Shown: one piece after another, positions 1 to 64,000 of the stretch | Layout: each line of letters begins with the position of its first letter | Position numbering within the stretch: position 1 is the first letter of the stretch | From: a virus | IMG/VR virus record: IMGVR_UViG_3300025536_000013 | Coordinates: 1 to 64,000 of that record | Strand: one strand, 5' to 3' | DNA: 64,000 nucleotides | The notes under the pieces: generated by a model | What the model saw: the letters and a program-made list of their open reading frames with translations, nothing else | Databases searched by the model: none | Told to the model about the DNA's origin: nothing | Made by a program: the position numbers and the translations under genes

Positions 1-1
1 C

Positions 2-847
2 CTCCAGCACATCGACAGCCTGCTCAAGCAAGAAACCCTGGGCACGTTCCGCGTGGTCATCAGCGGCTGCCTGAGCACGACGCACGCCAAGCGCCTGCTC
101 GCCGAGAAGCTGGGCGACCGGGTCAGCTACAACTGGATCACGACGCGGGTGCCGGTGGGGACGAGCTTCAACCACAGCGTCCTGGAGGCGGTCAAGGAGT
201 TCGGCCCGGCCGAGGGCTACGTCTACGTGGACAGTGGCGTGGACTGCACGTTCCCCGGCATGCTGGAGCGGATGGACGACCGGCGGCAGCAGGGCTTCGC
301 GATGGTGCACGTCCATGTGGACGAGGACACCGGCTTCGAGTGGCTGGGCGTGCGGATGCCGGAGGACGGTAGCGACTACGTGGTGCCGGTAGGTCGGACT
401 TGCAACCTGCACATGCAGATGTTCTCTCATGAGCTACTGCAAGCCTACGGCAAGCTGATGCCGGACATCTTCGCCAGCGACACGAGCGAGAGCATCTTCA
501 CGTTCATGTGCGCCGCCATCCGGAGGAAGATGCTGATCCTCAACGGCCCGGTCATCCGCCACCAGGCGATGCTCGACGGGGCCAGCAGCGGGTTCCAGCG
601 TGGGCAGGTGCCGTTCAAGATCACGAAGGAAGACTTCAACGCCCGTATCGACTCCGGTTATGATTGGGCGTTTGGGTACGAGGAGTGCCAGGGGCGGCTC
701 ATGCACGACCCGGCAAAGTATACCGAGGATGGCTGGGTAGTGACGGAGGACTTGCGAACCGGATTGGAGAAGTTCATCCGGACCAAGATGTTCCTCCAAC
801 CGGCTGAGTTCGACTACGACGACATCGAGCACGAGTGGATACCATGA
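2..847 (+). CDS. GT-A-like putative glycosyltransferase, 5' end outside the window
   Basis: The frame is open from nt 2 (LQHIDSLLKQETLGTFRVVISGC...) and GC3 is high. The TSFNHS, YVDSGVD (DxD-like) and GRTCNLHMQMF segments parallel the SLLxxxFN / HxD / NTGCM segments of the paralogs at 14046, 28932 and 38612. Confidence 0.5.
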   Translation, partial: LQHIDSLLKQETLGTFRVVISGCLSTTHAKRLLAEKLGDRVSYNWITTRVPVGTSFNHSVLEAVKEFGPAEGYVYVDSGVDCTFPGMLERMDDRRQQGFAMVHVHVDEDTGFEWLGVRMPEDGSDYVVPVGRTCNLHMQMFSHELLQAYGKLMPDIFASDTSESIFTFMCAAIRRKMLILNGPVIRHQAMLDGASSGFQRGQVPFKITKEDFNARIDSGYDWAFGYEECQGRLMHDPAKYTEDGWVVTEDLRTGLEKFIRTKMFLQPAEFDYDDIEHEWIP

Positions 848-924
848 GTGAATGCCGGCAGAAGTAGGCGGTGGGCGACCGGCAGCCTGCATGCCGCCTA
901 CGATTCTTTCAAGGAGCTACAACG

Positions 925-1686
925 ATGCAACACACGGTTCTCATGCCCTTCAATCGCCCACGCTTCTTCCAGACCCTCCGCGAGGGCATGGAGGGGCAGG
1001 GCATCACCTGGGTGCCGCTCTACGATAGCGACGAGTGCCACGCCTTGTTCACCGAGAAGTGTGGGCAAGGGATCGACTGGATCAAGCCGTGGCGGGGCGA
1101 CTTGCCGAAGGACGCCTACACACACAAACCGACCGTCAACCCTGGCCACTGGATGTGCGATGCGTTCCTCGACGAGCAGTTGCGAGACGACACGCAAGAA
1201 GGCGGACCGTACGAGACGACCAGAGAGATCAAGTTCTTCCGCAAGGACCACTACGTCAGCTTCATGACTGACGACTGCTTCTGGAACTGGAACTACTGGC
1301 GGAAGCTGCAGCGGCACTTCGCGGTGCGGCGGAACACGAAGGGCAGCGGCGGCGAGGTCCACCCGGCGGTGATCCTGTCCAGCACGACGGTCAAAGGTGG
1401 CGGCTTCATCGCCCCGCAGGTCAACAAGCTGCCCAACGGCACCTTCGACTGGCCGAGCAGCAGCTACCGTACCTTCGGCATGCGCTTCGAGGTGCTGACG
1501 GTCCGGGCCGACAAGTTGCGGGACGTGCGCTTCGGCTCCTTCTGGGCGGGCGACGGCATCGTCAACGAGCGGCTGGTGGAGGAGAACTGGGACGCCGGCG
1601 AGGTGGAGTTCGCACCGGAGTGTGTGGTGTACTTCAACGCCCTTGATCCGACCCAGTACGGTTTCCCAGCAGAGCGGCAGCCATGA
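925..1686 (+). CDS. hypothetical protein, possibly part of the glycosylation cluster
   Basis: AGGAG lies 8 nt upstream of ATG 925. The stop overlaps the next start (ATGA at 1683). GC3 is high. I cannot name a motif with confidence. Confidence 0.5.
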   Translation: MQHTVLMPFNRPRFFQTLREGMEGQGITWVPLYDSDECHALFTEKCGQGIDWIKPWRGDLPKDAYTHKPTVNPGHWMCDAFLDEQLRDDTQEGGPYETTREIKFFRKDHYVSFMTDDCFWNWNYWRKLQRHFAVRRNTKGSGGEVHPAVILSSTTVKGGGFIAPQVNKLPNGTFDWPSSSYRTFGMRFEVLTVRADKLRDVRFGSFWAGDGIVNERLVEENWDAGEVEFAPECVVYFNALDPTQYGFPAERQP

Positions 1687-2375
1687 GCAAGTACCACTCC
1701 GAACTCGGCCAGGACGAGCGGCTCAACCGCGAGTTGTTCCACGACCGCCGCGGCCTGACCTTCGTGGACGTGGGCGCGTTCGACGGCGTGGAGTTCTCCA
1801 ACACGCTGGCGTTCGAGAAGGACTTCGGCTGGCGGGGCGTCTGCATCGAGCCGCACCCGGAGCGGTTCCAGATGTGCGCCGCCAACCGACCGGGCAGCAT
1901 CTGCGTCAACGCGGCGGCGGGCAGCAAGAGCGGCACGCAGCGGTTCCTCAAGATCAGCTGTGAGAAGTTCAGCCAGTTCGACATGCTCAGCTGCACGGTG
2001 GACGCCGCCCACGACCGACGCCGCATCGCTCACGACAACTGGCGGAAGCAGTACGGCGGCGACATCACCGAGATCGACGTGCCGGTGTTGCCGCTCTGGC
2101 AGGTGCTGCTGGAGCACCGCATCTTCACCGTGGACTACCTGACCATCGACGTGGAGGGGTCCGAGTTCGAGGTGCTCAAGGGCATCGAGTGGGCGGCGAC
2201 CCACGTCAACGTCATCGAGTTCGAGGTGGCCTACCGCGACACCGGTGCCGACCTGCGCGAGACGGCGGAGATCTACGACTACCTGGAGGCCCGTAACTTC
2301 CGTCACGGCTTCGACCTGGCTGAGGGCCGCGACCGGGTGTTCATCAACAATCAACTGAAATGGAGCCTCCGATGA
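1683..2375 (+). CDS. FkbM-family SAM-dependent methyltransferase
   Basis: FVDVGAFDGVEFSN...GVCIEPHPERFQMCAANR...YLTIDVEGSEFEVLKG matches the FkbM/Methyltransf_21 pattern (VDVGAxxG, xEPxP, DVEGxE). Confidence 0.8.
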   Translation: MSKYHSELGQDERLNRELFHDRRGLTFVDVGAFDGVEFSNTLAFEKDFGWRGVCIEPHPERFQMCAANRPGSICVNAAAGSKSGTQRFLKISCEKFSQFDMLSCTVDAAHDRRRIAHDNWRKQYGGDITEIDVPVLPLWQVLLEHRIFTVDYLTIDVEGSEFEVLKGIEWAATHVNVIEFEVAYRDTGADLRETAEIYDYLEARNFRHGFDLAEGRDRVFINNQLKWSLR

Positions 2376-2620
2376 AGTACCTGGGCAAGAGCGCGACCAC
2401 GAAAGCCGCCAAGGAAGGATACTTGATTCTTCGATGGAGCGGTGACCGCGGTATTCCTGCGAGTAGCTGGAGCGAAGTCATCCAACTCGCCAAGCAGGAG
2501 ATGAAAGAGCGAATGGACGCCGGCAAGGGACACTCCAAGTTCACCGTCTACGATACTGACGAGAACGGCAAGCCGACCGGTTCTGGCCAACAATTAGCGA
2601 GCATCCATCTGCTGAGATAA
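2372..2620 (+). CDS. hypothetical small protein
   Basis: GGAG lies 7 nt upstream of ATG 2372. ATGA overlaps the previous stop. Composition is protein-like. Confidence 0.55.
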   Translation: MKYLGKSATTKAAKEGYLILRWSGDRGIPASSWSEVIQLAKQEMKERMDAGKGHSKFTVYDTDENGKPTGSGQQLASIHLLR

Positions 2621-2624
2621 CAAC

Positions 2625-3359
2625 GTGAACCTCTGCATCGTCTGCGAAGAGCCGTGCAACGACGCCCGCCTGTGCCCTGACTGCTTCGACGGCGTGATGT
2701 GGGCGCGGAGCCAGAAGCTGCAACAGGACCACCTCCGAAGGGAGCTGACCGTGACCGACTGGGGCATGATCGTCTGCGAGGTCGAGGCGCTGCTGGAGCG
2801 GAGCCCTGAGATGCGCTCCGTCGAGGACAAGCTCTGGGACTACCTGCTCAGCCGCATCCACCCGATCCATGGCAAGTGGAGCGAGGCAGCCTACGCCGAG
2901 ACGCGCAGCAAGCTGTGCGAGTACCTCTACGACCACCTCGGCAAGCGGCCCAACCCGGTCAGCAAGCCGACGCCGCCGGAGTACACCGACTGGCTGTGGG
3001 TGGTGACGGAGATCCTCGGCTTCTTCAAGGACAACCCGGCGCTGCGTCAGGTCGAGCCGGAGTGCTGGGAGTGGATGCTGAACCAGACCTACCCGCTGCC
3101 GCCCAACCACGCTCCCACGGCCAGGAACATGACCAAGGCCATCCTGGAGCAGTACATGGGCGACTACGGCCCCACGGTCAAGATGATCATGGAGATGGAG
3201 GGCCGGCTGGCGGCGGAGAAGGCGGCGAGGGTCGAGGCGGAACGGGTGCTGCGAGATGCACCTGAACTGCTTGAAGGTGTCCCACCCGGCCTGCTCACGC
3301 CGGAAGCCGCCCAGCAGCTGGAAGAACAACCGAAACCCACAACGAAGAGGAGACGTTGA
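2625..3359 (+). CDS. hypothetical protein with N-terminal zinc-ribbon-like CxxC..CxxC
   Basis: GTG start. The N-terminus is CIVCEEPCNDARLCPDC. GC3 is high throughout. Confidence 0.6.
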   Translation: MNLCIVCEEPCNDARLCPDCFDGVMWARSQKLQQDHLRRELTVTDWGMIVCEVEALLERSPEMRSVEDKLWDYLLSRIHPIHGKWSEAAYAETRSKLCEYLYDHLGKRPNPVSKPTPPEYTDWLWVVTEILGFFKDNPALRQVEPECWEWMLNQTYPLPPNHAPTARNMTKAILEQYMGDYGPTVKMIMEMEGRLAAEKAARVEAERVLRDAPELLEGVPPGLLTPEAAQQLEEQPKPTTKRRR

Positions 3360-3796
3360 TGCCCGTGCAAGAGACCTGCGAGTGCTGCTCGGAAAAATAC
3401 GACCGTTATTTGACGATAAACGTGAAGGTGCTCGACAGCCATCTGTGCAACGATTGTCAGGTGCGAGCAGGCGTCTGGGCCGCGAAGCAAGCTCTCGCCG
3501 CCGAGCGGTCGGAGAAGCTGATGGGCGGCAACCTGTCCATTACGCTCGACCCGCGAGCCCTGACCGAGTGGCCCGGCAACTGTGCCCCGCCGGAGTTCGG
3601 CAAGTTGCCCAGCACCGAGGTGGTCTCCGACGTGCTGCCCAACGTGCTCGGCTCAAACGCCCAGCAGTTGCCGGCGACTCTGTTCGGCAGGCCCATCGTG
3701 TGGGTGGACGAGTTCGGTGAGCCGAGTTCTCCGCCGAAGACTGAAGCCGATCCCTTCTACGTCAAGCAACGTGAGGATTGGAGGAACGAGCCCTAG
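3359..3796 (+). CDS. hypothetical Cys-rich protein
   Basis: GAGGAG lies 6 nt upstream of ATG 3359, which overlaps the previous stop (TGATG). Cys pairs CECC...CNDC are present. Confidence 0.6.
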   Translation: MPVQETCECCSEKYDRYLTINVKVLDSHLCNDCQVRAGVWAAKQALAAERSEKLMGGNLSITLDPRALTEWPGNCAPPEFGKLPSTEVVSDVLPNVLGSNAQQLPATLFGRPIVWVDEFGEPSSPPKTEADPFYVKQREDWRNEP

Positions 3797-3809
3797 AACG
3801 GAGGCCCCG

Positions 3810-4118
3810 GTGGAATCCCACTTGCTGACGTTGCTGGGCAGCGCGGTGCTGTCCGTGTGCCTGGCCTTCATGACGATGCGCTGGGTAATCAAGGACTTGC
3901 GATCAGAGAACACGCTGCTCAAGGCACAGGTCACGGCGGCGCAGGCATCCAGCACGGCCAACCAGGCCAAGTTGCTGATCCTTGAAGCCAAGGTGGACGC
4001 CTGCGAGAAGGAGCGCAAGGAGGCAAACGACCGCATGCTCACGATGAGCAACATGTGCCCGGTGACGGAGCATCCCTGCCCGCTGCGGCAATACTTCGGA
4101 AAGGTGGGCCGACCATGA
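3810..4118 (+). CDS. small membrane plus coiled-coil protein (holin/spanin-like candidate)
   Basis: GGAGG lies 5 nt upstream of GTG 3810. A hydrophobic helix LLTLLGSAVLSVCLAFMTM is followed by a coiled-coil. The stop overlaps the next start (ATGA). Confidence 0.5.
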   Translation: MESHLLTLLGSAVLSVCLAFMTMRWVIKDLRSENTLLKAQVTAAQASSTANQAKLLILEAKVDACEKERKEANDRMLTMSNMCPVTEHPCPLRQYFGKVGRP

Positions 4119-5038
4119 TCACCTGCACGCCGATGCCGCCGATGGGCGACTACCCGTGCGACCCGCAAGGCAACGTGCTGGCTTCCATCCAGTACATCGC
4201 CGTGGTGCGGAGCAAGTGGTGGGGGCCGAAGCCGCGCCTGGACGTGGCCTTCCTGGAGCCGACTGCCGCCGACCTCAAGGCCCGCATCCTGAGTCACCTG
4301 AACGCCTGGGGCGAGTTCTGCAACGTCAAGGCGAATCTGACCGACAGCGTCGGCAGCGCCCAGGTGCGGATCACCCGCGAGGCGGAGGGTTACTGGAGCT
4401 ACCTCGGCAAGGACTGCCTCAACATCCCGATCAACCAGCCGACCATGTGCCTGCAAGGGTTCACCATGCAGCACTCGGAGGCGGAGTTCCGACGGGTGGT
4501 GCGGCACGAGGGCGGGCACATGTGGGGCTGTCCCCACGAGCACGCACGCCGCGGCATCGTCCAGCAGCTCGACCCGGTCAAGACCATCATCTGGGGACGG
4601 CAGCGGCTTGGCTGGTCCGAGCAGATGGTCCGGCAGCAGATCCTGACGCTGCTGGACGAGGCGAGCCTGATGGGCACGCCGACGGCGGACGAGCAGAGCA
4701 TCATGACCTACCAGCTGCCCGGCGAGATCACCTTCGACGGTCAGCCGATCCCCGGCGGCACCGACTTCAGCAGCACCGACCGGACCTTCATGGCCAGCGT
4801 CTATCCACCGGCCGTGGAGCCGAAACCACAACCACCAACGGGAGGCAAGACGATGGCAGTCCTCAAGCTCATCAAGGGCGTGCTCGTGATGGCGCAGCAG
4901 GCCGCGAAGTTCACGCAGACCACCGCCGACGACAACATCATCGCCGGCCTGATCGAGCTGCTCGATCTGTACGAGTCAAGCGCCGTCGCCGACAAGAAAG
5001 CCGCGGCCAACATCATCGCCGCCCGGATGTTCGATTGA
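4115..5038 (+). CDS. astacin-like (M12A-type) metzincin zinc metallopeptidase
   Basis: HEGGHMWGCPHEHARR fits HExxHxxGxxHExxR. A downstream SIMTY resembles the astacin Met-turn SxMHY. A Pro-rich linker is followed by a 63-aa C-terminal tail. Confidence 0.75.
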   Translation: MITCTPMPPMGDYPCDPQGNVLASIQYIAVVRSKWWGPKPRLDVAFLEPTAADLKARILSHLNAWGEFCNVKANLTDSVGSAQVRITREAEGYWSYLGKDCLNIPINQPTMCLQGFTMQHSEAEFRRVVRHEGGHMWGCPHEHARRGIVQQLDPVKTIIWGRQRLGWSEQMVRQQILTLLDEASLMGTPTADEQSIMTYQLPGEITFDGQPIPGGTDFSSTDRTFMASVYPPAVEPKPQPPTGGKTMAVLKLIKGVLVMAQQAAKFTQTTADDNIIAGLIELLDLYESSAVADKKAAANIIAARMFD

Positions 5039-5151
5039 TGCTCTACCGCACCGCTCGATTCTTGTGCTGGTGGACGTTCTGCCTGCCGCTGGCGATCGGC
5101 TGGCGGTTGCGGCAAGCGGAGATCAGGCAGCAGGAACGGTTGGGCTACTAG
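5038..5151 (+). CDS. 37-aa hydrophobic peptide (candidate membrane protein)
   Basis: ATG overlaps the metzincin stop (TGATG). The translation is MLYRTARFLCWWTFCLPLAIGWRLRQ... It is below the 60-aa cutoff of the ORF track. Confidence 0.35.
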   Translation: MLYRTARFLCWWTFCLPLAIGWRLRQAEIRQQERLGY

Positions 5152-5161
5152 GACATGCAAC

Positions 5162-7003
5162 GTGAACCGTCGCTCGTTCCTCATCACCGGAGCCAAGGCC
5201 CTTGCGATCACCGCACCAGTGGCGAGCTTCTTCTCCGGTCGCCGCGTTCCGACCTCTGCGACGCAAACTGCCGAGGGCCGGCGCTTTGAGGTGGCTCAGC
5301 TGCCTCCGCCGGTAGCGGCTCCGGAGAAGATGCCCGCTCCTCGTGAGCTGCCGTGGAGCCTACCCAGCCAGGCGGTGGAGCTGGCGCTGCAGGATGCCTT
5401 GACGTTGTCCAGGCGCTACGGTGAGAAGGTCGGCAAGTTCGTTCGCTGGCTGTGGGTACAGAACGGTTCCCAGGAGGAGTGGCAAAGTGCAGCAGACGCG
5501 CTCAACAAGGTCAGCAGAGCAGCAGCTCCGGCGATCCCTGCGTTCGTTGGAGGCGTGCTTGCCCGCGTTGACCTTAGGATCTACTGGCCTCGTGCGGGCG
5601 ACCTTGCCGAAGTCCTTGGTCAGTGGGAGAAGTTCGCGTTCGACCCGTACTTCAGCTTGCTCTTCACGCAAGCCAGCCTCAAGCTCCTCACGCAAGAGCA
5701 GCTAGGCACGTTGAAGACGCAGAGCATCCGGCCGCTGCACGTGTGGCAGGACGGCAAGTGGGTGGCGACGGGCAAGGTCGGCTGGGTGGAGCGGAACTTC
5801 GAGAGGATCAAGGACGTGGTGGTGGAGCGGGTCAACGCCCCGCACCTGCACGCCAGCGGCATCGAGAAGCTGCAAGCCTGGACCGGCAGCCTCGCCCCAG
5901 TGGTGCACAGCGGCTATTTCGAGACCAGAGCCCTCAGCACGATCAAGGACCGTGACGATGGCAAGGAAAACGTCTTCAGCACGATCTACGGCGGGCTGTA
6001 CGACGAGCTTGCAGGGATACGAAGGTCGCAAGCTAAAGGACGCAGCGACCTTGACCAACTATTTCTCGATCTCGGTGTGGGCGATGGGAAGTCGTACAAA
6101 GATGTGTTTGAGAGGCTTCGATCAGATAAAGCAGCCGTACTCATTCACTCCAACGTCACCAACAAACGCCGTCGCGTTCGCGTCTATCCGGTACTGTCCT
6201 CCCTGTTCGGCATCGTCGCAGTGACCGAGGACATCCGCGACCGCGACATCGACGTGGACGCCGACGCCCTCCGCGACGTGGTCAACAGCAAGGTGTTCGC
6301 CTACGAGGTCATCTGGGTCGCCGCCAACGGCCAGCAGAAGTTTGCATTGTTTGGAGCAGAGGGGCAGCTGCTGGAGTCGGGTGCCGACGATGTGGTGAGC
6401 GACCACGACTTGCCCCGGCCGGTGACGACGCGGCTGCAAGCGGCCATCAGTTGCATCCGCTGCCACGGTCCACACGAAGGATGGCAGCCGTTCCCCGACG
6501 ACCTGCGGCTGCTGCTCGGCAAGGGCACGGTGGTGTTCAAGAACGCCGACGAGGAGGACCGGATACGCGGCCAGCACGCCTGGCAGATCGACGCCGTGCT
6601 CCAGCGGCTGCGGGACGACTACTCGCAGGCCACGCTCCTGAGCACCGGCAAGTGGGCAGGCAGCCCGGCGAACAAGGACATCGTGCAGCGGGTGTCGGCG
6701 GTGCACGCAGCGGTGTGGGCGAGGCAGCGGTATCGGACGGTGGACCCGGAGTACGCCCTGCGGACGCTCGGCGAGGTGCCGATCAAGGGCCGCGAGGCGT
6801 TCCAGCTCTGGAAGCTGTTGCCGCCGGAGGGTCACGCGGCACTGGGATTCTTCGCCGAGGACCCGCTGCTGACGGCGCTCAAGGACGGGCAGAGCATCCT
6901 GTGGTCGGACTGGCAGTTGGTGTTCAGCTACGCACTTACCAGAGCACAACGGACGAGGGCCGAACTAGAGACGCAACGTGAGCACAAAGCACAACCGAAC
7001 TGA
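5162..7003 (+). CDS. Tat-signal exported protein with a single CxxCH motif
   Basis: The N-terminus MNRRSFLITGAKALAITAPVASFF has the twin-arginine RRxFL pattern. A CIRCH heme-binding-type motif is present. The ORF is 613 aa with high GC3. Confidence 0.7.
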   Translation: MNRRSFLITGAKALAITAPVASFFSGRRVPTSATQTAEGRRFEVAQLPPPVAAPEKMPAPRELPWSLPSQAVELALQDALTLSRRYGEKVGKFVRWLWVQNGSQEEWQSAADALNKVSRAAAPAIPAFVGGVLARVDLRIYWPRAGDLAEVLGQWEKFAFDPYFSLLFTQASLKLLTQEQLGTLKTQSIRPLHVWQDGKWVATGKVGWVERNFERIKDVVVERVNAPHLHASGIEKLQAWTGSLAPVVHSGYFETRALSTIKDRDDGKENVFSTIYGGLYDELAGIRRSQAKGRSDLDQLFLDLGVGDGKSYKDVFERLRSDKAAVLIHSNVTNKRRRVRVYPVLSSLFGIVAVTEDIRDRDIDVDADALRDVVNSKVFAYEVIWVAANGQQKFALFGAEGQLLESGADDVVSDHDLPRPVTTRLQAAISCIRCHGPHEGWQPFPDDLRLLLGKGTVVFKNADEEDRIRGQHAWQIDAVLQRLRDDYSQATLLSTGKWAGSPANKDIVQRVSAVHAAVWARQRYRTVDPEYALRTLGEVPIKGREAFQLWKLLPPEGHAALGFFAEDPLLTALKDGQSILWSDWQLVFSYALTRAQRTRAELETQREHKAQPN

Positions 7004-7013
7004 GAGGTGCCAC

Positions 7014-8015
7014 GTGAAGAGGTTGATGGGACTGCTGGTGGCTTGCCTGGCGTTGGCAACGATGGCGGGCGAGACGCAAGCCGAGGGCGTGACTAACAGC
7101 GACGGGTACAGCTACTCCGGCAACTACTACTGGTACAACGGAGTCGCCTACAACCGCGAGCTGGCCTACTACTGGGTGGACGGCTACTACAAGCGCTCTG
7201 CCTGCAACTGCTACAACGTCTACGTCCCCGGCTACTGGCAGGGCTACTACAAGTACGTCGTCGCCCAGCTCAAGGGCGAGGACGCGGTGGTCAACGCCCT
7301 GACCGACCGGATGCGGACGCAGAACCTGATGGCCAAGGAGCAGCAGCGGCACGCCAACCTGCTGGAGCTGGTCAAGGCGACGGGACTCGAAGGCAACTTC
7401 CGCTTCGAGGGTTACTTCGGCGGACGGGCCTACCCGCCACTGGCACCGGCTTATCCCGCTGCCGCCACGGTCCACGGCTACACGTTCCAGCAGCTGCGGC
7501 AGGACTACGGCGAGCGGCTGCTGCGGGACATCCCCTTCGACCTGGCGGCGCAGCAGGCGGCTCGGCAAAGTGACAACAGCCGCAGCAGCAGCGACCAGCT
7601 CTACTCGCTCCTCGCTGGCGCCAGCGTGGACGACGCACGGGTGCGGGAGATCCTCGCCCGGATGGAAGCGGCCAAGCAGGTGTTCCGGGCCACCGAGCCG
7701 CAGCCGAGCAGCAAGACGGAGACGAAGGTGAACGGCACCACGGTGACGCCGACGCCGCAGGTGCTGCCCCAGGCCCAGATCACCGAGTTCCTCAAGCTGT
7801 CCGGCCCGGCCAAGTGCGTGACCTGCCACACCGGCGACGCTGTCAAGGGCAATTTCGACGTGAGCAAGCTGCCGACGATGAAGGCCACCGAGATCGTCAA
7901 GCGGGTGTTGCCGTACATCGTCAGCGAGCAGGGCGAGGCACCGAAGTGCCCGCCAGCAGCCAGCGGCATCAAGCCGACCACGGCCGCAGAGGTCAGGCAG
8001 TTCCTGGGTGGCTAA
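7014..8015 (+). CDS. secreted Tyr-rich protein with a C-terminal PSCyt1-like CxxCH motif
   Basis: GAGG precedes GTG 7014. KRLMGLLVACLALATMAGETQAEG looks like a signal peptide. KCVTCHTGDAVKGNFDVSKL resembles the Planctomycete cytochrome-c domain motif. Confidence 0.65.
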   Translation: MKRLMGLLVACLALATMAGETQAEGVTNSDGYSYSGNYYWYNGVAYNRELAYYWVDGYYKRSACNCYNVYVPGYWQGYYKYVVAQLKGEDAVVNALTDRMRTQNLMAKEQQRHANLLELVKATGLEGNFRFEGYFGGRAYPPLAPAYPAAATVHGYTFQQLRQDYGERLLRDIPFDLAAQQAARQSDNSRSSSDQLYSLLAGASVDDARVREILARMEAAKQVFRATEPQPSSKTETKVNGTTVTPTPQVLPQAQITEFLKLSGPAKCVTCHTGDAVKGNFDVSKLPTMKATEIVKRVLPYIVSEQGEAPKCPPAASGIKPTTAAEVRQFLGG

Positions 8016-8224
8016 TGACCCGATGCAAGTGCGGCAACATGTTGTTACCGAGAGAGGAGATCGCCTACGGCAGTCAATGCGAGGACTGCTGGAGCTTGGA
8101 CAAGGATGGTTTCTACCGCAACTACAAGAGTAAGGAGCTTCCCAATGAACGTCCTCAAGAGTCTCTTCCCCCTGGTCGTCCTGGGCATGGCCATCGCCTC
8201 CCCAAACGACACAAAGGCGTGTGA
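8015..8224 (+). CDS. small zinc-ribbon protein
   Basis: ATG overlaps the previous stop (TAATG). Cys pairs CKCG...CEDC are present. The 3' third overlaps the next gene, so the C-terminus is uncertain. Confidence 0.4.
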   Translation: MTRCKCGNMLLPREEIAYGSQCEDCWSLDKDGFYRNYKSKELPNERPQESLPPGRPGHGHRLPKRHKGV

Positions 8225-8447
8225 CGCCTTCTTCCCCACCGGGCAAGCGTTCGCATTCAGCAATGGCTACCAGCAGCAGGTGCTGTTCTCGCCGGGCTAT
8301 GGCTACGGCGTGCAGCAGCGGTTCTTCCAGCCGCCGGTCGTGCGAGAACGGTTCATCGCTCCGGCACCGTCGCTGAGAATCGTGCAGGAACAGCGAGGGC
8401 TGCTTGGCCGGGTGCGAAGCCGGCAGGTGGTCGAGTTCAATCGCTGA
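8145..8447 (+). CDS. small secreted protein (G/Y/Q-rich)
   Basis: AAGGAG lies 8 nt upstream of ATG 8145. The N-terminus MNVLKSLFPLVVLGMAIASP looks like a signal peptide. Confidence 0.55.
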   Translation: MNVLKSLFPLVVLGMAIASPNDTKACDAFFPTGQAFAFSNGYQQQVLFSPGYGYGVQQRFFQPPVVRERFIAPAPSLRIVQEQRGLLGRVRSRQVVEFNR

Positions 8448-8530
8448 GGAAGCACTGGGAAGGGAGACCTTCCTGCTGTGAGAGCGCCGGACCGGGAGAC
8501 GCTGGGTACACCCTCTCGGTCCGGTGTATG

Positions 8531-8640
8531 CCAGGTATGGGTGAGCGGCCTAAACCTGACCGTGACTAGAGCGGGGCACCCTAAAAAGCTGTCTAGGGGC
8601 ATTGGTGCAACGCCCGTGGGTTCAAATCCCACTACCGGGA
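8531..8640 (+). tRNA. tRNA-like element; no full canonical cloverleaf could be folded by eye
   Basis: A canonical T-arm GTGGG-TTCAAAT-CCCAC lies at 8616-8632. It is followed by the acceptor 3' strand TACCGGG plus discriminator A (8633-8640). A candidate 5' acceptor CCAGGTA (8531-8537) is followed by TG and a D-arm-like GGT-GAGCGGCCTAA-ACC. The span is about 110 nt, too long for a normal tRNA. Confidence 0.3.
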
Positions 8641-8647
8641 ATTGCAG

Positions 8648-8795
8648 ATGAAACACCGCAGACGCAACCACATGGCCGACGTGGCGAAGCGCTGGCAGCC
8701 CAGCGACTCGCCCCATTACCATCCCTACGCGATGTGCTACGAGGACGCCGAATGGCAAATGCGGCTTGACCGCGAGGAGGCCGACCGTGGGTCCA
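8648..8795 (+). other. coding-like segment without its own nearby stop; possible frameshifted 5' part of the next gene
   Basis: GC3 is strong in the frame of ATG 8648/8672 (MADVAKRWQPSDSPHYHPYAMCYEDAEWQMRLDREEADRG). GC3 collapses after about 8790, where the +1 frame takes over. Confidence 0.3.
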
Positions 8796-9191
8796 AACGC
8801 GATGGTTTTCCTGCTGGTGATGTCGGTCCACAGAGGCGACATGCTGCCCCAGCACTGCCTCCCTTACCTCGACAGTCTGAGCCTCGACTATCCGAAGCGG
8901 TGCGAGGTGTACAGCGACTACCGGGCCAAGGTGAAGGACGAGGATTGGACGCCGGAGAGCGGGACATGGTGGAGATGCCAGCAAGCGACCCGCCTGTTCC
9001 TCCAGGACCAACCGCTGACCGACACCACCGCAACGGCGTATCTGCTCGGCCGCATGCAAGGTAGGAGCATCCTGTGGGGGCCGATACTGGGGGAGAACTG
9101 GTGCTGGCACAACGGTTGGCTGGATTCTCACTGGCTCCGGAAGATGGAGAAGCAGGATGCCGAACCCATACCCGCCCCGCAGCAGAATTGA
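8787..9191 (+). CDS. hypothetical protein with a GT2-like N-terminal segment
   Basis: AGGAGG lies 6 nt upstream of GTG 8787. VFLLVMSVHRGDMLPQHCLPYLDSLSLDYPKRCEVY resembles the N-terminus of GT-A enzymes. GC3 is high. Confidence 0.6.
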   Translation: MGPNAMVFLLVMSVHRGDMLPQHCLPYLDSLSLDYPKRCEVYSDYRAKVKDEDWTPESGTWWRCQQATRLFLQDQPLTDTTATAYLLGRMQGRSILWGPILGENWCWHNGWLDSHWLRKMEKQDAEPIPAPQQN

Positions 9192-9357
9192 GTGCGTCGG
9201 ACCCGGCTGCCACGCCATCACGAGCTGCGTGAGCGCCGTGAAAGAACGCTGGCAGTCGATGACCAAGCGGCAGTACCCGAAGCTGAACCAGCCGGAGTAT
9301 CTTGGGTGGTGCCGTCATTGCGCGGAGAAGTATGGGGTGGAGGTGGCGAAGCGATGA
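9157..9357 (+). CDS. small Cys-rich (zinc-binding-like) protein
   Basis: ECVGPGCH...CRHC is present. The stop overlaps the next start (ATGA at 9354). Confidence 0.55.
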   Translation: MPNPYPPRSRIECVGPGCHAITSCVSAVKERWQSMTKRQYPKLNQPEYLGWCRHCAEKYGVEVAKR

Positions 9358-9731
9358 ACGACTTCCTCATGCAAGCGACGGTGCTGCTGTTCGTGGCCTT
9401 CGTGTTCGCCTTCGCCTTGTTGTCGGTGTGGTCCGTATCGTTCTGGCTGGCCTCGGCGTTGTTCTCCTTGCTCAACGGACGACGCAAGCCGGATGAGCAC
9501 CAGCCCCGCAAGAAGAAGCGGACATGCCTGCTGCCACCTGACGAGGTGCAGCCGAAGTATGTGGTGTGGGGTCGACGAGAGACCCGCAAGCGCGTGACGC
9601 CCTGGGAGCCCTACTACGTGGGCGACGACCCGGCCATGTTGATCAGCGTTGCCCGTGAGCGCTATCCGGCCCACAAGTACGGTCTGATCCTGCTGCAGAA
9701 CGACCACGACCCGGCGGAACAACGAGCATGA
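9354..9731 (+). CDS. membrane protein
   Basis: The N-terminus has hydrophobic segments LLFVAFVFAFALLSVWSVSFWLASALFSLL followed by a basic stretch. ATGA coupling is present at both ends. Confidence 0.6.
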   Translation: MNDFLMQATVLLFVAFVFAFALLSVWSVSFWLASALFSLLNGRRKPDEHQPRKKKRTCLLPPDEVQPKYVVWGRRETRKRVTPWEPYYVGDDPAMLISVARERYPAHKYGLILLQNDHDPAEQRA

Positions 9732-10126
9732 CCACCAAGCGTGAATTGCGGCACCGCATCGGCAAGCTGGAGAAGGCCCTGGCCACGGTCTCCAAGGAGT
9801 ACGTCGCCACGAAGAAGCAGCTGCACTACGCCATCAAGTGGCAGGACGCGTGGGAGCGTTTGAAACGCAAGCACCGCAAGGTCAAGGCCCGGCACGAGCA
9901 GACCATCGACCAGATCGAGGCGCTGGAGGAGACGATCCTGCTGCTGCGGAGCGAGCTGCGGAGCAACATCCACGTCACCCAGCTCCGGGGCGCGGTGGCG
10001 TCGGCCAAGATCAAGGAAGTGGAGCAACTGATTCCCAACGCCGGCCGGGTGGGCGCGGCGATGGTGTACGAGGACGAGCAGGAACGGGGTCGGACGAAGG
10101 AGAAGAGGTTCGGAGTGAAGGGGTAA
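9728..10126 (+). CDS. coiled-coil protein
   Basis: The ORF is 132 aa and K/E/R/L-rich with a heptad-like sequence. GC3 is high. Confidence 0.6.
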   Translation: MTTKRELRHRIGKLEKALATVSKEYVATKKQLHYAIKWQDAWERLKRKHRKVKARHEQTIDQIEALEETILLLRSELRSNIHVTQLRGAVASAKIKEVEQLIPNAGRVGAAMVYEDEQERGRTKEKRFGVKG

Positions 10127-10252
10127 ACCGTAGGCGGCGCAGAGCCGCTCAGCAGCAATAAGACGGGCCTGGAGGGGGAGTAGCTACCCCTGAGAGGCTG
10201 AACACTCGCTGGCCTGTTCAGGGGCTGCGAGCGGAGTTCCCGCGGATATTCC

Positions 10253-10283
10253 GTGGGCACCGCTTGCGGCCCCTTTTCGTTTT
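10253..10283 (+). terminator. possible intrinsic terminator
   Basis: An imperfect GC hairpin GGGCACCGC-TT-GCGGCCCC is followed by TTTTCGTTTT. It lies about 130 nt after the stop at 10126. Confidence 0.4.
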
Positions 10284-10494
10284 GACACACGGCTTGATTG
10301 CTGACATCCGGGCCGAGCGCACACCGGATGCTATAACGGCGCGGGAAGGGGGTTGTCACTTGCGAGCTATCCAAAAAGCACAAGCACGAGTCTCCGAGTC
10401 CAGGAAACTGGCCGTGGTCCCTCGTGTCATGAACGTTCCGGTCGGTGGTGTCAGTTATTTTGGGCAGGCTTACAAGTGGTGAGTCCGGCCGGGG

Positions 10495-12372
10495 ATGCTT
10501 GATTGCGTCTCCGGCGGACCCACACAAGCCTACGAAGAAGTTCTGCACATGAAATACTGGGCAGGCATCGCAGTGAGATGCTGGGAACGAGAGGTGGCTG
10601 GCGGCGAGGCACCCAAGCTCGGCGACCTGAGCCCGAAGGAGACGGCCGAGAAGAAGATCCTGGCCAAGTGCAAGTCGCTCAACTACGACGGCCGCACCAC
10701 GCGGCTGGAGCTGCACAAGCACCTGAGCCACCAGAAGGAGATCCGCCGCCGCAGCTACCGGCCGCTGAACAAGGCGCTGGGCGGTCCACAGGAGCACGAG
10801 GAGTTCACGGCGTGGGAGTACGACCATCCCATCGTGGACCTGTTCCGGGTGCCGAACAACCTGGATTGCAGCTCCGATCTGTGGGGCTACTCGGTGCTGT
10901 TCTACCTGCTGACGGGAGAGCTGCACTGGTGGGTCATCCGCAACGAGTACCGCGTGCCGGTCGAGGTCTGGGTCATCCCCAGCCACTGGATCGTGCGCAA
11001 GGCGGTCACCGACGGCGAGGGCCGGCCGGTTAGCATGCTCGTGCAGAACCCGTGGGGCCAGATGCAGGCCATTCCCTACGACGACGTGCTCTCGTTCTAC
11101 GACCTGAGCCCGCTCAACCGCTACGAGGGCTGGTCCGTCAACCACATGGTGGCGGAGTGGATCGACGCCTACGAGACGATGCTCCGATCCCGGCTGGCGC
11201 AGAACGTCAACGGCGGCATCCCGGCGTTCCACGTGTCCCTCTCCGACGAGTACGTGGACCCCGACGAGGCGATGCTGAACCGCTACTACGCCAAGTGGTT
11301 CGCCCGGTTCCAAGGTCCGGACAACGCGGGCAAGCCGCTCATCACCGGCCCCGGCGTCGAGGTCAAGGCGCTGTCCATCAGCCCGGTGGACATGGACTAC
11401 GTCAACACGGAGAACCAGTTCCGCGACATGATCCTGGGAGCCTACGGCGTGCCCAAGGGCGTCGTCGGCCTGGAGCCCTCCAGCGACGTATCGGCCTACG
11501 CACCGCAGCGGCAGTTCCTGCGATTCGCGGTCAATCCGTTCCTCGGCAAGCTGGGCCAGCGCATCACGCACGGGCTCATCCGGCGGACGCCCAACTGCGG
11601 CCAGGGTGTGTGCTTCTGGGACGACCGCGTCATCGACGATCCGGAGGCGATCCGCGCAGAGGAGAAGCACCTGTGGGAGACGGGTGCCATCGCGCCGGAC
11701 GAGATCCGCAACCGGCACGGCATGGAGCCCTGGCCCTTCGGCGGCGACGACCCGTGGATGAACGGCGTGGAGCTGCCCTGGGCGACCGGAGCCAAGCACG
11801 GCGACGAGCTGGAGCTGGACGAGAGCATGGGCCGGGCCGAGCGTGGTCAGATGGAGCTGGCCCCGGTGGATTCCAGCCCTGAGGACCAGCCGCTGATCGT
11901 GGACAACGACGAGAAGGCGGTGGACGAGGAGCCGGCAGCGGCACCGGCAGCCAAGCTCCGCTGGTTCCGCACCCGCGACGGCGACCTGTCGGCACGGGGC
12001 GAGAGCGGCAAGTGGTACATCGAACGCAAGCGCCGCAAGGACGGCAAGGTGGGGTACGTCATGCACCACACCAAGCCTGCAGAGAAGGACCAGTACGAGT
12101 TCGACGCCGACCTGGCCTGCGGCATCCTGAAGGAGCTGGCCGAGAAGGAGGAGAGCAAGGCGCTGGGCGAGTCCTCCGGTGCTGCTGGCGGCTACGCGGT
12201 GCCCGTCGAGCAGCCACCGGACCAGGTGCAGAAGGCATTGGCTTACCACATGTCCGAGCAGCAGAAGCTTGACCACAACGCTCAGATGACCGACCTGCTC
12301 AAGCGTCGTGGATTGATCCTCGGCGGGCGGAGCATGGTCATGGGCAACGGGAGCACCAATGGCAAGCACTAG
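10495..12372 (+). CDS. phage portal protein (HK97 family)
   Basis: ...FQGPDNAGKPLITGPGVEVKALSISPVDMDYVNTENQFRDMILGAYGVPKGVVGL... matches the Phage_portal core. An alternative start is ATG 10549. Confidence 0.85.
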   Translation: MLDCVSGGPTQAYEEVLHMKYWAGIAVRCWEREVAGGEAPKLGDLSPKETAEKKILAKCKSLNYDGRTTRLELHKHLSHQKEIRRRSYRPLNKALGGPQEHEEFTAWEYDHPIVDLFRVPNNLDCSSDLWGYSVLFYLLTGELHWWVIRNEYRVPVEVWVIPSHWIVRKAVTDGEGRPVSMLVQNPWGQMQAIPYDDVLSFYDLSPLNRYEGWSVNHMVAEWIDAYETMLRSRLAQNVNGGIPAFHVSLSDEYVDPDEAMLNRYYAKWFARFQGPDNAGKPLITGPGVEVKALSISPVDMDYVNTENQFRDMILGAYGVPKGVVGLEPSSDVSAYAPQRQFLRFAVNPFLGKLGQRITHGLIRRTPNCGQGVCFWDDRVIDDPEAIRAEEKHLWETGAIAPDEIRNRHGMEPWPFGGDDPWMNGVELPWATGAKHGDELELDESMGRAERGQMELAPVDSSPEDQPLIVDNDEKAVDEEPAAAPAAKLRWFRTRDGDLSARGESGKWYIERKRRKDGKVGYVMHHTKPAEKDQYEFDADLACGILKELAEKEESKALGESSGAAGGYAVPVEQPPDQVQKALAYHMSEQQKLDHNAQMTDLLKRRGLILGGRSMVMGNGSTNGKH

Positions 12373-13153
12373 GTTGGAAGTGGAACTGCTCGAAGCCCGC
12401 TGCGTGCTGAACGCGGCCCTTGACCTGGGCACCATCGGCCCGCGCATCGACTACGGCCCCGCCGTGGACGTGCAGTGGGGCGACCCGGTGCCACTGGCAT
12501 CCATGCCCGCTCCCGGTGCGTGGGCAACGAACGGCATCCCGTATCTGGAGGAGTACGACTATTGGTCCCTGCCGCCAGCACTGACGCAGGTGGACGTGTG
12601 GAGCGGTCAGTGGCCGACCTACGTTGGATTGGGCGAGTTCGACCTGGCTCACTTCCACTTGGCAGCCGGGGAGATCAACTACGATTTTGCCTCCCTCCAG
12701 CGGTTCACCCTGCCGCACGCCCAGAGCGTCGGCCTGAGTCTCAGTGGCGGCAGCGTGACGGTCTACCAGGTGGCCTTGGGCTCACTGTGGAGCACGAGCA
12801 CGGCCGATGAGGGGCTGACGTGGGGCGGCTGGCAGCAGGTGGTGAGCCTGAGTAACCCGCCCGCCCCGACCGGCCCCGCTCCAAGCATGGCACCGTTCGG
12901 CTGGCTGGCGGACATGGACGCCTACGAGCCAGGACCGGACTTCGACGGCGACGGCATGGCGGACGCGCCGGGCATCGAGCATCCGCTCTCTGTCTACGGG
13001 ACCATTCTCGCTCAAGACGGCGTGATCCGCGTCGGCTTCGAGTGGAATGGAGAACGCTTCTCCGGGCTGGTGACGGACGGCACGCTCACGACGGAAGCGG
13101 TGGATGCGTTCTTCCTGGAAGGCGACTGGGTGGATGAAGTGGAGGTATGGTGA
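12359..13153 (+). CDS. hypothetical protein with a Planctomycete-style LE..R leader and a DxDGDG motif
   Basis: GGGAG lies 6 nt upstream of the ATG. The N-terminus is RLEVELLEARCVLNAA. FDGDGMAD is a calcium-binding-like loop. Confidence 0.6.
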   Translation: MASTRLEVELLEARCVLNAALDLGTIGPRIDYGPAVDVQWGDPVPLASMPAPGAWATNGIPYLEEYDYWSLPPALTQVDVWSGQWPTYVGLGEFDLAHFHLAAGEINYDFASLQRFTLPHAQSVGLSLSGGSVTVYQVALGSLWSTSTADEGLTWGGWQQVVSLSNPPAPTGPAPSMAPFGWLADMDAYEPGPDFDGDGMADAPGIEHPLSVYGTILAQDGVIRVGFEWNGERFSGLVTDGTLTTEAVDAFFLEGDWVDEVEVW

Positions 13154-14040
13154 TGAGCGACGACGACCTGAACGGCTATGCCCCGATTCTGAAGGCGATG
13201 GAGAGCTGGAAGGACGCCGGCGTGCTGGACGCTCCGGCACGGTTGGATGCCCTGTCCAAGAGCCTGCGTACGGTGGGTGATCGGAATGCCGAGCTGGCGG
13301 TGACCGTCCGCAACCTGACCGTCGATAACGAGCAGTTGCGTGCCGACTTGGACCAGCAACGGAAGAGCGCATCGTCGGTCGAGAAGGAACTCGCAGAGCT
13401 GCGAGGAATCGTCAAGACCATAGAAAGCCGTCCAGCGCAGGCGCCGGTCCAAGGAGGTGCAACGACCTTGAACATGTCCGTGTCTGGTTTGGCCGAGCAG
13501 CTGGGGGAAGTGCTGACGAAGAGCGTTGCTGATGTCGTCGCCAAGGCGATGACGCAAGCGGGTGCCCCCGTCGTCCAGGTGCCAACAGGAGAGCTTGCGG
13601 CGGAGGTCGCCAAAGGTCTCGGAGAAGCACTCGGTCCGATGCTCAAAGCAGCGTTCGACCGTCCGGAGCCGCAGCCGTTGCCAGCCCCAAATGTGCAGGT
13701 GGACGGTGCCCAGGTGTTCGTGGATATGGCGCAAGTGGCCAAGGCCGTCGCCGCCGTCCACAAGTCGCTGGAGACTATCCACGAGCGTGCCCAGCAACCG
13801 CCGCAAGTCAACTTCGACGCTTCGGCCATCGTGGACGCCGTGGGCATCGTAGGCCGGATGATGATGCAACTGGAGAAGGCCATCGACCGCATGCAACCAC
13901 CGGACCTGACGCCGGTGCTCAAGCGGATCGACGAGGGCAACGCCGCGATGCAGAAGGTACTGGCCGAGCGGAACCGCCCCAAGCAGAAGCGCATCAGTCA
14001 CGATCCCAACACCGGAGACCTGATCGTCAACGAGGAGTAA
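13147..14040 (+). CDS. coiled-coil protein, scaffold-like by position
   Basis: GGAGG precedes the ATG. A long heptad-rich N-terminal half lies between the portal and a capsid gene. Confidence 0.5.
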   Translation: MVMSDDDLNGYAPILKAMESWKDAGVLDAPARLDALSKSLRTVGDRNAELAVTVRNLTVDNEQLRADLDQQRKSASSVEKELAELRGIVKTIESRPAQAPVQGGATTLNMSVSGLAEQLGEVLTKSVADVVAKAMTQAGAPVVQVPTGELAAEVAKGLGEALGPMLKAAFDRPEPQPLPAPNVQVDGAQVFVDMAQVAKAVAAVHKSLETIHERAQQPPQVNFDASAIVDAVGIVGRMMMQLEKAIDRMQPPDLTPVLKRIDEGNAAMQKVLAERNRPKQKRISHDPNTGDLIVNEE

Positions 14041-14045
14041 GCAAC

Positions 14046-14903
14046 GTGAGCAAGCCGATGGTGTTCGTCGCCCTGCCGGAGTACGGGGGGTTGGTTTCAC
14101 CGGACAGCAGAGAGGCATACTATTGCCGGTCGGACAAAGACAGTCGCTACATTCACGCGGTGTTCCGGCATCAGGGCAGCCTGCTGGCGAATTGTTTCAA
14201 CCACTGCTGGTGCAAGTTCGCCAACTCGATGCACATGTTCGACTACTTCGTCATGCTGCACAGTGACGTGGCCCCTTCAGACGACTGGATGCGCGTCCTC
14301 ATCGCGGAGCTGGAAGCGAGCGGCTACGACCTGATGCACGCCGTCAGCCCGATCAAAGACCGGGACGGCATGAGCAGCACGGCGTTGGGCCACAGCGGCA
14401 AGGATCGCAGGTTCGAGAGCAAGAGACGCATCGCCCTGCACGAAGCTAAGGTGATGCTGCCGGACACGTTCGGCACGGAGCAAGCACTGGCCGTCCTCGG
14501 CACCGACGGCTTCGATCCAGTGGACGATCTGTGCCTGATGCCCAACACCGGCTGCATGGTCATCAGGAGGTCGGAGAAGTGGCGAGAGTTCCCCGGCTTC
14601 CAGATTCACGACGCCCTGGTGCGGACAAGCGAGGGTGAGTTGGAGCCGGCGGTGATGCCGGAGGACTGGGAGCTGGGGGCGTGGTGCCATCGCAACGGGC
14701 TGCGAGTGGGTGCCACGACGAAGGTGGACGTGCGACATGCGGCGGTGACGTGGTACGACAGCACGCAGCAATGGGGATATAAGACTGACCCGGTGTTCTT
14801 CCGCGACCGTACCAATGGCAAGCAGGTGACGAAGCATGGCAACCAGCGGCATCAAGTGGTACGAGCCGAACCCGTTGACGACGATGCTCTCGTCCGGGCT
14901 TGA
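14046..14903 (+). CDS. GT-A-like putative glycosyltransferase, paralog 1
   Basis: Segments shared with 28932 and 38612 are GSLLANCFN, FVMLHSDVAP, MSSTALG, LMPNTGCMVIRR and PEDWELGAWCHRNGLRVGATT. Confidence 0.6.
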   Translation: MSKPMVFVALPEYGGLVSPDSREAYYCRSDKDSRYIHAVFRHQGSLLANCFNHCWCKFANSMHMFDYFVMLHSDVAPSDDWMRVLIAELEASGYDLMHAVSPIKDRDGMSSTALGHSGKDRRFESKRRIALHEAKVMLPDTFGTEQALAVLGTDGFDPVDDLCLMPNTGCMVIRRSEKWREFPGFQIHDALVRTSEGELEPAVMPEDWELGAWCHRNGLRVGATTKVDVRHAAVTWYDSTQQWGYKTDPVFFRDRTNGKQVTKHGNQRHQVVRAEPVDDDALVRA

Positions 14904-15294
14904 CGGCCTGGCCAATGGGGTCAGCAACCAGAGCAGCACCTACAACAACGCTAGCCTGCTCGACACGTTCGCGGACTTTCAGTTGCAAGCCGCCTATGCT
15001 GCCGCCGTGGTGCCCGGCACGAAGGTGGCCGAGCTGTACCTGCTGCCAATGGTGGATGGGAGCACGCTGCCAACGCTCAACACCAACGGCGTGCCGCAAG
15101 CGAGCCTGCTGGTGGCGGCGTTCCAGAGCGTTCTTGGCACCACGGGAGTGGTGGAGACGCTGGACGCTCCGGGCGTGACCATCCCGCCAGGCAACTTCCG
15201 CATCCTGCTCCGCAACACCAGCGGGCAGGCGTTCCAGGCTAGCAACATCGCCAAGACGGTGAAGATGCAGCCGTATCAGACGGGAGTTGGTTAG
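14836..15294 (+). CDS. hypothetical virion-module protein
   Basis: GC3 is high and the composition is protein-like. The start is uncertain (ATG 14836 or 14884; it overlaps the previous gene). Confidence 0.5.
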   Translation: MATSGIKWYEPNPLTTMLSSGLDGLANGVSNQSSTYNNASLLDTFADFQLQAAYAAAVVPGTKVAELYLLPMVDGSTLPTLNTNGVPQASLLVAAFQSVLGTTGVVETLDAPGVTIPPGNFRILLRNTSGQAFQASNIAKTVKMQPYQTGVG

Positions 15295-16127
15295 TGAAGA
15301 ATCTGAGCCTGTTCACGCTGACTCCTAATCGAGGTTCGCAGCGACCGCTGTGGCCGTTCACAGTCAACCGCAAGTCGGTGCAGGCCCAGTTCTTGTCACT
15401 CTGGTATCCGTTCTGGGAGTCAGTCGGCACGGAGATCCACCCGCTTGCCGGTAGCTCGCCTGGAAACTTTGCCGGCACGAATCCGACATGGACCAGCTAC
15501 CCCGAACAGTTGCTGGCCCTCAACTTTACGAACGGGGAGGTGCTAGCAGCACAGGCAGAGGACACAGCTCCGCCGAGCGGCAGGATCACGGTCAGTTGTT
15601 GGGTGCAGACGGCGACTTCCAACATCGTGGCCGTGGACAAGGGGCACACTGGTGGAGTGAGCGACTCGTACCAACTGTATCTGTTCAACGCCACGACGGC
15701 ACGCTTCACCGTTCGCAACGATGCCAACAGGACTCTCTCTGCCACGATACCGAACGCCAACGATGGCAACTGGCATCACTGGGTGGGTACTTGGGATGGG
15801 ACAACCCAGCGGCTCTACTGGGATGGTTTGCTCCGAGGTGCTGCCGTGCCCGGTGGTATTCCCGGCATCCAGTACACGGGCCTGAACCTGCACATCGGCC
15901 GCAACGAAGGAGCTGGATTCGGTTGGGTCGGGCCGATGGCCGACTTCCGCATCTACAGCGAAGCGTTGCCCACTCCGGTGGTGTGGGAGATGTTCGACCC
16001 GCTTACCCGCTATGACTTGTACCAGCCCATGCGGCAGCGGTCTTTCAGCTTCTCGGCTCCAGCAGCACAGACGTTCAACCCAAGCTGGGTTCAGCCCGGA
16101 GTCGTGATCGGTGGAGGCTGTCACTGA
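15294..16127 (+). CDS. LamG / concanavalin-A-like lectin domain protein
   Basis: ITVSCWVQT...GNWHHWVGTWDGTTQRLYWDGLL...ADFRIYSEAL is the typical Laminin_G_3 pattern. Confidence 0.7.
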   Translation: MKNLSLFTLTPNRGSQRPLWPFTVNRKSVQAQFLSLWYPFWESVGTEIHPLAGSSPGNFAGTNPTWTSYPEQLLALNFTNGEVLAAQAEDTAPPSGRITVSCWVQTATSNIVAVDKGHTGGVSDSYQLYLFNATTARFTVRNDANRTLSATIPNANDGNWHHWVGTWDGTTQRLYWDGLLRGAAVPGGIPGIQYTGLNLHIGRNEGAGFGWVGPMADFRIYSEALPTPVVWEMFDPLTRYDLYQPMRQRSFSFSAPAAQTFNPSWVQPGVVIGGGCH

Positions 16128-16756
16128 TGTATGTCAAGAATCTGGCCTCCCAGTTCCTTGGATTCTGCCTCGTCAACGCCAGCGACGGCTCGGCGCTGAC
16201 CGGGGCGACCGTGACGGCGGTCCGCTCCATCGACGGCGGAGCGCAGGCTGCTGCCACCGGCACCGTGTCCGAGCTGGGCGGCGGGCAGTACGTGCTCGCC
16301 CTGAGCCAGGCCGACACGAACGGCAACGACATCAGCTTCATGTTCACGGCGACGAACGCGGTGCCGGTGGAGAAGACCATCGTCACCACTAACAGTGGCA
16401 ACCTTGGCATCGAGGCGGCGGTGCTGGCCGACGCGGTGGCCCACGGCGGTGCGACGGCGACGTTGACGATGAACACCTGGACGGTGAGCGGAGCATTCAC
16501 GGCGGCGAACAACAGCAACGACATCGACCTGGGGACGGCGGAGCGTGCTCTGATCGCGGCGGCGGTGATGGCCAGCACGGTGGAGACGGGCATCAGCCTG
16601 ACGCAAGCCGTGCAGATCATCGGAGCCACCACGGCAGGCAAGTCCACGGGCGGTCCGGCCAACCCAATCTTCGTGGGCCTCGACGGCAGCACGACGCGGG
16701 TCAGCGGCACGGCCGACGCCGACGGCAACCGCAGCGTGGCCACCTACAACGTGTAA
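16127..16756 (+). CDS. hypothetical virion-module protein
   Basis: GGAGG lies upstream. ATG overlaps the previous stop. The sequence is A/T/G-rich and beta-like. Confidence 0.6.
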   Translation: MYVKNLASQFLGFCLVNASDGSALTGATVTAVRSIDGGAQAAATGTVSELGGGQYVLALSQADTNGNDISFMFTATNAVPVEKTIVTTNSGNLGIEAAVLADAVAHGGATATLTMNTWTVSGAFTAANNSNDIDLGTAERALIAAAVMASTVETGISLTQAVQIIGATTAGKSTGGPANPIFVGLDGSTTRVSGTADADGNRSVATYNV

Positions 16757-16768
16757 CGGAGGCAGCTG

Positions 16769-16990
16769 ATGGCCGCTCAGGGTGGGTACTGGTACGCCGG
16801 GCGTTGGTGGGCAAGCAACTGGTGGGAGAGCAACTGGTTCAACGGCGACCAGAGCGCGACTCCCAGCGGCGACGGTGAAGCAGCTGCCCTCGTCTGGGAG
16901 CTGAGACGCCGCAAGCGTAAACAACCGGAACAGATCACACGCATCCAGCTGCCGCCCCTCGCGGCGCTGCTCGCAGCACTGGAGGATTAG
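16769..16990 (+). CDS. small Trp-rich protein
   Basis: GGAGG lies 6 nt upstream. The sequence contains YWYAGRWWASNWWESNWF. Confidence 0.5.
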   Translation: MAAQGGYWYAGRWWASNWWESNWFNGDQSATPSGDGEAAALVWELRRRKRKQPEQITRIQLPPLAALLAALED

Positions 16991-18127
16991 ATGAACGCGG
17001 TGATGGAGAAGGCTTTCACTGGCAACGGCACCGCCAAGGTGTTCGCCGAGCCGATCAACAAGAGCCTGGGCGACTTCGCCGTGAGCATCGCCCGGATCAA
17101 GACCGGCAGCGGCGACCGCGAGCAGGTCGAGAAGCGGCTGGCCAAGGTCTACGGCAGCTCGTGGCAGACCGGCGACGCCCCGAAGCGCAAGACGCCGCTG
17201 AGCGAGGACTCCGGTCCGGTCGGCGGCTACCTCGTGCCCACGGACATCGCCTGGAGCATCATGAAGGACGCGGCGGAGGACTCGATCTTCCTTGCCAAGG
17301 GCTTCGTCCAGCCGATGACCAGCCGGACGCTGCTGCTGTCGATCCCCGACCCGACGCGGAACAACAGCATCCCGCTCGGTTCCAACATGTTCGGCGGCAT
17401 GATCTTCAACTGGCAGTCGAGCCAGCTCAACAACGCTGCCAAGGGCGAGACCGAGCCGGCGTTCAGCCAGGTGGAGGTGGTGGCCCAGGAGCTGACTGGC
17501 TACCTGGTCTGCTCGAACCAGCTGGCGATGGACGCGCCAGGCATGGACGCCTTCCTCAAGCGCTTCGTGCCGCGGGGCGTGGCCAACCAGGTGGACCAGG
17601 CGTGCTTCCGTGGGCCGGGTCCGGGCGGCGGTGGGCCGACGGGCTTGGTGTCCGCTGGCTGCACGCTCACGGCGACCCGTGCGGGCGGCAACGACGTGAC
17701 CCAAGCCGACCTGTCCTCGATGTACGCCCGGCTCATGCCTGGCAGTGAGAGGACGGCGGTGTGGGGCATCAGCCCGACGGCGCTGGACCGGATCACCCGC
17801 CTCAGCATGCCCGGCATCCTCATCATGTTGCCCGGCGACGACGGCTCTACCGGCCTGCTCTACGGCAAGCCGTTCTTCAAGACGGAGAAGCTGCCGGACG
17901 TCGGCACCATCGGCGACGTGCTGCTGTTCGATCCGAACTGCTACGTCATCGGCTGGCGCGACCTGCTCATCGACTTCTCCGACCAGCAACAGGATCAGTT
18001 CGTCAAGGGTCAGTGCTCGTGGCGGGTGGTGGCCCGCATCGGCGGCGGTCCGATGATCAAGGCACCGGTCACGCTGGCGTCCCAGTCCGCGACCCAGGGG
18101 GCCATCGCCGTGCAACTCTCGGCGTAA
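16991..18127 (+). CDS. HK97-fold major capsid protein paralog 1 (no delta domain)
   Basis: GGAGG lies upstream. SGPVGGYLVPTDI...FGGMIFNW...LTGYLVCSNQL...LLYGKPFFKTEKLP...GDVLLFDPNCYVIGWR...RVVARIGG matches the Phage_capsid (HK97) pattern. Confidence 0.8.
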   Translation: MNAVMEKAFTGNGTAKVFAEPINKSLGDFAVSIARIKTGSGDREQVEKRLAKVYGSSWQTGDAPKRKTPLSEDSGPVGGYLVPTDIAWSIMKDAAEDSIFLAKGFVQPMTSRTLLLSIPDPTRNNSIPLGSNMFGGMIFNWQSSQLNNAAKGETEPAFSQVEVVAQELTGYLVCSNQLAMDAPGMDAFLKRFVPRGVANQVDQACFRGPGPGGGGPTGLVSAGCTLTATRAGGNDVTQADLSSMYARLMPGSERTAVWGISPTALDRITRLSMPGILIMLPGDDGSTGLLYGKPFFKTEKLPDVGTIGDVLLFDPNCYVIGWRDLLIDFSDQQQDQFVKGQCSWRVVARIGGGPMIKAPVTLASQSATQGAIAVQLSA

Positions 18128-18137
18128 GGAGCGAACG

Positions 18138-18341
18138 ATGGAGGAGAGCTTCACCTGGCAGGTCAAGAGCAAGAGCGGGTTCTCGCCCAAGCAGCGGCAC
18201 AAGATCGCCCAGCTGATGTACGTGCTCGGCGGGGCGTCCGCCTACGTGGACCCGGACTTCCCCGGCGACGATCTGCTGGACAGCAACGGCAACGAACTGC
18301 TCGACAGCGACGGCAACGAGCTGGAGAGCGCCAACTTCTAA
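18138..18341 (+). CDS. small acidic protein
   Basis: AAGGAG lies upstream. It contains the tandem peptide LLDSNGNELLDSDGNELE. Confidence 0.5.
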   Translation: MEESFTWQVKSKSGFSPKQRHKIAQLMYVLGGASAYVDPDFPGDDLLDSNGNELLDSDGNELESANF

Positions 18342-18353
18342 GGAGATGCAACG

Positions 18354-18605
18354 ATGGGCAAGTTCATGCGGGACGGCAAGAAGCTGGATGACTTGGTTCA
18401 TCGGGAACCGGTCAGCAAGGACGAGATCAAGGAAGCCAGCCGCGCCCAGCAGAAGGCAGAGCTGGAGAAGGCCGACCTGGACGAGTGCATGGCGAAGATC
18501 AACGCCGCGCTGACGGAGCACAACTGCGAGCTGGTGGCCGGGCCAGCTTTGACGCCGGACGGCCGCATCACGGCCCGCTGCGGAGTGCAGAACAAGAAGG
18601 GGTGA
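18354..18605 (+). CDS. hypothetical small protein
   Basis: AAGGAG lies upstream. GC3 is high. Confidence 0.5.
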   Translation: MGKFMRDGKKLDDLVHREPVSKDEIKEASRAQQKAELEKADLDECMAKINAALTEHNCELVAGPALTPDGRITARCGVQNKKG

Positions 18606-18609
18606 TCGC

Positions 18610-20124
18610 ATGGGCCTGAAGATGTTCGACACCGCCAACTACGCCAACAAGGCCGCTCCGGTCGGCGCCGACCTGTTGGCGCTGGGCGACAGCGAGGCCA
18701 CGACGGGCGGTGTGCCGGACAGCAAGACCATCACGCTGTCACAGGTGCTGGAGTACGTCGAGGCGGAGATCACCTTCGCCCTGGCCAGCACGGGGCAGGT
18801 GACGTGGTCCTCCGGAGCAGACCCGGAGGCGGGCATCGACACCGGCATCGGTCGCGGTGGCGCTGGCGTCATCTCCATTACCAACGGCAGCAGCACGGTC
18901 TACGGCACTTTGGGTTACACCGGTGCCAACAACATCGTCCGGCTCCAAGGTGTCGGCAACCTTCAGTACAGCGTCCAGAGCACCAACGCCCACGTCTTCT
19001 ACAACCAGAATGCGGCCACGAGTTCGCTGGCCCTCATCGGCGAGATCGACGGTGCCGACCTAGACGGCGTGATGGTGCCTAGCGACGGGGCGTTCGGCTG
19101 GAGCAGCAACACCGTCGTCACTGCCGGCAACGCCGACACCGTCCTCTATCGTTCCGCCGCCACGGTGCTGAACCTGACGACCGGCGACAGCACGGACGCT
19201 GGGACTCGGCTGCGGGTCGGCATCGCTGGGACCGCCTACACCAACGCTGCCGACACCGCTGGCGTGGACGTGTACTTCACGGCCCAGAGCGGCGGGGCTC
19301 ACTCGGCTGCCGACCCTGCTGGTGGGTCGCTCGTGTTCACTCCGGGAGCGGCAGGTGCCGGTGGAGCAGGCGCGGCGGGCAAGGTCATCGTCCGCCAACC
19401 GGGAGGGACGCCGGGGACGGACGAGATCACGTTCCTGCACGACGGCGGCAACGCAGTCATCAACAATGCTGATGGCGGGATTGCATGGCAGTTTGGTGGG
19501 ACCACGTATCAATACTGGACCACTGCCGGCATTCGTCTCAGACCAGACGAAGAATACACTTTCACTACCAGCAACGATCTGACATCAAGGGATACAGGCA
19601 TTCTTCGTGTTACTGCGGGGGTGGTGGCTCCCAGCAATGGGCAGGGGAGCGCCGGCTGGCTCCAGAATACCGCTGGCTCCTCCCGCGTCACGACATCCAA
19701 CGTCACCAACGTCACGACGACCCCGGCCGCGATCACCGGCCTGTCGTTCCCGGCCATCGCCGGGCGGAAGTACGCTGGCCGCATCAAGATTTGGTGCCTG
19801 GAAGCAACGGCAGCGGACGGGTTCATCTTCGACCTGGACGGCGGTACGGCGACGTTCAGCAGCTTCCGGGCGACGTACCGCATTTATGATACGCTCTCCG
19901 CGACGGCGGCTTTGACCAGTGCCAACGTGACCGCCATCGCCACGGATTTCACCGGGGCTACGCTCACAGGCGAAGCCTACGTCGAGATTGACTTTGCCGG
20001 AGTCTGCACCGCGACCACTGGAGCCGGGACGTTCATCCCCCGCTTTGCCAAGGCGAGCGACGCGGCGGGGGCGGCATTCACGGTGTACGTTGATTCCTTC
20101 ATGCTGGTCGAGGACGTGCCGTGA
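18610..20124 (+). CDS. fiber-like / surface protein (G/A/T-rich)
   Basis: The ORF is 504 aa. The N-terminus ...ADLLALGDSEATTGGVPDSKTITLSQVLEYV is typical of phage fibre-type proteins. A G/A/T-rich beta region follows. Confidence 0.5.
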   Translation: MGLKMFDTANYANKAAPVGADLLALGDSEATTGGVPDSKTITLSQVLEYVEAEITFALASTGQVTWSSGADPEAGIDTGIGRGGAGVISITNGSSTVYGTLGYTGANNIVRLQGVGNLQYSVQSTNAHVFYNQNAATSSLALIGEIDGADLDGVMVPSDGAFGWSSNTVVTAGNADTVLYRSAATVLNLTTGDSTDAGTRLRVGIAGTAYTNAADTAGVDVYFTAQSGGAHSAADPAGGSLVFTPGAAGAGGAGAAGKVIVRQPGGTPGTDEITFLHDGGNAVINNADGGIAWQFGGTTYQYWTTAGIRLRPDEEYTFTTSNDLTSRDTGILRVTAGVVAPSNGQGSAGWLQNTAGSSRVTTSNVTNVTTTPAAITGLSFPAIAGRKYAGRIKIWCLEATAADGFIFDLDGGTATFSSFRATYRIYDTLSATAALTSANVTAIATDFTGATLTGEAYVEIDFAGVCTATTGAGTFIPRFAKASDAAGAAFTVYVDSFMLVEDVP

Positions 20125-20297
20125 TGGATCACTCTGTCATCACGCTGGCCATAGCTGCCGTCGCCATGTTCGTCGGCTACTCCCTCGGCGTCTGGGCCGA
20201 GGCGGTCAGCTGGCGTGAGGCACGGGGCTGCAAGCGGAGCGGCGGCAAGTGGTACTCGGTGACGAGGCTGACGCGGGAGTACTGGGACGATGTCTAA
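20124..20297 (+). CDS. 57-aa membrane protein
   Basis: ATG overlaps the previous stop (TGATG). A TM helix VITLAIAAVAMFVGYSLGVW is present. It is below the ORF-track cutoff. Confidence 0.4.
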   Translation: MDHSVITLAIAAVAMFVGYSLGVWAEAVSWREARGCKRSGGKWYSVTRLTREYWDDV

Positions 20298-20823
20298 GCA
20301 CTCGGAGGCGGTGGCGAGAGGCGTGCTGAGGATCTTCCGCCAGCAGTCTCAGAGCGGCGCAGAGAAGATGGGCAACTGGATGGGCCGGATGCGTGAAGCC
20401 CTTTACGCCCCGCTGCTGCTCGGTTACAAGGCAGCGCTCAGGCGGTTCGGTTCCAAGGACGACGAGTGGGCCGAGGCGACGGCCATGCAGCAGGCGGCGG
20501 AAGCGGCGGTGCAGCTGAACGACGCCACCACGCACATGCTGGCCGAGGGCCGCGACTACCGCGAGGTGTTCTCCGCCGACCGTGCCGCCCTGATCGGCGT
20601 GGACCAGTGGGACAAGGCATACGGAGCCTGCCAGGTGCGGGCGGCGCAGAACAAGGGCCAGCGGCTGCGGTGGGTTACGAAGGGACCGAACATCTGCAAG
20701 ACCTGCAAGAAGCTAGCGGGCAAGATTCGTTCTCCGGGAAAGGCGTTCGTGGTGCTCAACGGTGAGGCGTTCTTCGCTCCCCCGATTCACGTCCACTGTT
20801 TTTGTGAGCTGGAGGCCGTGTGA
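20290..20823 (+). CDS. minor head protein, Mu F / SPP1 gp7 family C-terminal domain
   Basis: RWVTKGPNICKTCKKLAGK...FFAPPIHVHCFCEL matches the W..C..C..G...PP.H..C.C signature. Confidence 0.7.
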   Translation: MSKHSEAVARGVLRIFRQQSQSGAEKMGNWMGRMREALYAPLLLGYKAALRRFGSKDDEWAEATAMQQAAEAAVQLNDATTHMLAEGRDYREVFSADRAALIGVDQWDKAYGACQVRAAQNKGQRLRWVTKGPNICKTCKKLAGKIRSPGKAFVVLNGEAFFAPPIHVHCFCELEAV

Positions 20824-21236
20824 ACATCACCGCCGTGCGCGTGCACCTGGAGAATCGCGGAGCCCTGCGTGCCTACTGCGAGCTGGAGTTCGACGGTGAG
20901 TTCGTGGCCAAGCAGGTCAAGATCATCGAGAAGGATGGACGGCTCATCGTCGGCATGCCCAGCAAGAAGCGGACGACGCCGTGCGTGGACCCGTACTGCG
21001 ATATGCCCTGCCCGATCACCGACGAGTTCTGTTCGGTGTGCGGCGTGAGCCAGGGTCCGCAGGGGCCGCGGATCGACCAGATGCGGCGGCACTTCCACAT
21101 GGACCCGACGGAGTTCGTGAGCTTCTACAGCGACCTGTTCCACCCGATCAACCCCGAGTGCCGGGCCAAGCTGGAGCGGGCGGTGCTGGAAGCCTACCGA
21201 CGCAAGCTGGAGGAAACAGATGCCCGCGAAACGTAA
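20820..21236 (+). CDS. spoVG: SpoVG-family protein with a Cys-rich insertion
   Basis: ITAVRVHLENRGALRAYCELEFDGEFVAKQVKIIEKDGRLIVGMPSKK ... LFHPINPECRAKLERAVLEAY aligns with SpoVG. An insertion of about 55 aa carries 6 Cys. Confidence 0.8.
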   Translation: MNITAVRVHLENRGALRAYCELEFDGEFVAKQVKIIEKDGRLIVGMPSKKRTTPCVDPYCDMPCPITDEFCSVCGVSQGPQGPRIDQMRRHFHMDPTEFVSFYSDLFHPINPECRAKLERAVLEAYRRKLEETDARET

Positions 21237-22275
21237 CCCAGACTCTTTGAAGATCGGTGATGAAGTCCAGTTCCTTTCACACAAAGGGACGGTCATAGAC
21301 TTCGGACAGTACAAGGATCTGAAGTCTAAGTATCCGTCGGCTACTATTGTGGCTGGTAGAGACGTTGACGAGAGCAAGTTTGGCCGAGTCTGGGTCATTC
21401 AGTTCGACGACGGCATTCGGTTGATGGGCAGCCAGGGCATTCGACTGATGCTGAAATCCAAAGCCCTCGTCGCCGTGGACCTGCACGGGACCATCGCCGA
21501 CAAGAACGATCAGCACAACGGCGAGTACGATCCGTCCGCCTACACGCTCCAGCCCGGTGCGGTGGAGGCGTTGCAGGAACTCAAGGACGACGGGCACGAG
21601 GTGGCGATCTGGACGTGCTGGGCGACGGAAGAGGCCCGGCAGTGGCTCGACGAGAACAAGGTGCCCTACGACTACATCAACGAGGAAGCGCCGGACCACG
21701 GCAGCCCGAAGATCGACGCTGACCTGTACCTCGACGATAAGGCGGTGCGGCACGAGGGCGACTGGAACCGGACGCTGGCGGAGGCCTACTCCACCGGCAA
21801 GCTGGACAAGGCGCTGTGCGTAATCAAGGCTCGCGACCCCAAGGACTTGAAGGAGTTCGCCGCCGAGGTCAACCGCATCGCTCGCTCCGCACCGGCATCG
21901 GCCAAGTTCGGCAGCAAGGTTTACATCGGCTACGTGGAGTACGAGTACAGCATTCCCGGATTCCGCGAGAAGCTGCTGGAGGCGCAGCGGGCCGGGCTGG
22001 TGACGCTCGCCCGCTTCGACATGAGCTACGTGGCGGACCAGCGCGACGTGCGTGCCAGCGAGATGTACGACAGCGTGGCCTCGTACCATTTCGTGGTGCC
22101 GAAGAGCGTCAAGGCGGCTTCGGACATCCTCTGCACCGAGTGCCAGGGCAACGGCTGCGACGTCTGCGGCCAGACGGGGAGGTTGCAAGTGGCGGACGAC
22201 AAGGTGGTGAAAATCAAGCGCCTCCGGTACGTGGGCGTGAGCAAGACGGGGGGCGAGGTCTGGTACAGGCATTGA
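21220..22275 (+). CDS. HAD-like domain protein with a C-terminal CxxCxGxG zinc finger
   Basis: VAVDLHGTI (DxDGT-like), EVAIWT and KIDADLYLDDKAV are present. The C-terminus has CTECQGNGCDVCGQTG. Confidence 0.5.
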   Translation: MPAKRNPDSLKIGDEVQFLSHKGTVIDFGQYKDLKSKYPSATIVAGRDVDESKFGRVWVIQFDDGIRLMGSQGIRLMLKSKALVAVDLHGTIADKNDQHNGEYDPSAYTLQPGAVEALQELKDDGHEVAIWTCWATEEARQWLDENKVPYDYINEEAPDHGSPKIDADLYLDDKAVRHEGDWNRTLAEAYSTGKLDKALCVIKARDPKDLKEFAAEVNRIARSAPASAKFGSKVYIGYVEYEYSIPGFREKLLEAQRAGLVTLARFDMSYVADQRDVRASEMYDSVASYHFVVPKSVKAASDILCTECQGNGCDVCGQTGRLQVADDKVVKIKRLRYVGVSKTGGEVWYRH

Positions 22276-22496
22276 GCGAGCAAAAGTTGGGGATAGGGTA
22301 GCTCCCGAAAAGCGGCCTCCAGACCGCCTTCCCCCTCTTCTTACAGGTCGGCAACCAAAGGGATTCGCAAGAAGGAAAATCGGACTGGGTCAGCTAGGCA
22401 GGAAACACTCGGAAGAGTCCAAGAGGAAGAGAAGCGAGTCCATCAAGCGCTGGCTGGCAACTCACGGCCAGTGCGGCTGCATAAAGGTGAAAAGAC

Positions 22497-25400
22497 ATGG
22501 AGCCGGTTCAAAAAAGAATCAAGGGGCAACCCACCCAACAGTTCGACGATGAGGAACGCACCGCAACGTGGGTGATGACCTCCGGCACCGAAGGTGATCA
22601 AGTCACCATCGACAGGGATGGCGAAAGCGTCGATTGCCGAGGTGGCAATTTCGACAACTTCCTGCGTGCCGGTGGTCAGATCTTCTTCAACCACAACACC
22701 GATCAGCCGCCAGTGGGCAAGATGATCGGCGAACCATTCATCGCAGATATTGGAGAAGGGACGCAATTTCCGGAGATCACCGGACCGAAGCGGACGGCGT
22801 TGCTCGGCCGCATCCAGTTCTCCAAGGTCAACCCGCTCGCCCAGCAGTTGTGGGAACAGTACAAGGAAGGAACGCTGACCGGTTCGTCGATCTCGTTTGT
22901 CCCTACCGGACGCACAGGCAAGAATCATCGCGGTGGAAATCACTATGGGGCGTGGGACTTAATCGAGTACAGCCTCGCTCCAGTGGGGTCCAATCCCGAT
23001 GCGTTGAAGACCAACCGCAAATGTGCCTCCTGCTCCTGCAAGACCACCAAGACCGTCGCCAAGGCATCCTCCATCTGGATCGTCTACATCGACAACCCCG
23101 ACGGCACCGTGTCGCAGTGGCGTGGTGCGGCCGAGTCCAAGGAGGAGGCGGTCGCCCTGGCCCGCAACTGGAAGCCAGGCGGCACGGAGTACAACGCGGT
23201 GCGGCGAGCACTGAAGATCGTGGACAACAGCGACAAGGGCCGCGGCTCCGGCGCGTACAAGATGGGCGAAGGTGCCCAGGGCAACAACGTCCGTCGTGAG
23301 GACAACCCGTTCGCTGCCGACAGCAACGAGTGGGAGGACTGGAACGCGGGCTATGACACGGCCGACAAGCCGGTGGAAGTAAGTGTCAAGACCACTAAAG
23401 CGGCCAAGTCGCCGCACAGAAAGGGGAACGAGATGCGGCTGACGAAGATTTGGCACCGCAAGGGCATGGCCTGGCTCGTCAAGAGCCCGACCCTGCGGCG
23501 GAACAAGGACGGCGGGCTCGATGCTCCGGACGAGATCCAGGAGTACATCGAGGAGCGCGGCCTCGACGAGGTGCGGATCGAGGAAGGCCCGCCGGAGGAG
23601 GTGCTCGACAAGGACGACCCGACCCTCACCGAGTGGGTGGAGGAGGAGATCGCGGAGCCGGAGCACAGCAAGGCCGGTGGCGACTTGGTTGGGAAATGGA
23701 CTTTCCCGTACAAGAAGCCAAGGGGAACAAAGCCAGTGCAAGTCGTTAGTGTCGAAGGCGACATCGCCAAGCTATCCGATGGTTCGACGATGCATGTCAG
23801 CTACGTTCGGCCGGTGAACGAGAACGACGTGGCGAAAGCAGATACCGGCGGCGCTCCCTCCGGCAAGGCCGAGGAAGTGGCCGCTGACGTGGCCGTCCGC
23901 ACTGACGAGCTGGTCGAGCAGGGCGTGGAGGAGATCGACGCGGTGGAGGCGAGCATGGAGGAGCAGGACGTGCCGAAGGGCATGCGTCCGGCGGTCAAGG
24001 CGCTGGTGGCCCGGAAGCGGAAGACTGGTCCCCCGAATGGCCCGGCTGGAGATCCAGACCGACGCAAGCCCCCCGTTGGCAAGTCGGAAGACGAGCAGCA
24101 GCTTGCCCAATCATTTGCTCAGCGAGTGAAAGACGGCCAGAGCACCGCTGATTCCGCTGCCGACATGCTGGCTCGTCGGCTCGGCATGGAGTCCGGTGGA
24201 ACCGGCCGTCGTTACGCCTTGAAACTTATGGAGCCGTACATGAAGAGCGTCGGAGACTACGGCAAGGTCGGCTCCGTCTGCCGCACCAAGCGTGGCAACC
24301 TCGTGTTGGTCAAGAGCGTCCGGGGCAAGACCGCACGGGTGGTCAAGGTCAACGGCGACGAGGCCGACGAGGAGGAGAAGAGCCTCAGCGTCAAGCTCAA
24401 GGCCGAGGGCATCAACGGTCCGTGGGGCCTGCCGACCAAGCTCGATCCCGGCACCTGGGGCCTGGCGACGAAGCTGACCAACTGGTACGGCACCATCACC
24501 AACCAGCTCAAGACGATGGCCCCCGCCCTCAAGGACGTGGACCTCACCGGCGAGGAGCAGAAGCAGGTGGAGGAGAACGTCGAAGAGGCGTTCATGAAGA
24601 TCGCCAAGGAGCTGGGACTCTCCAAGGCCGAGGGCTACGAGCAGCAGCTCGACGACGCCCCCGGCACTCAAGGCGCCACCGACCCCAGCCTGGAGCTTGG
24701 GCCGCAGGTGAAGGGTCTCCGCGTGCCGATGGCTGCCCTCAAGAGCTACGTCAAGAACTCCGGCAGCTGGGAGCACAGCAAGCTGGCAGCGACCGTGGCC
24801 AGCCGCACCTGGAAGCTGTTCAAGGCCATCAACAAGGACGCCACGCTGGAGCAGGCCGAGGCCCAGCTCACGGAAGAGAAGGAAGACCCCAAGGAGGAGC
24901 TGGTCGAGGCGATGCAGGGCATGCTCGCCGCCGTGGTGGCCCAGAAGAAGGTCAAGTGGCAGAAGCGGTTCGGCGGCTGCGGCAAGGCCGAGTGCACCAA
25001 GGACTGGTTCTGCAAGAAGTGCACCAAGAAGCTCAAGGCCAAGCTCAAGGAATGCCTGGAGGACCAGATCCCGCCGGTGGTGGTCGAGAGCAAGCTGGCC
25101 AAGCAGAAGGCCGACGACCTCGCCGGCAAGCCACCGAGCCCCGAATCGACCATCAGCAACGAGCAGGGCACGCCCACGCCCGGCGGCACGGACGACGCCA
25201 ACAAGCTGCGGTCGCTGTTCAAGCAGGCGCAGCGGAAGGCGACGGAAAAGGCTCGCTACGGCCGCATCTCCGTCAAGGAGGACGACGATGGGATGTGGCT
25301 GGCGAGGGCGAGCAGCGGCGAGTGCATCCGCTTCGAGACTCGCGGCGAGGCTCAGCAGTTCGTCGACCGTTACAACCGAGGCGACTCTGCAGCGGTTCAG

Positions 25401-25616
25401 GAGTTCGACTCCGAAGCGGAGAAGAGCCTCCGGCGGAAGGGCACCGCCGACGAGATGACCGGCGACGCCAGCCAGGTGACGGCGGACGTGCGCGAGATGA
25501 GCGGCGACCTGACCGACGACGACCTGGTGGCGATGTCCAAGCGCTTCGACCGCATCGACGGCAAGCTCAACGAGTTCAGCGGCAAGGTCTACAAGAAGAC
25601 CCTTGTCAAGATCTAA
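22497..25616 (+). CDS. prohead serine protease (S78/HK97 gp4-like) fused to an ~850-aa K/E-rich scaffold-like region
   Basis: The N-terminal 170 aa ...FFNHNTDQPPVGKM...LTGSSISFVP...LIEYSLAPVGSNPDAL match Peptidase_S78. The remainder is a charged, low-complexity coiled-coil. Confidence 0.8.
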   Translation: MEPVQKRIKGQPTQQFDDEERTATWVMTSGTEGDQVTIDRDGESVDCRGGNFDNFLRAGGQIFFNHNTDQPPVGKMIGEPFIADIGEGTQFPEITGPKRTALLGRIQFSKVNPLAQQLWEQYKEGTLTGSSISFVPTGRTGKNHRGGNHYGAWDLIEYSLAPVGSNPDALKTNRKCASCSCKTTKTVAKASSIWIVYIDNPDGTVSQWRGAAESKEEAVALARNWKPGGTEYNAVRRALKIVDNSDKGRGSGAYKMGEGAQGNNVRREDNPFAADSNEWEDWNAGYDTADKPVEVSVKTTKAAKSPHRKGNEMRLTKIWHRKGMAWLVKSPTLRRNKDGGLDAPDEIQEYIEERGLDEVRIEEGPPEEVLDKDDPTLTEWVEEEIAEPEHSKAGGDLVGKWTFPYKKPRGTKPVQVVSVEGDIAKLSDGSTMHVSYVRPVNENDVAKADTGGAPSGKAEEVAADVAVRTDELVEQGVEEIDAVEASMEEQDVPKGMRPAVKALVARKRKTGPPNGPAGDPDRRKPPVGKSEDEQQLAQSFAQRVKDGQSTADSAADMLARRLGMESGGTGRRYALKLMEPYMKSVGDYGKVGSVCRTKRGNLVLVKSVRGKTARVVKVNGDEADEEEKSLSVKLKAEGINGPWGLPTKLDPGTWGLATKLTNWYGTITNQLKTMAPALKDVDLTGEEQKQVEENVEEAFMKIAKELGLSKAEGYEQQLDDAPGTQGATDPSLELGPQVKGLRVPMAALKSYVKNSGSWEHSKLAATVASRTWKLFKAINKDATLEQAEAQLTEEKEDPKEELVEAMQGMLAAVVAQKKVKWQKRFGGCGKAECTKDWFCKKCTKKLKAKLKECLEDQIPPVVVESKLAKQKADDLAGKPPSPESTISNEQGTPTPGGTDDANKLRSLFKQAQRKATEKARYGRISVKEDDDGMWLARASSGECIRFETRGEAQQFVDRYNRGDSAAVQEFDSEAEKSLRRKGTADEMTGDASQVTADVREMSGDLTDDDLVAMSKRFDRIDGKLNEFSGKVYKKTLVKI

Positions 25617-25626
25617 GGAGGAACCA

Positions 25627-26265
25627 GTGGCTGCAGCAACGTTGGAACCGGGTCAGGTGTGCGGGCACTGCTCGATGCGAGCACCGCCGATCAAGCGCTG
25701 CGGCATGTGCCGGCGCGAGGTCCACGACTGGCCCAAGGACGAGATCGGCTACCTGGAAGAGCACGGCTGGACGCTGGTCGCCAGCCAGTGGGTGGAGCCG
25801 CTGGAGCGGGTGCTCCGTAGTCCCACGCCGGAGATGGTGGCGGCGGCGATGAACGAGGTGACCCAGCGCGAGATGGCGATGCAGTCGCCGGCCTGGGGAG
25901 CACGCGGCTTCCAGCTCTCCGCCGACAAGTTTCGCAAGGAGGAGATGGAGACGGGCCTGGCCAAGGCGCGGGACCGGCTGGCTCGGCTGCGGGCCGGCGA
26001 ACGCTTCGAGGCCCGGCCGCAGCAACGGCTGTCGCAGGGGCAGGCGGTGCACGCGGAGTTCGTCCGCAGCCACCCCTACGAAACGAAGACCAAGGACAAG
26101 GTGATCCCGGCCTACACGAAGGAGCAGTGCGCCCAGTGGGAGAAGGAAGCCCGTGCCCGCCACAACGGGCAACTGCTGGAGAGCGATGCCGACATCATCG
26201 CCGAGCGGCGCAACCGCACGCTCACCACGCACCGGCAGATGTGCAGCGAATGCAGGCAGTTCTAG
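25627..26265 (+). CDS. hypothetical protein with zinc-ribbon ends
   Basis: AAGGAGG lies upstream of GTG 25627. CGHC...CGMC is N-terminal and CSEC is C-terminal. Confidence 0.55.
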   Translation: MAAATLEPGQVCGHCSMRAPPIKRCGMCRREVHDWPKDEIGYLEEHGWTLVASQWVEPLERVLRSPTPEMVAAAMNEVTQREMAMQSPAWGARGFQLSADKFRKEEMETGLAKARDRLARLRAGERFEARPQQRLSQGQAVHAEFVRSHPYETKTKDKVIPAYTKEQCAQWEKEARARHNGQLLESDADIIAERRNRTLTTHRQMCSECRQF

Positions 26266-26310
26266 TGTTCAACCAGCCCGGTCTAATTCGGGCGAGAAGG
26301 AGGTAGGATT

Positions 26311-27714
26311 GTGAGCGAGAGTACTCGTCTGATTGATGCGGTCATGAAGCGGTTCGACGACGTCGAATCCCGCATGGCACGCATCGAGAAGACCTTCACC
26401 GACCGGACGCCGGTGGCTGGTGGGGGCAACCGTCTGTTCACCGAGACGGGCGACATCCGCGGCAGCGTCTTGCAAAAGGGCTTCGCCAACGCCCGCGGCA
26501 AGCACACCGCGTTCATGTCGTTCGGCGGCGATGGTGCCGCGCACGAGGTGAACCTCGACGGCTACTACGCGGGCGGCGTGGCCAAGGGCCTCGGCCAGAC
26601 GCAGGCATGGCGGGCGCTGGCGGCGGTCGGCTACGGCTCCAAGGCGTCGCAGACCGGCTGGGACTTCAGTGTGGACGGCGACCCGGACAAGGTGCTCAAG
26701 GCGCACAAGTTCGGCAACCCGGCCGTGCGGCACGGCAACCAGAAGGCACCGCTGGCGGAGAACGCTGGCTTCACGGGCGGCTACACCGTCCCGGTCCAGT
26801 TCTACGCCGACCTGCTGCGCCTGATGGCGGAGAAGGCGTTCGTCCGCGAGAAGTGCACGGTCCTGCCGATGCAGTCGCGGTCGATGCTGGTGCCTGCCCT
26901 CCAGCAGAACAGCACGACCTTCGCCCGCGGTCAATCGCAGTTCTTCGGCGGCATCGTGATGACCTGGACGCCTGAGTCCGTCACGATGAACGAGAGCGAG
27001 CCGGTGTTCCGCGAGATCGAACTCGTGGCCGGCGACCTGATGTTCTACACGATCAGCTCCAACCAGCTGCTCCAGGACAACGCGGTCGCGCTCGACACGC
27101 TGCTGACGACCATCTTCCAGGAAGCGGTGGCGTGGTCCTACGACTACTACATCCTCCAGGGCAACGCCGGCAACGAGCCGAACGGCGTCATGCGGGCGCC
27201 GGGCACCTACAACCAGAACCGCGTGGCGGTCAACACCATCACGCAGACGGACATCCTGAACATGCTCAGCCGGCTCTACGGTCCCTCGTGGGACAACGCC
27301 TGCTGGGTCATCAACCCGTCCTGCCTGCCGCAGATCGTCGGTCTGACCAACGGCGCGACCAACAGTCCGTTCTTGACGTTCCTCAACCCCACTCCCCACA
27401 GCGGTGAGGGTGGTCCGATCAGCCAGAAGTTCCCGGCGACCCTGGCTGGCATGCCGGTGTACTGGTCGGAAAAGGCTGGCTACCTCGGCACGCTCGGCGA
27501 CATCGGCGTCTACGACTTCTCCAAGGTGGTCGTGGGCGACCGGCTGAGCATCCAGATCGAGGCGAGCCCGCACCCCGGCTTCACCCGCAACCAGATGTAC
27601 TGGCGGGTGATCACGCGCTGGACCAGCCAGCCGTGGGTCAACAGCCCGATCACGCTGGCCGACGGCACCATGACGGTCGCGCCCTACGTCGTCCTCGGCA
27701 CCGGCGTCATCTAG
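26311..27714 (+). CDS. HK97-fold major capsid protein paralog 2 (with N-terminal delta-like coiled-coil)
   Basis: GGAGG lies upstream of the GTG. GFTGGYTVPVQF...FFGGIVMTW...LMFYTISSNQLL...AGMPVYWSEK...GDIGVYDFSKVVVGDR...RVITRW matches the Phage_capsid pattern. It is homologous to 16991-18127. Confidence 0.85.
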   Translation: MSESTRLIDAVMKRFDDVESRMARIEKTFTDRTPVAGGGNRLFTETGDIRGSVLQKGFANARGKHTAFMSFGGDGAAHEVNLDGYYAGGVAKGLGQTQAWRALAAVGYGSKASQTGWDFSVDGDPDKVLKAHKFGNPAVRHGNQKAPLAENAGFTGGYTVPVQFYADLLRLMAEKAFVREKCTVLPMQSRSMLVPALQQNSTTFARGQSQFFGGIVMTWTPESVTMNESEPVFREIELVAGDLMFYTISSNQLLQDNAVALDTLLTTIFQEAVAWSYDYYILQGNAGNEPNGVMRAPGTYNQNRVAVNTITQTDILNMLSRLYGPSWDNACWVINPSCLPQIVGLTNGATNSPFLTFLNPTPHSGEGGPISQKFPATLAGMPVYWSEKAGYLGTLGDIGVYDFSKVVVGDRLSIQIEASPHPGFTRNQMYWRVITRWTSQPWVNSPITLADGTMTVAPYVVLGTGVI

Positions 27715-27728
27715 TCAGCGGGTGAGCC

Positions 27729-27914
27729 ATGAACCCGAACGTGCAACGCTTCATCTGCCCGCGCTGCGTGGACCCGCACCGGACGGCGCTGACCGACAAG
27801 TCACACGCCCAGTGCGTCTACTGCGGCGAGGAGATGGTGCCGGCGGTCATATGGGTCCGTCGGCAGGACAAGAAGAACAAGCAGGGCTCCGGCCCTGAGA
27901 AGGAGAAACCATAG
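27729..27914 (+). CDS. small zinc-ribbon protein
   Basis: CPRC...CVYC are present in a 61-aa ORF. Confidence 0.5.
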   Translation: MNPNVQRFICPRCVDPHRTALTDKSHAQCVYCGEEMVPAVIWVRRQDKKNKQGSGPEKEKP

Positions 27915-28444
27915 TGTTCCTCGATGAGATCATGAGTCGGCGGACCAAGTTCCGCCGGCCGTGGAGCGCGCAGGTCGGCTACATGACGGAGGCCCTGTAC
28001 GAGGACCATGCCATCGCCGGCGCACCGATCTACCCTGCGGCCAACAACGGCACGCAGTACACCGGTGCCATCGACATGCAGCGGTTCAAGCGGGTCCAGT
28101 TCCTCTTGATCACCGGCGTGGTCAACGGTTCCGGCGTTGTGACGCTGCTCGTCCAGCAGTCCAACAACGCCAACATGCAGACCAACGTCAACATCCTCGG
28201 CCAGAACGGCCAGCTGGGCATCGCCGGCACGCAGAACGCGAACGTGGCGGTCTCGGCTTCCAGCCAGATCGCTCGCGTGGAAGTGCGGGCTGACCAGTGC
28301 CAGCGCCGCTACGTCCAGGGCCAGGTGACGGTCACCGTCAACCAGTCGATCCTCGCCTGCATCCCGATGGCCTCCGAAGCGATCAACCACCCGCAGGGCG
28401 GGACCAGCGTTGACGTCTGCTTCCCCAACATCGTCGTGAACTAA
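27914..28444 (+). CDS. hypothetical head-module protein (decoration candidate by position)
   Basis: AAGGAG lies 8 nt upstream of GTG 27914. The sequence is N/Q/V-rich and beta-like. It sits directly after a capsid gene. Confidence 0.5.
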   Translation: MFLDEIMSRRTKFRRPWSAQVGYMTEALYEDHAIAGAPIYPAANNGTQYTGAIDMQRFKRVQFLLITGVVNGSGVVTLLVQQSNNANMQTNVNILGQNGQLGIAGTQNANVAVSASSQIARVEVRADQCQRRYVQGQVTVTVNQSILACIPMASEAINHPQGGTSVDVCFPNIVVN

Positions 28445-28540
28445 CCCCTCCTCATGCAGGTCGGGAACTTGGACCGTCTCCCGGTCCTCAGACATCGTAG
28501 GTCAAGCGGTGTCACTTTCTTCCTTTCAACAGGAGTTCCA

Positions 28541-28900
28541 ATGGATCGCAGAAGCATGATCGGTACCGCCGTCGCAGCCCTCACAGGTTCGGCGGTCGGA
28601 GCCAGAGTCACGGAATCGCGGCAGGATGAGACAGCGGTGTTCATACTGCACCTGTCGGAGGAGTACCTCAACCCCAGCGAAAATGACCTCGCTATGTGGC
28701 GAGCCAGATGGAAGCAAACGTGGGAGGACGGCGGGCATAAGGCTCCGGTCCTGCTCATCGTGCCGCCCGGATGCGTGCTGGCCGGAGAGGGCAACGCCTG
28801 GATGGGCGAAACCCTGTCTGATTACTCCTACCAGATCGTCGCCAAGAACGCGGACGAGGCGATCAAGATGCACGCCGCCATGCTGCCACGCAAGAAGTAA
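28541..28900 (+). CDS. small exported protein (Tat-like signal)
   Basis: AGGAG lies upstream of ATG 28541. The N-terminus is MDRRSMIGTAVAALTGSAVGA. Confidence 0.5.
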   Translation: MDRRSMIGTAVAALTGSAVGARVTESRQDETAVFILHLSEEYLNPSENDLAMWRARWKQTWEDGGHKAPVLLIVPPGCVLAGEGNAWMGETLSDYSYQIVAKNADEAIKMHAAMLPRKK

Positions 28901-28931
28901 CTTCAACTAGCACATTCAACGGAGACGCAAC

Positions 28932-29993
28932 GTGACCGAGAACGCGAACTACGACAAGGGCAAGGACGAACCGCTGGCGGGGCTGGACCTGAGCAGCCAG
29001 GCGGAGCCGGAGAACACGCGGCGGGTGTACATCGCCGCCCCGACCTACGAGCGGCACGAGAACGAGACGCTCAGCAGCATCTACCAGTGGGGCCGCAACG
29101 TCCCGCTGGGCGACAGCCGCTACTTCCTGTGCACGGTGCCGAGCAAGGGCCAGTCGCTGCTCGCCAAGAGCTTCAACGACCACTACGCGGCGTGCCTGAA
29201 CGACGGCACGTTCGACTACTGGCTGCTGAACCACGGCGACATGAGCCCCGACCCGCGGCAGCCGTACATCCACGTGATGATCGAGGAGATGATCAAGCAC
29301 GACCTAGACGTACTCAGCTGCGTGGCCGGGCTGAAAGACCCGCGTGGCCTGACCAGCACGGCCATCGGAGCACGGAGCAAGCACTTTGCCAGCCGCCGGA
29401 AGCTCAGCCAGCACGAGCTGCAGCTGCTGCCGGAGACGTTCACCATCGATGATTGCATGGAGAAGCTGGACTGGTCGAAAGACCACCCGCTCATGCACAT
29501 GTTCGCCGGCAACGACCCCCGCGAGCCGTGCCTGATGATCAACACCGGCATGATGATGCTGCGGCTGACGAAAGGCGAAGGGGCAGACAAGGTGCGGCAA
29601 GCGTGGCCCTATGCCTTCCCCGGCTTCGTCATCCTCGACCGCGTAGGCTGGGTCCACCACGACGGCAGTGGCACCCTGGCGGCACACGACCGGCGACGAC
29701 CGAGCACCTGGGGCCACTACCGCATCGACCCCGACCGGGCCATGTCCAAGCCGGGTCGGATGAACGTGCAGTGCGTGCCGGAGGACTGGAACTTCTCGCT
29801 GTGGTGCGCGCGGGAAGAGCTGCGCGTGGGAGCGACGACGAAGATCATCACCGACCACTGGGGCTTCAGCAAGACCACCTGCGACCGGAGTAACCCGCGT
29901 GGCGAGGAGCGGTTCGACACGGCCTACTTCGACTGTGAAGCACGGCACACGCCAGAGACCGGGGACGAGGGCGGCATGGTCGCCTCGATGTAA
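28932..29993 (+). CDS. GT-A-like putative glycosyltransferase, paralog 2
   Basis: The shared segments are QSLLAKSFN, WLLNHGDMSP, LTSTAIG, LMINTGMMMLR and PEDWNFSLWCAREELRVGATT. Confidence 0.6.
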   Translation: MTENANYDKGKDEPLAGLDLSSQAEPENTRRVYIAAPTYERHENETLSSIYQWGRNVPLGDSRYFLCTVPSKGQSLLAKSFNDHYAACLNDGTFDYWLLNHGDMSPDPRQPYIHVMIEEMIKHDLDVLSCVAGLKDPRGLTSTAIGARSKHFASRRKLSQHELQLLPETFTIDDCMEKLDWSKDHPLMHMFAGNDPREPCLMINTGMMMLRLTKGEGADKVRQAWPYAFPGFVILDRVGWVHHDGSGTLAAHDRRRPSTWGHYRIDPDRAMSKPGRMNVQCVPEDWNFSLWCAREELRVGATTKIITDHWGFSKTTCDRSNPRGEERFDTAYFDCEARHTPETGDEGGMVASM

Positions 29994-30005
29994 GGAGAAA
30001 TACCA

Positions 30006-30224
30006 GTGTTCGACGGCTACAAAGCAAGGACGTATCTGCTGGTACACGCTTGCGTCGAAGACATTCGCAAGAAACTGGTCAGCACTCCGCACAATCTCTT
30101 CCCCTGGATGTTCTGCACCAAGGTCGAGATGGTCGAGGAGAGCCTCGACGGATCGGGAAATCTTGTCAGGGCATCCTACGAGCCCATTCCCGTGCCAGTG
30201 GAGGAGTACAAATGGGACTCGTGA
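30006..30224 (+). CDS. hypothetical small protein
   Basis: AAGGAG lies upstream of GTG 30006. Confidence 0.45.
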   Translation: MFDGYKARTYLLVHACVEDIRKKLVSTPHNLFPWMFCTKVEMVEESLDGSGNLVRASYEPIPVPVEEYKWDS

Positions 30225-31162
30225 CCACGGCCGACGTTCTCACCGCTACCGGCGTCGTTGCCGCGCCTGGTACGACGCTCTACAACCAGATCGACCTGCT
30301 CCGCAAGTTCATGGAGCAGACGGTCCGCAACTGGTTGAAGTGGGAAATCGAGGCCAACGATGGCATGGGCTACGGCGGTTGGATCGAGTACTACGACGGC
30401 AAGAACGCCACGGACGTGACCCTGCGGAAGCCCTGGGTGTCGAAGTCGCATCAGGTGCTCCTGACGCAACTGGGAGCCTACGGCACCTACAACCAGGGCT
30501 TCTCGCAGGCCACGCCGCTGTCGCTGGGGCAGGACTACTCGCTCGTCTACGAGATGAACGGCAAGTGCAAGAGCGGCATGTTGCGGCGGCTGGGCAACAA
30601 CCTGGTCATGCAGGGCTGGTGGCCAAGCAACCAGATATTCAACCGGGACGCGGGCGGGCTGGCCTACAGTCGTGGTCCGCTCTGGCCCAACGGCTACGGC
30701 AACATCCGCGTGACCTACGACTGGGGCTTCCAACCCTCCACGGCGTTCAGCACGGCGACGTGGGCGGCGGGCGTGGCCACGTTCACGTTCGCCTCAGCCA
30801 TCGTCGCTCGACCCACCGACCGGTTCACCGTCAGCGACGCGGTGCCGGCAACCTGGAACGGTGAGTGGACGGCGGCGAGCGTGTCCGACGACGGCACGCA
30901 GGTCACGGCACGCAAGGCGTCGGACCCCGGAGCGCTGAGCACGGCGGGCACGGCCGACTTCATCCCGCTGGACATCAAGGCGGCGGTGTGCCAGGCCGTG
31001 ACCATCCAGCGGGCCTACATGCTCTACGGCGGCAGGCTGAGCAACGAATCCTTGGGCGACTATTCCTACGGCCTGAACTTCGACACCGCCACGCAGTTCG
31101 GCAGCGTGCGACAGATGCTGGCTCCGTATCGGAACATGATCGAAGGGATCGGGTTGATCTAA
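30212..31162 (+). CDS. virion protein, possible head-tail adaptor (gp6-like N-terminus)
   Basis: GGAGGAG lies upstream of ATG 30212. The N-terminus is VTTADVLTATG...LYNQIDLLRKFMEQTVRNWL. It lies just upstream of the head-closure gene. Confidence 0.45.
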   Translation: MGLVTTADVLTATGVVAAPGTTLYNQIDLLRKFMEQTVRNWLKWEIEANDGMGYGGWIEYYDGKNATDVTLRKPWVSKSHQVLLTQLGAYGTYNQGFSQATPLSLGQDYSLVYEMNGKCKSGMLRRLGNNLVMQGWWPSNQIFNRDAGGLAYSRGPLWPNGYGNIRVTYDWGFQPSTAFSTATWAAGVATFTFASAIVARPTDRFTVSDAVPATWNGEWTAASVSDDGTQVTARKASDPGALSTAGTADFIPLDIKAAVCQAVTIQRAYMLYGGRLSNESLGDYSYGLNFDTATQFGSVRQMLAPYRNMIEGIGLI

Positions 31163-31501
31163 ATGCTCATAGACTTCACGAACGACCCCGTCCTGTACCT
31201 GACCAAGCAGAGGTCTGCGAAGTCGGACGGGCTGGGCATGAGCGTGAACGACCCGGTGGGCGGCGTGCCATTTCCCGGTCGGGTCAGCGGCATCAGCAGC
31301 CAGCAGATCCTCGCCTGGGGCACGCTCGGCTTCCAGGCGGACTGCGACCTGTTCACGACCCGCGGCGACCTAGAGAACGGCGACGTGGTGATGGACGACG
31401 CCGGGGCACAGTACCTGGTGCTCGGCCGCGCTCGCCGGGTGCCCAAAGGCATGATCCACGAATATTACAAGTACCCGCTCAAGTCGCACTCGCTCAGCTA
31501 G
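31163..31501 (+). CDS. head closure / head-tail joining protein (SPP1 gp16-like)
   Basis: It is 112 aa. ...GRVSGISSQQILAWG...LENGDVVMDDAGAQYLVLG fits the typical Phage_H_T_join size and pattern. Confidence 0.5.
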   Translation: MLIDFTNDPVLYLTKQRSAKSDGLGMSVNDPVGGVPFPGRVSGISSQQILAWGTLGFQADCDLFTTRGDLENGDVVMDDAGAQYLVLGRARRVPKGMIHEYYKYPLKSHSLS

Positions 31502-31511
31502 GAGGTGCCGC

Positions 31512-31829
31512 GTGCAGTTCAGCGTTTTTTTTCGCAAGTGGGCGCGGAACCGCGGCGTGGGCATCGCCAAGGAAGTGCTGGAGGAGGTGACCCGCATCTC
31601 CAGCAAGCGGTATCCGCCGGCGTCCAGGCCCGGTCAGCCGCCGGCGATGCGCACCGGCAAGTTCGTCCGCAGCGGCAGGGTCATACGCACGGCCAACGGC
31701 GCGATCATCCGCTGGTATGCTCCCTACTCCGGGTTCCTCCAGTACGGCACGAAGTTCATGGGGCCACGACCATACTTCGACATCGCCCTCAAGAACGTGC
31801 TCAAGCGGCGGAAGCGAGGTAAGAAGTAG
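31512..31829 (+). CDS. HK97 gp10-family tail-completion protein
   Basis: GGAGG lies upstream of the GTG. PPAMRTGKFVRSG...YAPYSGFLQYGTKFMGPRPYF matches the gp10 family pattern. Confidence 0.6.
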   Translation: MQFSVFFRKWARNRGVGIAKEVLEEVTRISSKRYPPASRPGQPPAMRTGKFVRSGRVIRTANGAIIRWYAPYSGFLQYGTKFMGPRPYFDIALKNVLKRRKRGKK

Positions 31830-32393
31830 ATGCCGAGCTACACCACCCCGCACCAGGCCATCGTCGGCGTGCTCCGCGAGGCGGGCATCTCGGCACTGAA
31901 CGCGGAGAACCCGCCGCCGGACAACAGGGACTTCAACTGGCTCAACCCCGACGGCACGCCCGGCAGCCCCTATTACAAGGACGCCAAGGAGCCGCAGCCT
32001 GGCTTCCCGTTCGTGGTCTACGACGTGAGCGCCGGCACGCCGGAGCACACGATGGGCGACGGCTACCCGGAGGCGTTCGAGGTGACCATCGACGTGGTCG
32101 GGGCCAACCCCTACATCCACGAGATCGGCTCGCCCTACGCTAACCCGATGACCAGCCCCATTGCCTACCTCGACGCGATGGGCGCCCAGCCGTTCGTGTT
32201 CAACGGCACACGCTACAACTGCTTCAAGTTCATTCGCAAGAGCTGGGAGCTGATCGAAGACCCGAATCGCGCCCCGCAGGACGACAGCAACGGCGGCGGA
32301 GTCTACGGCAACGTCTACGTCGCCCGTGCGGTCTACGACATGGAGATCGGCGCGGCGTATCCAACACTGACCAGCGGTGTCTCGGCACCATAG
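31830..32393 (+). CDS. hypothetical protein (tail terminator candidate by position)
   Basis: The ORF is 187 aa with high GC3. The call rests on gene order only. Confidence 0.45.
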   Translation: MPSYTTPHQAIVGVLREAGISALNAENPPPDNRDFNWLNPDGTPGSPYYKDAKEPQPGFPFVVYDVSAGTPEHTMGDGYPEAFEVTIDVVGANPYIHEIGSPYANPMTSPIAYLDAMGAQPFVFNGTRYNCFKFIRKSWELIEDPNRAPQDDSNGGGVYGNVYVARAVYDMEIGAAYPTLTSGVSAP

Positions 32394-32406
32394 AAGGAGG
32401 AACAGA

Positions 32407-33114
32407 GTGGACCTGAAACGTGACCCCAGCAAGGTGCGCGTCGTGCCGTTCCGGCCGACCTGGATCAACGCCTGCCGGCCGCTGGACTGGCACAACGCCA
32501 AGCTGCGGCCCATCCTGCGGCCCGGTCGGTCGTTGCTCCGCACGCACGTGCTCGACCCGTGGCTGCACCTGCTGCTCAATCAGCGCGGCCTCGACATCAA
32601 GCACAAGGGCTGGAGCGAGATGACGGACGACGAGGCACGCTTCGCCATCGTGAAGTTCATGGACTTCGAGAGCGCGGCGTCGGACATCAACCAGAATGCC
32701 GGCAGCGTGCTCGCAGTCAATCCGTCGCAGCTGGTCGGCGGCAGCACCTCGGCGGCGTGCGTGGCCGGCGACGCCGTGACGCAGAACAGCAGCAACCTGT
32801 GGGCACCGGGCACGGCAGCGGGCACGGCCGTCCAGTCGGGTACGTCCGGCGTGGGCGTGGCAGCGACCAGCGCGCCCGGTCCCAGCCAGCCGCTGACCAT
32901 CTGGCGGAGCGGCTCCATCATCCTCGGTGCCATCAACGCCGGCCTGACCATCGGCCAGGTGTACTGCATCAGCGCCACCGGCAACGGCAACATCTGCCCG
33001 TACAGCGACCTCGTGAGCACCAACTTCCCGACCATCCTGGGCATGGCCAGCACGGTCAACATCATGGTCTCGCCTCCGGGCGGCTGCTTCGCCCTCGGCG
33101 TGGCCAAGGCATAA
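32407..33114 (+). CDS. hypothetical virion protein
   Basis: AGGAGG lies upstream of GTG 32407. GC3 is high from the start. The C-terminal half is G/A/S/T-rich. Confidence 0.5.
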   Translation: MDLKRDPSKVRVVPFRPTWINACRPLDWHNAKLRPILRPGRSLLRTHVLDPWLHLLLNQRGLDIKHKGWSEMTDDEARFAIVKFMDFESAASDINQNAGSVLAVNPSQLVGGSTSAACVAGDAVTQNSSNLWAPGTAAGTAVQSGTSGVGVAATSAPGPSQPLTIWRSGSIILGAINAGLTIGQVYCISATGNGNICPYSDLVSTNFPTILGMASTVNIMVSPPGGCFALGVAKA

Positions 33115-33126
33115 AGGAGCACGAAC

Positions 33127-33564
33127 ATGCCGAGTCCGAATCCGACTCCCAGCACGCCCAGCGGCAGCTTCCGCGCCGGCCGCAACAGCCGGGCGCAGGT
33201 CAACGCTCAGAACATGACCACGGCACAGTGGAGTGCCACGTTCCGGGGCGAGAACCTCGACACGACCAACTTCGAGAGCAACGGCTACGAGGAAGGCATC
33301 ATTGGCATCTGGGGCCTGGACTGGTCGTTGTCCGGCTCCTGGAACGCCGCCCAGAACCCGAACGCCGACCCGCCGGGGCTGTTCCCGACAGAGGAAGGCA
33401 GCGACATGTTCCTGTACGTGAACGTGTCGGACGACACCGCCTACGAGATGTCCACCTTCCGCTGCACGCAGGGCCAGGCCAGCACGACGGCGACCGGCAA
33501 GGTGGAGTTCACGGCGTCGGGCATGAGCCAGGGCTCGTTCACGGTCCCGACGGGCCAGAACTAG
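33127..33564 (+). CDS. major tail (tube) protein
   Basis: AAGGAG lies upstream. WSATFRGENLDTTNFESNGYEEGIIGIWGLDWSLSGSW is the typical siphovirus tail-tube pattern. It lies upstream of the chaperones and tape measure. Confidence 0.55.
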   Translation: MPSPNPTPSTPSGSFRAGRNSRAQVNAQNMTTAQWSATFRGENLDTTNFESNGYEEGIIGIWGLDWSLSGSWNAAQNPNADPPGLFPTEEGSDMFLYVNVSDDTAYEMSTFRCTQGQASTTATGKVEFTASGMSQGSFTVPTGQN

Positions 33565-33573
33565 GAGTGACCC

Positions 33574-33828
33574 ATGCCACGAGTCAGCCGCAAGCCGCCG
33601 CCCAACCACAAGAACCCCGACTTCTGGCCGGAGGTGCACGACCACGTGCTCCTCTTGGCCCAAGAGCAGCAGCTGGGCAAGGAGTTCATCGCCTGGTGGG
33701 ACAAGCTCCGCACCGCAGCGGGCAACGCCCACGCCTACGCGTCGAAGGGATACCCGGAACAGGTCGCCAAGGGCATCGTCGCCGAGTACCGAGCAAGGAG
33801 CACTCGCAGTGCTGCTGCAACACGATAA
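33574..33828 (+). CDS. hypothetical small protein
   Basis: AGGAG lies upstream. The ORF is 84 aa. Confidence 0.45.
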   Translation: MPRVSRKPPPNHKNPDFWPEVHDHVLLLAQEQQLGKEFIAWWDKLRTAAGNAHAYASKGYPEQVAKGIVAEYRARSTRSAAATR

Positions 33829-34315
33829 GCCCACGGACGCCCCGGTGCCGGTCAACTCCAAGCGGTTGCCGGCCGGGGTGCTCGTGGACAGTGCGACCAT
33901 GAAACGCATCCCGTTTCCGCGCAAGGTGGACATGGAGACGGGCGAGGTTGAGTACCTCGTGCCGGCGGCGAACGGCGTGGACGTTCTCATCGATCCGTAC
34001 ACGCAGCAGCCCTACATCCGCCGGTACAAGGCGATTGGCAAGCTGGTGCTGGAGCCGATGGCCAAGGCGGACCGGCTCGGCGTCGCGCCTCCCAAGAAGG
34101 TGGTCAGCGAGATCCAGCCGATGACGCCGGAGGAGAAGGTGGAGGGGCTGAACCAGTACAAGCGGCTCTACTTCCAGGTGTGGAACGGCATCCGCGGCGA
34201 GGCAGCCAAGTGCGTCAACGACCGCTTCGCCGACTACCTCAAGACCAACCACTTCCTGGACAGCTTTCTGTTCCCGCAGCTGCAACGCACCGCCGTCCGC
34301 ATTCACACTTCATAG
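33809..34315 (+). CDS. hypothetical protein
   Basis: AAGGAG lies upstream of GTG 33809. The ORF is 168 aa. Confidence 0.5.
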   Translation: MLLQHDKPTDAPVPVNSKRLPAGVLVDSATMKRIPFPRKVDMETGEVEYLVPAANGVDVLIDPYTQQPYIRRYKAIGKLVLEPMAKADRLGVAPPKKVVSEIQPMTPEEKVEGLNQYKRLYFQVWNGIRGEAAKCVNDRFADYLKTNHFLDSFLFPQLQRTAVRIHTS

Positions 34316-34324
34316 GAGAGCAAC

Positions 34325-34888
34325 GTGGGCAGTTACAACAAGTTGGAGAGCGTGCTGGAGGTGCCGCTGGAGGCGGCCATCTGCACGACCTGTCAAGAGA
34401 CACCAGGCAAGGTGGGTGACGAGAGCTGCCCGGTCTGCGAGGGCAGTGGCAAGAGCAAGCAGGAACGTTCCGTCAAATTGCGGGGCCGCATTCGCAACAT
34501 TGTCAAGTGCGAGTTCGAGGACTGGCTTGAATATCAGGCCCGCCGGCGACTTTTCGTGATGAAGGACAAACTGACGCCGGCTGAATACGACGAGTCCTTC
34601 GACAAGTTGCAAGAAGGCATCGCTTCCTACACCTTCGCCTGGAATGGCAAGGCGTTCGTGTCAGCTCTGTCTCAACTGCCTGGGCAGGTGCAACTGCTCA
34701 TGCTGCTGGCCAAGGACGCCGACCGACTGACGGGCAAACCACAAGACGTGACCGAGGTTGACTTGGCCAAGGCCCTGCGCGACGATCACCCGTCCTCACG
34801 CATGCTGGTGGCTGCCATCCGCACGGCGATGGACTCCTCGCCAAATTTTCTTGCGCCCCCAATTCGGGGGACGGCAGTGGACGACTAG
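34325..34888 (+). CDS. tail assembly chaperone (G-like)
   Basis: AGGAG lies upstream of the GTG. It is the penultimate ORF before the tape measure. The -1 frame ORF overlaps its 3' end. Confidence 0.55.
   Translation: MGSYNKLESVLEVPLEAAICTTCQETPGKVGDESCPVCEGSGKSKQERSVKLRGRIRNIVKCEFEDWLEYQARRRLFVMKDKLTPAEYDESFDKLQEGIASYTFAWNGKAFVSALSQLPGQVQLLMLLAKDADRLTGKPQDVTEVDLAKALRDDHPSSRMLVAAIRTAMDSSPNFLAPPIRGTAVDD
34843..34849 (+). promoter_or_regulatory. candidate -1 programmed frameshift slippery heptamer A-AAT-TTT
   Basis: In the G frame the codons read cc-A AAT TTT, which fits X XXY YYZ. The -1 frame is open from 34762 to 35214. Confidence 0.45.
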
Positions 34889-34899
34889 ATCCGGAGCAG

Positions 34900-35214
34900 G
34901 TGTGGGCACTCCTCCTGCGGCGACTGGACCGGGACATCTCCCGCGAGAGGTTTCTTGATATGGACGAATGGGAGATGACCAACGTCATAGCCCGACCTGA
35001 TTTTCACGCTGGCAGCTCGATGAAAGACTACTGGCCGGTCCCACGCCTGGCCGACCCACGTGACCCCGTCGTCGGAGCGCTGGACCACAAAGGCGTGTTC
35101 TTCCATCCGGACCGCATCAAGGCCATGAAGGCGCTGGGCTTCTCCGACGCCGAGATCGAGGAGCGGTTTGCCAGCTACGCCCAGGGCAAGATCAGCAGCA
35201 GGTACAGAGAGTAA
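34900..35214 (+). CDS. -1 frame extension (T part of a G/GT tail chaperone fusion)
   Basis: The ORF is in the -1 frame relative to 34325-34888. It is open upstream to 34762. It ends 4 nt before the tape-measure start. No convincing SD of its own is present. Confidence 0.5.
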   Translation: MWALLLRRLDRDISRERFLDMDEWEMTNVIARPDFHAGSSMKDYWPVPRLADPRDPVVGALDHKGVFFHPDRIKAMKALGFSDAEIEERFASYAQGKISSRYRE

Positions 35215-35218
35215 GACG

Positions 35219-36172
35219 ATGCCAGACAACAGCGGCATGCTAGACATTGACATTGTCCCGGTCATCAGTCCGCAGGCGCTGGCTGACCTCAGGGGCCAGT
35301 TCAGTGATGTCTCCGAGCAGGGCATCGCCGACGCCTTCGATCGTCTCAACGACGAGCAGCGCCGCAGTCGTAGCAATGCCGTATTCGACGAGATGAGTGG
35401 GGCCGCGGCCCGCCGCCGTTCCCAGAACATGCACGGCAATCTGCAAACCGGCATCGGCGCTGCAGGACGTGTAGCAAGCGGCAACGTGACCGGAGCCATC
35501 GGCATGGCCGGGCCGTGGGGTGCGGCCATCGCCGGTACCATCGGCGTGTTCCAGCAGTTGACCAGCACGATCAAGGGCTTCGTCGCCGTCGCCAATCCGG
35601 AGGTGGTAGAACTGTTCGACGATGCGGTGCGGGACATCAGCGGTGTGATCGGCAAGACGCTTACACCGGTCGTGCGTCACGCCGTGCCCTACGTGCAGTT
35701 GTTCGGCGACCTGCTCGCGTCTCTCGTGCCGTCCGGCCAAGACCTGGAAGACGCCTTCAAGGACTTAGCCGTGTCGGTGCATGACCTGAAGGTGGCCATC
35801 GATCCGTGGATACCGGTCCTGAAGAAGGGAGGCGGAGCTGCCGCTGATACTGCCAAGCAAACGCTTATCAGCAAGGTCGACCCCAGCTACGGCATCGTCT
35901 CCGGACTGTTCGGCAAATTGTTTCACAAGGCCATGAACCCGCCCGGCGGCATCGAGACCAAGAACATCAAGAGTGCTCGGAATGCTGCTCGCAAGGGCCA
36001 TGCGAGCTACGACTCCATCGAAGGGGCCGGGCGCAGCTTCCAGCTCGCCGGATTCAACTCCATCCAAGACCAAGCGGCGCAGGCCAACATCGATTCCGCC
36101 AAGCACCTTGCCAACATCGACGCCAAGACGCAGGGACACCACCTTGTCCCGGCGTCCGTGGGGAACTCTTAA
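35219..36172 (+). CDS. tape measure protein candidate (short, 317 aa)
   Basis: It sits after the G/GT pair. A Gly-rich hydrophobic segment GAIGMAGPWGAAIAGTIGVF is present and the flanks are helical. Confidence 0.45.
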   Translation: MPDNSGMLDIDIVPVISPQALADLRGQFSDVSEQGIADAFDRLNDEQRRSRSNAVFDEMSGAAARRRSQNMHGNLQTGIGAAGRVASGNVTGAIGMAGPWGAAIAGTIGVFQQLTSTIKGFVAVANPEVVELFDDAVRDISGVIGKTLTPVVRHAVPYVQLFGDLLASLVPSGQDLEDAFKDLAVSVHDLKVAIDPWIPVLKKGGGAAADTAKQTLISKVDPSYGIVSGLFGKLFHKAMNPPGGIETKNIKSARNAARKGHASYDSIEGAGRSFQLAGFNSIQDQAAQANIDSAKHLANIDAKTQGHHLVPASVGNS

Positions 36173-36173
36173 A

Positions 36174-37208
36174 ATGGCAAACGCACCTTATCCGCGGAAC
36201 TTCTATGACAACATCGTCAAATGGGTGCCGTCGCAGCAGTTCGTCGGCAAATCCGGCTCGGCGGTGGATGGCAACTTCGAGGTGGGCCGCTCCACGTGGT
36301 CCGAGCAGTGGGTGGTCAACTCCGATGACCTGCAAACGCTCATCGAGAACGTCATCGGCTACGCGATGGCTGGTGGTGCCCAAGCAGGCAATGGCGTGAT
36401 GACCCGCTACCTGCCGGCGACGTCGAACGAGTTCCCGTACATGTACGCCTCGTCCATCCAGCGTGTCGAGGCGCTGGCTCCGACCGGCAAAGGGATGTTT
36501 GAAGAAGCGCGTTTCAAGCAATGGCGGGCCACCATCCAGTTCGAGACGCCGCCATACAACGTCTACACCGACGAGCAGGTATTCACCAATTCTAGCGCCA
36601 CCAGGCCACCAGAGAGCCAGCGCTACGTCGTCTGGAACCGACAACCTGCTCCGGAGTTCGCCCGCACGCCGTACAACGCCTGGATCTACCCTCCTGGCAC
36701 AGGTGCCAGCAACGCTGGCGATCCGTTGCCCGGCCAGAACGGTCAGGCGATCCTGCTGACCAAGTATCGCATCACGGCCACGTGGGTGCAGGTGCCGGAA
36801 GCGTGGATCAGCACCAACAGCGGTCAGACCTTCGCCAATCTGGATGCCGCAACATCGACGGTCAACAACGCCGAGTTCCTTGGCTATCCGAAGGGCACGT
36901 TGTTGTTCGAGAGCTATGAACCGACACCTCGTGTCATGCCCATTCCACCGGGACAGATCGCCTTGAACCCTGGGCAGACGCCTCGCTGCTACGATGTGAT
37001 GCTCAAGTGGCTGTACTTCGATCCGCAGCCGGTGTACACACCAGGCAATCCTAATGATGCGGCCAGAGGCCACAACCTCGTCTACAACCCTGCCACAAAT
37101 CCAGGACAGTGGCAACGGGCGCTCAAGATCAACACGAATACCGACGTGAGCGCCAACTGGTTCTATCGCGAGTACGATCACACCAAGATCTTCAAGAAGG
37201 CTTCCTAA
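36174..37208 (+). CDS. tail tip / distal tail protein candidate
   Basis: The ORF is 344 aa, immediately after the tape measure (TAAAATG). GC3 is high. Confidence 0.5.
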   Translation: MANAPYPRNFYDNIVKWVPSQQFVGKSGSAVDGNFEVGRSTWSEQWVVNSDDLQTLIENVIGYAMAGGAQAGNGVMTRYLPATSNEFPYMYASSIQRVEALAPTGKGMFEEARFKQWRATIQFETPPYNVYTDEQVFTNSSATRPPESQRYVVWNRQPAPEFARTPYNAWIYPPGTGASNAGDPLPGQNGQAILLTKYRITATWVQVPEAWISTNSGQTFANLDAATSTVNNAEFLGYPKGTLLFESYEPTPRVMPIPPGQIALNPGQTPRCYDVMLKWLYFDPQPVYTPGNPNDAARGHNLVYNPATNPGQWQRALKINTNTDVSANWFYREYDHTKIFKKAS

Positions 37209-38588
37209 GTGGACAGAAATTGGTCCAACGTGCCCAAGGCACTCTGGCCTGCCCTCAACCGCCTCGCCGACGCCGTGGACACCGCTCTCAACTGGCGGAC
37301 GGACGGCTCGCTGGTCGTGCAGGTCCAGGGCGGTTCCATGTACGGAGCCGTCACGTACCCTGAACCGATCATGGGCATGGTGCTGGGCGGCACCGACCCG
37401 TACAGCTGGGCTCGTGTGACTCCAGACGAAGCCGGCGTCTGGTACGTGGACTCGGCGCAGCCGCTTTACGGCCAACGTACCGGACAGGTCGTAGCGATTC
37501 TCAATACAGCGTCTTACGACAGCGGCACCGGCCTCATCACCTTCGAGACCAAGAAGGACATCCAGACCGCTGGCGTCACCGCTGGCACCACGGTCAAGGT
37601 CCGCGGTGTCAACCCATCGTCATATAACGGCGATTACACGGTCGTCACTTGCACCGGACAGAACTTCACCGCGACTGCATCGGACCCTGGCACTTACGCC
37701 TTCGGCGGCGGAGCCTGCTTCGACGTGACCGCGGCGACAGCCTTCCGTCCGGCATATGAAGAAAACGACAACGCCACGGTCGGAGTCGGCAAGATCGTTC
37801 GCATCGAGCAACGAATTCTGACCACCATCGATGGCGAGGACGTTGAGTACGAGTACAGGTTCCCCTACTGCTGTACCCCCGGCGGTAACACCACGCTCAT
37901 CGAGACCACCGTCTCCATGAGCCTGAACAGCCGTCAGAACAACTTCACCACCACCAACTACACCGCTTACCTGCTCACCGCGCAGGCCAACTTCTCCATC
38001 ACCGGCTTCGGTAACGGCGTCTGCGGCAAGGTGATCGAGCTGATCAACAGCGGCAGCAACAACAACACCATCACCGTCGAGAGCAACAGCACGCAGAGCA
38101 GCGCCGCCAACCAGTACGGTGGGGCCAACGGGGCCAGCGACGTCATCGGCCCGCAGTCCTCGGCCACGTACTTCTACGATTGCGTGCGGCAGAAATGGAT
38201 CAAGAAGGCAGGGTCCGGTACAGCCAGCGGCGGCGGGGTCATCGACCTGACCGGATCGGCCAGCGATCCGCCGGCGCAACTGCTCTACGAAGCCACAAGC
38301 CCAGCTGGCCTTGACGGCTGGATCTCCGTGGCCCAAACCACTGCGCAAGCTCTTACTGTCATCTTTGAGTGGGTGGACTACCTGGGCAACGTGACCACTA
38401 ACGCCGGCGTCAGCACGGGCGGTGGGAACATCGTGCTGTTGGCCAATATGGGAATGCCCGCCGCAACCGCCGTATCAAACACCTCGATCAGAGTAGGCAG
38501 AGGGCTCATCACCACCTTCCGCATCTACGGCCAGACCGCCAACCTGGGCACTCCTGCCCCGTACCGCATTCTGGGCCGCATGGTCTAA
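37209..38588 (+). CDS. tail fibre / receptor-binding protein candidate
   Basis: The ORF is 459 aa, G/T/N-rich and beta-like. It is the last structural gene of the block. Confidence 0.5.
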   Translation: MDRNWSNVPKALWPALNRLADAVDTALNWRTDGSLVVQVQGGSMYGAVTYPEPIMGMVLGGTDPYSWARVTPDEAGVWYVDSAQPLYGQRTGQVVAILNTASYDSGTGLITFETKKDIQTAGVTAGTTVKVRGVNPSSYNGDYTVVTCTGQNFTATASDPGTYAFGGGACFDVTAATAFRPAYEENDNATVGVGKIVRIEQRILTTIDGEDVEYEYRFPYCCTPGGNTTLIETTVSMSLNSRQNNFTTTNYTAYLLTAQANFSITGFGNGVCGKVIELINSGSNNNTITVESNSTQSSAANQYGGANGASDVIGPQSSATYFYDCVRQKWIKKAGSGTASGGGVIDLTGSASDPPAQLLYEATSPAGLDGWISVAQTTAQALTVIFEWVDYLGNVTTNAGVSTGGGNIVLLANMGMPAATAVSNTSIRVGRGLITTFRIYGQTANLGTPAPYRILGRMV

Positions 38589-38611
38589 ACCCCCAACAAT
38601 GAGACGCAACC

Positions 38612-39562
38612 GTGAGCATGAACCGCGACGACGAGACCTCACACCTCTACCAGCTCCTTTCCCGCATCAACTCCCTCAGCACCAAGGACATGACTCCCGA
38701 TGAAGCGGAGGCGTTCAAGGAACGCACCCGCGCCGTGTGGGAGCTATCCCTGGACCGTCCTCAGCAGCGGCGTCCCCGCGTCTTCGTCGGCGTGCCTTAT
38801 TACAGCCACGTCACCGTCGGCACGCACATGGCGGCGACGCAGTGGGCCAGCGACCAGCACCTCGACGTGGGCACGGAGTTCCACTGCTCGTCGTTGCTGG
38901 TCAATGGCTTCAACCGGTTGCTTGCCGACGCTTTCAATCACCCCAAGCAGTTCGACCTGTTCTGCCTGCTCCACGCCGACGTGGTGCCACGCATCCACCG
39001 GCAACCGCCCGGCAAGGGCTTCTGGCTCGACGTGCTGGTCCGCGACCTGTACGAGCACGGGCTCGACGTCCTCCACGTGCCGGCGGCGGTCAAGGACGTG
39101 CGTGGCGTGACCAGCACTGCCATCGGGCGCAAGGACCGCGCCCAACAATGGAACCACGTGAAGAAGCTGAGCGTGCGGGAGATCGGGCTACTGCCGAGGG
39201 TGTTCACGCTGCGGGACTGCGAACGGCTGCTGGACCTGACGAAGTTCGGATCGAGCGAAGAGCTGTGCCTGTTGCCGAACACTGGCTGCATGCTGGTGCG
39301 ACTGGACAAGCTGCGGGAACGGCGCTTCCCCGGCTTCCGCTGCGAAGACGAGCTGCACTGGCAGGGCGACGGCACGTGCGTGGCGGGCAACGTGCCGGAG
39401 GATTGGAACTTCGGCCGCTGGTGCGCCCACGAGGGGCTCAAGGTCGGTGGCACCACGAACCTGGCCACCACGCACGTCGGCCCGCACGAGTTCGTCAGCG
39501 ACCAGGACTGGGGCTGGCAGCTGAGCGAGTACGGCGGGACGCCGACGGCGAAGGTGTTCTAG
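38612..39562 (+). CDS. GT-A-like putative glycosyltransferase, paralog 3
   Basis: The shared segments are SSLLVNGFN, FCLLHADVVP, VTSTAIG, LLPNTGCMLVR and PEDWNFGRWCAHEGLKVGGTT. Confidence 0.6.
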   Translation: MSMNRDDETSHLYQLLSRINSLSTKDMTPDEAEAFKERTRAVWELSLDRPQQRRPRVFVGVPYYSHVTVGTHMAATQWASDQHLDVGTEFHCSSLLVNGFNRLLADAFNHPKQFDLFCLLHADVVPRIHRQPPGKGFWLDVLVRDLYEHGLDVLHVPAAVKDVRGVTSTAIGRKDRAQQWNHVKKLSVREIGLLPRVFTLRDCERLLDLTKFGSSEELCLLPNTGCMLVRLDKLRERRFPGFRCEDELHWQGDGTCVAGNVPEDWNFGRWCAHEGLKVGGTTNLATTHVGPHEFVSDQDWGWQLSEYGGTPTAKVF

Positions 39563-39792
39563 CCGCCTACCTCTAGGTACTCCTCAAGAGACGTGAATTG
39601 CCTCGCGTTGAACCTGGCCTGTCTTCCGCTGGCGAGGAAGTACAGATCGCATATCTTGCGGCCCCCGTCGTCGCAACGCTGATGCATTTCTGCCACGTCG
39701 CTGCAACCCAAGTCGCACAGTACGTCGTGGATGGCGAACCAGCAGTCCTCGCCGTTCGCCCACGCCAGCAGCAACCGCTTCAGCTCGTCCAT
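39559..39792 (-). CDS. small protein with a TIGR02996-like N-terminal module
   Basis: MDELKRLLLAWANGEDCWFAIHDVLCDLG resembles 47651-48094. ATGA couples it to the upstream gene. Confidence 0.55.
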   Translation of the reverse strand: MDELKRLLLAWANGEDCWFAIHDVLCDLGCSDVAEMHQRCDDGGRKICDLYFLASGRQARFNARQFTSLEEYLEVGG

Positions 39793-39989
39793 CACTTCCC
39801 CTCCGTCATCGTGCCCAGCCAGCGGACCGACGTGATCCGCCTGACCTGGGCACCCCACTCCAGCATCTCGTGGATCAGCTCCCGCCGAGCGTCCTCCTCG
39901 CAGGTCGCCAGCACCTGGGTCTTCATGCCGAAGACGCCGCCGTCTCCGCTGTACCCTTCCCACTCCATCTCATAAGCGTGCACGGTCAT
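39792..39989 (-). CDS. hypothetical small protein
   Basis: The ORF is 65 aa. Start and stop are coupled on both sides. Confidence 0.55.
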   Translation of the reverse strand: MTVHAYEMEWEGYSGDGGVFGMKTQVLATCEEDARRELIHEMLEWGAQVRRITSVRWLGTMTEGK

Positions 39990-40399
39990 GGTTGGATCTC
40001 CAGTGCGGCGTTGATGGTGGTGATGGCGGCTTCTGCTGCATACTTGTCCTTGTGGTAATCCTGGCAGCGGTCAATCTGCCTTACGCAAGTCTCCAGTGCC
40101 GCCTTGGCCTCCCGCAGTGCCGCCGTGAGCCGGTCGCACTCGGCCTGGCCGCAAGCTACGCCAGCGTTGTAACCAGAGAGAAAACTGGTTTTGCCAGCGG
40201 CTATTTCCGCTTGAGCAGCTTCCAGGGCGTCTGCCAGGCGGGGGGCGAGGTTGGCAATCGCAATCAGACTCTCGACGGCATGAGCAGCGACCATGACGAT
40301 GCCGCCTGCGTTCCTGTCGCGGGCGCTGCTGCGTATCGCCTTTGTCTCAGACAGGGCCGCTCGCAGGGCGGCTATCTCAAGAGCGGTGAGGCTATCCAT
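39986..40399 (-). CDS. hypothetical helical protein
   Basis: GGAGG lies upstream of ATG 40399. The sequence is A/L/E-rich. Confidence 0.55.
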   Translation of the reverse strand: MDSLTALEIAALRAALSETKAIRSSARDRNAGGIVMVAAHAVESLIAIANLAPRLADALEAAQAEIAAGKTSFLSGYNAGVACGQAECDRLTAALREAKAALETCVRQIDRCQDYHKDKYAAEAAITTINAALEIQP

Positions 40400-40598
40400 T
40401 GCGGGCCTCCAATTTGTAGCCCATGTAGGGCTCTGTGATGTAGCCGCATCGCATCGCCCAATCGAAGTGCTCGTCGCACAAGTGGAGGCTTGGCCCCCCT
40501 TCGACGAGTGTCCCGGCACTGTCCACGGTGTTCACAGTATGGCAGGCGAACTTGCCGCACTTGCAGCATTTCGGGTCGGCGGGGGTGACGGGGTTCAT
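40392..40598 (-). CDS. small Cys-rich protein
   Basis: GGGAG lies upstream of ATG 40598. KCCKCGKFACH...LCDEH is present. Confidence 0.55.
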   Translation of the reverse strand: MNPVTPADPKCCKCGKFACHTVNTVDSAGTLVEGGPSLHLCDEHFDWAMRCGYITEPYMGYKLEARNG

Positions 40599-40807
40599 GG
40601 GGTCTCCCTTTCTTGAAACGATGCGCGAACAGGACACTGACCTTTCGTTTCCCGACTCAACCGCACTTCGTCGATGCCGCTCTGGGCGCTGGCGAGGACG
40701 CGGTTTGCCAGCGTCACCAGCACTTCCAGCGACTCGCAGAAGTAGCTGTTGACCGGGAAATCCCGGCCACAGGCAGCCCCGTAGCAGTAGCAGTCGAGAT
40801 ACCACAT
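40595..40807 (-). CDS. small Cys-rich protein
   Basis: The N-terminus is MWYLDCYCYGAACG. The 3' end is coupled to the next gene's start. Confidence 0.5.
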   Translation of the reverse strand: MWYLDCYCYGAACGRDFPVNSYFCESLEVLVTLANRVLASAQSGIDEVRLSRETKGQCPVRASFQERETP

Positions 40808-40810
40808 GCT

Positions 40811-41008
40811 TCACCTCGCCGCGTTCTTCGGGTAGATGCTCTGGTAGCCAACGTGCCGGTGGAACTTGCCGTCCCGCGAAACCCATTCCGAGTACATGAT
40901 CGAGCCGTCCGCCATACGCTCCGACTTGCAGCGGCAGAAGCCGTCGTGCCCCTTATCACGGATGCAGGTTCCGTCATGGAATCCGTGCTTGATGCCGCAG
41001 CGTGTCAC
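40811..41008 (-). CDS. small Cys/His-rich protein
   Basis: GTG 41008 overlaps the upstream stop (GTGA). RCGIKHGFHDGTCIRDKGHDGFCRC is present. An alternative start is ATG 41071. Confidence 0.45.
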   Translation of the reverse strand: MTRCGIKHGFHDGTCIRDKGHDGFCRCKSERMADGSIMYSEWVSRDGKFHRHVGYQSIYPKNAAR

Positions 41009-41217
41009 GATAGCGGCCCCTCCTCCAAGCCCAGCGACTCCAGCGACGGCGGCGCTGGCAGCGGCATCCATGCTATCGGCCGCTCGTAAGCACCCTGCCG
41101 CCACTCACCGTCAATGCACGTTCCGGTGCCCACTGTTACCGACCCGTGCAGGGTGTTGAAGAACGCGACAAGGTAGCAGCCTGTCTTGCCTTCGCCCTGA
41201 GTAATCTTGTTCCACAT
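41005..41217 (-). CDS. hypothetical small protein
   Basis: The ORF is 70 aa with protein-like composition. Confidence 0.55.
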   Translation of the reverse strand: MWNKITQGEGKTGCYLVAFFNTLHGSVTVGTGTCIDGEWRQGAYERPIAWMPLPAPPSLESLGLEEGPLS

Positions 41218-41244
41218 GCCCGCCTTCCCTCCATGTCAGATGTC

Positions 41245-41664
41245 TTAGAATTGCGTTGTAATAAGACGCAAGACCTCACCGCACCGGCGTCCCTCCAGTA
41301 TGGCGTCGAGGATGGCGGCCATGCCGAGCGATTCGGTGGGCCAGTTGGTATCAGCGTGAGGACCCTTTCCTTTCATCGCAAGGCATAGCCAGCCAGGAGC
41401 TATCTCGCCGTTCGTGGTGTACGGTCCAGTTACACTGAGAATAAACGTGTCTCCGTCTTGGATGAACGGACTCCAAAGCCACCACGAGTCCTTGCCGCCG
41501 TCCTCCGGCCGTATCCTCACCGTCTCCCTCACCCGCCCTGCCGCCTCCGGCCTGCCCTGCTCCTCCAGCCAATCGGCCAGGGCGAAGCGGAGCGTTTCCT
41601 CTGACGGGTTGGCGATAATCGCCTCGCGGAAGGTCTGCTCGGTGGGGTGGACGCAGGTGGTCAT
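41245..41664 (-). CDS. TIGR02996-domain protein (Gemmata-type repeat-companion domain)
   Basis: AGGAG lies 6 nt upstream of ATG 41664. FREAIIANPSEETLRFALADWLEEQGRPEAA closely matches the TIGR02996 consensus as I recall it. Confidence 0.65.
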   Translation of the reverse strand: MTTCVHPTEQTFREAIIANPSEETLRFALADWLEEQGRPEAAGRVRETVRIRPEDGGKDSWWLWSPFIQDGDTFILSVTGPYTTNGEIAPGWLCLAMKGKGPHADTNWPTESLGMAAILDAILEGRRCGEVLRLITTQF

Positions 41665-41675
41665 GGCGGCTCCTG

Positions 41676-41801
41676 TTACCGAACAATCAGCCAAACGATG
41701 GTGGCTCCAGCCACGGCACCAACGGCAAAGCAGACGGCCGCCAGAACAACGAGCCCGCAGGCCATCTGCTCTCCGAGTCGGTTGAAAGCACTTCCGTCCA
41801 T
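41676..41801 (-). CDS. 41-aa membrane peptide
   Basis: GGAGGA lies upstream of ATG 41801. A TM helix ACGLVVLAAVCFAVGAVAGATIVWLIV is present. It is below the ORF-track cutoff. Confidence 0.4.
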   Translation of the reverse strand: MDGSAFNRLGEQMACGLVVLAAVCFAVGAVAGATIVWLIVR

Positions 41802-41963
41802 CGGTGGTCAGTCCTCCAAAGAAAGGCCGGGAGCGTGCTGCTTGGCTCAGCGTTCAGGCACGCCAACGCGGTTGGACTATGCCGGGGCTAATGCACAGAG
41901 CCCACTTTTGTCCCCTATTCGCGCGGCTCACGCCGCAGCACACACGCCCCCGGCTGAGTCACG

Positions 41964-42218
41964 TCACAGCCGCGGTCGGTCCTCCATTGCGGGCGACTCG
42001 GCCAGCCGCGTGAGCAGGTCGCCCAGGTCACTTGGGTGTGTGTTCTTGTCGGCGTCGTAGCACAGCTTGGCTCCAGCCAGCAGGGCAGCCCGCCACACGT
42101 CGCGGCGGTCGGCGGCGATGATGGCAGTCTCGGCGGCCAGGTCGCCGGGCGCGGATACGCACTCCATCACGTCGCGGGCTACGTCACTCGGCGGTCGCAA
42201 GCGTGCCTCACGGCTCAT
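41964..42218 (-). CDS. hypothetical small protein
   Basis: AGGAG lies upstream of ATG 42218. Confidence 0.5.
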   Translation of the reverse strand: MSREARLRPPSDVARDVMECVSAPGDLAAETAIIAADRRDVWRAALLAGAKLCYDADKNTHPSDLGDLLTRLAESPAMEDRPRL

Positions 42219-42456
42219 TGGCAATCTCCTTGAGTCGGTTGACGTGCCGCGCCTGGGACGTGGCGAGCGGCACCAAGCCGTCCTCGTCATCCCGAATCTG
42301 CTCACTCAGCCGCACCGCCAGGGCACGCAGGCGGTCGCGGTCGGCCAGGGCGGCGATGCCGGCAGCCCGCAACGCCTGCCTGCCTTCGGGGAGTTGCAGG
42401 TCGCGCCAGCTACAGTCTCGTAGCAAGGCTCGCTGCTCCTCCGTCAGTCGCGGCAT
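42208..42456 (-). CDS. hypothetical small protein
   Basis: GGAGGA lies upstream of ATG 42456. Confidence 0.5.
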   Translation of the reverse strand: MPRLTEEQRALLRDCSWRDLQLPEGRQALRAAGIAALADRDRLRALAVRLSEQIRDDEDGLVPLATSQARHVNRLKEIANEP

Positions 42457-43088
42457 GGCTCGGTCCTCCAGAATCCGTCCACCAGCTCCACGGCGGGCAG
42501 CATCCCACGCCACGGCCTGTTGGACTGGTCGGGCTTCATGCCGCCCTCCAACCACTGAAGGGTCAGCTCGTCGGCATAATACCGTGCCTCGTCCTCCGAC
42601 GGCAGTCTGGTCCGGTGCCAGCCGCCGAGGTGGTGCCGCACGCCGTGTGCCCACTCCCCCGTCGTCCGGTCTAGCACCTCGTGGATGCTGAACAGCGTCG
42701 GCGGCTCCCAGCTCGTCACCTTGAGCCAGCCGCGGCCGTGGCAGTGGGGGCAGGTCTTGGTTCCGTCGCCTTCCACCTCGGCTAGCGCTGCTTGCGGGTC
42801 GGAGTCATCTACCCAACCGCGGGCAACCCGACCACTGTTCCCGCACGCCACGCAGTCCCGCACGATCTCCACCTCGTCGTACGTTTCCGTCTCCTCCTGC
42901 TCCTCCAGCATCCGGGTCAATGCCAGGAAGCTGCCGGTGGGCGATGGCACGTGCTGCGGACCTCGCGGGAATGGCTGGCCCTGCGGCACCGGCGGGACGT
43001 AGTTGCCCTCGATGCCGTCGAGTCGCTGCTCGGCCTTGGCGATGAACTGCTCCACGCGCTTGGCGATGGCTTCGTCGTCGTTGGTCAT
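42444..43088 (-). CDS. hypothetical protein with two CxxCxGxG-type zinc knuckles
   Basis: GGAGGG lies upstream of ATG 43088. CVACGNSGR and CPHCHGRGW are present. Confidence 0.55.
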   Translation of the reverse strand: MTNDDEAIAKRVEQFIAKAEQRLDGIEGNYVPPVPQGQPFPRGPQHVPSPTGSFLALTRMLEEQEETETYDEVEIVRDCVACGNSGRVARGWVDDSDPQAALAEVEGDGTKTCPHCHGRGWLKVTSWEPPTLFSIHEVLDRTTGEWAHGVRHHLGGWHRTRLPSEDEARYYADELTLQWLEGGMKPDQSNRPWRGMLPAVELVDGFWRTEPCRD

Positions 43089-43471
43089 TTCGGTCCCTCC
43101 CACTCGACCTTGGGGCAGAACCACTTGTCTTCGATGAAGTGGCCTATGGCAAGGATGCTGCCGCCGATGCCTTCGTGCAGGCATCGCAACGGCATGCCGT
43201 TCAACTCTCCCCACTCTTTCGCCCCGACGATCTCCAGCGTGCGGGTGATGAAGTGCGAGCAGTAGCTCTTGCCCTCGCTGAACTCCCCAATCCTGCCAAG
43301 GTGGTAGCCGCCGAACCCACAGCTACTGCCGTGGAAGGACACGTACACCCAACCGCTCAGCAGCCCGTGATCGGCGATGGACAGCGATACCTTGTCCACC
43401 TTACCATTCTCCACCTCTTGCCAGTTCTTGCCGAGCCTGGTCAATTCCTTCTGCACTTCCTTCAGTTTCAT
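43085..43471 (-). CDS. hypothetical protein
   Basis: AAGGAG lies upstream of ATG 43471. The ORF is 128 aa. Confidence 0.55.
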   Translation of the reverse strand: MKLKEVQKELTRLGKNWQEVENGKVDKVSLSIADHGLLSGWVYVSFHGSSCGFGGYHLGRIGEFSEGKSYCSHFITRTLEIVGAKEWGELNGMPLRCLHEGIGGSILAIGHFIEDKWFCPKVEWEGPK

Positions 43472-43485
43472 CGTGCGTCTCCTTG

Positions 43486-43734
43486 TTAGCCTTCTCCGCC
43501 AATCTCCCATTCCGGCAACTGCTTGTGCTCCTCGAACGCCACGGACGCCAGCTGCTCGTGCAGCGTGGCCAGCATGCGCAGCTCCATCCGCAGCTCGCGG
43601 GCCAGCGCCTTCACCTCGCAGATGCACTCTGCGGTGGCCTCCGGGTCTTCGTCCGGAGCCGTGCCGTTGCGCATGTCCTCGAAGTCGGCGATCAGGGCTT
43701 CGAGCCATTGAATCCGTTCTTCACGCTCGGTCAT
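43486..43734 (-). CDS. hypothetical acidic protein
   Basis: AAGGAG lies upstream of ATG 43734. Confidence 0.5.
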   Translation of the reverse strand: MTEREERIQWLEALIADFEDMRNGTAPDEDPEATAECICEVKALARELRMELRMLATLHEQLASVAFEEHKQLPEWEIGGEG

Positions 43735-43951
43735 TGTCCAGCTCCTTCCTTCCACGTCTGGTCACCCGGACCAAGAACTCGTAGTCTCCAACTCGCACGG
43801 CGATGGTGGACAGGTTCCGATACGTTTCGATCTTGTGCTCGTGTATCGGGTCCTCCTCTTGCTGCTGGTAGCCGTCCGCCTCGCACTCGGACATGCAGCC
43901 GTGAATGAACTCAGCCACCTGCACCGCGGTCACCTTCCCTTGCTTCGCCAT
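43721..43951 (-). CDS. hypothetical small protein
   Basis: AAGGAG lies upstream of ATG 43951. Confidence 0.55.
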   Translation of the reverse strand: MAKQGKVTAVQVAEFIHGCMSECEADGYQQQEEDPIHEHKIETYRNLSTIAVRVGDYEFLVRVTRRGRKELDNDRA

Positions 43952-43965
43952 CTCTAGCTCCTTCC

Positions 43966-44097
43966 TTAGAATCCCAGCCAGTCAGCCTCGATGTTGGACT
44001 GCCTGGCGATGTCGAGCAGGGTCGGCAGGCCACGACGCGGGCACTGGCACCAGAACACCCACTCGCCTTCGTGCGTCAGGATGAACACGGAGACCAT
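43966..44097 (-). CDS. 43-aa protein
   Basis: AAGGAGG lies upstream of ATG 44097, which overlaps the csrA stop (TGATG). The translation is MVSVFILTHEGEWVFWCQCPRRGLPTLLDIARQ... It is below the ORF-track cutoff. Confidence 0.4.
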   Translation of the reverse strand: MVSVFILTHEGEWVFWCQCPRRGLPTLLDIARQSNIEADWLGF

Positions 44098-44288
44098 CAC
44101 TGCACCTCCTTGTCGATCCGCTCCTGCACCTCGCTGCGGTGGATCTTCACCAGCGGATCAGCCTCGAAGCCGATCCGTACCCGGCCCATGCGGGTGTCCA
44201 CCGCCGTGACCTTGATCGTCTGCGGCGTCAGGCACGGCGGCACCGTGATGGTGACCGATTCCCCTTCCACGCGATTCAAAACAAGCAC
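44097..44288 (-). CDS. csrA: CsrA-family RNA-binding translational regulator
   Basis: AAGGAG lies 6 nt upstream of GTG 44288. (M)LVLNRVEGESVTI...GRVRIGFEADPLVKIHRSEVQERI aligns with CsrA (MLILTRRVGETL...[22 protein letters not shown]). Confidence 0.8.
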   Translation of the reverse strand: MLVLNRVEGESVTITVPPCLTPQTIKVTAVDTRMGRVRIGFEADPLVKIHRSEVQERIDKEVQ

Positions 44289-44340
44289 CTGCGTCTCCTT
44301 ACCCGCGTGTACCGGATGCGCGGCCCCCGTCACAAGGTTC

Positions 44341-44586
44341 CTACCCAGCCTTCCGTGCCTTGGCTGGCGACTGGAGGATCAGCTTCATGCCGACAGCCCT
44401 GGCGATGGCGTGCACGGTCTGGAGCCGTGGATACTGCGTCTCCTCGACCGAGAGGCGGCGGACCGTCTCCTGGCACAATCCAGCCTTGGCCGCAAGACTG
44501 GCATGGTCGAAGCCCAGCTCGAACGCCCGCTGGAACAGCTGGTCTACCAGCTCAGACAGCTCACGAATCTTGCTGAACGCTTGCAC
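44341..44586 (-). CDS. XRE/Cro-type helix-turn-helix regulator
   Basis: AAGGAG lies upstream of the GTG. LAAKAGLCQETVRRLSVEETQYPRLQTVHAIARAVG fits the HTH_3 pattern. Confidence 0.6.
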   Translation of the reverse strand: MQAFSKIRELSELVDQLFQRAFELGFDHASLAAKAGLCQETVRRLSVEETQYPRLQTVHAIARAVGMKLILQSPAKARKAG

Positions 44587-44649
44587 GGTCTAGCTCCTTC
44601 ACGTTGTAGATGAGCAAGGGAGGACTGACGCGCCTCCCCGATGCGGCTT

Positions 44650-44955
44650 CTACCTTTCGTCTCCCGAGCCATGGAGCTTGCCACGCTCTTTGCGGGAGGC
44701 AAGCTTGTCAAGGTTAATCTGAGCCACATCGGAGAGGCTCCAGCCACAGTCGCTGCACAGGTTAGCAATGTACCAGAGCACATCACCGAGCTCCTTCTTC
44801 ACGAGCTCTTCCGGCCACTCATCATCTCGGAGCTGTTTCTTCACGAGCTCCAATACTTCGCCTGCCTCGCCGCCGAGTCCGAGGGCTGGATACAGTATAG
44901 GCTGTTTGTAGATCGCAGTCTCTCGTGCTCGGCTCTGATACTCGTCGAATGTCAT
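44650..44955 (-). CDS. MazG-like nucleoside triphosphate pyrophosphohydrolase
   Basis: [14 protein letters not shown]...[16 protein letters not shown]...[12 protein letters not shown]...[21 protein letters not shown] is the classic MazG pattern. Confidence 0.8.
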
Positions 44956-45221
44956 GCTTTACTCCCTGCCAACTTGTCCAAGAGCATGTCCTCTATCTTA
45001 CGTGTGAGCTCGTCGTCGTGGCGGATTCTCCGCCGGATTATCATGTACGCAGACTCGCAGCTCCCTTCCTCCCAGAGCTCGATGTCCCGCTTCTCGTTGA
45101 AATCGCCGACAGGAGGAAACGCGTCGATGACCGCCTGGACCCAATCTCGGTGTCGCTCGGCTATGGCGCTCACGACATTTCTGCTACAATAATACATCAT
45201 ACGCATGACTAGCTCCCTCAT
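44952..45221 (-). CDS. hypothetical protein
   Basis: The ORF is 89 aa. Start and stop are coupled on both sides. Confidence 0.5.
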
Positions 45222-45874
45222 GACAAAGACCGAATCAACTCGTCGAGTGCGTAGGCATCGAGCTCAGGAGTCGCGACCTTCTTTGCCTTCTGCTTCAAGA
45301 GCTCCTTGCACTTCCAGCACCGCTCAGAAGTCTTGCTGTTAAACTCGCCACATGCCTTACACAGTTTCATCTTTCGAGTCTTTGGCACGTCCTCAACTGG
45401 AGCCATGGCCCCGGAAGAATTGGTCCTGGCAGCGAGCTCCCGGAGCTTGTCACTCCGCCATTTGAACAAGTGCTTCGCTTCGTCGAGGCGAGACTTGACA
45501 TGAAGCGGGTCGCCGTTGACATGGAGGAGCGCGAACAACCAGTCGAGCTGCTTCTGCGTGAGGTAGCATGGCTCAGCGTGTTCGCGGTTCTTCTGCGGCT
45601 TCTCCGGAGGCAAGCGCGGAAGAGGCCCGTCCTCTGGAATCGGGTCCTTGTTCAAGACCCACTGACCGTCTCGCTGCGAGAACCGCAAAGGCTTCTTGCG
45701 TCCAAGCATGTTAACGAGGAACTCGGACCACGGCTTGCGGTCCTCGTGATGAGCAATGTCGTCATGGGTCAGGAGCTCTGCTCCGGCCACCGGCCCGTTA
45801 ACCTGGTCTAGTATCTCCCGTGGGAGATTGTCGGGATCGTAGAACTCGCGTTTGGGCGTCGGTCGATAGCTCAT
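45218..45874 (-). CDS. hypothetical protein with a C-terminal zinc ribbon
   Basis: The ORF is 218 aa. CKACGEFNSKTSERCWKC is present. Confidence 0.55.
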   Translation of the reverse strand: MSYRPTPKREFYDPDNLPREILDQVNGPVAGAELLTHDDIAHHEDRKPWSEFLVNMLGRKKPLRFSQRDGQWVLNKDPIPEDGPLPRLPPEKPQKNREHAEPCYLTQKQLDWLFALLHVNGDPLHVKSRLDEAKHLFKWRSDKLRELAARTNSSGAMAPVEDVPKTRKMKLCKACGEFNSKTSERCWKCKELLKQKAKKVATPELDAYALDELIRSLS

Positions 45875-46332
45875 GCTGTCCTCCCGGCTTTTGTTAGCCC
45901 ACCGTCATGTAACCAAGAACGGTACTTTACCAGTGCGTGGTCATTCGACTCGAGGTCCGTGCGCCCGAGGCACACGAGACCGACTGCATCAGTAACGTAC
46001 GGGCCTGCACCAGGAACTTTGTCGAGGGTCTTGGCCTGCTCCCACACCCTGGATGCCCGACGAAGGAGCGAGGCCCGTCGATGCTGCAGACCGCACGGCC
46101 TGCAGCAAGCGACGAGGTCGTCGTACTCGGCACTCTGCAGCGCCTGGCGCGACGGCCACATCGACAACATGGCGCGCAGGCTAGTCTCAGCCTGGGCCCG
46201 CGTGGCTCGGCTCAGCAGCACAGAGGCTGCGAACACGCGCCAGGCGCACCCGAGACCAGCTTGCAGTATGATCCCGTCCCAGACTGGCGGAGCCTGAGAC
46301 TCCGCCAGCTGGGACATGAGGACGTGTTTCAT
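45871..46332 (-). CDS. HhH-GPD superfamily (EndoIII/MutY-like) DNA glycosylase-like protein
   Basis: ATGA couples it at 46332. LDKVPGAGPYVTDAVGLVCLG is a helix-hairpin-helix plus Gly/Pro loop. A downstream SNDH supplies a candidate catalytic Asp. Confidence 0.6.
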   Translation of the reverse strand: MKHVLMSQLAESQAPPVWDGIILQAGLGCAWRVFAASVLLSRATRAQAETSLRAMLSMWPSRQALQSAEYDDLVACCRPCGLQHRRASLLRRASRVWEQAKTLDKVPGAGPYVTDAVGLVCLGRTDLESNDHALVKYRSWLHDGGLTKAGRTA

Positions 46333-46574
46333 ATTACCCTGTAGCCTCCGCCGCAAATTTGCCTGGACTCACGAAGCACCCGGAAGATCCGCGGCTCGCG
46401 AGTCACTGGCTTCGGTTCAGTCGATGGACGCGGCTTCTTGACAGTCACCCGCTTCTTGGCCGCGCACCCTTCACACAGTCTCTTCGTGCTCAGCCTCTCG
46501 ACTCCACAACTGGTGCACAGTCCCCGCTTGAGGAGACGAGCCTGCCGGAGCTTCGCAGTCTTACTGGTCGCCAT
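46329..46574 (-). CDS. small basic zinc-ribbon protein
   Basis: The start is ATG 46574. CTSCG...CEGC is present. The sequence is K/R-rich. Confidence 0.5.
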   Translation of the reverse strand: MATSKTAKLRQARLLKRGLCTSCGVERLSTKRLCEGCAAKKRVTVKKPRPSTEPKPVTREPRIFRVLRESRQICGGGYRVI

Positions 46575-46602
46575 GAACACCAACTCCCGGAGACCTTCGC
46601 CC

Positions 46603-46664
46603 AGAGTCAACCGTGACTCCGACCCAGGCACCGCCACCGTGGAGGCGGCCTCCGTGGTGCCCTG
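46603..46664 (-). repeat. structured intercistronic RNA element, copy A
   Basis: The short hairpin is GAGTCA-ACCG-TGACTC. The long hairpin has the inner stem CCGCC-ACCGTGGA-GGCGG (plus-strand spelling). It sits between the stop at 46685 and the start at 46574. Confidence 0.7.
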
Positions 46665-46678
46665 CCGGCCGAAGCCGG
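46665..46678 (-). other. post-stop UUCG-tetraloop hairpin
   Basis: On the - strand RNA it reads CCGGC-UUCG-GCCGG. It starts 7 nt after the stop at 46685. No U-tract follows. Confidence 0.55.
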
Positions 46679-46684
46679 CACCTT

Positions 46685-47563
46685 TCAGAAGGCATCAATC
46701 ACTGCCTGCAGTCGAGCGAGCTTCGCCTTGACTGCAGCACTCTGTTCTGTGGATAGAGCCTCTCCCTCCACGCCATCGCCTGTAGAATCGCCCCGAGGGA
46801 CGACGACCGTGGGCGCTGGGCTCTTGAGTTCGCCGATCGGATACCCACCCTCCAACAAAGCATCGCGGAGGGCGAACCACGGCGCGTCTCCATGCGGATC
46901 CTGCCGAATCGCTGCACAGAGCTGTGGGACTGGGTAGCGGTACGCGTTGGCAAAGCTCGGCGCTCCCTCGGCATACTGGGCGGGACCGTAGTACAAGCCC
47001 CAATGATCGGCGCACACCGGACCGTAGCCTAGAGCCTTGCTCGTCGGATCTTCCAGCGGCATGTTGCAATAGCAGCACCGATTAAGGTCCTTGCTGCACT
47101 GCGCCATGAAGTCCACCGGATCGCCACCGTTGAGCTGGTTGAAGAACGCCCTCTCGGCTGGAAGCAGCTCCCGGCGGTCGTTCACGAGAAAGTTCCCGTT
47201 CACGAAGCACCCGGCGTACTCTTCATTGCCGACGGGGTCCTTGGTTCCTGGGTCCAGCTGACCGGTCTTGAGGCACACGGTGCCACGTCGACTGAGGTAC
47301 AGCTTGAACCGACGGTCCAAGTACGACACGCGAATGGAGGGACGCTTGAGACCCCGCCCGATGGCCACGAGGAAAGAGTCACAGACGAACTGAATGGCAG
47401 TGCCGACCTTCACGGTGTCGCGGCCTGCGCCGCATGCCCGGTGGAGGTGGAACCACAGCCAGTGCTGATCGTTCTCGTGGAGACGGAGGAACTCGTCAAT
47501 AACTTGACGATGAGAGAAGCGGGAGTTGATGATCTCCCCTGTGCGATCGTTTCTGACTTGCAT
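46685..47563 (-). CDS. DUF6011-like protein with a C-terminal TIGR02996-like module
   Basis: CCYCNMPLEDPTSKALGYGPVCADHWG fits the C.C..L..P.S...G.GP.C pattern. The C-terminus has LCAAIRQDPHGDAPWFALRDALLEGG. Confidence 0.6.
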   Translation of the reverse strand: MQVRNDRTGEIINSRFSHRQVIDEFLRLHENDQHWLWFHLHRACGAGRDTVKVGTAIQFVCDSFLVAIGRGLKRPSIRVSYLDRRFKLYLSRRGTVCLKTGQLDPGTKDPVGNEEYAGCFVNGNFLVNDRRELLPAERAFFNQLNGGDPVDFMAQCSKDLNRCCYCNMPLEDPTSKALGYGPVCADHWGLYYGPAQYAEGAPSFANAYRYPVPQLCAAIRQDPHGDAPWFALRDALLEGGYPIGELKSPAPTVVVPRGDSTGDGVEGEALSTEQSAAVKAKLARLQAVIDAF

Positions 47564-47650
47564 TTCACTTGCCTCCCGAGGACCACTGGCCTCATCAGCG
47601 CGGTCAGATGAACCGCGGACCGTGACTCATGGGTCACGGTTTCGGCCTCA

Positions 47651-48094
47651 CTACTGCAACGCCTCCAGCACCTTGCCGAGGTGCAACGGACTGAAGTCTC
47701 GGTACCAGATCCGCAGCTCCGTCTGAGATCGATTGGTCAGCCGCACCCTTGCGAACCGATCATCCCACGACAACACGCGGCCGAGGAGGCCGGCGTACCG
47801 TCGCGGTCGATAGTGCATCGGGAGACTGACCAGCGTGCCAGCTGGAATCGAAGCATGGAGCTTGGCAGTCTCGGCGAGGTGCTCTTCGTTCTGGATGTGA
47901 TTCTGGCGCTTGCGGATGGCTTGGGCTAACTTTGGCAGCTCGACATCGTAGTCTCCGCTCGCGACAGCAGCGAGCATGGTCCGGAGCTCGGGCCACTGGC
48001 CTTGCTCCAAGAGTGCATCTCGCAGGGCGAAGAGGCAGTCCTCGCCGTTGGCATATGCGGCGAATAGGTCTTCGATCACTGGGACACCTCCCAT
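47651..48094 (-). CDS. protein with a TIGR02996-like N-terminal module
   Basis: IEDLFAAYANGEDCLFALRDALLEQGQWPE is present in a 147-aa ORF. Confidence 0.55.
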   Translation of the reverse strand: MGGVPVIEDLFAAYANGEDCLFALRDALLEQGQWPELRTMLAAVASGDYDVELPKLAQAIRKRQNHIQNEEHLAETAKLHASIPAGTLVSLPMHYRPRRYAGLLGRVLSWDDRFARVRLTNRSQTELRIWYRDFSPLHLGKVLEALQ

Positions 48095-48348
48095 CCGTGC
48101 CTTCGTGCCCAGCGCCTGAGCTCAGCTACAGTCTTCTTGACTGCTTTGCCGTCATCGACCGGAGTCTTGACGCTGACATGACGTGCCTGAAGCGTGTGTT
48201 CGAGCACAGACGTCTTGCAACGCTCGGAGAATTGACGCTTGGCGTCTTTCAGACTCGATGCCCTGACGACGTCATAGCATCGAACTGCTTCCGTGCCATC
48301 GGTCCATCGCTTCCAGAACGTGATGCAATATGTCTTGTTCATCTTCAC
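48076..48348 (-). CDS. hypothetical small protein
   Basis: GGGAGGTAAGTGAAG lies upstream of ATG 48348. The ORF is 90 aa. Confidence 0.5.
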   Translation of the reverse strand: MKMNKTYCITFWKRWTDGTEAVRCYDVVRASSLKDAKRQFSERCKTSVLEHTLQARHVSVKTPVDDGKAVKKTVAELRRWARRHGWEVSQ

Positions 48349-48371
48349 TTACCTCCCTGCAGCTCTCAGCA

Positions 48372-48428
48372 GTGACACCCTCGTGTCACTCCCAGGTCCG
48401 CCACCGTGGAGGCGGCTGCATAGGACCC
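48372..48428 (-). repeat. structured intercistronic RNA element, copy B
   Basis: The short hairpin is GTGACAC-CCTC-GTGTCAC. The long hairpin has the inner stem CCGCC-ACCGTGGA-GGCGG and the outer stem GGTCC/GGACC. Confidence 0.7.
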
Positions 48429-48432
48429 GAGC

Positions 48433-48450
48433 CCGCGGCCGAAGCCGCGG
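48433..48450 (-). other. post-stop UUCG-tetraloop hairpin
   Basis: On the - strand RNA it reads CCGCGGC-UUCG-GCCGCGG. It starts 9 nt after the stop at 48459. Confidence 0.55.
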
Positions 48451-48458
48451 ACCATCGA

Positions 48459-48968
48459 CTACTTCAGAGCGGCGAGCAGCTTCTGGAGCTCCTCGGCCTG
48501 CTTCTTGAGCTCAGCCTTCTGCTCCGGGGTGTAGCTCTTCGCCGCCTCGGTGCGCTCCTCGGGGCTCATCTTGCTGAGCTTGAGGAGTTCGCTCTGGCCA
48601 CCGGCGCGCGGGGCGCGAGGCGCCTTGCCGATCTCGACCACCTCGACGCCCGCCATCTGCATGAACAGCGGGCCGATGTGGATGTTGCCATGCGCCACCG
48701 TGAAGTACGTCCCCTTCTCGATGCCCTTCGGCACGTTGACGCGGAAGGCCCGGGCCGGACCCTGCGTCCGCTTGCTTGCCTCGGCGACGGCCTCGGCCTC
48801 GGTCTTGAAGAATGCCGGCCAGCTCTCGATGGCGGGCCGCGCCTTCTTGCCGGGCTCCTTGGCCTTGTTCGCATCGACGGCAGCCTTCGCGGCGTCGACA
48901 GCGGCCTTGGCGGCATCGGTGGGGTTCGCGACGTTGGTGGACATGCTGGACTTCTCCTGCTTTGCCAT
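48459..48968 (-). CDS. hypothetical K/A/E-rich protein
   Basis: GGGAGGTAAGTACC lies upstream of ATG 48968. The ORF is 169 aa. Confidence 0.55.
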   Translation of the reverse strand: MAKQEKSSMSTNVANPTDAAKAAVDAAKAAVDANKAKEPGKKARPAIESWPAFFKTEAEAVAEASKRTQGPARAFRVNVPKGIEKGTYFTVAHGNIHIGPLFMQMAGVEVVEIGKAPRAPRAGGQSELLKLSKMSPEERTEAAKSYTPEQKAELKKQAEELQKLLAALK

Positions 48969-48995
48969 GGTACTTACCTCCCAGAGAGCCTCAGT

Positions 48996-49057
48996 CACCG
49001 AGCGAAGTGCTCGGTGTCCAGGGACCGCCGACGTGGAGGCGGCTCTCTATGGTCCCC
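48996..49057 (-). repeat. structured intercistronic RNA element, copy C
   Basis: The short hairpin is CACCGAGC-GAAGT-GCTCGGTG. The long hairpin has the inner stem CCGCC-GACGTGGA-GGCGG and the outer stem GGGACC/GGTCCC. Confidence 0.7.
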
Positions 49058-49125
49058 ATGGGGCTATTGCCCCTGACTCCGTAAAGCATCTCGGAGTCTC
49101 TGCTTGTCAGGCGTGACGCGCCTGG

Positions 49126-49139
49126 ACGCCCGAAGGCGT
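49126..49139 (-). other. post-stop UUCG-tetraloop hairpin
   Basis: On the - strand RNA it reads ACGCC-UUCG-GGCGU. It starts 8 nt after the stop at 49147. Three more hairpins follow before copy C. Confidence 0.5.
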
Positions 49140-49146
49140 TTCGACC

Positions 49147-49398
49147 TTAGTTCCTCGAGTCGTGGCCGGTGGCGCGCCAGAGGTAGTAGGGCAGGGTGCT
49201 GCCCTTGCCGGCGTCCGGGCAGCCGTAGTAGGCCCGGATGTCGGACCACGACATGTAGGTGCGCATGTCGTCGATCATGTCGCCGACCCGGACGCACTCG
49301 GACAGGCTGCCGAACCGGTCGATCATCAGCTGAGACACGCAGTGGGTCGTGGTGGAGGGGCGGGTGGAGCGAGTGTAGATAGTGCGATTGCGGAACAT
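49147..49398 (-). CDS. hypothetical small protein
   Basis: The ORF is 83 aa. It is the first gene downstream of the long non-coding control region. Confidence 0.5.
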   Translation of the reverse strand: MFRNRTIYTRSTRPSTTTHCVSQLMIDRFGSLSECVRVGDMIDDMRTYMSWSDIRAYYGCPDAGKGSTLPYYLWRATGHDSRN

Positions 49399-49426
49399 AG
49401 TAGTGTCTTCCCGAGAGTCTCAGTCA

Positions 49427-49486
49427 GTGACACACCCGTGTCACTGTCCAGGGATCGCCAACGTGGAGGCGACTCTCATGATCCCC
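49427..49486 (-). repeat. structured RNA element, copy D (in the leader of 49398)
   Basis: The short hairpin is GTGACAC-ACCC-GTGTCAC. The long hairpin has the inner stem TCGCC-AACGTGGA-GGCGA, a compensatory change relative to CCGCC/GGCGG. The outer stem is GGGATC/GATCCC. Confidence 0.7.
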
Positions 49487-49800
49487 TACCGTGCTGGGCG
49501 CACGGCGGGAGGAAGTAAGTGTTTGTTGAGATCACACCTGCCCGTACCATCAGGCCCTTGCACCTTTGTGTCCCTCTCGTCGGGGAGCGGTTGGATGGGA
49601 CCCCATCACCCGCTCGACCCTCAAGGGTTTCCAGTGTTCCAGTGTATCGGACCGAGATCGTGTGGAGGGAGTTCCCCTTTCACAGCTCCTCGGGCCCTAA
49701 CTCTGGGGCTCCGGTGTGATCAAGTTGTCAAAGATACAGTCGTGACCCGTCAGGGTCCCCGGTTCTCACCCCGGGTAGTGTGTTGTTCTCTTCTACCTCT

Positions 49801-49828
49801 ATCCTACCACACCCTGGTGGCGTGTCAA
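49801..49828 (-). promoter_or_regulatory. sigma70-like promoter P1 (leftward)
   Basis: The - strand reads TTGACA-N16-TAGGAT. It is one of two about-30-nt direct repeats that share CCAGGGT in the spacer. Confidence 0.45.
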
Positions 49829-49882
49829 GTGTTTTGTCGTCTTTTCCTCCGGGTCGTGTTGTCGTCTCATCACTACATCCCT

Positions 49883-49910
49883 ATCTTATCACGACCCTGG
49901 GGGATGTCCA
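49883..49910 (-). promoter_or_regulatory. sigma70-like promoter P2 (leftward)
   Basis: The - strand reads TGGACA-N16-TAAGAT. It is the direct-repeat partner of P1, 82 bp upstream. Confidence 0.4.
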
Positions 49911-50003
49911 ACGGAAAATATGATTTGTACAGAAAATTTTAAGCTGTTACAGGGTAATGACTTAGGTCAAATATCCAGCTCAAACCAAGACTCGAACCAG
50001 AGA

Positions 50004-51065
50004 TCATCTTGACCCCTTCTTTCGATAGAATCGAGTCACAACAACAGAGTTATACTTGTTGATATGTTCTCCGCCAACCCTCTTGAACCCACGGGGGACT
50101 CGATCTTCCCATCCGCCGTGGAACTCGACGCCGAGTGACCGAACGCCAGACCAATCGCCGTCCCAAAAACCTGGCAAGCTCTCTGAACCCTCGACGTCGA
50201 CCTTGACCACGGTCGGCTTGAAGCACGCAAGCAGCCCCGCAAGGTCCACCTTCTGAACGCGGACCCGTGACCCCGGGCGCTCTTGCGCCGAGCGCTTGTA
50301 GGTGAGCCGAGGGTCGGAGTCGACGTAGATGGCGTCGGAGCCGACGGCGGCTTGTATCAGTGTGCCATTGGGGTTGTTCATCCGATACAGTCGTGCATTC
50401 TCGGCATCGGGTTCGACGCCTATGCTGCGAGCCGGACACCACTGGGCAAAGTATCCGGCGTGGGCGCCGAGGTCAAGGACCACGTCGTCCGAGCGGATGT
50501 CGAGATGACACCACTCCGGCTGCTCGGCCCTGATGTTCAAGTCCACGGTGCCCGGTCGATACCAGCTACCTTGGCTCCAAGCGTACTTGAGCCGACTCAA
50601 GACCGCGGCCTCAGCCTCGTCAACTGATGCGACTTGCACGTGGTCAAAGTCGCGTATCACCTGTCGATAGCGCTCGGCAACTCTCAGCAGGGCCTCGTCG
50701 TCGAATTCCTCCGCACCTCGGGCTCGGCGACGTCGAAGCAGTTCTTCGTCTCCGGGGTCGAGGAAGAGGACTAGCAGGTCTTTGTCCCAGAACCCGCGTT
50801 GCTCGCAGCTCGGCTCGCGGTCGAACACCGAGTCGTACACAGCTGATGTCACTGGCCCGAATCGATCGCAGACATAGAGCTTGTCGGGATCATAGAGACA
50901 CTTCCATAGCTCGAAGCACATGTTCCCAGCCACTGCCTGCTGGTGGAAGTCTGCACCACGCGGGCTACGGTACTTCACGTGCGCAGCCCACGGCAGACGC
51001 TCGCAGAGCTCTCTCCACAGAGTCGTCTTTCCGGAGCAATCACATCCTTCGCACGCTACGATCAT
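50004..51065 (-). CDS. thymidylate-kinase-like (d)NMP kinase fused to an FkbM-family methyltransferase
   Basis: The N-terminus MIVACEGCDCSGKTT fits the ExxDxxGK(S/T)T P-loop of dTMP kinases. The C-terminus VVLDLGAHAGYF...VEPDAENARLY...VKVDVEGSE fits the FkbM pattern. ATGA couples it to the upstream gene. Confidence 0.7.
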   Translation of the reverse strand: MIVACEGCDCSGKTTLWRELCERLPWAAHVKYRSPRGADFHQQAVAGNMCFELWKCLYDPDKLYVCDRFGPVTSAVYDSVFDREPSCEQRGFWDKDLLVLFLDPGDEELLRRRRARGAEEFDDEALLRVAERYRQVIRDFDHVQVASVDEAEAAVLSRLKYAWSQGSWYRPGTVDLNIRAEQPEWCHLDIRSDDVVLDLGAHAGYFAQWCPARSIGVEPDAENARLYRMNNPNGTLIQAAVGSDAIYVDSDPRLTYKRSAQERPGSRVRVQKVDLAGLLACFKPTVVKVDVEGSESLPGFWDGDWSGVRSLGVEFHGGWEDRVPRGFKRVGGEHINKYNSVVVTRFYRKKGSR

Positions 51066-51997
51066 AGCAGCTCCTTCAGCGCAGCAAGGCCTTTGGAGTA
51101 AGACTCAGCACGCACGGTCTCTAGGGTCCGAGCCAAGGGCTCAAGCGCCTGGACCAACCGACCGCGCCGATAGAACCCGGCGCCGAGGTCCTTGTAGCAA
51201 GGTTCGTCGCAACAAATGGCCGCAGCTCCGCTGGCAATGGCCTCTCGCACTCCTGCACCGCCGGCCATGTCGTCCTTCATCGAACAGACGACGTAGCGCA
51301 CGTCGCGCAGAAGGGCGAAGTAGGACTCGCGCGTCGGGCAGCTGAGTATTTCCACATGTGGACTGGGCTCATGCTTCTGGAGATACCCTGACGGATCAGT
51401 CAACACGAATCGTGCCCTGCCTCTGAGGGCCTCCGCGGCAGCAACGAACTCCCGATGGCCAGAGTAGTCGCTAGCCGAACAGCGGTGAGAGAATAGAAAG
51501 TCGACCGGGCGCCACAGCACCTCCTCGTCGTTCCAGTTGAACGAACACACGTGCGGCTGCACGCCAAACAGTCTCTGCACGACGTCACCAACGGTCTTGT
51601 TCATGACCGCCACGGCATCAGCAGCCTCGAGGCTATCTCGCTGCCGATCGAGCATCCAGGTGTTGATGCCGAGAGGAAGGAGATGGTTGACTTGCACGAC
51701 GCGTCGAACACTCCGCTTCAGGACTGCGGAGTCGAGCTCGCGGTGGCTGATCAGTGCGTCAATGCCAGCGAGATCGAGTCGCGGGAGCTCCAGTCGCTGT
51801 GTGCGGTTGTCCGGCGGAATGTCGATGCGCCTCAACTCGACGCCGGGAGGATCGTAGCTAGCCCCGTTCGGCCAGAAAAGGACTGCCCCGAGCTTGCGCG
51901 CCTGGTACGAGGCCATGCGGCTCACACAACAGACGTCGGTGAGCTGTACGCCGGTGTTCTTGTCTTGGACGGAGAAGAAGGGGAGGACGGCGATCAT
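51062..51997 (-). CDS. GT-B-fold (GT1/GT4-like) glycosyltransferase candidate
   Basis: AGGAG lies upstream. The C-terminal ...VVCSMKDDMAGGAGVREAIASGAAAICCDEP resembles the E..G....EA.A.G.P motif of GT-B enzymes. Support is weaker than for the other calls. Confidence 0.45.
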   Translation of the reverse strand: MIAVLPFFSVQDKNTGVQLTDVCCVSRMASYQARKLGAVLFWPNGASYDPPGVELRRIDIPPDNRTQRLELPRLDLAGIDALISHRELDSAVLKRSVRRVVQVNHLLPLGINTWMLDRQRDSLEAADAVAVMNKTVGDVVQRLFGVQPHVCSFNWNDEEVLWRPVDFLFSHRCSASDYSGHREFVAAAEALRGRARFVLTDPSGYLQKHEPSPHVEILSCPTRESYFALLRDVRYVVCSMKDDMAGGAGVREAIASGAAAICCDEPCYKDLGAGFYRRGRLVQALEPLARTLETVRAESYSKGLAALKELL

Positions 51998-52092
51998 TCG
52001 TTGTTTCTCCTGGGTTTTTATAAAATCTTGATTCTCGAATCTGATGATCCTCTCATCTCATCACGGCCGGAGTGATTATAAAAATCCTCAGA

Positions 52093-52533
52093 TTACTTTG
52101 TATGAATTGGGGATAGACCGAAGAGGGGAGATCGATCCCCAGAGAGGTTTTTACAAAGTTCAAAGCGTCCGAGACTGAAGAGCAAGAGACCTCGGCCCTT
52201 TTTGAGGAACCCGAGTAGACTGAGCATGTCCGCGGCTCCATACTCTCGGCCACTTTTTGCCAGACCAAGGTCCACCAGCCTATGGTGTCTCAGCTGAGTG
52301 ATAGACCCGAACTCAGCTGCGTGACACTTACGCAAAACGCCTGTAGCAAATCCAGAGTCATATCGGAACAATGCCTTTGGTCGTCCGGACTCTCGACACG
52401 AGACCAAGACATCATGTCTCACCGCAAATCCAAGTCCCTCTAGGGCGTCTACAGCTCCGTATTGATATGGAGCCGAAGTCTTTCTGAGCTCGAACCGAGA
52501 CGCGAGTTCTTTTACTGTCAGCAGTTCAACCAC
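52093..52533 (-). CDS. hypothetical protein (lower GC)
   Basis: AGGAGG lies 7 nt upstream of GTG 52533, which overlaps the HNH stop. The ORF is 146 aa. Confidence 0.45.
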   Translation of the reverse strand: MVELLTVKELASRFELRKTSAPYQYGAVDALEGLGFAVRHDVLVSCRESGRPKALFRYDSGFATGVLRKCHAAEFGSITQLRHHRLVDLGLAKSGREYGAADMLSLLGFLKKGRGLLLFSLGRFELCKNLSGDRSPLFGLSPIHTK

Positions 52534-52969
52534 CTAACAGCCTCCTCAGCTTCCTCAACCTGACCTCGTCCACCCCTGCAGCCTCGCTCACCCTGAGCAG
52601 CTGTCGAAGCCACCGTTTGCTCTTGTTCTTAAGCCCGAGCCTCTCTGCGTCTGCTAGCCGAGCTGCGCCTTTCATAGCCCTACCCTTGAGCACCTTGTCC
52701 CGGTGGTTGTCTGCCCGCGAGCCGAGAAACACGTGCTCAGGCTTCACGCACTCCGGATTGTCGCACCGATGACAGAGACACAGCACAAAATCCACCGCTG
52801 GATACGCCGATAACATCAGCCCGCGGAGCTCGGCCCTGAGTTCTGGCATCTCCAGACACTCGTCCTCTGCTCCCAGTCCCAACGCTTCGCCGAAACACGA
52901 CACCGTGGGCGTCGACTCCTGGGGCACGAGCACACGATGGGCAACAGCGGCCATCACTCTATCCTTCAA
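52526..52969 (-). CDS. HNH homing-endonuclease-like protein
   Basis: CLCHRCDNPECVKPEHVFLGSRADNHRD matches the HNH_3 signature. It abuts the 3' end of the polymerase gene. Confidence 0.8.
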   Translation of the reverse strand: MKDRVMAAVAHRVLVPQESTPTVSCFGEALGLGAEDECLEMPELRAELRGLMLSAYPAVDFVLCLCHRCDNPECVKPEHVFLGSRADNHRDKVLKGRAMKGAARLADAERLGLKNKSKRWLRQLLRVSEAAGVDEVRLRKLRRLLGG

Positions 52970-55900
52970 GGACCTTCCCCCTCAGCGCCCGGGCGCACTC
53001 GAATTGCTTCACAGGCTTCGTCCAATACGGAGCCCTAACCCCCTCGACCAGCAACGGAAAATCCGGTGCCCAATCGGGTGGCTCGGACATTATCGACAGC
53101 ATCTTATGCAACTGGTCCGACTCGACAACGATTTCGTCGTGGACATGCATGCACGGGTTGAGGCCTTCAGCCTCGAATCGCACAAGAGCATGGGCCATGA
53201 GGTCTCGGCAGATTGCCTGCACCGCGTTCTCGCAGTTATGCACGATGACTGGACCGTATTCAGTCATCACCGTGTATCGGTGTCGCGGTCCACAGTTGAG
53301 AAGATCATATACAGGAGAGATTCCCATATAAGACCACAAGCTGTTCTGGAGTGGCGCCTTTTTTGAGGTAAGAGACGAGTGTATTTGGGCTCGCTTTCCA
53401 TGGACCGCCTTTCCGAAGGAACATCGCCAGTGGTATCGGTTTCCCCCCAAAGACAACGTATTTTGTACGACGTGTGTTGTTTGTGCTTTCGTTCGGAGTG
53501 ACCATACGGACATTTCCCGGTTCATAGTGTCCGTCGTTGTCTGTCCTATCGAGCCATAAGGACAAATCGTCGAATCCTGGTATTGTTGTGATGTACATAG
53601 CAAACGCTTCAAAACTCTCTGTCCATTCCTGATAAACTTTGATGCCCCTTGCACCGTAACGATCCCAAGCTTGATCAGTCTCATTATTGCAGCGTCGTAT
53701 GATGTCTGCCCATGCACGATGCCACCGCACATAGAGCTTATGAGTCGCGAAGCCTGTTTGTTCGAGTAAATTGACAATGCGTTTTTGTTCTCTGTATCGC
53801 TTTGCACAGCCAGTTGTACAGTATCTTCGTCCTTTTCCTTTTCGCAAACCGCCAAGATTGACAGCAACAGCTTCTCCACAGATGCACGTGCACCCGACAA
53901 CGTAATTATTGTATCCGAGTCTAATCGGCTCTGTCTGCACGACCAAGGCATGGAACTTGCTGCCGATCTTAGGCACCGCAACGTAGCATCTGCGTCCAAG
54001 CGAATCACTGACTTCCATCTCATACCATCGTGAATCAAGTGGTCTTCTGTGACTGCTACGCCCAGCCATGTGCCTATCTCCCTTTCTCCGTTGTACACAT
54101 ATCCATCTGTCTTGACCCAAGACCCACCATCCCACACCCTATCTTGCGCAGTGACGCTAACTATCGATTTGATGCCGTGGTCAGTCAGTATCTTTGTCTC
54201 CGGACCAAAACAGAGACTCCCGCCATAAGTTCCGCGTCGTTGTCCGTGCGGATGGAGAAACGTCACTGTGGGCACAGTCATCACGCGGCCCATTGCCACA
54301 GCCCACTTCGGCGTCAGGTCCTCGATTCGCACGTCGCGGTAGTAGAGGCGCCGCCCGCTCGGCAAGCGTATGACCATATTGTCGGCTTCGCGGTAAAAAT
54401 CGCACCGACCGACGTGGGTCGACATGCCGTGCCGGACGCACGCCATCGCCGCGTCACCAAACTGCTTCCATAGTCGAGGTATATTGGGGAATGTATCTCG
54501 ATACTTCTTGACAAGTGCTCTAGACTCTTCCTCGCCCATAGTGAAATCTCGGCGGAGCTTATCGCCGGAGTGGCTGGACATGAAGCGGTCGAAAGCTCTC
54601 TTGAAGCCAGCCCAACTGAGGCCGTAGCCGCAGCCCAACACAATCTGCTTCGACACGACTCGCTCCCACGAGTCCTTGTTCGGCTTGAAGCCATAGAGGT
54701 CCGTCGCGAACTCGATGTACACGTCCTTGTCTTGATCAGCGAAGGTGTTGAGCAGCCGATCCTCGCGCGCGAGCCACGCGACTCCGCGAGCCTCGACTGC
54801 AGAGTAGTCGGCGATGCAAAGATCACCGCGGACACATCCACGAGTCAGGCAGTTGATCACCGCGCCCACGGTGCAGCTCTGAGCAGAGTTAGTCTCTCGC
54901 ATCTTGGCAGTCGTCTTGTCTGCCGCCTCTCGAAGTTTGTCGTAGTCGAGAACGCTGGACAGCAGTCCAGGCACGTCGACGTGAACTAACGGAATGGGAA
55001 AGTTCTGCGGCTGCAGTTGTCGGCCGGCCCATCGGCCAGTGTGGGCTCGGTGGTACACGTGCTGATCGCGCACTCGACCGTCTTCCTCCAAGGCAAGCAT
55101 CATGGCGAGCTTATTGCCGCCGGTCCGCACTAGCTCGTTGCGGAGCACCAAGATGTCCTGGAGTCCCGCAAAGGCATCGGGGCACTCATCAGGCTCGCCG
55201 AAGTAGAACTCCTCGGGCTTCTGGAATAGCTCGAACATAGCCGGCCGACTGATAGACGTGAGCTTAAATCCACGGGCCTCGAGCCAGCCAGTCATCTGCT
55301 TGTGCGAGCGCGGGTTGACGCTGCTGGTGAGCTCGTCGAACTCCGCGCCGGCGACGGACATGTTGTAGTCGTACAGATTGCGCAAGTGCTGCACGAGCGG
55401 CTTGCAGATGGGGATGCCACGGTCGTTGATCTTGACGTCCACGTCGAGCACGTCTGGCTCGTCGACATCCTTGACTTGGCTGTAGACTTTCTCCAACAAG
55501 CGCACATCTCGACGGCAGTACTCGACGAACTGATTCCACACCTGGTCGTTGCCCACGAAGTACTGCGGCACACCGTTGCGGATCTTGACCTTGCTAATCA
55601 TGTCGATGAGCATCGAGCCAGTTTTGTCCTTGCCGCGACCCTCCAAGAGCTTGCCGAGCTCGTCGAGCCGACCAGGGAGACCTTTGGCACGAGATGCTCG
55701 GACTGTGTCGAAAAACGTGGCCGGTTCGCCTACGAACTTCTCCCATGCGAGCGAGTCGAAGTCTGCATTGTGCGCACAGAGCGTTCGCTCTTTTGCTGCA
55801 CTGATGTAGGCCTGTGGTACAGGCTCTCCTTGTCGCCACACGTGGTCGACTCCGTCGACGCTCAGCACACAGCAGGCAAGCCGAGTCGACTCGTCCGCAA

Positions 55901-55994
55901 AGTACCGTCTAGCCCCGTGTTCAAGGTTGTTGGTACTCATCGTCTCGAAGTCGACGAATGCAACTTTGTCGCCTGGTTTCCAGTTAGTCTTCAT
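52959..55994 (-). CDS. family A DNA polymerase with 3'-5' exonuclease domain, interrupted by an intein
   Basis: AAGGAG lies upstream. The exonuclease motifs are FVDFET and AHNADFD. The polymerase motifs are DLCIADYSAVEAR, SKQIVLGCGYGLS and VHDEIVVE. The extein junction is TYGGSL|intein|CENAVQAICRDL. Confidence 0.9.
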   Translation of the reverse strand: MKTNWKPGDKVAFVDFETMSTNNLEHGARRYFADESTRLACCVLSVDGVDHVWRQGEPVPQAYISAAKERTLCAHNADFDSLAWEKFVGEPATFFDTVRASRAKGLPGRLDELGKLLEGRGKDKTGSMLIDMISKVKIRNGVPQYFVGNDQVWNQFVEYCRRDVRLLEKVYSQVKDVDEPDVLDVDVKINDRGIPICKPLVQHLRNLYDYNMSVAGAEFDELTSSVNPRSHKQMTGWLEARGFKLTSISRPAMFELFQKPEEFYFGEPDECPDAFAGLQDILVLRNELVRTGGNKLAMMLALEEDGRVRDQHVYHRAHTGRWAGRQLQPQNFPIPLVHVDVPGLLSSVLDYDKLREAADKTTAKMRETNSAQSCTVGAVINCLTRGCVRGDLCIADYSAVEARGVAWLAREDRLLNTFADQDKDVYIEFATDLYGFKPNKDSWERVVSKQIVLGCGYGLSWAGFKRAFDRFMSSHSGDKLRRDFTMGEEESRALVKKYRDTFPNIPRLWKQFGDAAMACVRHGMSTHVGRCDFYREADNMVIRLPSGRRLYYRDVRIEDLTPKWAVAMGRVMTVPTVTFLHPHGQRRGTYGGSLCFGPETKILTDHGIKSIVSVTAQDRVWDGGSWVKTDGYVYNGEREIGTWLGVAVTEDHLIHDGMRWKSVIRLDADATLRCLRSAASSMPWSCRQSRLDSDTIITLSGARASVEKLLLSILAVCEKEKDEDTVQLAVQSDTENKNALSIYSNKQASRLISSMCGGIVHGQTSYDAAIMRLIKLGIVTVQGASKFIRNGQRVLKRLLCTSQQYQDSTICPYGSIGQTTTDTMNREMSVWSLRTKAQTTHVVQNTLSLGGNRYHWRCSFGKAVHGKRAQIHSSLTSKKAPLQNSLWSYMGISPVYDLLNCGPRHRYTVMTEYGPVIVHNCENAVQAICRDLMAHALVRFEAEGLNPCMHVHDEIVVESDQLHKMLSIMSEPPDWAPDFPLLVEGVRAPYWTKPVKQFECARALRGKVLEG
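53235..54212 (-). mobile_element. intein (326 aa) in the DNA polymerase
   Basis: The N-terminus is CFGPETKILTDHG (block A). GVAVTEDHLI is the TxxH block B. The C-terminus is VYDLL...GPVIVHN followed by Cys+1. It is in frame with the exteins. Confidence 0.8.
53305..54069 (-). CDS. homing-endonuclease-like ORF nested inside the intein in a different reading frame
   Basis: AGGGAG lies 8 nt upstream of ATG 54069. WHRAWADIIRRCNNETDQAWDRYGARGIKVYQEWTESFEAFAMYI...LDRTDNDGHYEPGNVRMVTPNESTNNTR matches a widespread phage family usually annotated as HNH/homing endonuclease. Confidence 0.6.
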   Translation of the reverse strand: MAGRSSHRRPLDSRWYEMEVSDSLGRRCYVAVPKIGSKFHALVVQTEPIRLGYNNYVVGCTCICGEAVAVNLGGLRKGKGRRYCTTGCAKRYREQKRIVNLLEQTGFATHKLYVRWHRAWADIIRRCNNETDQAWDRYGARGIKVYQEWTESFEAFAMYITTIPGFDDLSLWLDRTDNDGHYEPGNVRMVTPNESTNNTRRTKYVVFGGKPIPLAMFLRKGGPWKASPNTLVSYLKKGATPEQLVVLYGNLSCI

Positions 55995-56010
55995 GCCTCA
56001 GTCTCCTTCA

Positions 56011-56058
56011 GTCCGGCTGCGGGGTTCGAACCCGCAATGCTGCCGACCAGCGCCGGGA
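56011..56058 (-). ncRNA. tRNA 3'-half-like minihelix in the polymerase leader
   Basis: The - strand reads TCCCGGC-(GCTG-GTCGG-CAGC)-ATT-GCGGG-TTCGAAC-CCCGC-AGCCGGA-C. That gives a canonical T-arm plus an acceptor-like stem but no D or anticodon arm. It ends 20 nt before the polymerase ATG. Confidence 0.35.
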
Positions 56059-56065
56059 CCCAGAC

Positions 56066-56257
56066 TCACGCGGCCTCAACTTCCTCCGCCTCAGCCTCTG
56101 CATAAGCAGCCAAGGCTTCGACGTCGGACTTCAGGGCAAGGACCTTGTCCCAGGCATCGTGGGACTTAGCCTCCTCTGGAGCCTCGTCGATGACTGCCTG
56201 CAAGAGTCCGTTCGCCTCGTCGCACACGGACCGCAGACGATCAAGCCATTCACTCAT
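56066..56257 (-). CDS. small acidic protein
   Basis: GGGAGG lies upstream of ATG 56257. The ORF is 63 aa. Confidence 0.5.
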   Translation of the reverse strand: MSEWLDRLRSVCDEANGLLQAVIDEAPEEAKSHDAWDKVLALKSDVEALAAYAEAEAEEVEAA

Positions 56258-56448
56258 GACGCTACCTCCCTGCAGGAATCCGCCTGCTGCGGTGCGGCAA
56301 GAGCCGCATAGAAGTCGTGAAGGACGGTGAACGCGGCTTTGGGGACTGGGCGCCCAGCCTCGAAGGAATAGACATACTGTCGATTGACGCCAAGGCTCTT
56401 AGCAACGATCTCGGGGGTCATGCAAGCGCGTCGTCGAGACGAGATCAC
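56254..56448 (-). CDS. XRE-type HTH protein
   Basis: ISSRRRACMTPEIVAKSLGVNRQYVYSFEAGRPVP fits HTH_3. The frame stays open and HTH-like further upstream, but there is no ATG/GTG/TTG there, so the start is uncertain. Confidence 0.5.
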   Translation of the reverse strand: MISSRRRACMTPEIVAKSLGVNRQYVYSFEAGRPVPKAAFTVLHDFYAALAAPQQADSCREVAS

Positions 56449-56590
56449 ACGACCGAGTTCTCGCGGCTCCAGGCACGTGAGTCGTGTCCGGAGTTCAGAC
56501 TTCGCGATGGCGACGAGTTCTTCCAGCTGTTCCGTTGTGAGATCCCTGATGCTGTGCTACATAGACGCTGACCAGTACATCACCACTACC

Positions 56591-56848
56591 CTAAAGGGTA
56601 GGGGAAGGGGGAAACAGAGCGCCAGCCATAGATTCAAACATGCGACCAGTGCATTCGATCATGGCCACTTCGCCGTTGGGCAGCTGGGCCATGAGCGCCA
56701 CGCTCGTTCTGCCGCCTTCGGTGCCGCACTGTAGCACCGCGAAATGGCTCAGTATTGCCTCTACAATCTTCTTGTCAGCCAAGTCGGGGAACAGTGGCCC
56801 ATAAGCCTGTGCGTTCACGTCCTGAATCTTCACTATCACCGGATTCAT
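56591..56848 (-). CDS. hypothetical protein
   Basis: AGGAGG lies upstream of ATG 56848. The ORF is 85 aa. Confidence 0.5.
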   Translation of the reverse strand: MNPVIVKIQDVNAQAYGPLFPDLADKKIVEAILSHFAVLQCGTEGGRTSVALMAQLPNGEVAMIECTGRMFESMAGALFPPSPTL

Positions 56849-56858
56849 GGCGGTCCTC

Positions 56859-57131
56859 CTAGAATGGAAGCGGTTCCCCTGGCGGCTGACCTAGCTTCTT
56901 GTTGCATTTGCCACAGGCTAACACGCATATGCCTTGCGCCCAATCGCCGGCATAGAGGCGGATACGTCGATGACGGCTAGTCTTTGTTGGATTCCAGTTT
57001 ACCCTTTTGGTGTGGTGGAATTCAAGTAGCCAATGGCGTGTCTCGCGGCAATAGCGGCAGCGCCCGCCCATGAGAGCGATGAGCAGGGTGCGCTGTGTGG
57101 CATAACGACGGTTGTCAGCACGCCGGCCCAT
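56859..57131 (-). CDS. HNH endonuclease domain protein
   Basis: The start is ATG 57131. GGRCRYCRETRHWLLEFHHTKRVNWNP...CGKCN is an HNH-type CxxC..HH..CxxC pattern. Confidence 0.6.
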   Translation of the reverse strand: MGRRADNRRYATQRTLLIALMGGRCRYCRETRHWLLEFHHTKRVNWNPTKTSRHRRIRLYAGDWAQGICVLACGKCNKKLGQPPGEPLPF

Positions 57132-57265
57132 AGGTAGACAGTATCCTCTCGGCTGGGACTCATGGTCCGCTCTTGTCCGATACGATAGGCCGCCCATATC
57201 GCATCGCGTAGGCGTTTGGGCAGCTTCATCCAATGCGAGTAGCAGCCCCATAGAGCTGGCGGCAC
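56999..57265 (-). CDS. ORF whose N-terminal ~45 aa look genuine; possible frameshifted N-terminus of the HNH gene
   Basis: GTG 57265 gives MPPALWGCYSHWMKLPKRLRDAIWAAYRIGQE, the HW..LP..LR..IW..Y pattern seen in phage proteins. After about 57135 the frame becomes A/S-rich junk while the -1 frame carries the HNH domain. Confidence 0.35.
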   Translation of the reverse strand: MPPALWGCYSHWMKLPKRLRDAIWAAYRIGQERTMSPSREDTVYLWAGVLTTVVMPHSAPCSSLSWAGAAAIAARHAIGYLNSTTPKG

Positions 57266-57468
57266 TAGCTTTGTATGTCCTCAAGGAATTCGTCGCCGCG
57301 TATCATGCCTTTGCAAGTGCATTGCATAGCCGTGGACTGAACGTGGAAGGACAGCGGCACCGTACCTGATATTATCCACCGTCTGTCTCCCTAAAGCCAT
57401 TGCGGCTCTGTCTCTGAGAATAGCTGCTGTTTCTTCTTTCCACACTTAAAACCCCCCTGGCGTCGTTG

Positions 57469-57732
57469 CTAGGTGTTGAGCGCTTCGTCGATCCTTCTGG
57501 CGAACTCTATCGCCTGTTCTACTGACTTCGGCGTGCCTAGAAGCTTGTACTTCTCGCACATCTGCCCTCTACGGGCAACGTTCGGCTCCAGACAGATCGC
57601 TCCGAACAAGGAGCACGTGTGACCCTCTGGCAAGTGCCCGAGGCCGACGAACATCTGCTTGTCAATCACCACTTGACTGACCCCGTCGAATATGCCGCCT
57701 AGGTCCGTTATCGGCACGCTCGACAGCAGCAT
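57469..57732 (-). CDS. hypothetical protein
   Basis: AAGGGGG lies upstream of ATG 57732. The ORF is 87 aa. Confidence 0.5.
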   Translation of the reverse strand: MLLSSVPITDLGGIFDGVSQVVIDKQMFVGLGHLPEGHTCSLFGAICLEPNVARRGQMCEKYKLLGTPKSVEQAIEFARRIDEALNT

Positions 57733-57856
57733 CTATCACCCCCTTCAGTTTGAGGACAATGGGCGCCAAGAAGTCTCCGCTGCGAGAGTAGGAGACCCTG
57801 GCTTTTGTGCCACGCACGCTGCGGGCTACTGTGGCTCCTGAGCTGATAATCTGCAT
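57662..57856 (-). CDS. hypothetical small ORF (3' end overlaps the next gene)
   Basis: GAGAGGG lies upstream of ATG 57856. Only the first ~40 codons are non-overlapping. Confidence 0.3.
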   Translation of the reverse strand: MQIISSGATVARSVRGTKARVSYSRSGDFLAPIVLKLKGVIDAAVERADNGPRRHIRRGQSSGD

Positions 57857-58047
57857 AGCACCCTCTCATCGTGTCGGTCGAATGCCTCGTTGACTGCCCG
57901 AAGGCACTGCCACTCCAGAGACTCGCGCGCCGCCTTCTCGTCCTCGCCCTCGTCGAGCTCGGCTCGAAGAGTGCAGTGCACGGTGCAGGACTGAAAGTTC
58001 ACACTGCGAGTCTCTCCGTACGTGATCTCGACGTGCGTCGTTTTCAT
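57826..58047 (-). CDS. hypothetical small protein
   Basis: GGAG lies upstream of ATG 58047. The ORF is 73 aa. Confidence 0.5.
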   Translation of the reverse strand: MKTTHVEITYGETRSVNFQSCTVHCTLRAELDEGEDEKAARESLEWQCLRAVNEAFDRHDERVLCRLSAQEPQ

Positions 58048-58121
58048 TTGCGTCTCCAAGGATCCACGAATCAATACATCATTATATCTTCAAGGATTGA
58101 AAATGTAAATCATAATTTCTC

Positions 58122-58610
58122 TTACCCTTGGGCGGACACACGTCGGCTCCGCAACTTGACGTTAGCCCAAGTCTCCAGCACAGCGGGCTCGAAGTCTACG
58201 CCGACGCACGTGGCAAGCACGCGGAGCTCCGCCGTGAGCTCAGTCACGTTGGCTCCCACGCCGACACGCGAGGCCAGCACGACGGAGGCTAGGTTGACAA
58301 TCTTGATGAGCATGTGTCGCACGTTCTTGGACTCAGAGCCGTATCCCGGCACCCACAGCACATCTGCTGCGTTACACACGCTACAGCTGGCGATGGCTAC
58401 GTCGCCAATCGCGTCAACGAGCTCCGGTGTCCAGTCTTTGTGCGCGTAGCGAGGCTCCGGTCCCCACTCGTTCTGTTGCATGGACTTGAGCACCGGCTTC
58501 ACGAGCTCGCCGACCTCCTCGACGAGGCACAGCGCTGGGTACCAAGAATCCTGCTGTGGGTACATCTCGTCCACCCAGGCCTTGTGCTCAGCTTGAAGTC
58601 TGTCGAGCAT
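58122..58610 (-). CDS. MazG-like / all-alpha NTP pyrophosphatase domain protein
   Basis: AGGAGG lies upstream. ...LCLVEEVGELVK...ELVDAIGDVAIASCSV... has the EExGE and D..GD pattern of MazG-type enzymes. Confidence 0.55.
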   Translation of the reverse strand: MLDRLQAEHKAWVDEMYPQQDSWYPALCLVEEVGELVKPVLKSMQQNEWGPEPRYAHKDWTPELVDAIGDVAIASCSVCNAADVLWVPGYGSESKNVRHMLIKIVNLASVVLASRVGVGANVTELTAELRVLATCVGVDFEPAVLETWANVKLRSRRVSAQG

Positions 58611-58920
58611 GGTCTGCTTCCTCCTGGTACTGCCTCAAGATCCTGGGAGCCTTCCTCCAGACTCCGTTTATGCGGCGCAAATTTGCCGTGGGATTGAACC
58701 CGACGAACAGGTGCAGCAGCCTGCTCAGCTGCTCCTGCAGTTCTTCTACTGTTGGCTCGTGACGACGTCTCTTTCGCCTGAGCTCTGCAGGAACCTTGTA
58801 TCGGTTCCTACACGGCTTGCAGCGCCGATGCTTGCTAGTCAGCTTTCCTCCGCAGCAGATGCACAATCCAGCCGCGCGAAAGCGGTCTTGCCGAGCCCTC
58901 GCTTGCTCGCTGCTAGCCAC
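58588..58920 (-). CDS. basic zinc-ribbon protein
   Basis: AAGGAG lies upstream of the GTG. CICCGGKLTSKHRRCKPC is present. Confidence 0.5.
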   Translation of the reverse strand: MASSEQARARQDRFRAAGLCICCGGKLTSKHRRCKPCRNRYKVPAELRRKRRRHEPTVEELQEQLSRLLHLFVGFNPTANLRRINGVWRKAPRILRQYQEEADHARQTSS

Positions 58921-59623
58921 AGTGGAGCTCCTTCCATGCCTGGTCAGAAGACAGCGGTTCGACGAACATAGAACCAGCTTCTGTCGAGTTGTCAGTCTCT
59001 CGGGCTAAGTCTTTGACGTTCACGTGCAGAGAACCGACTGTCCAGTACAACTTGCCGAGGCTGAGCCCGACGGCGTCGGCGACGAACTTCTGCAAGTTGG
59101 TCAAGAGGATCAGGTCATAGGGCAGCACAGACCAGGCGTTGAGCGAGCGACTATAGACGTGTAGATCAAGTCCGTCAGTATTGAGAAAGTGCAAGTGGCT
59201 GATGCACGCAGGGATGTTGGCGTTGCGCGGACGGCTGTTGTCGGTGACTGTAGCCGACGCCGCGCGAGTGTCCTTACACTGTCGTAGGCACTGTATCGCA
59301 CGCTTGATGCCAGGCCAGGCTATGGGACCATAGGCCCCGACCATGAGCCCCTCTGTCAAGTACTTGTTGGCATGTTCGTTGTAAGCTTTGAGCACGAGTG
59401 CGCGCTCAGTATCCGTGTAGAAGAACAGCACATTGGCTCGAGCCCACCGAAGGTCGACCGGTCGAGCAGTCACGACGTTACGCATCGGGTCGTCGAGCAC
59501 GAGCGTGACGTGACACGCCTCGACGGTGCCCGAGACGTTGCACCCGTCCTCAGCCCTCCGCTGTCGGGTCGGAAGCGACAGAGCCTTGAGGAAGAGCTGA
59601 TTCGCGCACGCTGTCTGGTACAT
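58913..59623 (-). CDS. thymidylate-synthase (ThyA) family enzyme; dCMP-modifying type suspected
   Basis: AGGAG lies upstream. NIPACISHLHF...VYSRSLNAWSVLPYDLILL...LYWTVGSLHV aligns with E. coli ThyA APCHAFFQF...YQRSCDVFLGLPFNIAS...FVWTGGDTHL. Asp occupies the position of Asn177. Confidence 0.7.
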   Translation of the reverse strand: MYQTACANQLFLKALSLPTRQRRAEDGCNVSGTVEACHVTLVLDDPMRNVVTARPVDLRWARANVLFFYTDTERALVLKAYNEHANKYLTEGLMVGAYGPIAWPGIKRAIQCLRQCKDTRAASATVTDNSRPRNANIPACISHLHFLNTDGLDLHVYSRSLNAWSVLPYDLILLTNLQKFVADAVGLSLGKLYWTVGSLHVNVKDLARETDNSTEAGSMFVEPLSSDQAWKELHCG

Positions 59624-59936
59624 AGGCTCTCCTGATTAGCTGGCCCATCCAGTCGGTGACGCTGAGAACGTCGAAACCGTCCTCCGTAGGGCCGTTGGGA
59701 GCAAAGTTGATTCCGCACAAGGCTTCGGCGACTTCTTCCGGAGGCACTCCACACTGAAGCGAGATCGACACCACACGGGACAGGGAGTCGAGTATGCCGC
59801 GCTCGTAAGAGCCGAACACTCCACCGGTCACGAAGACTTCGCCGAGCTGGCCATCCTCTCGCTCGCCGAAGCTAGCGTAGTAAGCATGGCCGCCGATCCT
59901 CGTCTTCTGGGTCCAGGTGTAACGTCGCTCAGGCAT
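59550..59936 (-). CDS. TSCPD-domain-like protein
   Basis: HAYYASFGEREDGQLGEVFVTGG...LDSLSRVVSISLQCGVPPEEVAEAL resembles the TSCPD domain found at the C-terminus of class II RNRs. The 3' end overlaps the ThyA-like start. Confidence 0.45.
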   Translation of the reverse strand: MPERRYTWTQKTRIGGHAYYASFGEREDGQLGEVFVTGGVFGSYERGILDSLSRVVSISLQCGVPPEEVAEALCGINFAPNGPTEDGFDVLSVTDWMGQLIRRAYVPDSVRESALPQGSVASDPTAEG

Positions 59937-62355
59937 CGGTTTTCGTGAGCTCGTCATTTACGAGGTACCCCTGCCGTTGGCCGTCGTCGGATCGAAACCG
60001 TATAGCCACCTTCGATGCACCGTGTGACTTGCACTCGAATTTCACTCGGACAGAGGCACCGACAAGCTTAGTCCAGTCCTCGGACGAGGCCTTGCGAGAC
60101 CCCTTCCAGTCCTCGTCTGCGACATTCTCCCAGGCTTCCAGCAAGGGCGTCATCTGCCCACGAGTTATGACCTTCCACCCGCGACCAGACCAGCGCGTGG
60201 CATCGCTGCCAGATGCATCTGGTGCCTCGCAGGCTGCCTTGAACAAGGAGAGCAAGAGGCTCTCGTTCTCATGTGCCTCGTCAGATTCGGACATCGGGAA
60301 GTAGCCGAGGCGCCCGGCGGATTCTTCAAACGTAGTCGGGGTCACAAAGAACTCGTCGATGACTTCGGAGAGTATCGCGTCGGCTGCGTCCGCATACTCC
60401 CGACCAGCCAGGCGAAACCGCTCGAGCCTATCTACAGTTGTCCGGAGACTGTGCCGCCAGTCGACTTTGCCTGAGAGGTTCACGTGCACCAAACGTCGGG
60501 CGAGCTGAGCGTCTTGTTTGACCTCGATAGGAACACGAGTGTCAGTGAAGGCCACCACTGGCAAGTCGCCGAGCTTCACTGGACCGATGTAGGCTTTCCA
60601 GCTAGTAGAATCCGGGGTAAGGTTCAATACGAAGTCAGAGGCTTGCACTGCAGACTGCTTCGCTCTTTCAGCCTCCTTGAAAAACTCGTTGAAGCACAGA
60701 AACATGCCAGTGTCTTTGCTGTCTCGAATAGCTTGTCTAACACGTTCAATGTTCGCCGTCCACTGGACTGCGGTTGCCCCATCGCCAGCTATAGCCGCGG
60801 AGACCATCACCGTGCCGGTCTTCGCGCTGCTAGTCGGTCCGGAGACGAAGATCATGGGAGGCAGACCGACGCCTCCCTCTACGAAGCCCTTCGCAACGAG
60901 CATGAGCTTGACGAAACGAGGCTCGATGCCAGGACAGACTTGTTCGAGAACAGCCCAACCATCGACTCGCTTCTCCGGCGGAATGTATTTTGGCCGGAAC
61001 TGTGCAACGTTGTCGCGTGCCAAGGCTGGGGTCTGAACCACTACTCTCACTCGGTTGACGTCGCACTGGCGCACAAAGTGGCTGTACATCCGGCAGCCGA
61101 AGACCGGTGTCAGGTGCGGATAACCGTACTGTGCTAGGTCGAACGTCTGTTCTAAGGTCGCCACCTTGGCCGCGTTACCGCCAGCTGAGGGCAACGCAGC
61201 AATTATAGCCCTGACGTCTTTGACGTACGAGTCTCCATTGCTGTTGGTCCACCGGCCTTCCATACGCAGCACGTTATGGCCGCCCTGGAGCACAGAGTCC
61301 CTAGTCTCGTCGTCGATCGCCGAGTGGTGGAGTTTCAACGCGGCGCCGTACGCCACGCGAGCAACGTCGTTGGACAAGCCGAACTTGTCCTGGAGCACGT
61401 GCTTGGCGTGCTCCCAGTGGCAAAAGCCATCGAGGCAGTTATACAGGAGCTCGGAAGCAGATCCGCCGACAAACGCGGAGAAGGGGAAGAACCCGGGAGT
61501 GCGCCCGCCGTGCAAGAGTCCGTGGGCCTCGCACACGAAGCACTTGACTCCACGCTCGAAGACGTGGACCGGGGTGCCGGCCGCAGTGGAGCTCGGCGAG
61601 ACGGGGCACTTGTCGTGAGAGTAGCGCCCGCCGATCACTAGGCCCTCTTGCCGAAGCCACTCGACAACTGCACCGTCGTCGACAGAGTACTGCTTGAAGC
61701 GGCGGCGTAATGCTTTCATGTCAGAGGTCTGCTCGGAGACCACGATCTCCGTGCGAGGCAGCCGAGTGTCGGTCTTGAGCTCGAGGGAGTCATATCGCAC
61801 GCTGTCGCTGAGGCACAAGTATGCCACCGCGGCACACTCTTCCGCGGAGAATCTCTCCAGCGCACCGTAGACGAGCCGCAATCCTCCGCTCTTCGTCACC
61901 CAAGACATGGCGGGCCGAGGGTCGAACCAGACTAACAACTCACGAAGCTTCTTGTCGTCCCACTCCGTACTGTCGAGGTCGACTGCGGCGAGCATGTCCC
62001 GGCGAGACCAACGTGCGACTGGATCTTCCAAGGAACCGAAGCCATTTGTGCAAGCCTCTTTGAGCAGCCTCAAGGGGTCGAGGCTGCGGAGCGTCTCAAC
62101 GTCAGTTCCAGTCAGGTCGCGTACGGTGAGTTCAAACTCCTGCTCGCCTCCCCACTCAACACTCGGCTGGTCCGAGTGCTCTAGTGCGTCGACTGCGGCC
62201 ATCAATTCGTCGCGAGAGACTCCGAGCGCTTTGGCTGCTTTCTTGAACTGCGTCTCATCAGTGAACTTGGATTCCACTCGACCGACTAGCTTGTCTCTCT
62301 TCCTAGCTTCAATGAGAACTTTGCCCCGCGGTGCTCTTGTCAGCGTCAGTTTCAC
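59929..62355 (-). CDS. primase-helicase (P-loop, D5/VirE/P4-like)
   Basis: AGGAG lies upstream of the GTG. The ORF is 808 aa. It has a central Cys cluster CPV...CFVCEAHG and a Walker A FVSGPTSSAKTGT. Confidence 0.7.
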   Translation of the reverse strand: MKLTLTRAPRGKVLIEARKRDKLVGRVESKFTDETQFKKAAKALGVSRDELMAAVDALEHSDQPSVEWGGEQEFELTVRDLTGTDVETLRSLDPLRLLKEACTNGFGSLEDPVARWSRRDMLAAVDLDSTEWDDKKLRELLVWFDPRPAMSWVTKSGGLRLVYGALERFSAEECAAVAYLCLSDSVRYDSLELKTDTRLPRTEIVVSEQTSDMKALRRRFKQYSVDDGAVVEWLRQEGLVIGGRYSHDKCPVSPSSTAAGTPVHVFERGVKCFVCEAHGLLHGGRTPGFFPFSAFVGGSASELLYNCLDGFCHWEHAKHVLQDKFGLSNDVARVAYGAALKLHHSAIDDETRDSVLQGGHNVLRMEGRWTNSNGDSYVKDVRAIIAALPSAGGNAAKVATLEQTFDLAQYGYPHLTPVFGCRMYSHFVRQCDVNRVRVVVQTPALARDNVAQFRPKYIPPEKRVDGWAVLEQVCPGIEPRFVKLMLVAKGFVEGGVGLPPMIFVSGPTSSAKTGTVMVSAAIAGDGATAVQWTANIERVRQAIRDSKDTGMFLCFNEFFKEAERAKQSAVQASDFVLNLTPDSTSWKAYIGPVKLGDLPVVAFTDTRVPIEVKQDAQLARRLVHVNLSGKVDWRHSLRTTVDRLERFRLAGREYADAADAILSEVIDEFFVTPTTFEESAGRLGYFPMSESDEAHENESLLLSLFKAACEAPDASGSDATRWSGRGWKVITRGQMTPLLEAWENVADEDWKGSRKASSEDWTKLVGASVRVKFECKSHGASKVAIRFRSDDGQRQGYLVNDELTKTDA

Positions 62356-62380
62356 CGGGGAACTCCTGAGCGCGCATGTG

Positions 62381-62419
62381 CAGAAACAAAAGCCCGGGCG
62401 CCGAGAACCGGCGCCCGGG
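62381..62419 (-). terminator. rho-independent terminator
   Basis: The - strand has a perfect 11-bp hairpin CCCGGGCGCCG-GUUCU-CGGCGCCCGGG followed by CUUUUGUUUCU. It starts about 10 nt after the stop at 62430. Confidence 0.7.
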
Positions 62420-62429
62420 TCGGGAGGGG

Positions 62430-63170
62430 TTACTTCGCCTTGGACTGGATGTCATCCATTCGACGGGTGAAGGCCTCGGCGGCCTCTTCGAGTTCCTTCT
62501 GGAAGAGCTCGGACTTGAAGGACTCGGAGAGCACGCGCCACTCGGCAACGGTGGTCGGGTAGACCTTCACCGTTGCAGGGGTGTAGGCGCGGCCGGTGCC
62601 CTTGGATGTGCGCTTCGGCCCGACGACGACTTCACCGTAGAAGCGCATGAACGGCTTCTGGCAGACGAGAGTCTCCTTGTGCTGCGGGGAGAGCTTCGCC
62701 CAGTCCTCGCCGGCCGAGGTCTCCAAGGCCTGCACCATGGGATGCACGCCACCGGACTTCGTCGTGCGAAACTGGCAAGTCGCCGGCACGAGTTTGTCGT
62801 CGACCATGACAAGGATCACCGCCTCGACGTTTTCGCCGAAGTCAGCCTTTGACGTCAGGGACCAGTCGGTGACGTTGCCCTGCGAGTCGCCCTTGGTCCA
62901 GTACTGCTTGGCGGTCAAGAGGTGGTACTTGAAAGGAGCGAGCTTGCGGGCAGCGTCGCCGGGGCCGACCAACACCGGATCGGACTCCTGCAGGCCTGGA
63001 CACTTGGTAGACAGGCTGCCCCAACTCGGCGACATGGGGTGGACGAACGCCACGTACGGACAGAGGGCCCGAGGCTTCACCGTCGGGGCTTGTTCGAACA
63101 TTGCTGGGAGTTTGAACTCCCCCACGAGGCCAGCCTGGGCTGCGAGAGATTTTTTCGTGTCTGTTGCCAT
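62430..63170 (-). CDS. hypothetical protein (ssDNA-binding/annealing candidate by position only)
   Basis: The ORF is 246 aa, between the Cas4-like nuclease and the primase-helicase. I could not assign a motif. Confidence 0.5.
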   Translation of the reverse strand: MATDTKKSLAAQAGLVGEFKLPAMFEQAPTVKPRALCPYVAFVHPMSPSWGSLSTKCPGLQESDPVLVGPGDAARKLAPFKYHLLTAKQYWTKGDSQGNVTDWSLTSKADFGENVEAVILVMVDDKLVPATCQFRTTKSGGVHPMVQALETSAGEDWAKLSPQHKETLVCQKPFMRFYGEVVVGPKRTSKGTGRAYTPATVKVYPTTVAEWRVLSESFKSELFQKELEEAAEAFTRRMDDIQSKAK

Positions 63171-63227
63171 GTTTTGAGTTCCTTTTTCCTTATTGCGTCT
63201 GGCGAAGTTGCCAGTTGCGCGCAGAGC

Positions 63228-63989
63228 CTAGAACTTCAAGCCGAGTTTCACAAGCTCAGGGACGCATCGGTCGATTCCGCCGTAATGGCACCAGTTGCAC
63301 GCGTCAGAGGGGCCAACCCAAGGAGTGCCGGTGCGAATGGCCATGACGGCGATGCGGACGCCCTGCATCGCGTGGACGGCGTCTTCGGTACGGAAGACGT
63401 AGTTCCAGAAGACGCCGGACGGGGAGGAGGCTGGGTCGACGCCGCGGGAGAGATACTTGCGAGGGAGTATCAATGCGCCAGGATCGACACGAGTGTTCAA
63501 GACCGCGGAAGCCCCGAGGGCGTAGGCAGCCATCTGGTAGAAGCTCTCGCTGAGAAGCACGAAGCCGTCGCGAGTGCTCGTCTTGATGTCGTAGACCCTG
63601 AGCTGTCCGTGCTCCTTGCGCACCTGGTCGAGTCGACCGCGGACGTGGATGTCCTCTTTGGTAGGATCGTCTGGATGCGGCTTGATGACGAACTCCACTG
63701 GATGCTCGCTGAGCACCACGTCGGCAGTCGCGTTGCGTGGGTCCTGCACGTAGCTGACGAACATGCGAGCGGCCGCGTCGAGATCGGCGAGTGGATACTG
63801 GTCCTTGCCAGAATGCATCTTCTCGACGGCCTTGATGACGTCCTTGGTCTTGTGGAACTCGTCGGAGGCTGCGTGCATGGCCGTGCCAGTCTGGGCCGCG
63901 GGGCCGGAGTCATCGCGAAAGGAGAAGAGCTGCATGCTGACGGCCCTCCATGGGCAGACTGTCATGGCGCGGAGCCCGGAGGCCCGCAC
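63228..63989 (-). CDS. PD-(D/E)XK nuclease, Cas4/RecB-like with Cys cluster
   Basis: GRLDQV...RVYDIKTS gives the D...DxK motif. FYQMAAYA gives QxxxY. An N-terminal Cys (TVCPW) plus the C-terminal CNWCHYGGIDRC give a Cas4-type 4-Cys pattern. Confidence 0.7.
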   Translation of the reverse strand: MRASGLRAMTVCPWRAVSMQLFSFRDDSGPAAQTGTAMHAASDEFHKTKDVIKAVEKMHSGKDQYPLADLDAAARMFVSYVQDPRNATADVVLSEHPVEFVIKPHPDDPTKEDIHVRGRLDQVRKEHGQLRVYDIKTSTRDGFVLLSESFYQMAAYALGASAVLNTRVDPGALILPRKYLSRGVDPASSPSGVFWNYVFRTEDAVHAMQGVRIAVMAIRTGTPWVGPSDACNWCHYGGIDRCVPELVKLGLKF

Positions 63990-64000
63990 AGGCTGGGCTT

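Follow-up and report, generated by a model that had tools for sequence, protein, structure and literature searches.

The window, the whole 64,000-nucleotide stretch of viral DNA that we analyzed, encodes a ThyA-like protein that we regard as a candidate ThyA-fold enzyme, most likely hydroxylating dCMP at C5 to yield 5-hydroxy-dCMP (Table 1). This reading draws on the fold of the protein, its residue identities, their clade-wide conservation and the linkage of its gene, from which a substrate, a cofactor, a product and roles for the neighboring genes are predicted. The phage that carries the gene is uncultured and tailed, with a genome of roughly 91 kb, 58-65% GC, an HK97-type capsid and a family-A polymerase. 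If the assignment is correct, cytosine 5-hydroxylation by ThyA homologs reaches beyond T4-like and Rhizobium myoviruses, its new bearer is a separate, metagenome-only clade in uncultured high-GC tailed phages, and neither "thymidylate synthase" nor "pyrimidine hydroxymethylase", the usual database names, would fit the ThyA-like gene.

Table 1. Features of the window that bear on the proposed cytosine modification, with the kind of evidence behind each assignment.
Feature	Position	Strand	Length (aa)	Basis
ThyA-fold enzyme, candidate flavin-dependent dCMP C5-hydroxylase (5-hydroxy-dCMP synthase)	58913..59623	-	236	profiles, alignments, AlphaFold2, Foldseek
MazG-like all-alpha NTP pyrophosphohydrolase, motif EEVGEL...DAIGD	58122..58610	-	162	profiles, linkage
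Probable GT-B-fold glycosyltransferase	51062..51997	-	311	weak profiles, low-confidence model, linkage
Kinase/methyltransferase fusion	50004..51065	-	353	PHROG, Pfam, NCBIfam, PDB
Stand-alone TSCPD-domain ORF	59550..59957	-	135	Pfam TSCPD E 7e-14
Canonical small MazG pyrophosphohydrolase, second in the window	44650..44955	-	101	Pfam MazG E 2.9e-10
Free-standing FkbM-family methyltransferase	1683..2375	+	230	Pfam Methyltransf_21 E 2.5e-22

Membership of the ThyA family is far beyond chance. The protein matches Pfam Thymidylat_synt (PF00303; E 7e-9, 35.6 bits against a cut-off of 24.3) and PHROG 160 (E 4e-16), and its top PDB match by sequence is MilA (E 6.5e-6). Foldseek searches with its AlphaFold2 model (pLDDT 96.3, pTM 0.92) returned ThyA-family structures exclusively (E 1e-11 to 1e-13), among them 9iqc and 9iqu (E 1e-11), whose target-normalized TM-scores of 0.75-0.77 were the highest among the matches. 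RB69 gp48 is about 99% identical to AfhB, crystallized with flavin and dCMP (9iqc). The AfhB structure paper is reportedly that of He et al. in Nat Chem Biol, 2026.

Residue equivalences were drawn from HMMER alignments to M. tuberculosis ThyA and MilA, a profile alignment to E. coli ThyA and two MAFFT alignments. The segment that the sequence-only reading had set against R166-N177 of E. coli ThyA, SRSLNAWSVLPYD (residues 158-170, nt 59152-59114), was borne out in these comparisons, and the two swaps read from it, Asn177 to Asp (D170) and Asp169 to Asn (N162), fell at the same positions across independent alignments. The catalytic cysteine was likewise where that reading had put it, with Cys140 of PACIS (nt 59212-59198) lying 19 residues from Arg159, versus 20 from C146 to R166 in E. 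coli, and WTVGSLH following downstream. In full, the E. coli equivalents are N64 (E58), Y98 (Y94), R120 (R126), I137 (L143), C140 (C146), R159/S160 (R166/S167), N162 (D169), V166 (G173), D170 (N177), H200 (H207) and N202 (Y209). The protein thus shares with E. coli ThyA (EC 2.1.1.45) the fold and the equivalents of Cys146, Arg166/Ser167, Arg126, Tyr94 and His207, including the catalytic cysteine and the phosphate clamp (R159/S160 and R120), but differs from it by N177D, D169N, E58N, G173V and H147I and by the loss of Arg21, of the Trp80/Trp82 folate wall and of the C-terminal lid.

Both Pfam and PHROG label the protein a thymidylate synthase, which would make it an ordinary enzyme converting dUMP to dTMP; however, Asn177 is replaced by Asp, and the NCBIfam thymidylate-synthase equivalogs score it at 18-34 bits, far under their cut-offs of 108-405 bits (22.4 versus 108 bits for TIGR03284 and 23.8 versus 327 bits for NF002497). 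A decayed, non-catalytic ThyA relic is also hard to reconcile with the data, since an active enzyme is suggested by the pLDDT 96 model and by the Cys, Arg, Tyr, His and Asp that all 59 diverged proteins of the clade keep. We rejected both possibilities, which together are extremely improbable. The earlier preference for dCMP over dUMP as the substrate is supported, being consistent with every characterized Asp177 homolog.

The ThyA-like protein belongs to a separate clade, known only from metagenomes, which accounts for 59 of the best 150 matches. Alignment and HMM comparison left Asp at the discriminator position in every member (D177, 59/59), and C146, R166, Y94 and H207 are also invariant (59/59 each), with S167 in 58/59. 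Position 169 is Asn in 33 members, Ser in 11, His in 8, another residue in 5 and a gap in 2, but never Asp, and position 143 is Arg in 30, Gln in 6, Val in 6, Ile in 5 and Ser in 5. We extended the residue census to 204 homologs, 129 of the Asp169 type and 75 of the non-Asp169 type. All 129 Asp169-type proteins retain Glu58, Asp143, Gly173 and Tyr209, and 126 of them retain Arg21, whereas none of the 75 others keeps Glu58 or Gly173. The cofactor site has thus been remodeled in a coordinated way while the nucleotide-site residues stayed unchanged. In the ThyA-like protein itself, the cofactor-site changes besides D169N are Glu58 to Asn (N64, within WARANVLF), Gly173 to Val, loss of Arg21 and a non-Tyr residue at 209, such that the residues ThyA uses to bind and open methylene-tetrahydrofolate are missing. 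N64, V166, the absent Arg21 equivalent and the non-Tyr residue at 209 had gone unnoticed in the sequence-only reading. In the E. coli ThyA D169N mutant (PDB 1bjg/1dna) the imidazolidine ring of methylene-tetrahydrofolate is not opened, and ThyA Glu58 mutants are nearly inactive.

Lee et al. (NAR 2026, PMC13326640) describe D169N together with N177D as diagnostic of the 5-hydroxy-dCMP synthases that depend on flavin and O2, a kind represented by RB69 gp48, HY126 AfhB, DLP3 gp80 and the enzyme of Rhizobium phage RL38JI. All D169N homologs tested there, nine diverse metaviromic and phage enzymes among them, yielded 5hodC in vivo. Given that 5-methyl and 5-hydroxymethyl dCMP, the products suggested earlier, both require methylene-tetrahydrofolate chemistry, and that Glu58 and Gly173 are lost along with Asp169, that suggestion is probably wrong in light of this published diagnostic (PMC13326640; PDB 9iqc, 9iqu). 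The ThyA-like protein resembles the flavin-dependent hydroxylases in its ThyA fold, in its length of about 236 aa and in lacking the long C-terminal lid, and it shares with them the Cys nucleophile, the Arg-Ser clamp, Tyr94, Asp177 and Asn169; with RB69 gp48 it further shares Val173 and a non-Tyr residue at 209. If the assignment is correct, the switch from folate to flavin is accompanied by the coordinated loss of Arg21, Glu58, Asp169 and Gly173, a richer signature than D169N alone.

The nearest neighbors of the protein in both sequence and structure are nevertheless MilA (the CMP 5-hydroxymethylase of the mildiomycin pathway; PDB 5b6d, 5jnh) and the MilA-like "pyrimidine hmase" proteins of Streptomyces and environmental phages, which give the best overall match (TMq 0.77-0.80) and share Asp177 and the PYD and GSLH motifs. 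When the clade profile was compared with reference families by hhalign, the scores were 137 for a MilA-like protein, 89 for RHph_N34, 69 for RB69/AfhB and 59 for T4 gp42, placing the clade nearer overall to enzymes of the Asp169 type than to hydroxylases with validated activity. This likeness would fit a folate-dependent dCMP (or CMP) 5-hydroxymethylase of the T4 gp42 or MilA kind, with the glycosyltransferase decorating 5-hydroxymethylcytosine as in T-even phages. The protein also has Asp at 177 and is similar in size to T4 gp42 (246 aa), and its neighboring pyrophosphatase, kinase and glycosyltransferase genes follow the logic of T4 gp56 dCTPase, gp1 dNMP kinase and the alpha/beta-glucosyltransferases, in which dCTP is depleted and dCMP is C5-modified by a ThyA homolog, phosphorylated, incorporated and glycosylated on DNA; in T4, b-gt adjoins gene 42. 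The MilA-like proteins, however, are about 315 aa long with a C-terminal extension and keep Arg21, Glu58, Asp143, Asp169, Gly173 and Tyr209, all six of which are missing from the ThyA-like clade, and T4 gp42, which is folate-dependent and has the weakest profile similarity among the references, keeps Glu60, Asp171, Asp179 and an acidic residue at 143. Four features absent from the ThyA-like protein (Glu58, Asp169, Gly173 and an acidic 143) are retained in 129/129 Asp169-type homologs, in T4 gp42 and in the MilA-like proteins alike, and ThyA mutants carrying D169N or altered at E58 are defective in cofactor activation. Together with the report that Asp169-to-Asn is specific to hydroxylases (PMC13326640), these differences make a hydroxymethylase clearly unlikely.

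At the Leu143 position, where the ThyA residue excludes water and the acidic one of the folate-dependent hydroxymethylases admits it, the protein carries I137, a non-acidic residue unlike the Glu of RB69 gp48 and DLP3 gp80. A rule quoted in PMC13326640 associates a hydrophobic residue here with a methyl product and an acidic one with hydroxymethyl, and Ile137 combined with Asp177 (D170) could accordingly be read as a dCMP methyltransferase forming 5-methyl-dCMP, of the XP12 type or like the engineered N229D thymidylate synthase. Yet position 143 varies across the clade, and in the same paper an acidic residue there goes with "not methyl" and is no hallmark of hydroxylases. The complete folate binding and the hydride transfer on which reductive methylation depends are difficult to square with the absence of Glu58, Asp169, Gly173 and the long C-terminal lid. 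Moreover, the strictly conserved glycosyltransferase would find no acceptor on 5-methylcytosine, and the window yielded no TET-like dioxygenase; a methyltransferase is therefore very unlikely. C5 hydroxylation, in turn, would supply the hydroxyl group that a conserved glycosyltransferase requires as its acceptor. The enzyme of Stenotrophomonas phage AXL3, considered as an XP12-like dCMP methylase comparator, turned out to carry Asp at both 169 and 143 and was rejected.

We built a neighbor-joining tree of ThyA homologs on Poisson-corrected distances, in which the clade was monophyletic with 100% bootstrap support and every non-Asp169 protein joined RB69 and RHph_N34 at a bootstrap of only 37%, so the signature could be convergent. 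The clade is only 19-22% identical to RB69 and RHph_N34, and identity to the flavin-dependent hydroxylases as a group is 18-22%. Its members differ from validated hydroxylases within the pocket as well: Glu58 is kept in RB69/AfhB but is Asn in the ThyA-like protein, the Glu at 143 of RB69 and DLP3 is mostly Arg in the clade, and residue 147, Thr in the flavin-dependent hydroxylases, is Ile in the ThyA-like protein and, in most clade members, Trp. The resulting pocket (Asn58, Trp147, a non-acidic 143, variable 169 and 209, no Arg21) resembles neither the folate enzymes nor AfhB, and could serve a different, undescribed reaction at C5 or elsewhere on a cytosine nucleotide, in which the Cys-C6 adduct meets another cofactor or electrophile or the substrate has another sugar or phosphate form. 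The tolerance of Ser and His at 169, the radical-SAM and His-phosphatase genes of some relatives and the FkbM methyltransferase domains of the window's phage would be compatible with such a reaction. However, D169N, N177D, V173 and the conserved glycosyltransferase are already accounted for by hydroxylation; Glu58 is likewise absent from the RL38JI-type RHph_N34, where a local-pair alignment puts Phe, and residues other than 169 are described in PMC13326640 as varying among active hydroxylases. We consider an undescribed reaction unlikely, while allowing it some weight, and retain hydroxylation as the preferred reading.

Gene linkage extends the comparison to known modification systems. MazG-like and GT-B-like genes accompany the ThyA-like gene in 8/8 related phage contigs, two of which are IMG/VR contigs left out of profile building, and a dNMP kinase gene does so in 7/8. 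The same set surrounds the synthase homolog in the Pootjesviridae phage RHph_N34 and in RB69, where an NTP pyrophosphatase, a dNMP kinase and a GT-B-type glycosyltransferase likewise neighbor the hydroxylase. By analogy, these linked genes appear to be the set expected for DNA containing glycosylated 5-hydroxycytosine, the neighbors being a probable pyrophosphatase, kinase and glycosyltransferase. The phage backgrounds differ, as the validated hydroxylases come from Straboviridae or Pootjesviridae myoviruses and the window's phage belongs to neither group.

In the 7 related contigs the MazG-like gene (162 aa in the window) is the next one downstream of the ThyA-like gene, and in the window a 110-aa ORF intervenes. 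Its Pfam MazG and PRA-PH matches are weak, but its family profile placed MazG-like proteins at the top of the PDB search (MazZ 7ody at E 0.002, YpjD and 5ie9) and also retrieved the canonical MazG of the window; in RHph_N34, the counterpart adjoining the synthase homolog bears the annotation NTP pyrophosphohydrolase. We infer that this protein converts dCTP or dCDP to dCMP, supplying substrate and depleting canonical dCTP.

For the 311-aa protein, Pfam searches with family members gave weak matches to Glyco_trans_1_2 (E 0.002), Glycos_transf_1 and Glyco_transf_4, and the leading PDB matches of the family profile were GT-B enzymes at E about 0.4. The AlphaFold2 model was poor (pLDDT 45.6) because the protein index gave only the query and one relative, an alignment depth of two sequences. 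The best 49 Foldseek matches of this model were all GT-B glycosyltransferases, including MshA, PimA, BshA and HY126 9iqz, which we count as a consistent trend only, and the same GT-B templates have been reported for the RB69 and DLP3 DNA arabinosyltransferases. An HMM search with the family ranked RB69 gp46 and RHph_N34 gp136 first at only 5-7 bits, and hhalign against RHph_N34 gp136 reached merely E 0.032, a likeness that is suggestive and that we do not count as evidence; no similarity to T4 beta-glucosyltransferase was detected by hhalign. Taken with its linkage, the protein would act as a DNA glycosyltransferase on the C5 hydroxyl. None of the genes was recognized as serving arabinose or NDP-sugar biosynthesis.

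The mechanism proposed here rests on analogy with RB69 gp48 and HY126 AfhB. Cys140 would attack C6 of dCMP, with Asp170 reading and protonating the N3/N4 edge of the cytosine; the C5 enamine would then be oxidized by a reduced-flavin/O2 species sitting at the site that ThyA uses for folate, after which Tyr98 would take the C5 proton and Cys140 would leave. A search of the window for a flavin reductase found none. The adjacent MazG-like enzyme would turn dCTP into dCMP and so remove the canonical competitor, the dNMP-kinase domain would phosphorylate 5-hydroxy-dCMP and host NDP kinase would carry it to the triphosphate, which the phage family-A polymerase would incorporate. The GT-B-like protein could then glycosylate the 5-hydroxyl on DNA, guarding the genome against restriction and CRISPR nucleases. 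If this holds, the genomes are predicted to contain a hypermodified cytosine that is probably glycosylated and possibly methylated; hypermodified DNA resists restriction and CRISPR nucleases and can bias sequencing and cloning. The hydroxylase, the DNA glycosyltransferase and the kinase-methyltransferase fusion would also be new enzymes for nucleic-acid biotechnology.

The kinase of the window differs from those of the validated hydroxylase systems in being fused to an FkbM-like methyltransferase domain. An N-terminal P-loop dNMP/thymidylate-kinase-like domain (~aa 1-150) is supported by PHROG 761 thymidylate kinase (E 9e-19), by YorR in the PDB (E 0.008) and by weak Pfam matches to Thymidylate_kin and AAA_33, and it is followed by an FkbM-family methyltransferase-like domain (~aa 195-320) that matches NCBIfam fkbM_fam at E 6e-8, under its cut-off, and Methyltransf_21 at 21.8 bits, under the cut-off of 22.7. 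Homologs in 7/8 contigs are kinase-only proteins of 165-171 aa, and the fusion is confined to the window's phage. The 230-aa free-standing FkbM-family protein scores 63.6 bits against the fkbM_fam cut-off of 37.7, and any tie of its gene to the modification pathway is speculative. It is conceivable, if rather unlikely, that the ThyA-like proteins form an independently evolved, cofactor-switched lineage whose product is tailored further in the window's phage in an undescribed way. One possibility is O-methylation by the kinase-fused or the free-standing FkbM-type methyltransferase, giving 5-methoxycytosine or O-methylated glycosyl-5-hydroxycytosine in DNA; alternatively, the ThyA-like enzyme may possess a cofactor or chemistry unlike that of AfhB, a possibility raised by the loss of Glu58, the non-acidic residue at 143 and the tolerance of Ser and His at 169.

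Searches beyond the related contigs yielded little on the origin of the phage. Megablast of the 50-64 kb region against 50,697 phage records gave no match, and tblastn gave just 24-26% matches to Faecalibacterium and Bacillus phages, which are uninformative on the host. A scan of 185,579 species genomes found no prophage copies, no tRNAs were found and PADLOC returned no matches to defense systems. Two smaller genes touch on the nucleotide pool or the module itself. The TSCPD ORF, which the source gene callers had not predicted, shares 74 nt with the beginning of the ThyA-like gene and is 29% identical to the RNR C-terminus in L003, with the motif Cys missing (LSVTD), and its part in the modification module is uncertain. 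The 101-aa canonical MazG may contribute to reshaping the nucleotide pool.

The ThyA-like protein encoded in the window (hereafter the query) is a genuine though distant ThyA-family member, as the sequence-only reading had proposed. It matched Pfam Thymidylat_synt over the gathering score (E 7e-9) and PHROG 160 (E 4e-16), among solved structures MilA, a CMP hydroxymethylase, was its top sequence match, with bacterial ThyA next, and Foldseek searches with an AlphaFold2 model built from 54 clade sequences (pLDDT 96.3, pTM 0.92) returned ThyA-family structures exclusively. That it is an ordinary or dead ThyA is nevertheless scarcely credible, as its NCBIfam scores lay far under the cut-offs. Alignments paired query C140, R159/S160, H200, Y98 and R120 with E. 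coli ThyA C146, R166/S167, H207, Y94 and R126, respectively, and placed N162 opposite D169 and D170 opposite N177. Because HMMER pairwise and two MAFFT alignments agree on these equivalences, both swaps claimed from the sequence, Asn177-to-Asp and Asp169-to-Asn, are real (residues 158-170, SRSLNAWSVLPYD); the described spacing also held, with Cys140 in PAC(IS) 19 residues before Arg159 and WTVGSLH further downstream. In the same alignments Asn (N64, within WARANVLF) occupies the Glu58 position, Val (V166) that of Gly173 and Ile137 that of Leu143, and the query has no equivalent of Arg21, of Tyr209 or of the folate wall formed by Trp80/Trp82.

An exhaustive profile search returned 6,742 homologs at E<=1e-3, and the best 150 of these were combined with word-index matches into a census of 204 full-length proteins. 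The 59 members of the query clade (median 253 aa; NJ bootstrap 100%) scored 211-359 bits, followed by a sharp fall to <=114 bits. Cys146, Arg166, Tyr94, His207 and Asp177 were present in 59/59 and Ser167 in 58/59; Glu58 and Asp169 occurred in none, with Asn at the former position in 48 and Asn (33), Ser (11) or His (8) at the latter, and Val173 was found in 55/59. All 129 Asp169-type proteins (~315 aa, MilA-like or 'pyrimidine hmase' type) kept Glu58, Asp143, Asp169, Gly173, Asp177 and Tyr209, and 126 kept Arg21. These invariant nucleotide-site residues and lost folate-site residues indicate that the nucleotide site is strongly constrained and that the folate/cofactor site was remodelled as a block. 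A third group of 16 proteins (P0131, P0133, P0140, P0146 and 12 others; ~315 aa) retained Asp143 and Tyr209, carried Asn or Ser at 169 and Val173, and lacked Glu58 and Gly173. Its motif, RSQN(V/I)VMV(F/W)PYD, is strongly similar to that of the RL38JI-type enzyme, and these are probably further hydroxylases.

Asp169-to-Asn is the sole active-site change common to all 5-hydroxy-dCMP producers (Lee et al., NAR 2026, PMC13326640). The ThyA homologs RB69 gp48 and DLP3 gp80, which hold flavin loosely, convert dCMP to 5-hydroxy-dCMP with O2 as the oxygen source, 9/9 further D169N homologs from metaviromes, distant Straboviridae and RL38JI gave 5hodC in vivo, and the 5-OH is subsequently glycosylated on DNA (Lee et al., PMC13326640). 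The query carries this published diagnostic, its motif (RSLNAWSVLPYD) aligning with RSQN...V...D in RB69 gp48 and RSQNMVSVWPYD in RHph_N34 gp135, and its genomic context matches that of the 5-hydroxycytosine pathway; at position 143 it has Ile137 and not an acidic residue. The HY126 phage dCMP hydroxylase AfhB (9iqc, 9iqu), to which RB69 gp48 is ~99% identical (9iqc), was among the query's Foldseek matches with the top target-normalised TM-scores, and He and colleagues reportedly solved its structure with flavin and dCMP in 2026.

In the E. coli ThyA D169N mutant (1bjg/1dna) the methylene-THF ring reportedly stays unopened, and ThyA Glu58 mutants are almost dead, so the query should not run folate chemistry; we regard a folate-dependent hydroxymethylase as rather improbable. 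The pairing of Ile137 with Asp170 suggests a dCMP methylase, which we consider very unlikely. The earlier inference of dCMP as substrate stands, but the 5-methyl and 5-hydroxymethyl products proposed with it are less likely, given the Asn169 shared with 5-hydroxy-dCMP producers. There is a small but real chance that the query catalyses an undescribed reaction or uses an undescribed cofactor. By analogy, the query is probably a flavin-dependent dCMP 5-hydroxylase, and this candidate would feed a pathway running from dCTP depletion through kinase and polymerase to glycosyltransferase, in which C would be replaced by glycosylated 5-hydroxycytosine.

Judged from its genes, the window system would resemble the RB69/HY126/DLP3/RL38JI pathway in its working, and its module is paralleled by the gene neighbourhoods of RB69 and RHph_N34 (kinase, NTP pyrophosphohydrolase, synthase, unknown 340-aa protein). 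Unlike AfhB, the query clade lacks Glu58, as does RHph_N34, and has Ile or Arg instead of Glu at position 143; some of its members carry Ser or His at 169. The clade's hhalign scores were 161 against the long Asn/Ser169 group, 137 against MilA-like proteins, 89 against RHph_N34, 69 against RB69/AfhB and 59 against T4 gp42, and an NJ tree joined all non-Asp169 proteins with 37% support. Because the clade is overall nearer to MilA-like proteins than to RHph_N34 or RB69 and the tree support is 37%, its Asp169 loss is possibly convergent with that of known hydroxylases. The query would represent a new, divergent member of an enzyme kind described in 2025-2026, in an apparently metagenome-only clade.

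Features of the window and their supporting matches
Feature	Position	Strand	Detail
Free-standing FkbM methyltransferase	1683-2375	+	Pfam E 2.5e-22
Portal	10495-12372		
HK97-type capsid	16991-18127		
Canonical small MazG pyrophosphohydrolase	44650-44955	-	Pfam E 2.9e-10
161-aa ORF	45871-46356	-	weak HhH-GPD (DNA glycosylase superfamily) match
DUF6011-containing ORF	46685-47563	-	292 aa
P-loop dNMP kinase, C-terminal FkbM-like methyltransferase domain	50004-51065	-	PHROG 761 E 9e-19
GT-B-like protein	51062-51997		311 aa; weak GT-B Pfam matches of family members
Family-A polymerase	52959-55994	-	1011 aa
MazG-like protein	58122-58610		162 aa; EExGEL...D(A/V)GD
Arg/Cys-rich ORF	58588-58920	-	110 aa; CICCGG...CKPCRNRY, zinc-ribbon-like
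ThyA-like ORF (query)	58913-59623	-	236 aa
Stand-alone TSCPD-domain ORF	59550-59957	-	Pfam E 7e-14; motif Cys absent (LSVTD)
PD-(D/E)XK nuclease	63228-63989		

When the module was compared with seven related contigs (L003, L004, L006, L007, L009 and the independent IMG/VR contigs L016 and L017), three partners recurred alongside the ThyA-like gene, namely the MazG-like protein, the GT-B-like protein and the dNMP kinase. The MazG-like gene adjoins the ThyA-like gene downstream in 7/7 related contigs and follows the 110-aa ORF in the window; its family profile best matched MazG-like pyrophosphatases (MazZ 7ody, E 0.002; YpjD), and Pfam MazG and PRA-PH matches were weak. For a low-confidence model of the GT-B-like protein, the top 49 structure matches were all GT-B glycosyltransferases (MshA, PimA, BshA, phage HY126 9iqz). 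The kinase occurs in 7/8 contigs, the eighth being truncated, and its fusion to FkbM occurs in the window phage but in none of the seven relatives. The two FkbM domains may further process the modified base or the sugar that it carries, and the fusion together with the second methyltransferase could mean a new decoration. Four loci in two relatives (L004:4957-5901, L006:7356-8234, L004:8939-9454, L006:10462-11502) supply a radical-SAM gene that immediately follows the polymerase, a member of the histidine-phosphatase family, further MazG-like paralogs and a glycosyltransferase of the GT-A type (Glyco_transf_8); because some relatives add such genes to the module, the clade probably makes several different cytosine decorations.

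The window also holds a second, canonical MazG gene. The 110-aa ORF, which just one of the source annotations includes, sits between the ThyA-like gene and the MazG-like gene and overlaps each of them; it had no family match and no conservation in the relatives. The TSCPD ORF, absent from the source annotations, shares 74 nt with the start of the ThyA-like gene and also overlaps the end of an upstream 808-aa gene; such domains usually form the C-terminal part of class II ribonucleotide reductases.

The window is phage DNA from a metagenomic contig of ~91 kb, with no close relatives among 50,697 phage records, none found in bacterial genomes, and no tRNAs in a search of the window. Its polymerase exceeds the ~680 aa of most relatives by ~330 aa lying in a low-GC stretch, notably 53305-54135. 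The polymerase frame of this insert contains intein-like motifs (LGVAVTEDHLIH ... SPVYD), and an alternative-frame 276-aa ORF on the same strand carries an HNH-like 'DRxDNDGxYEPGNxR...STNN' motif; neither insert nor nested ORF had Pfam matches. Against L009:5969-6799 the alternative frame reached 39% identity (139 bits) versus 33% (77 bits) for the polymerase frame, and the insert is possibly an intein within which a second frame encodes a homing endonuclease.
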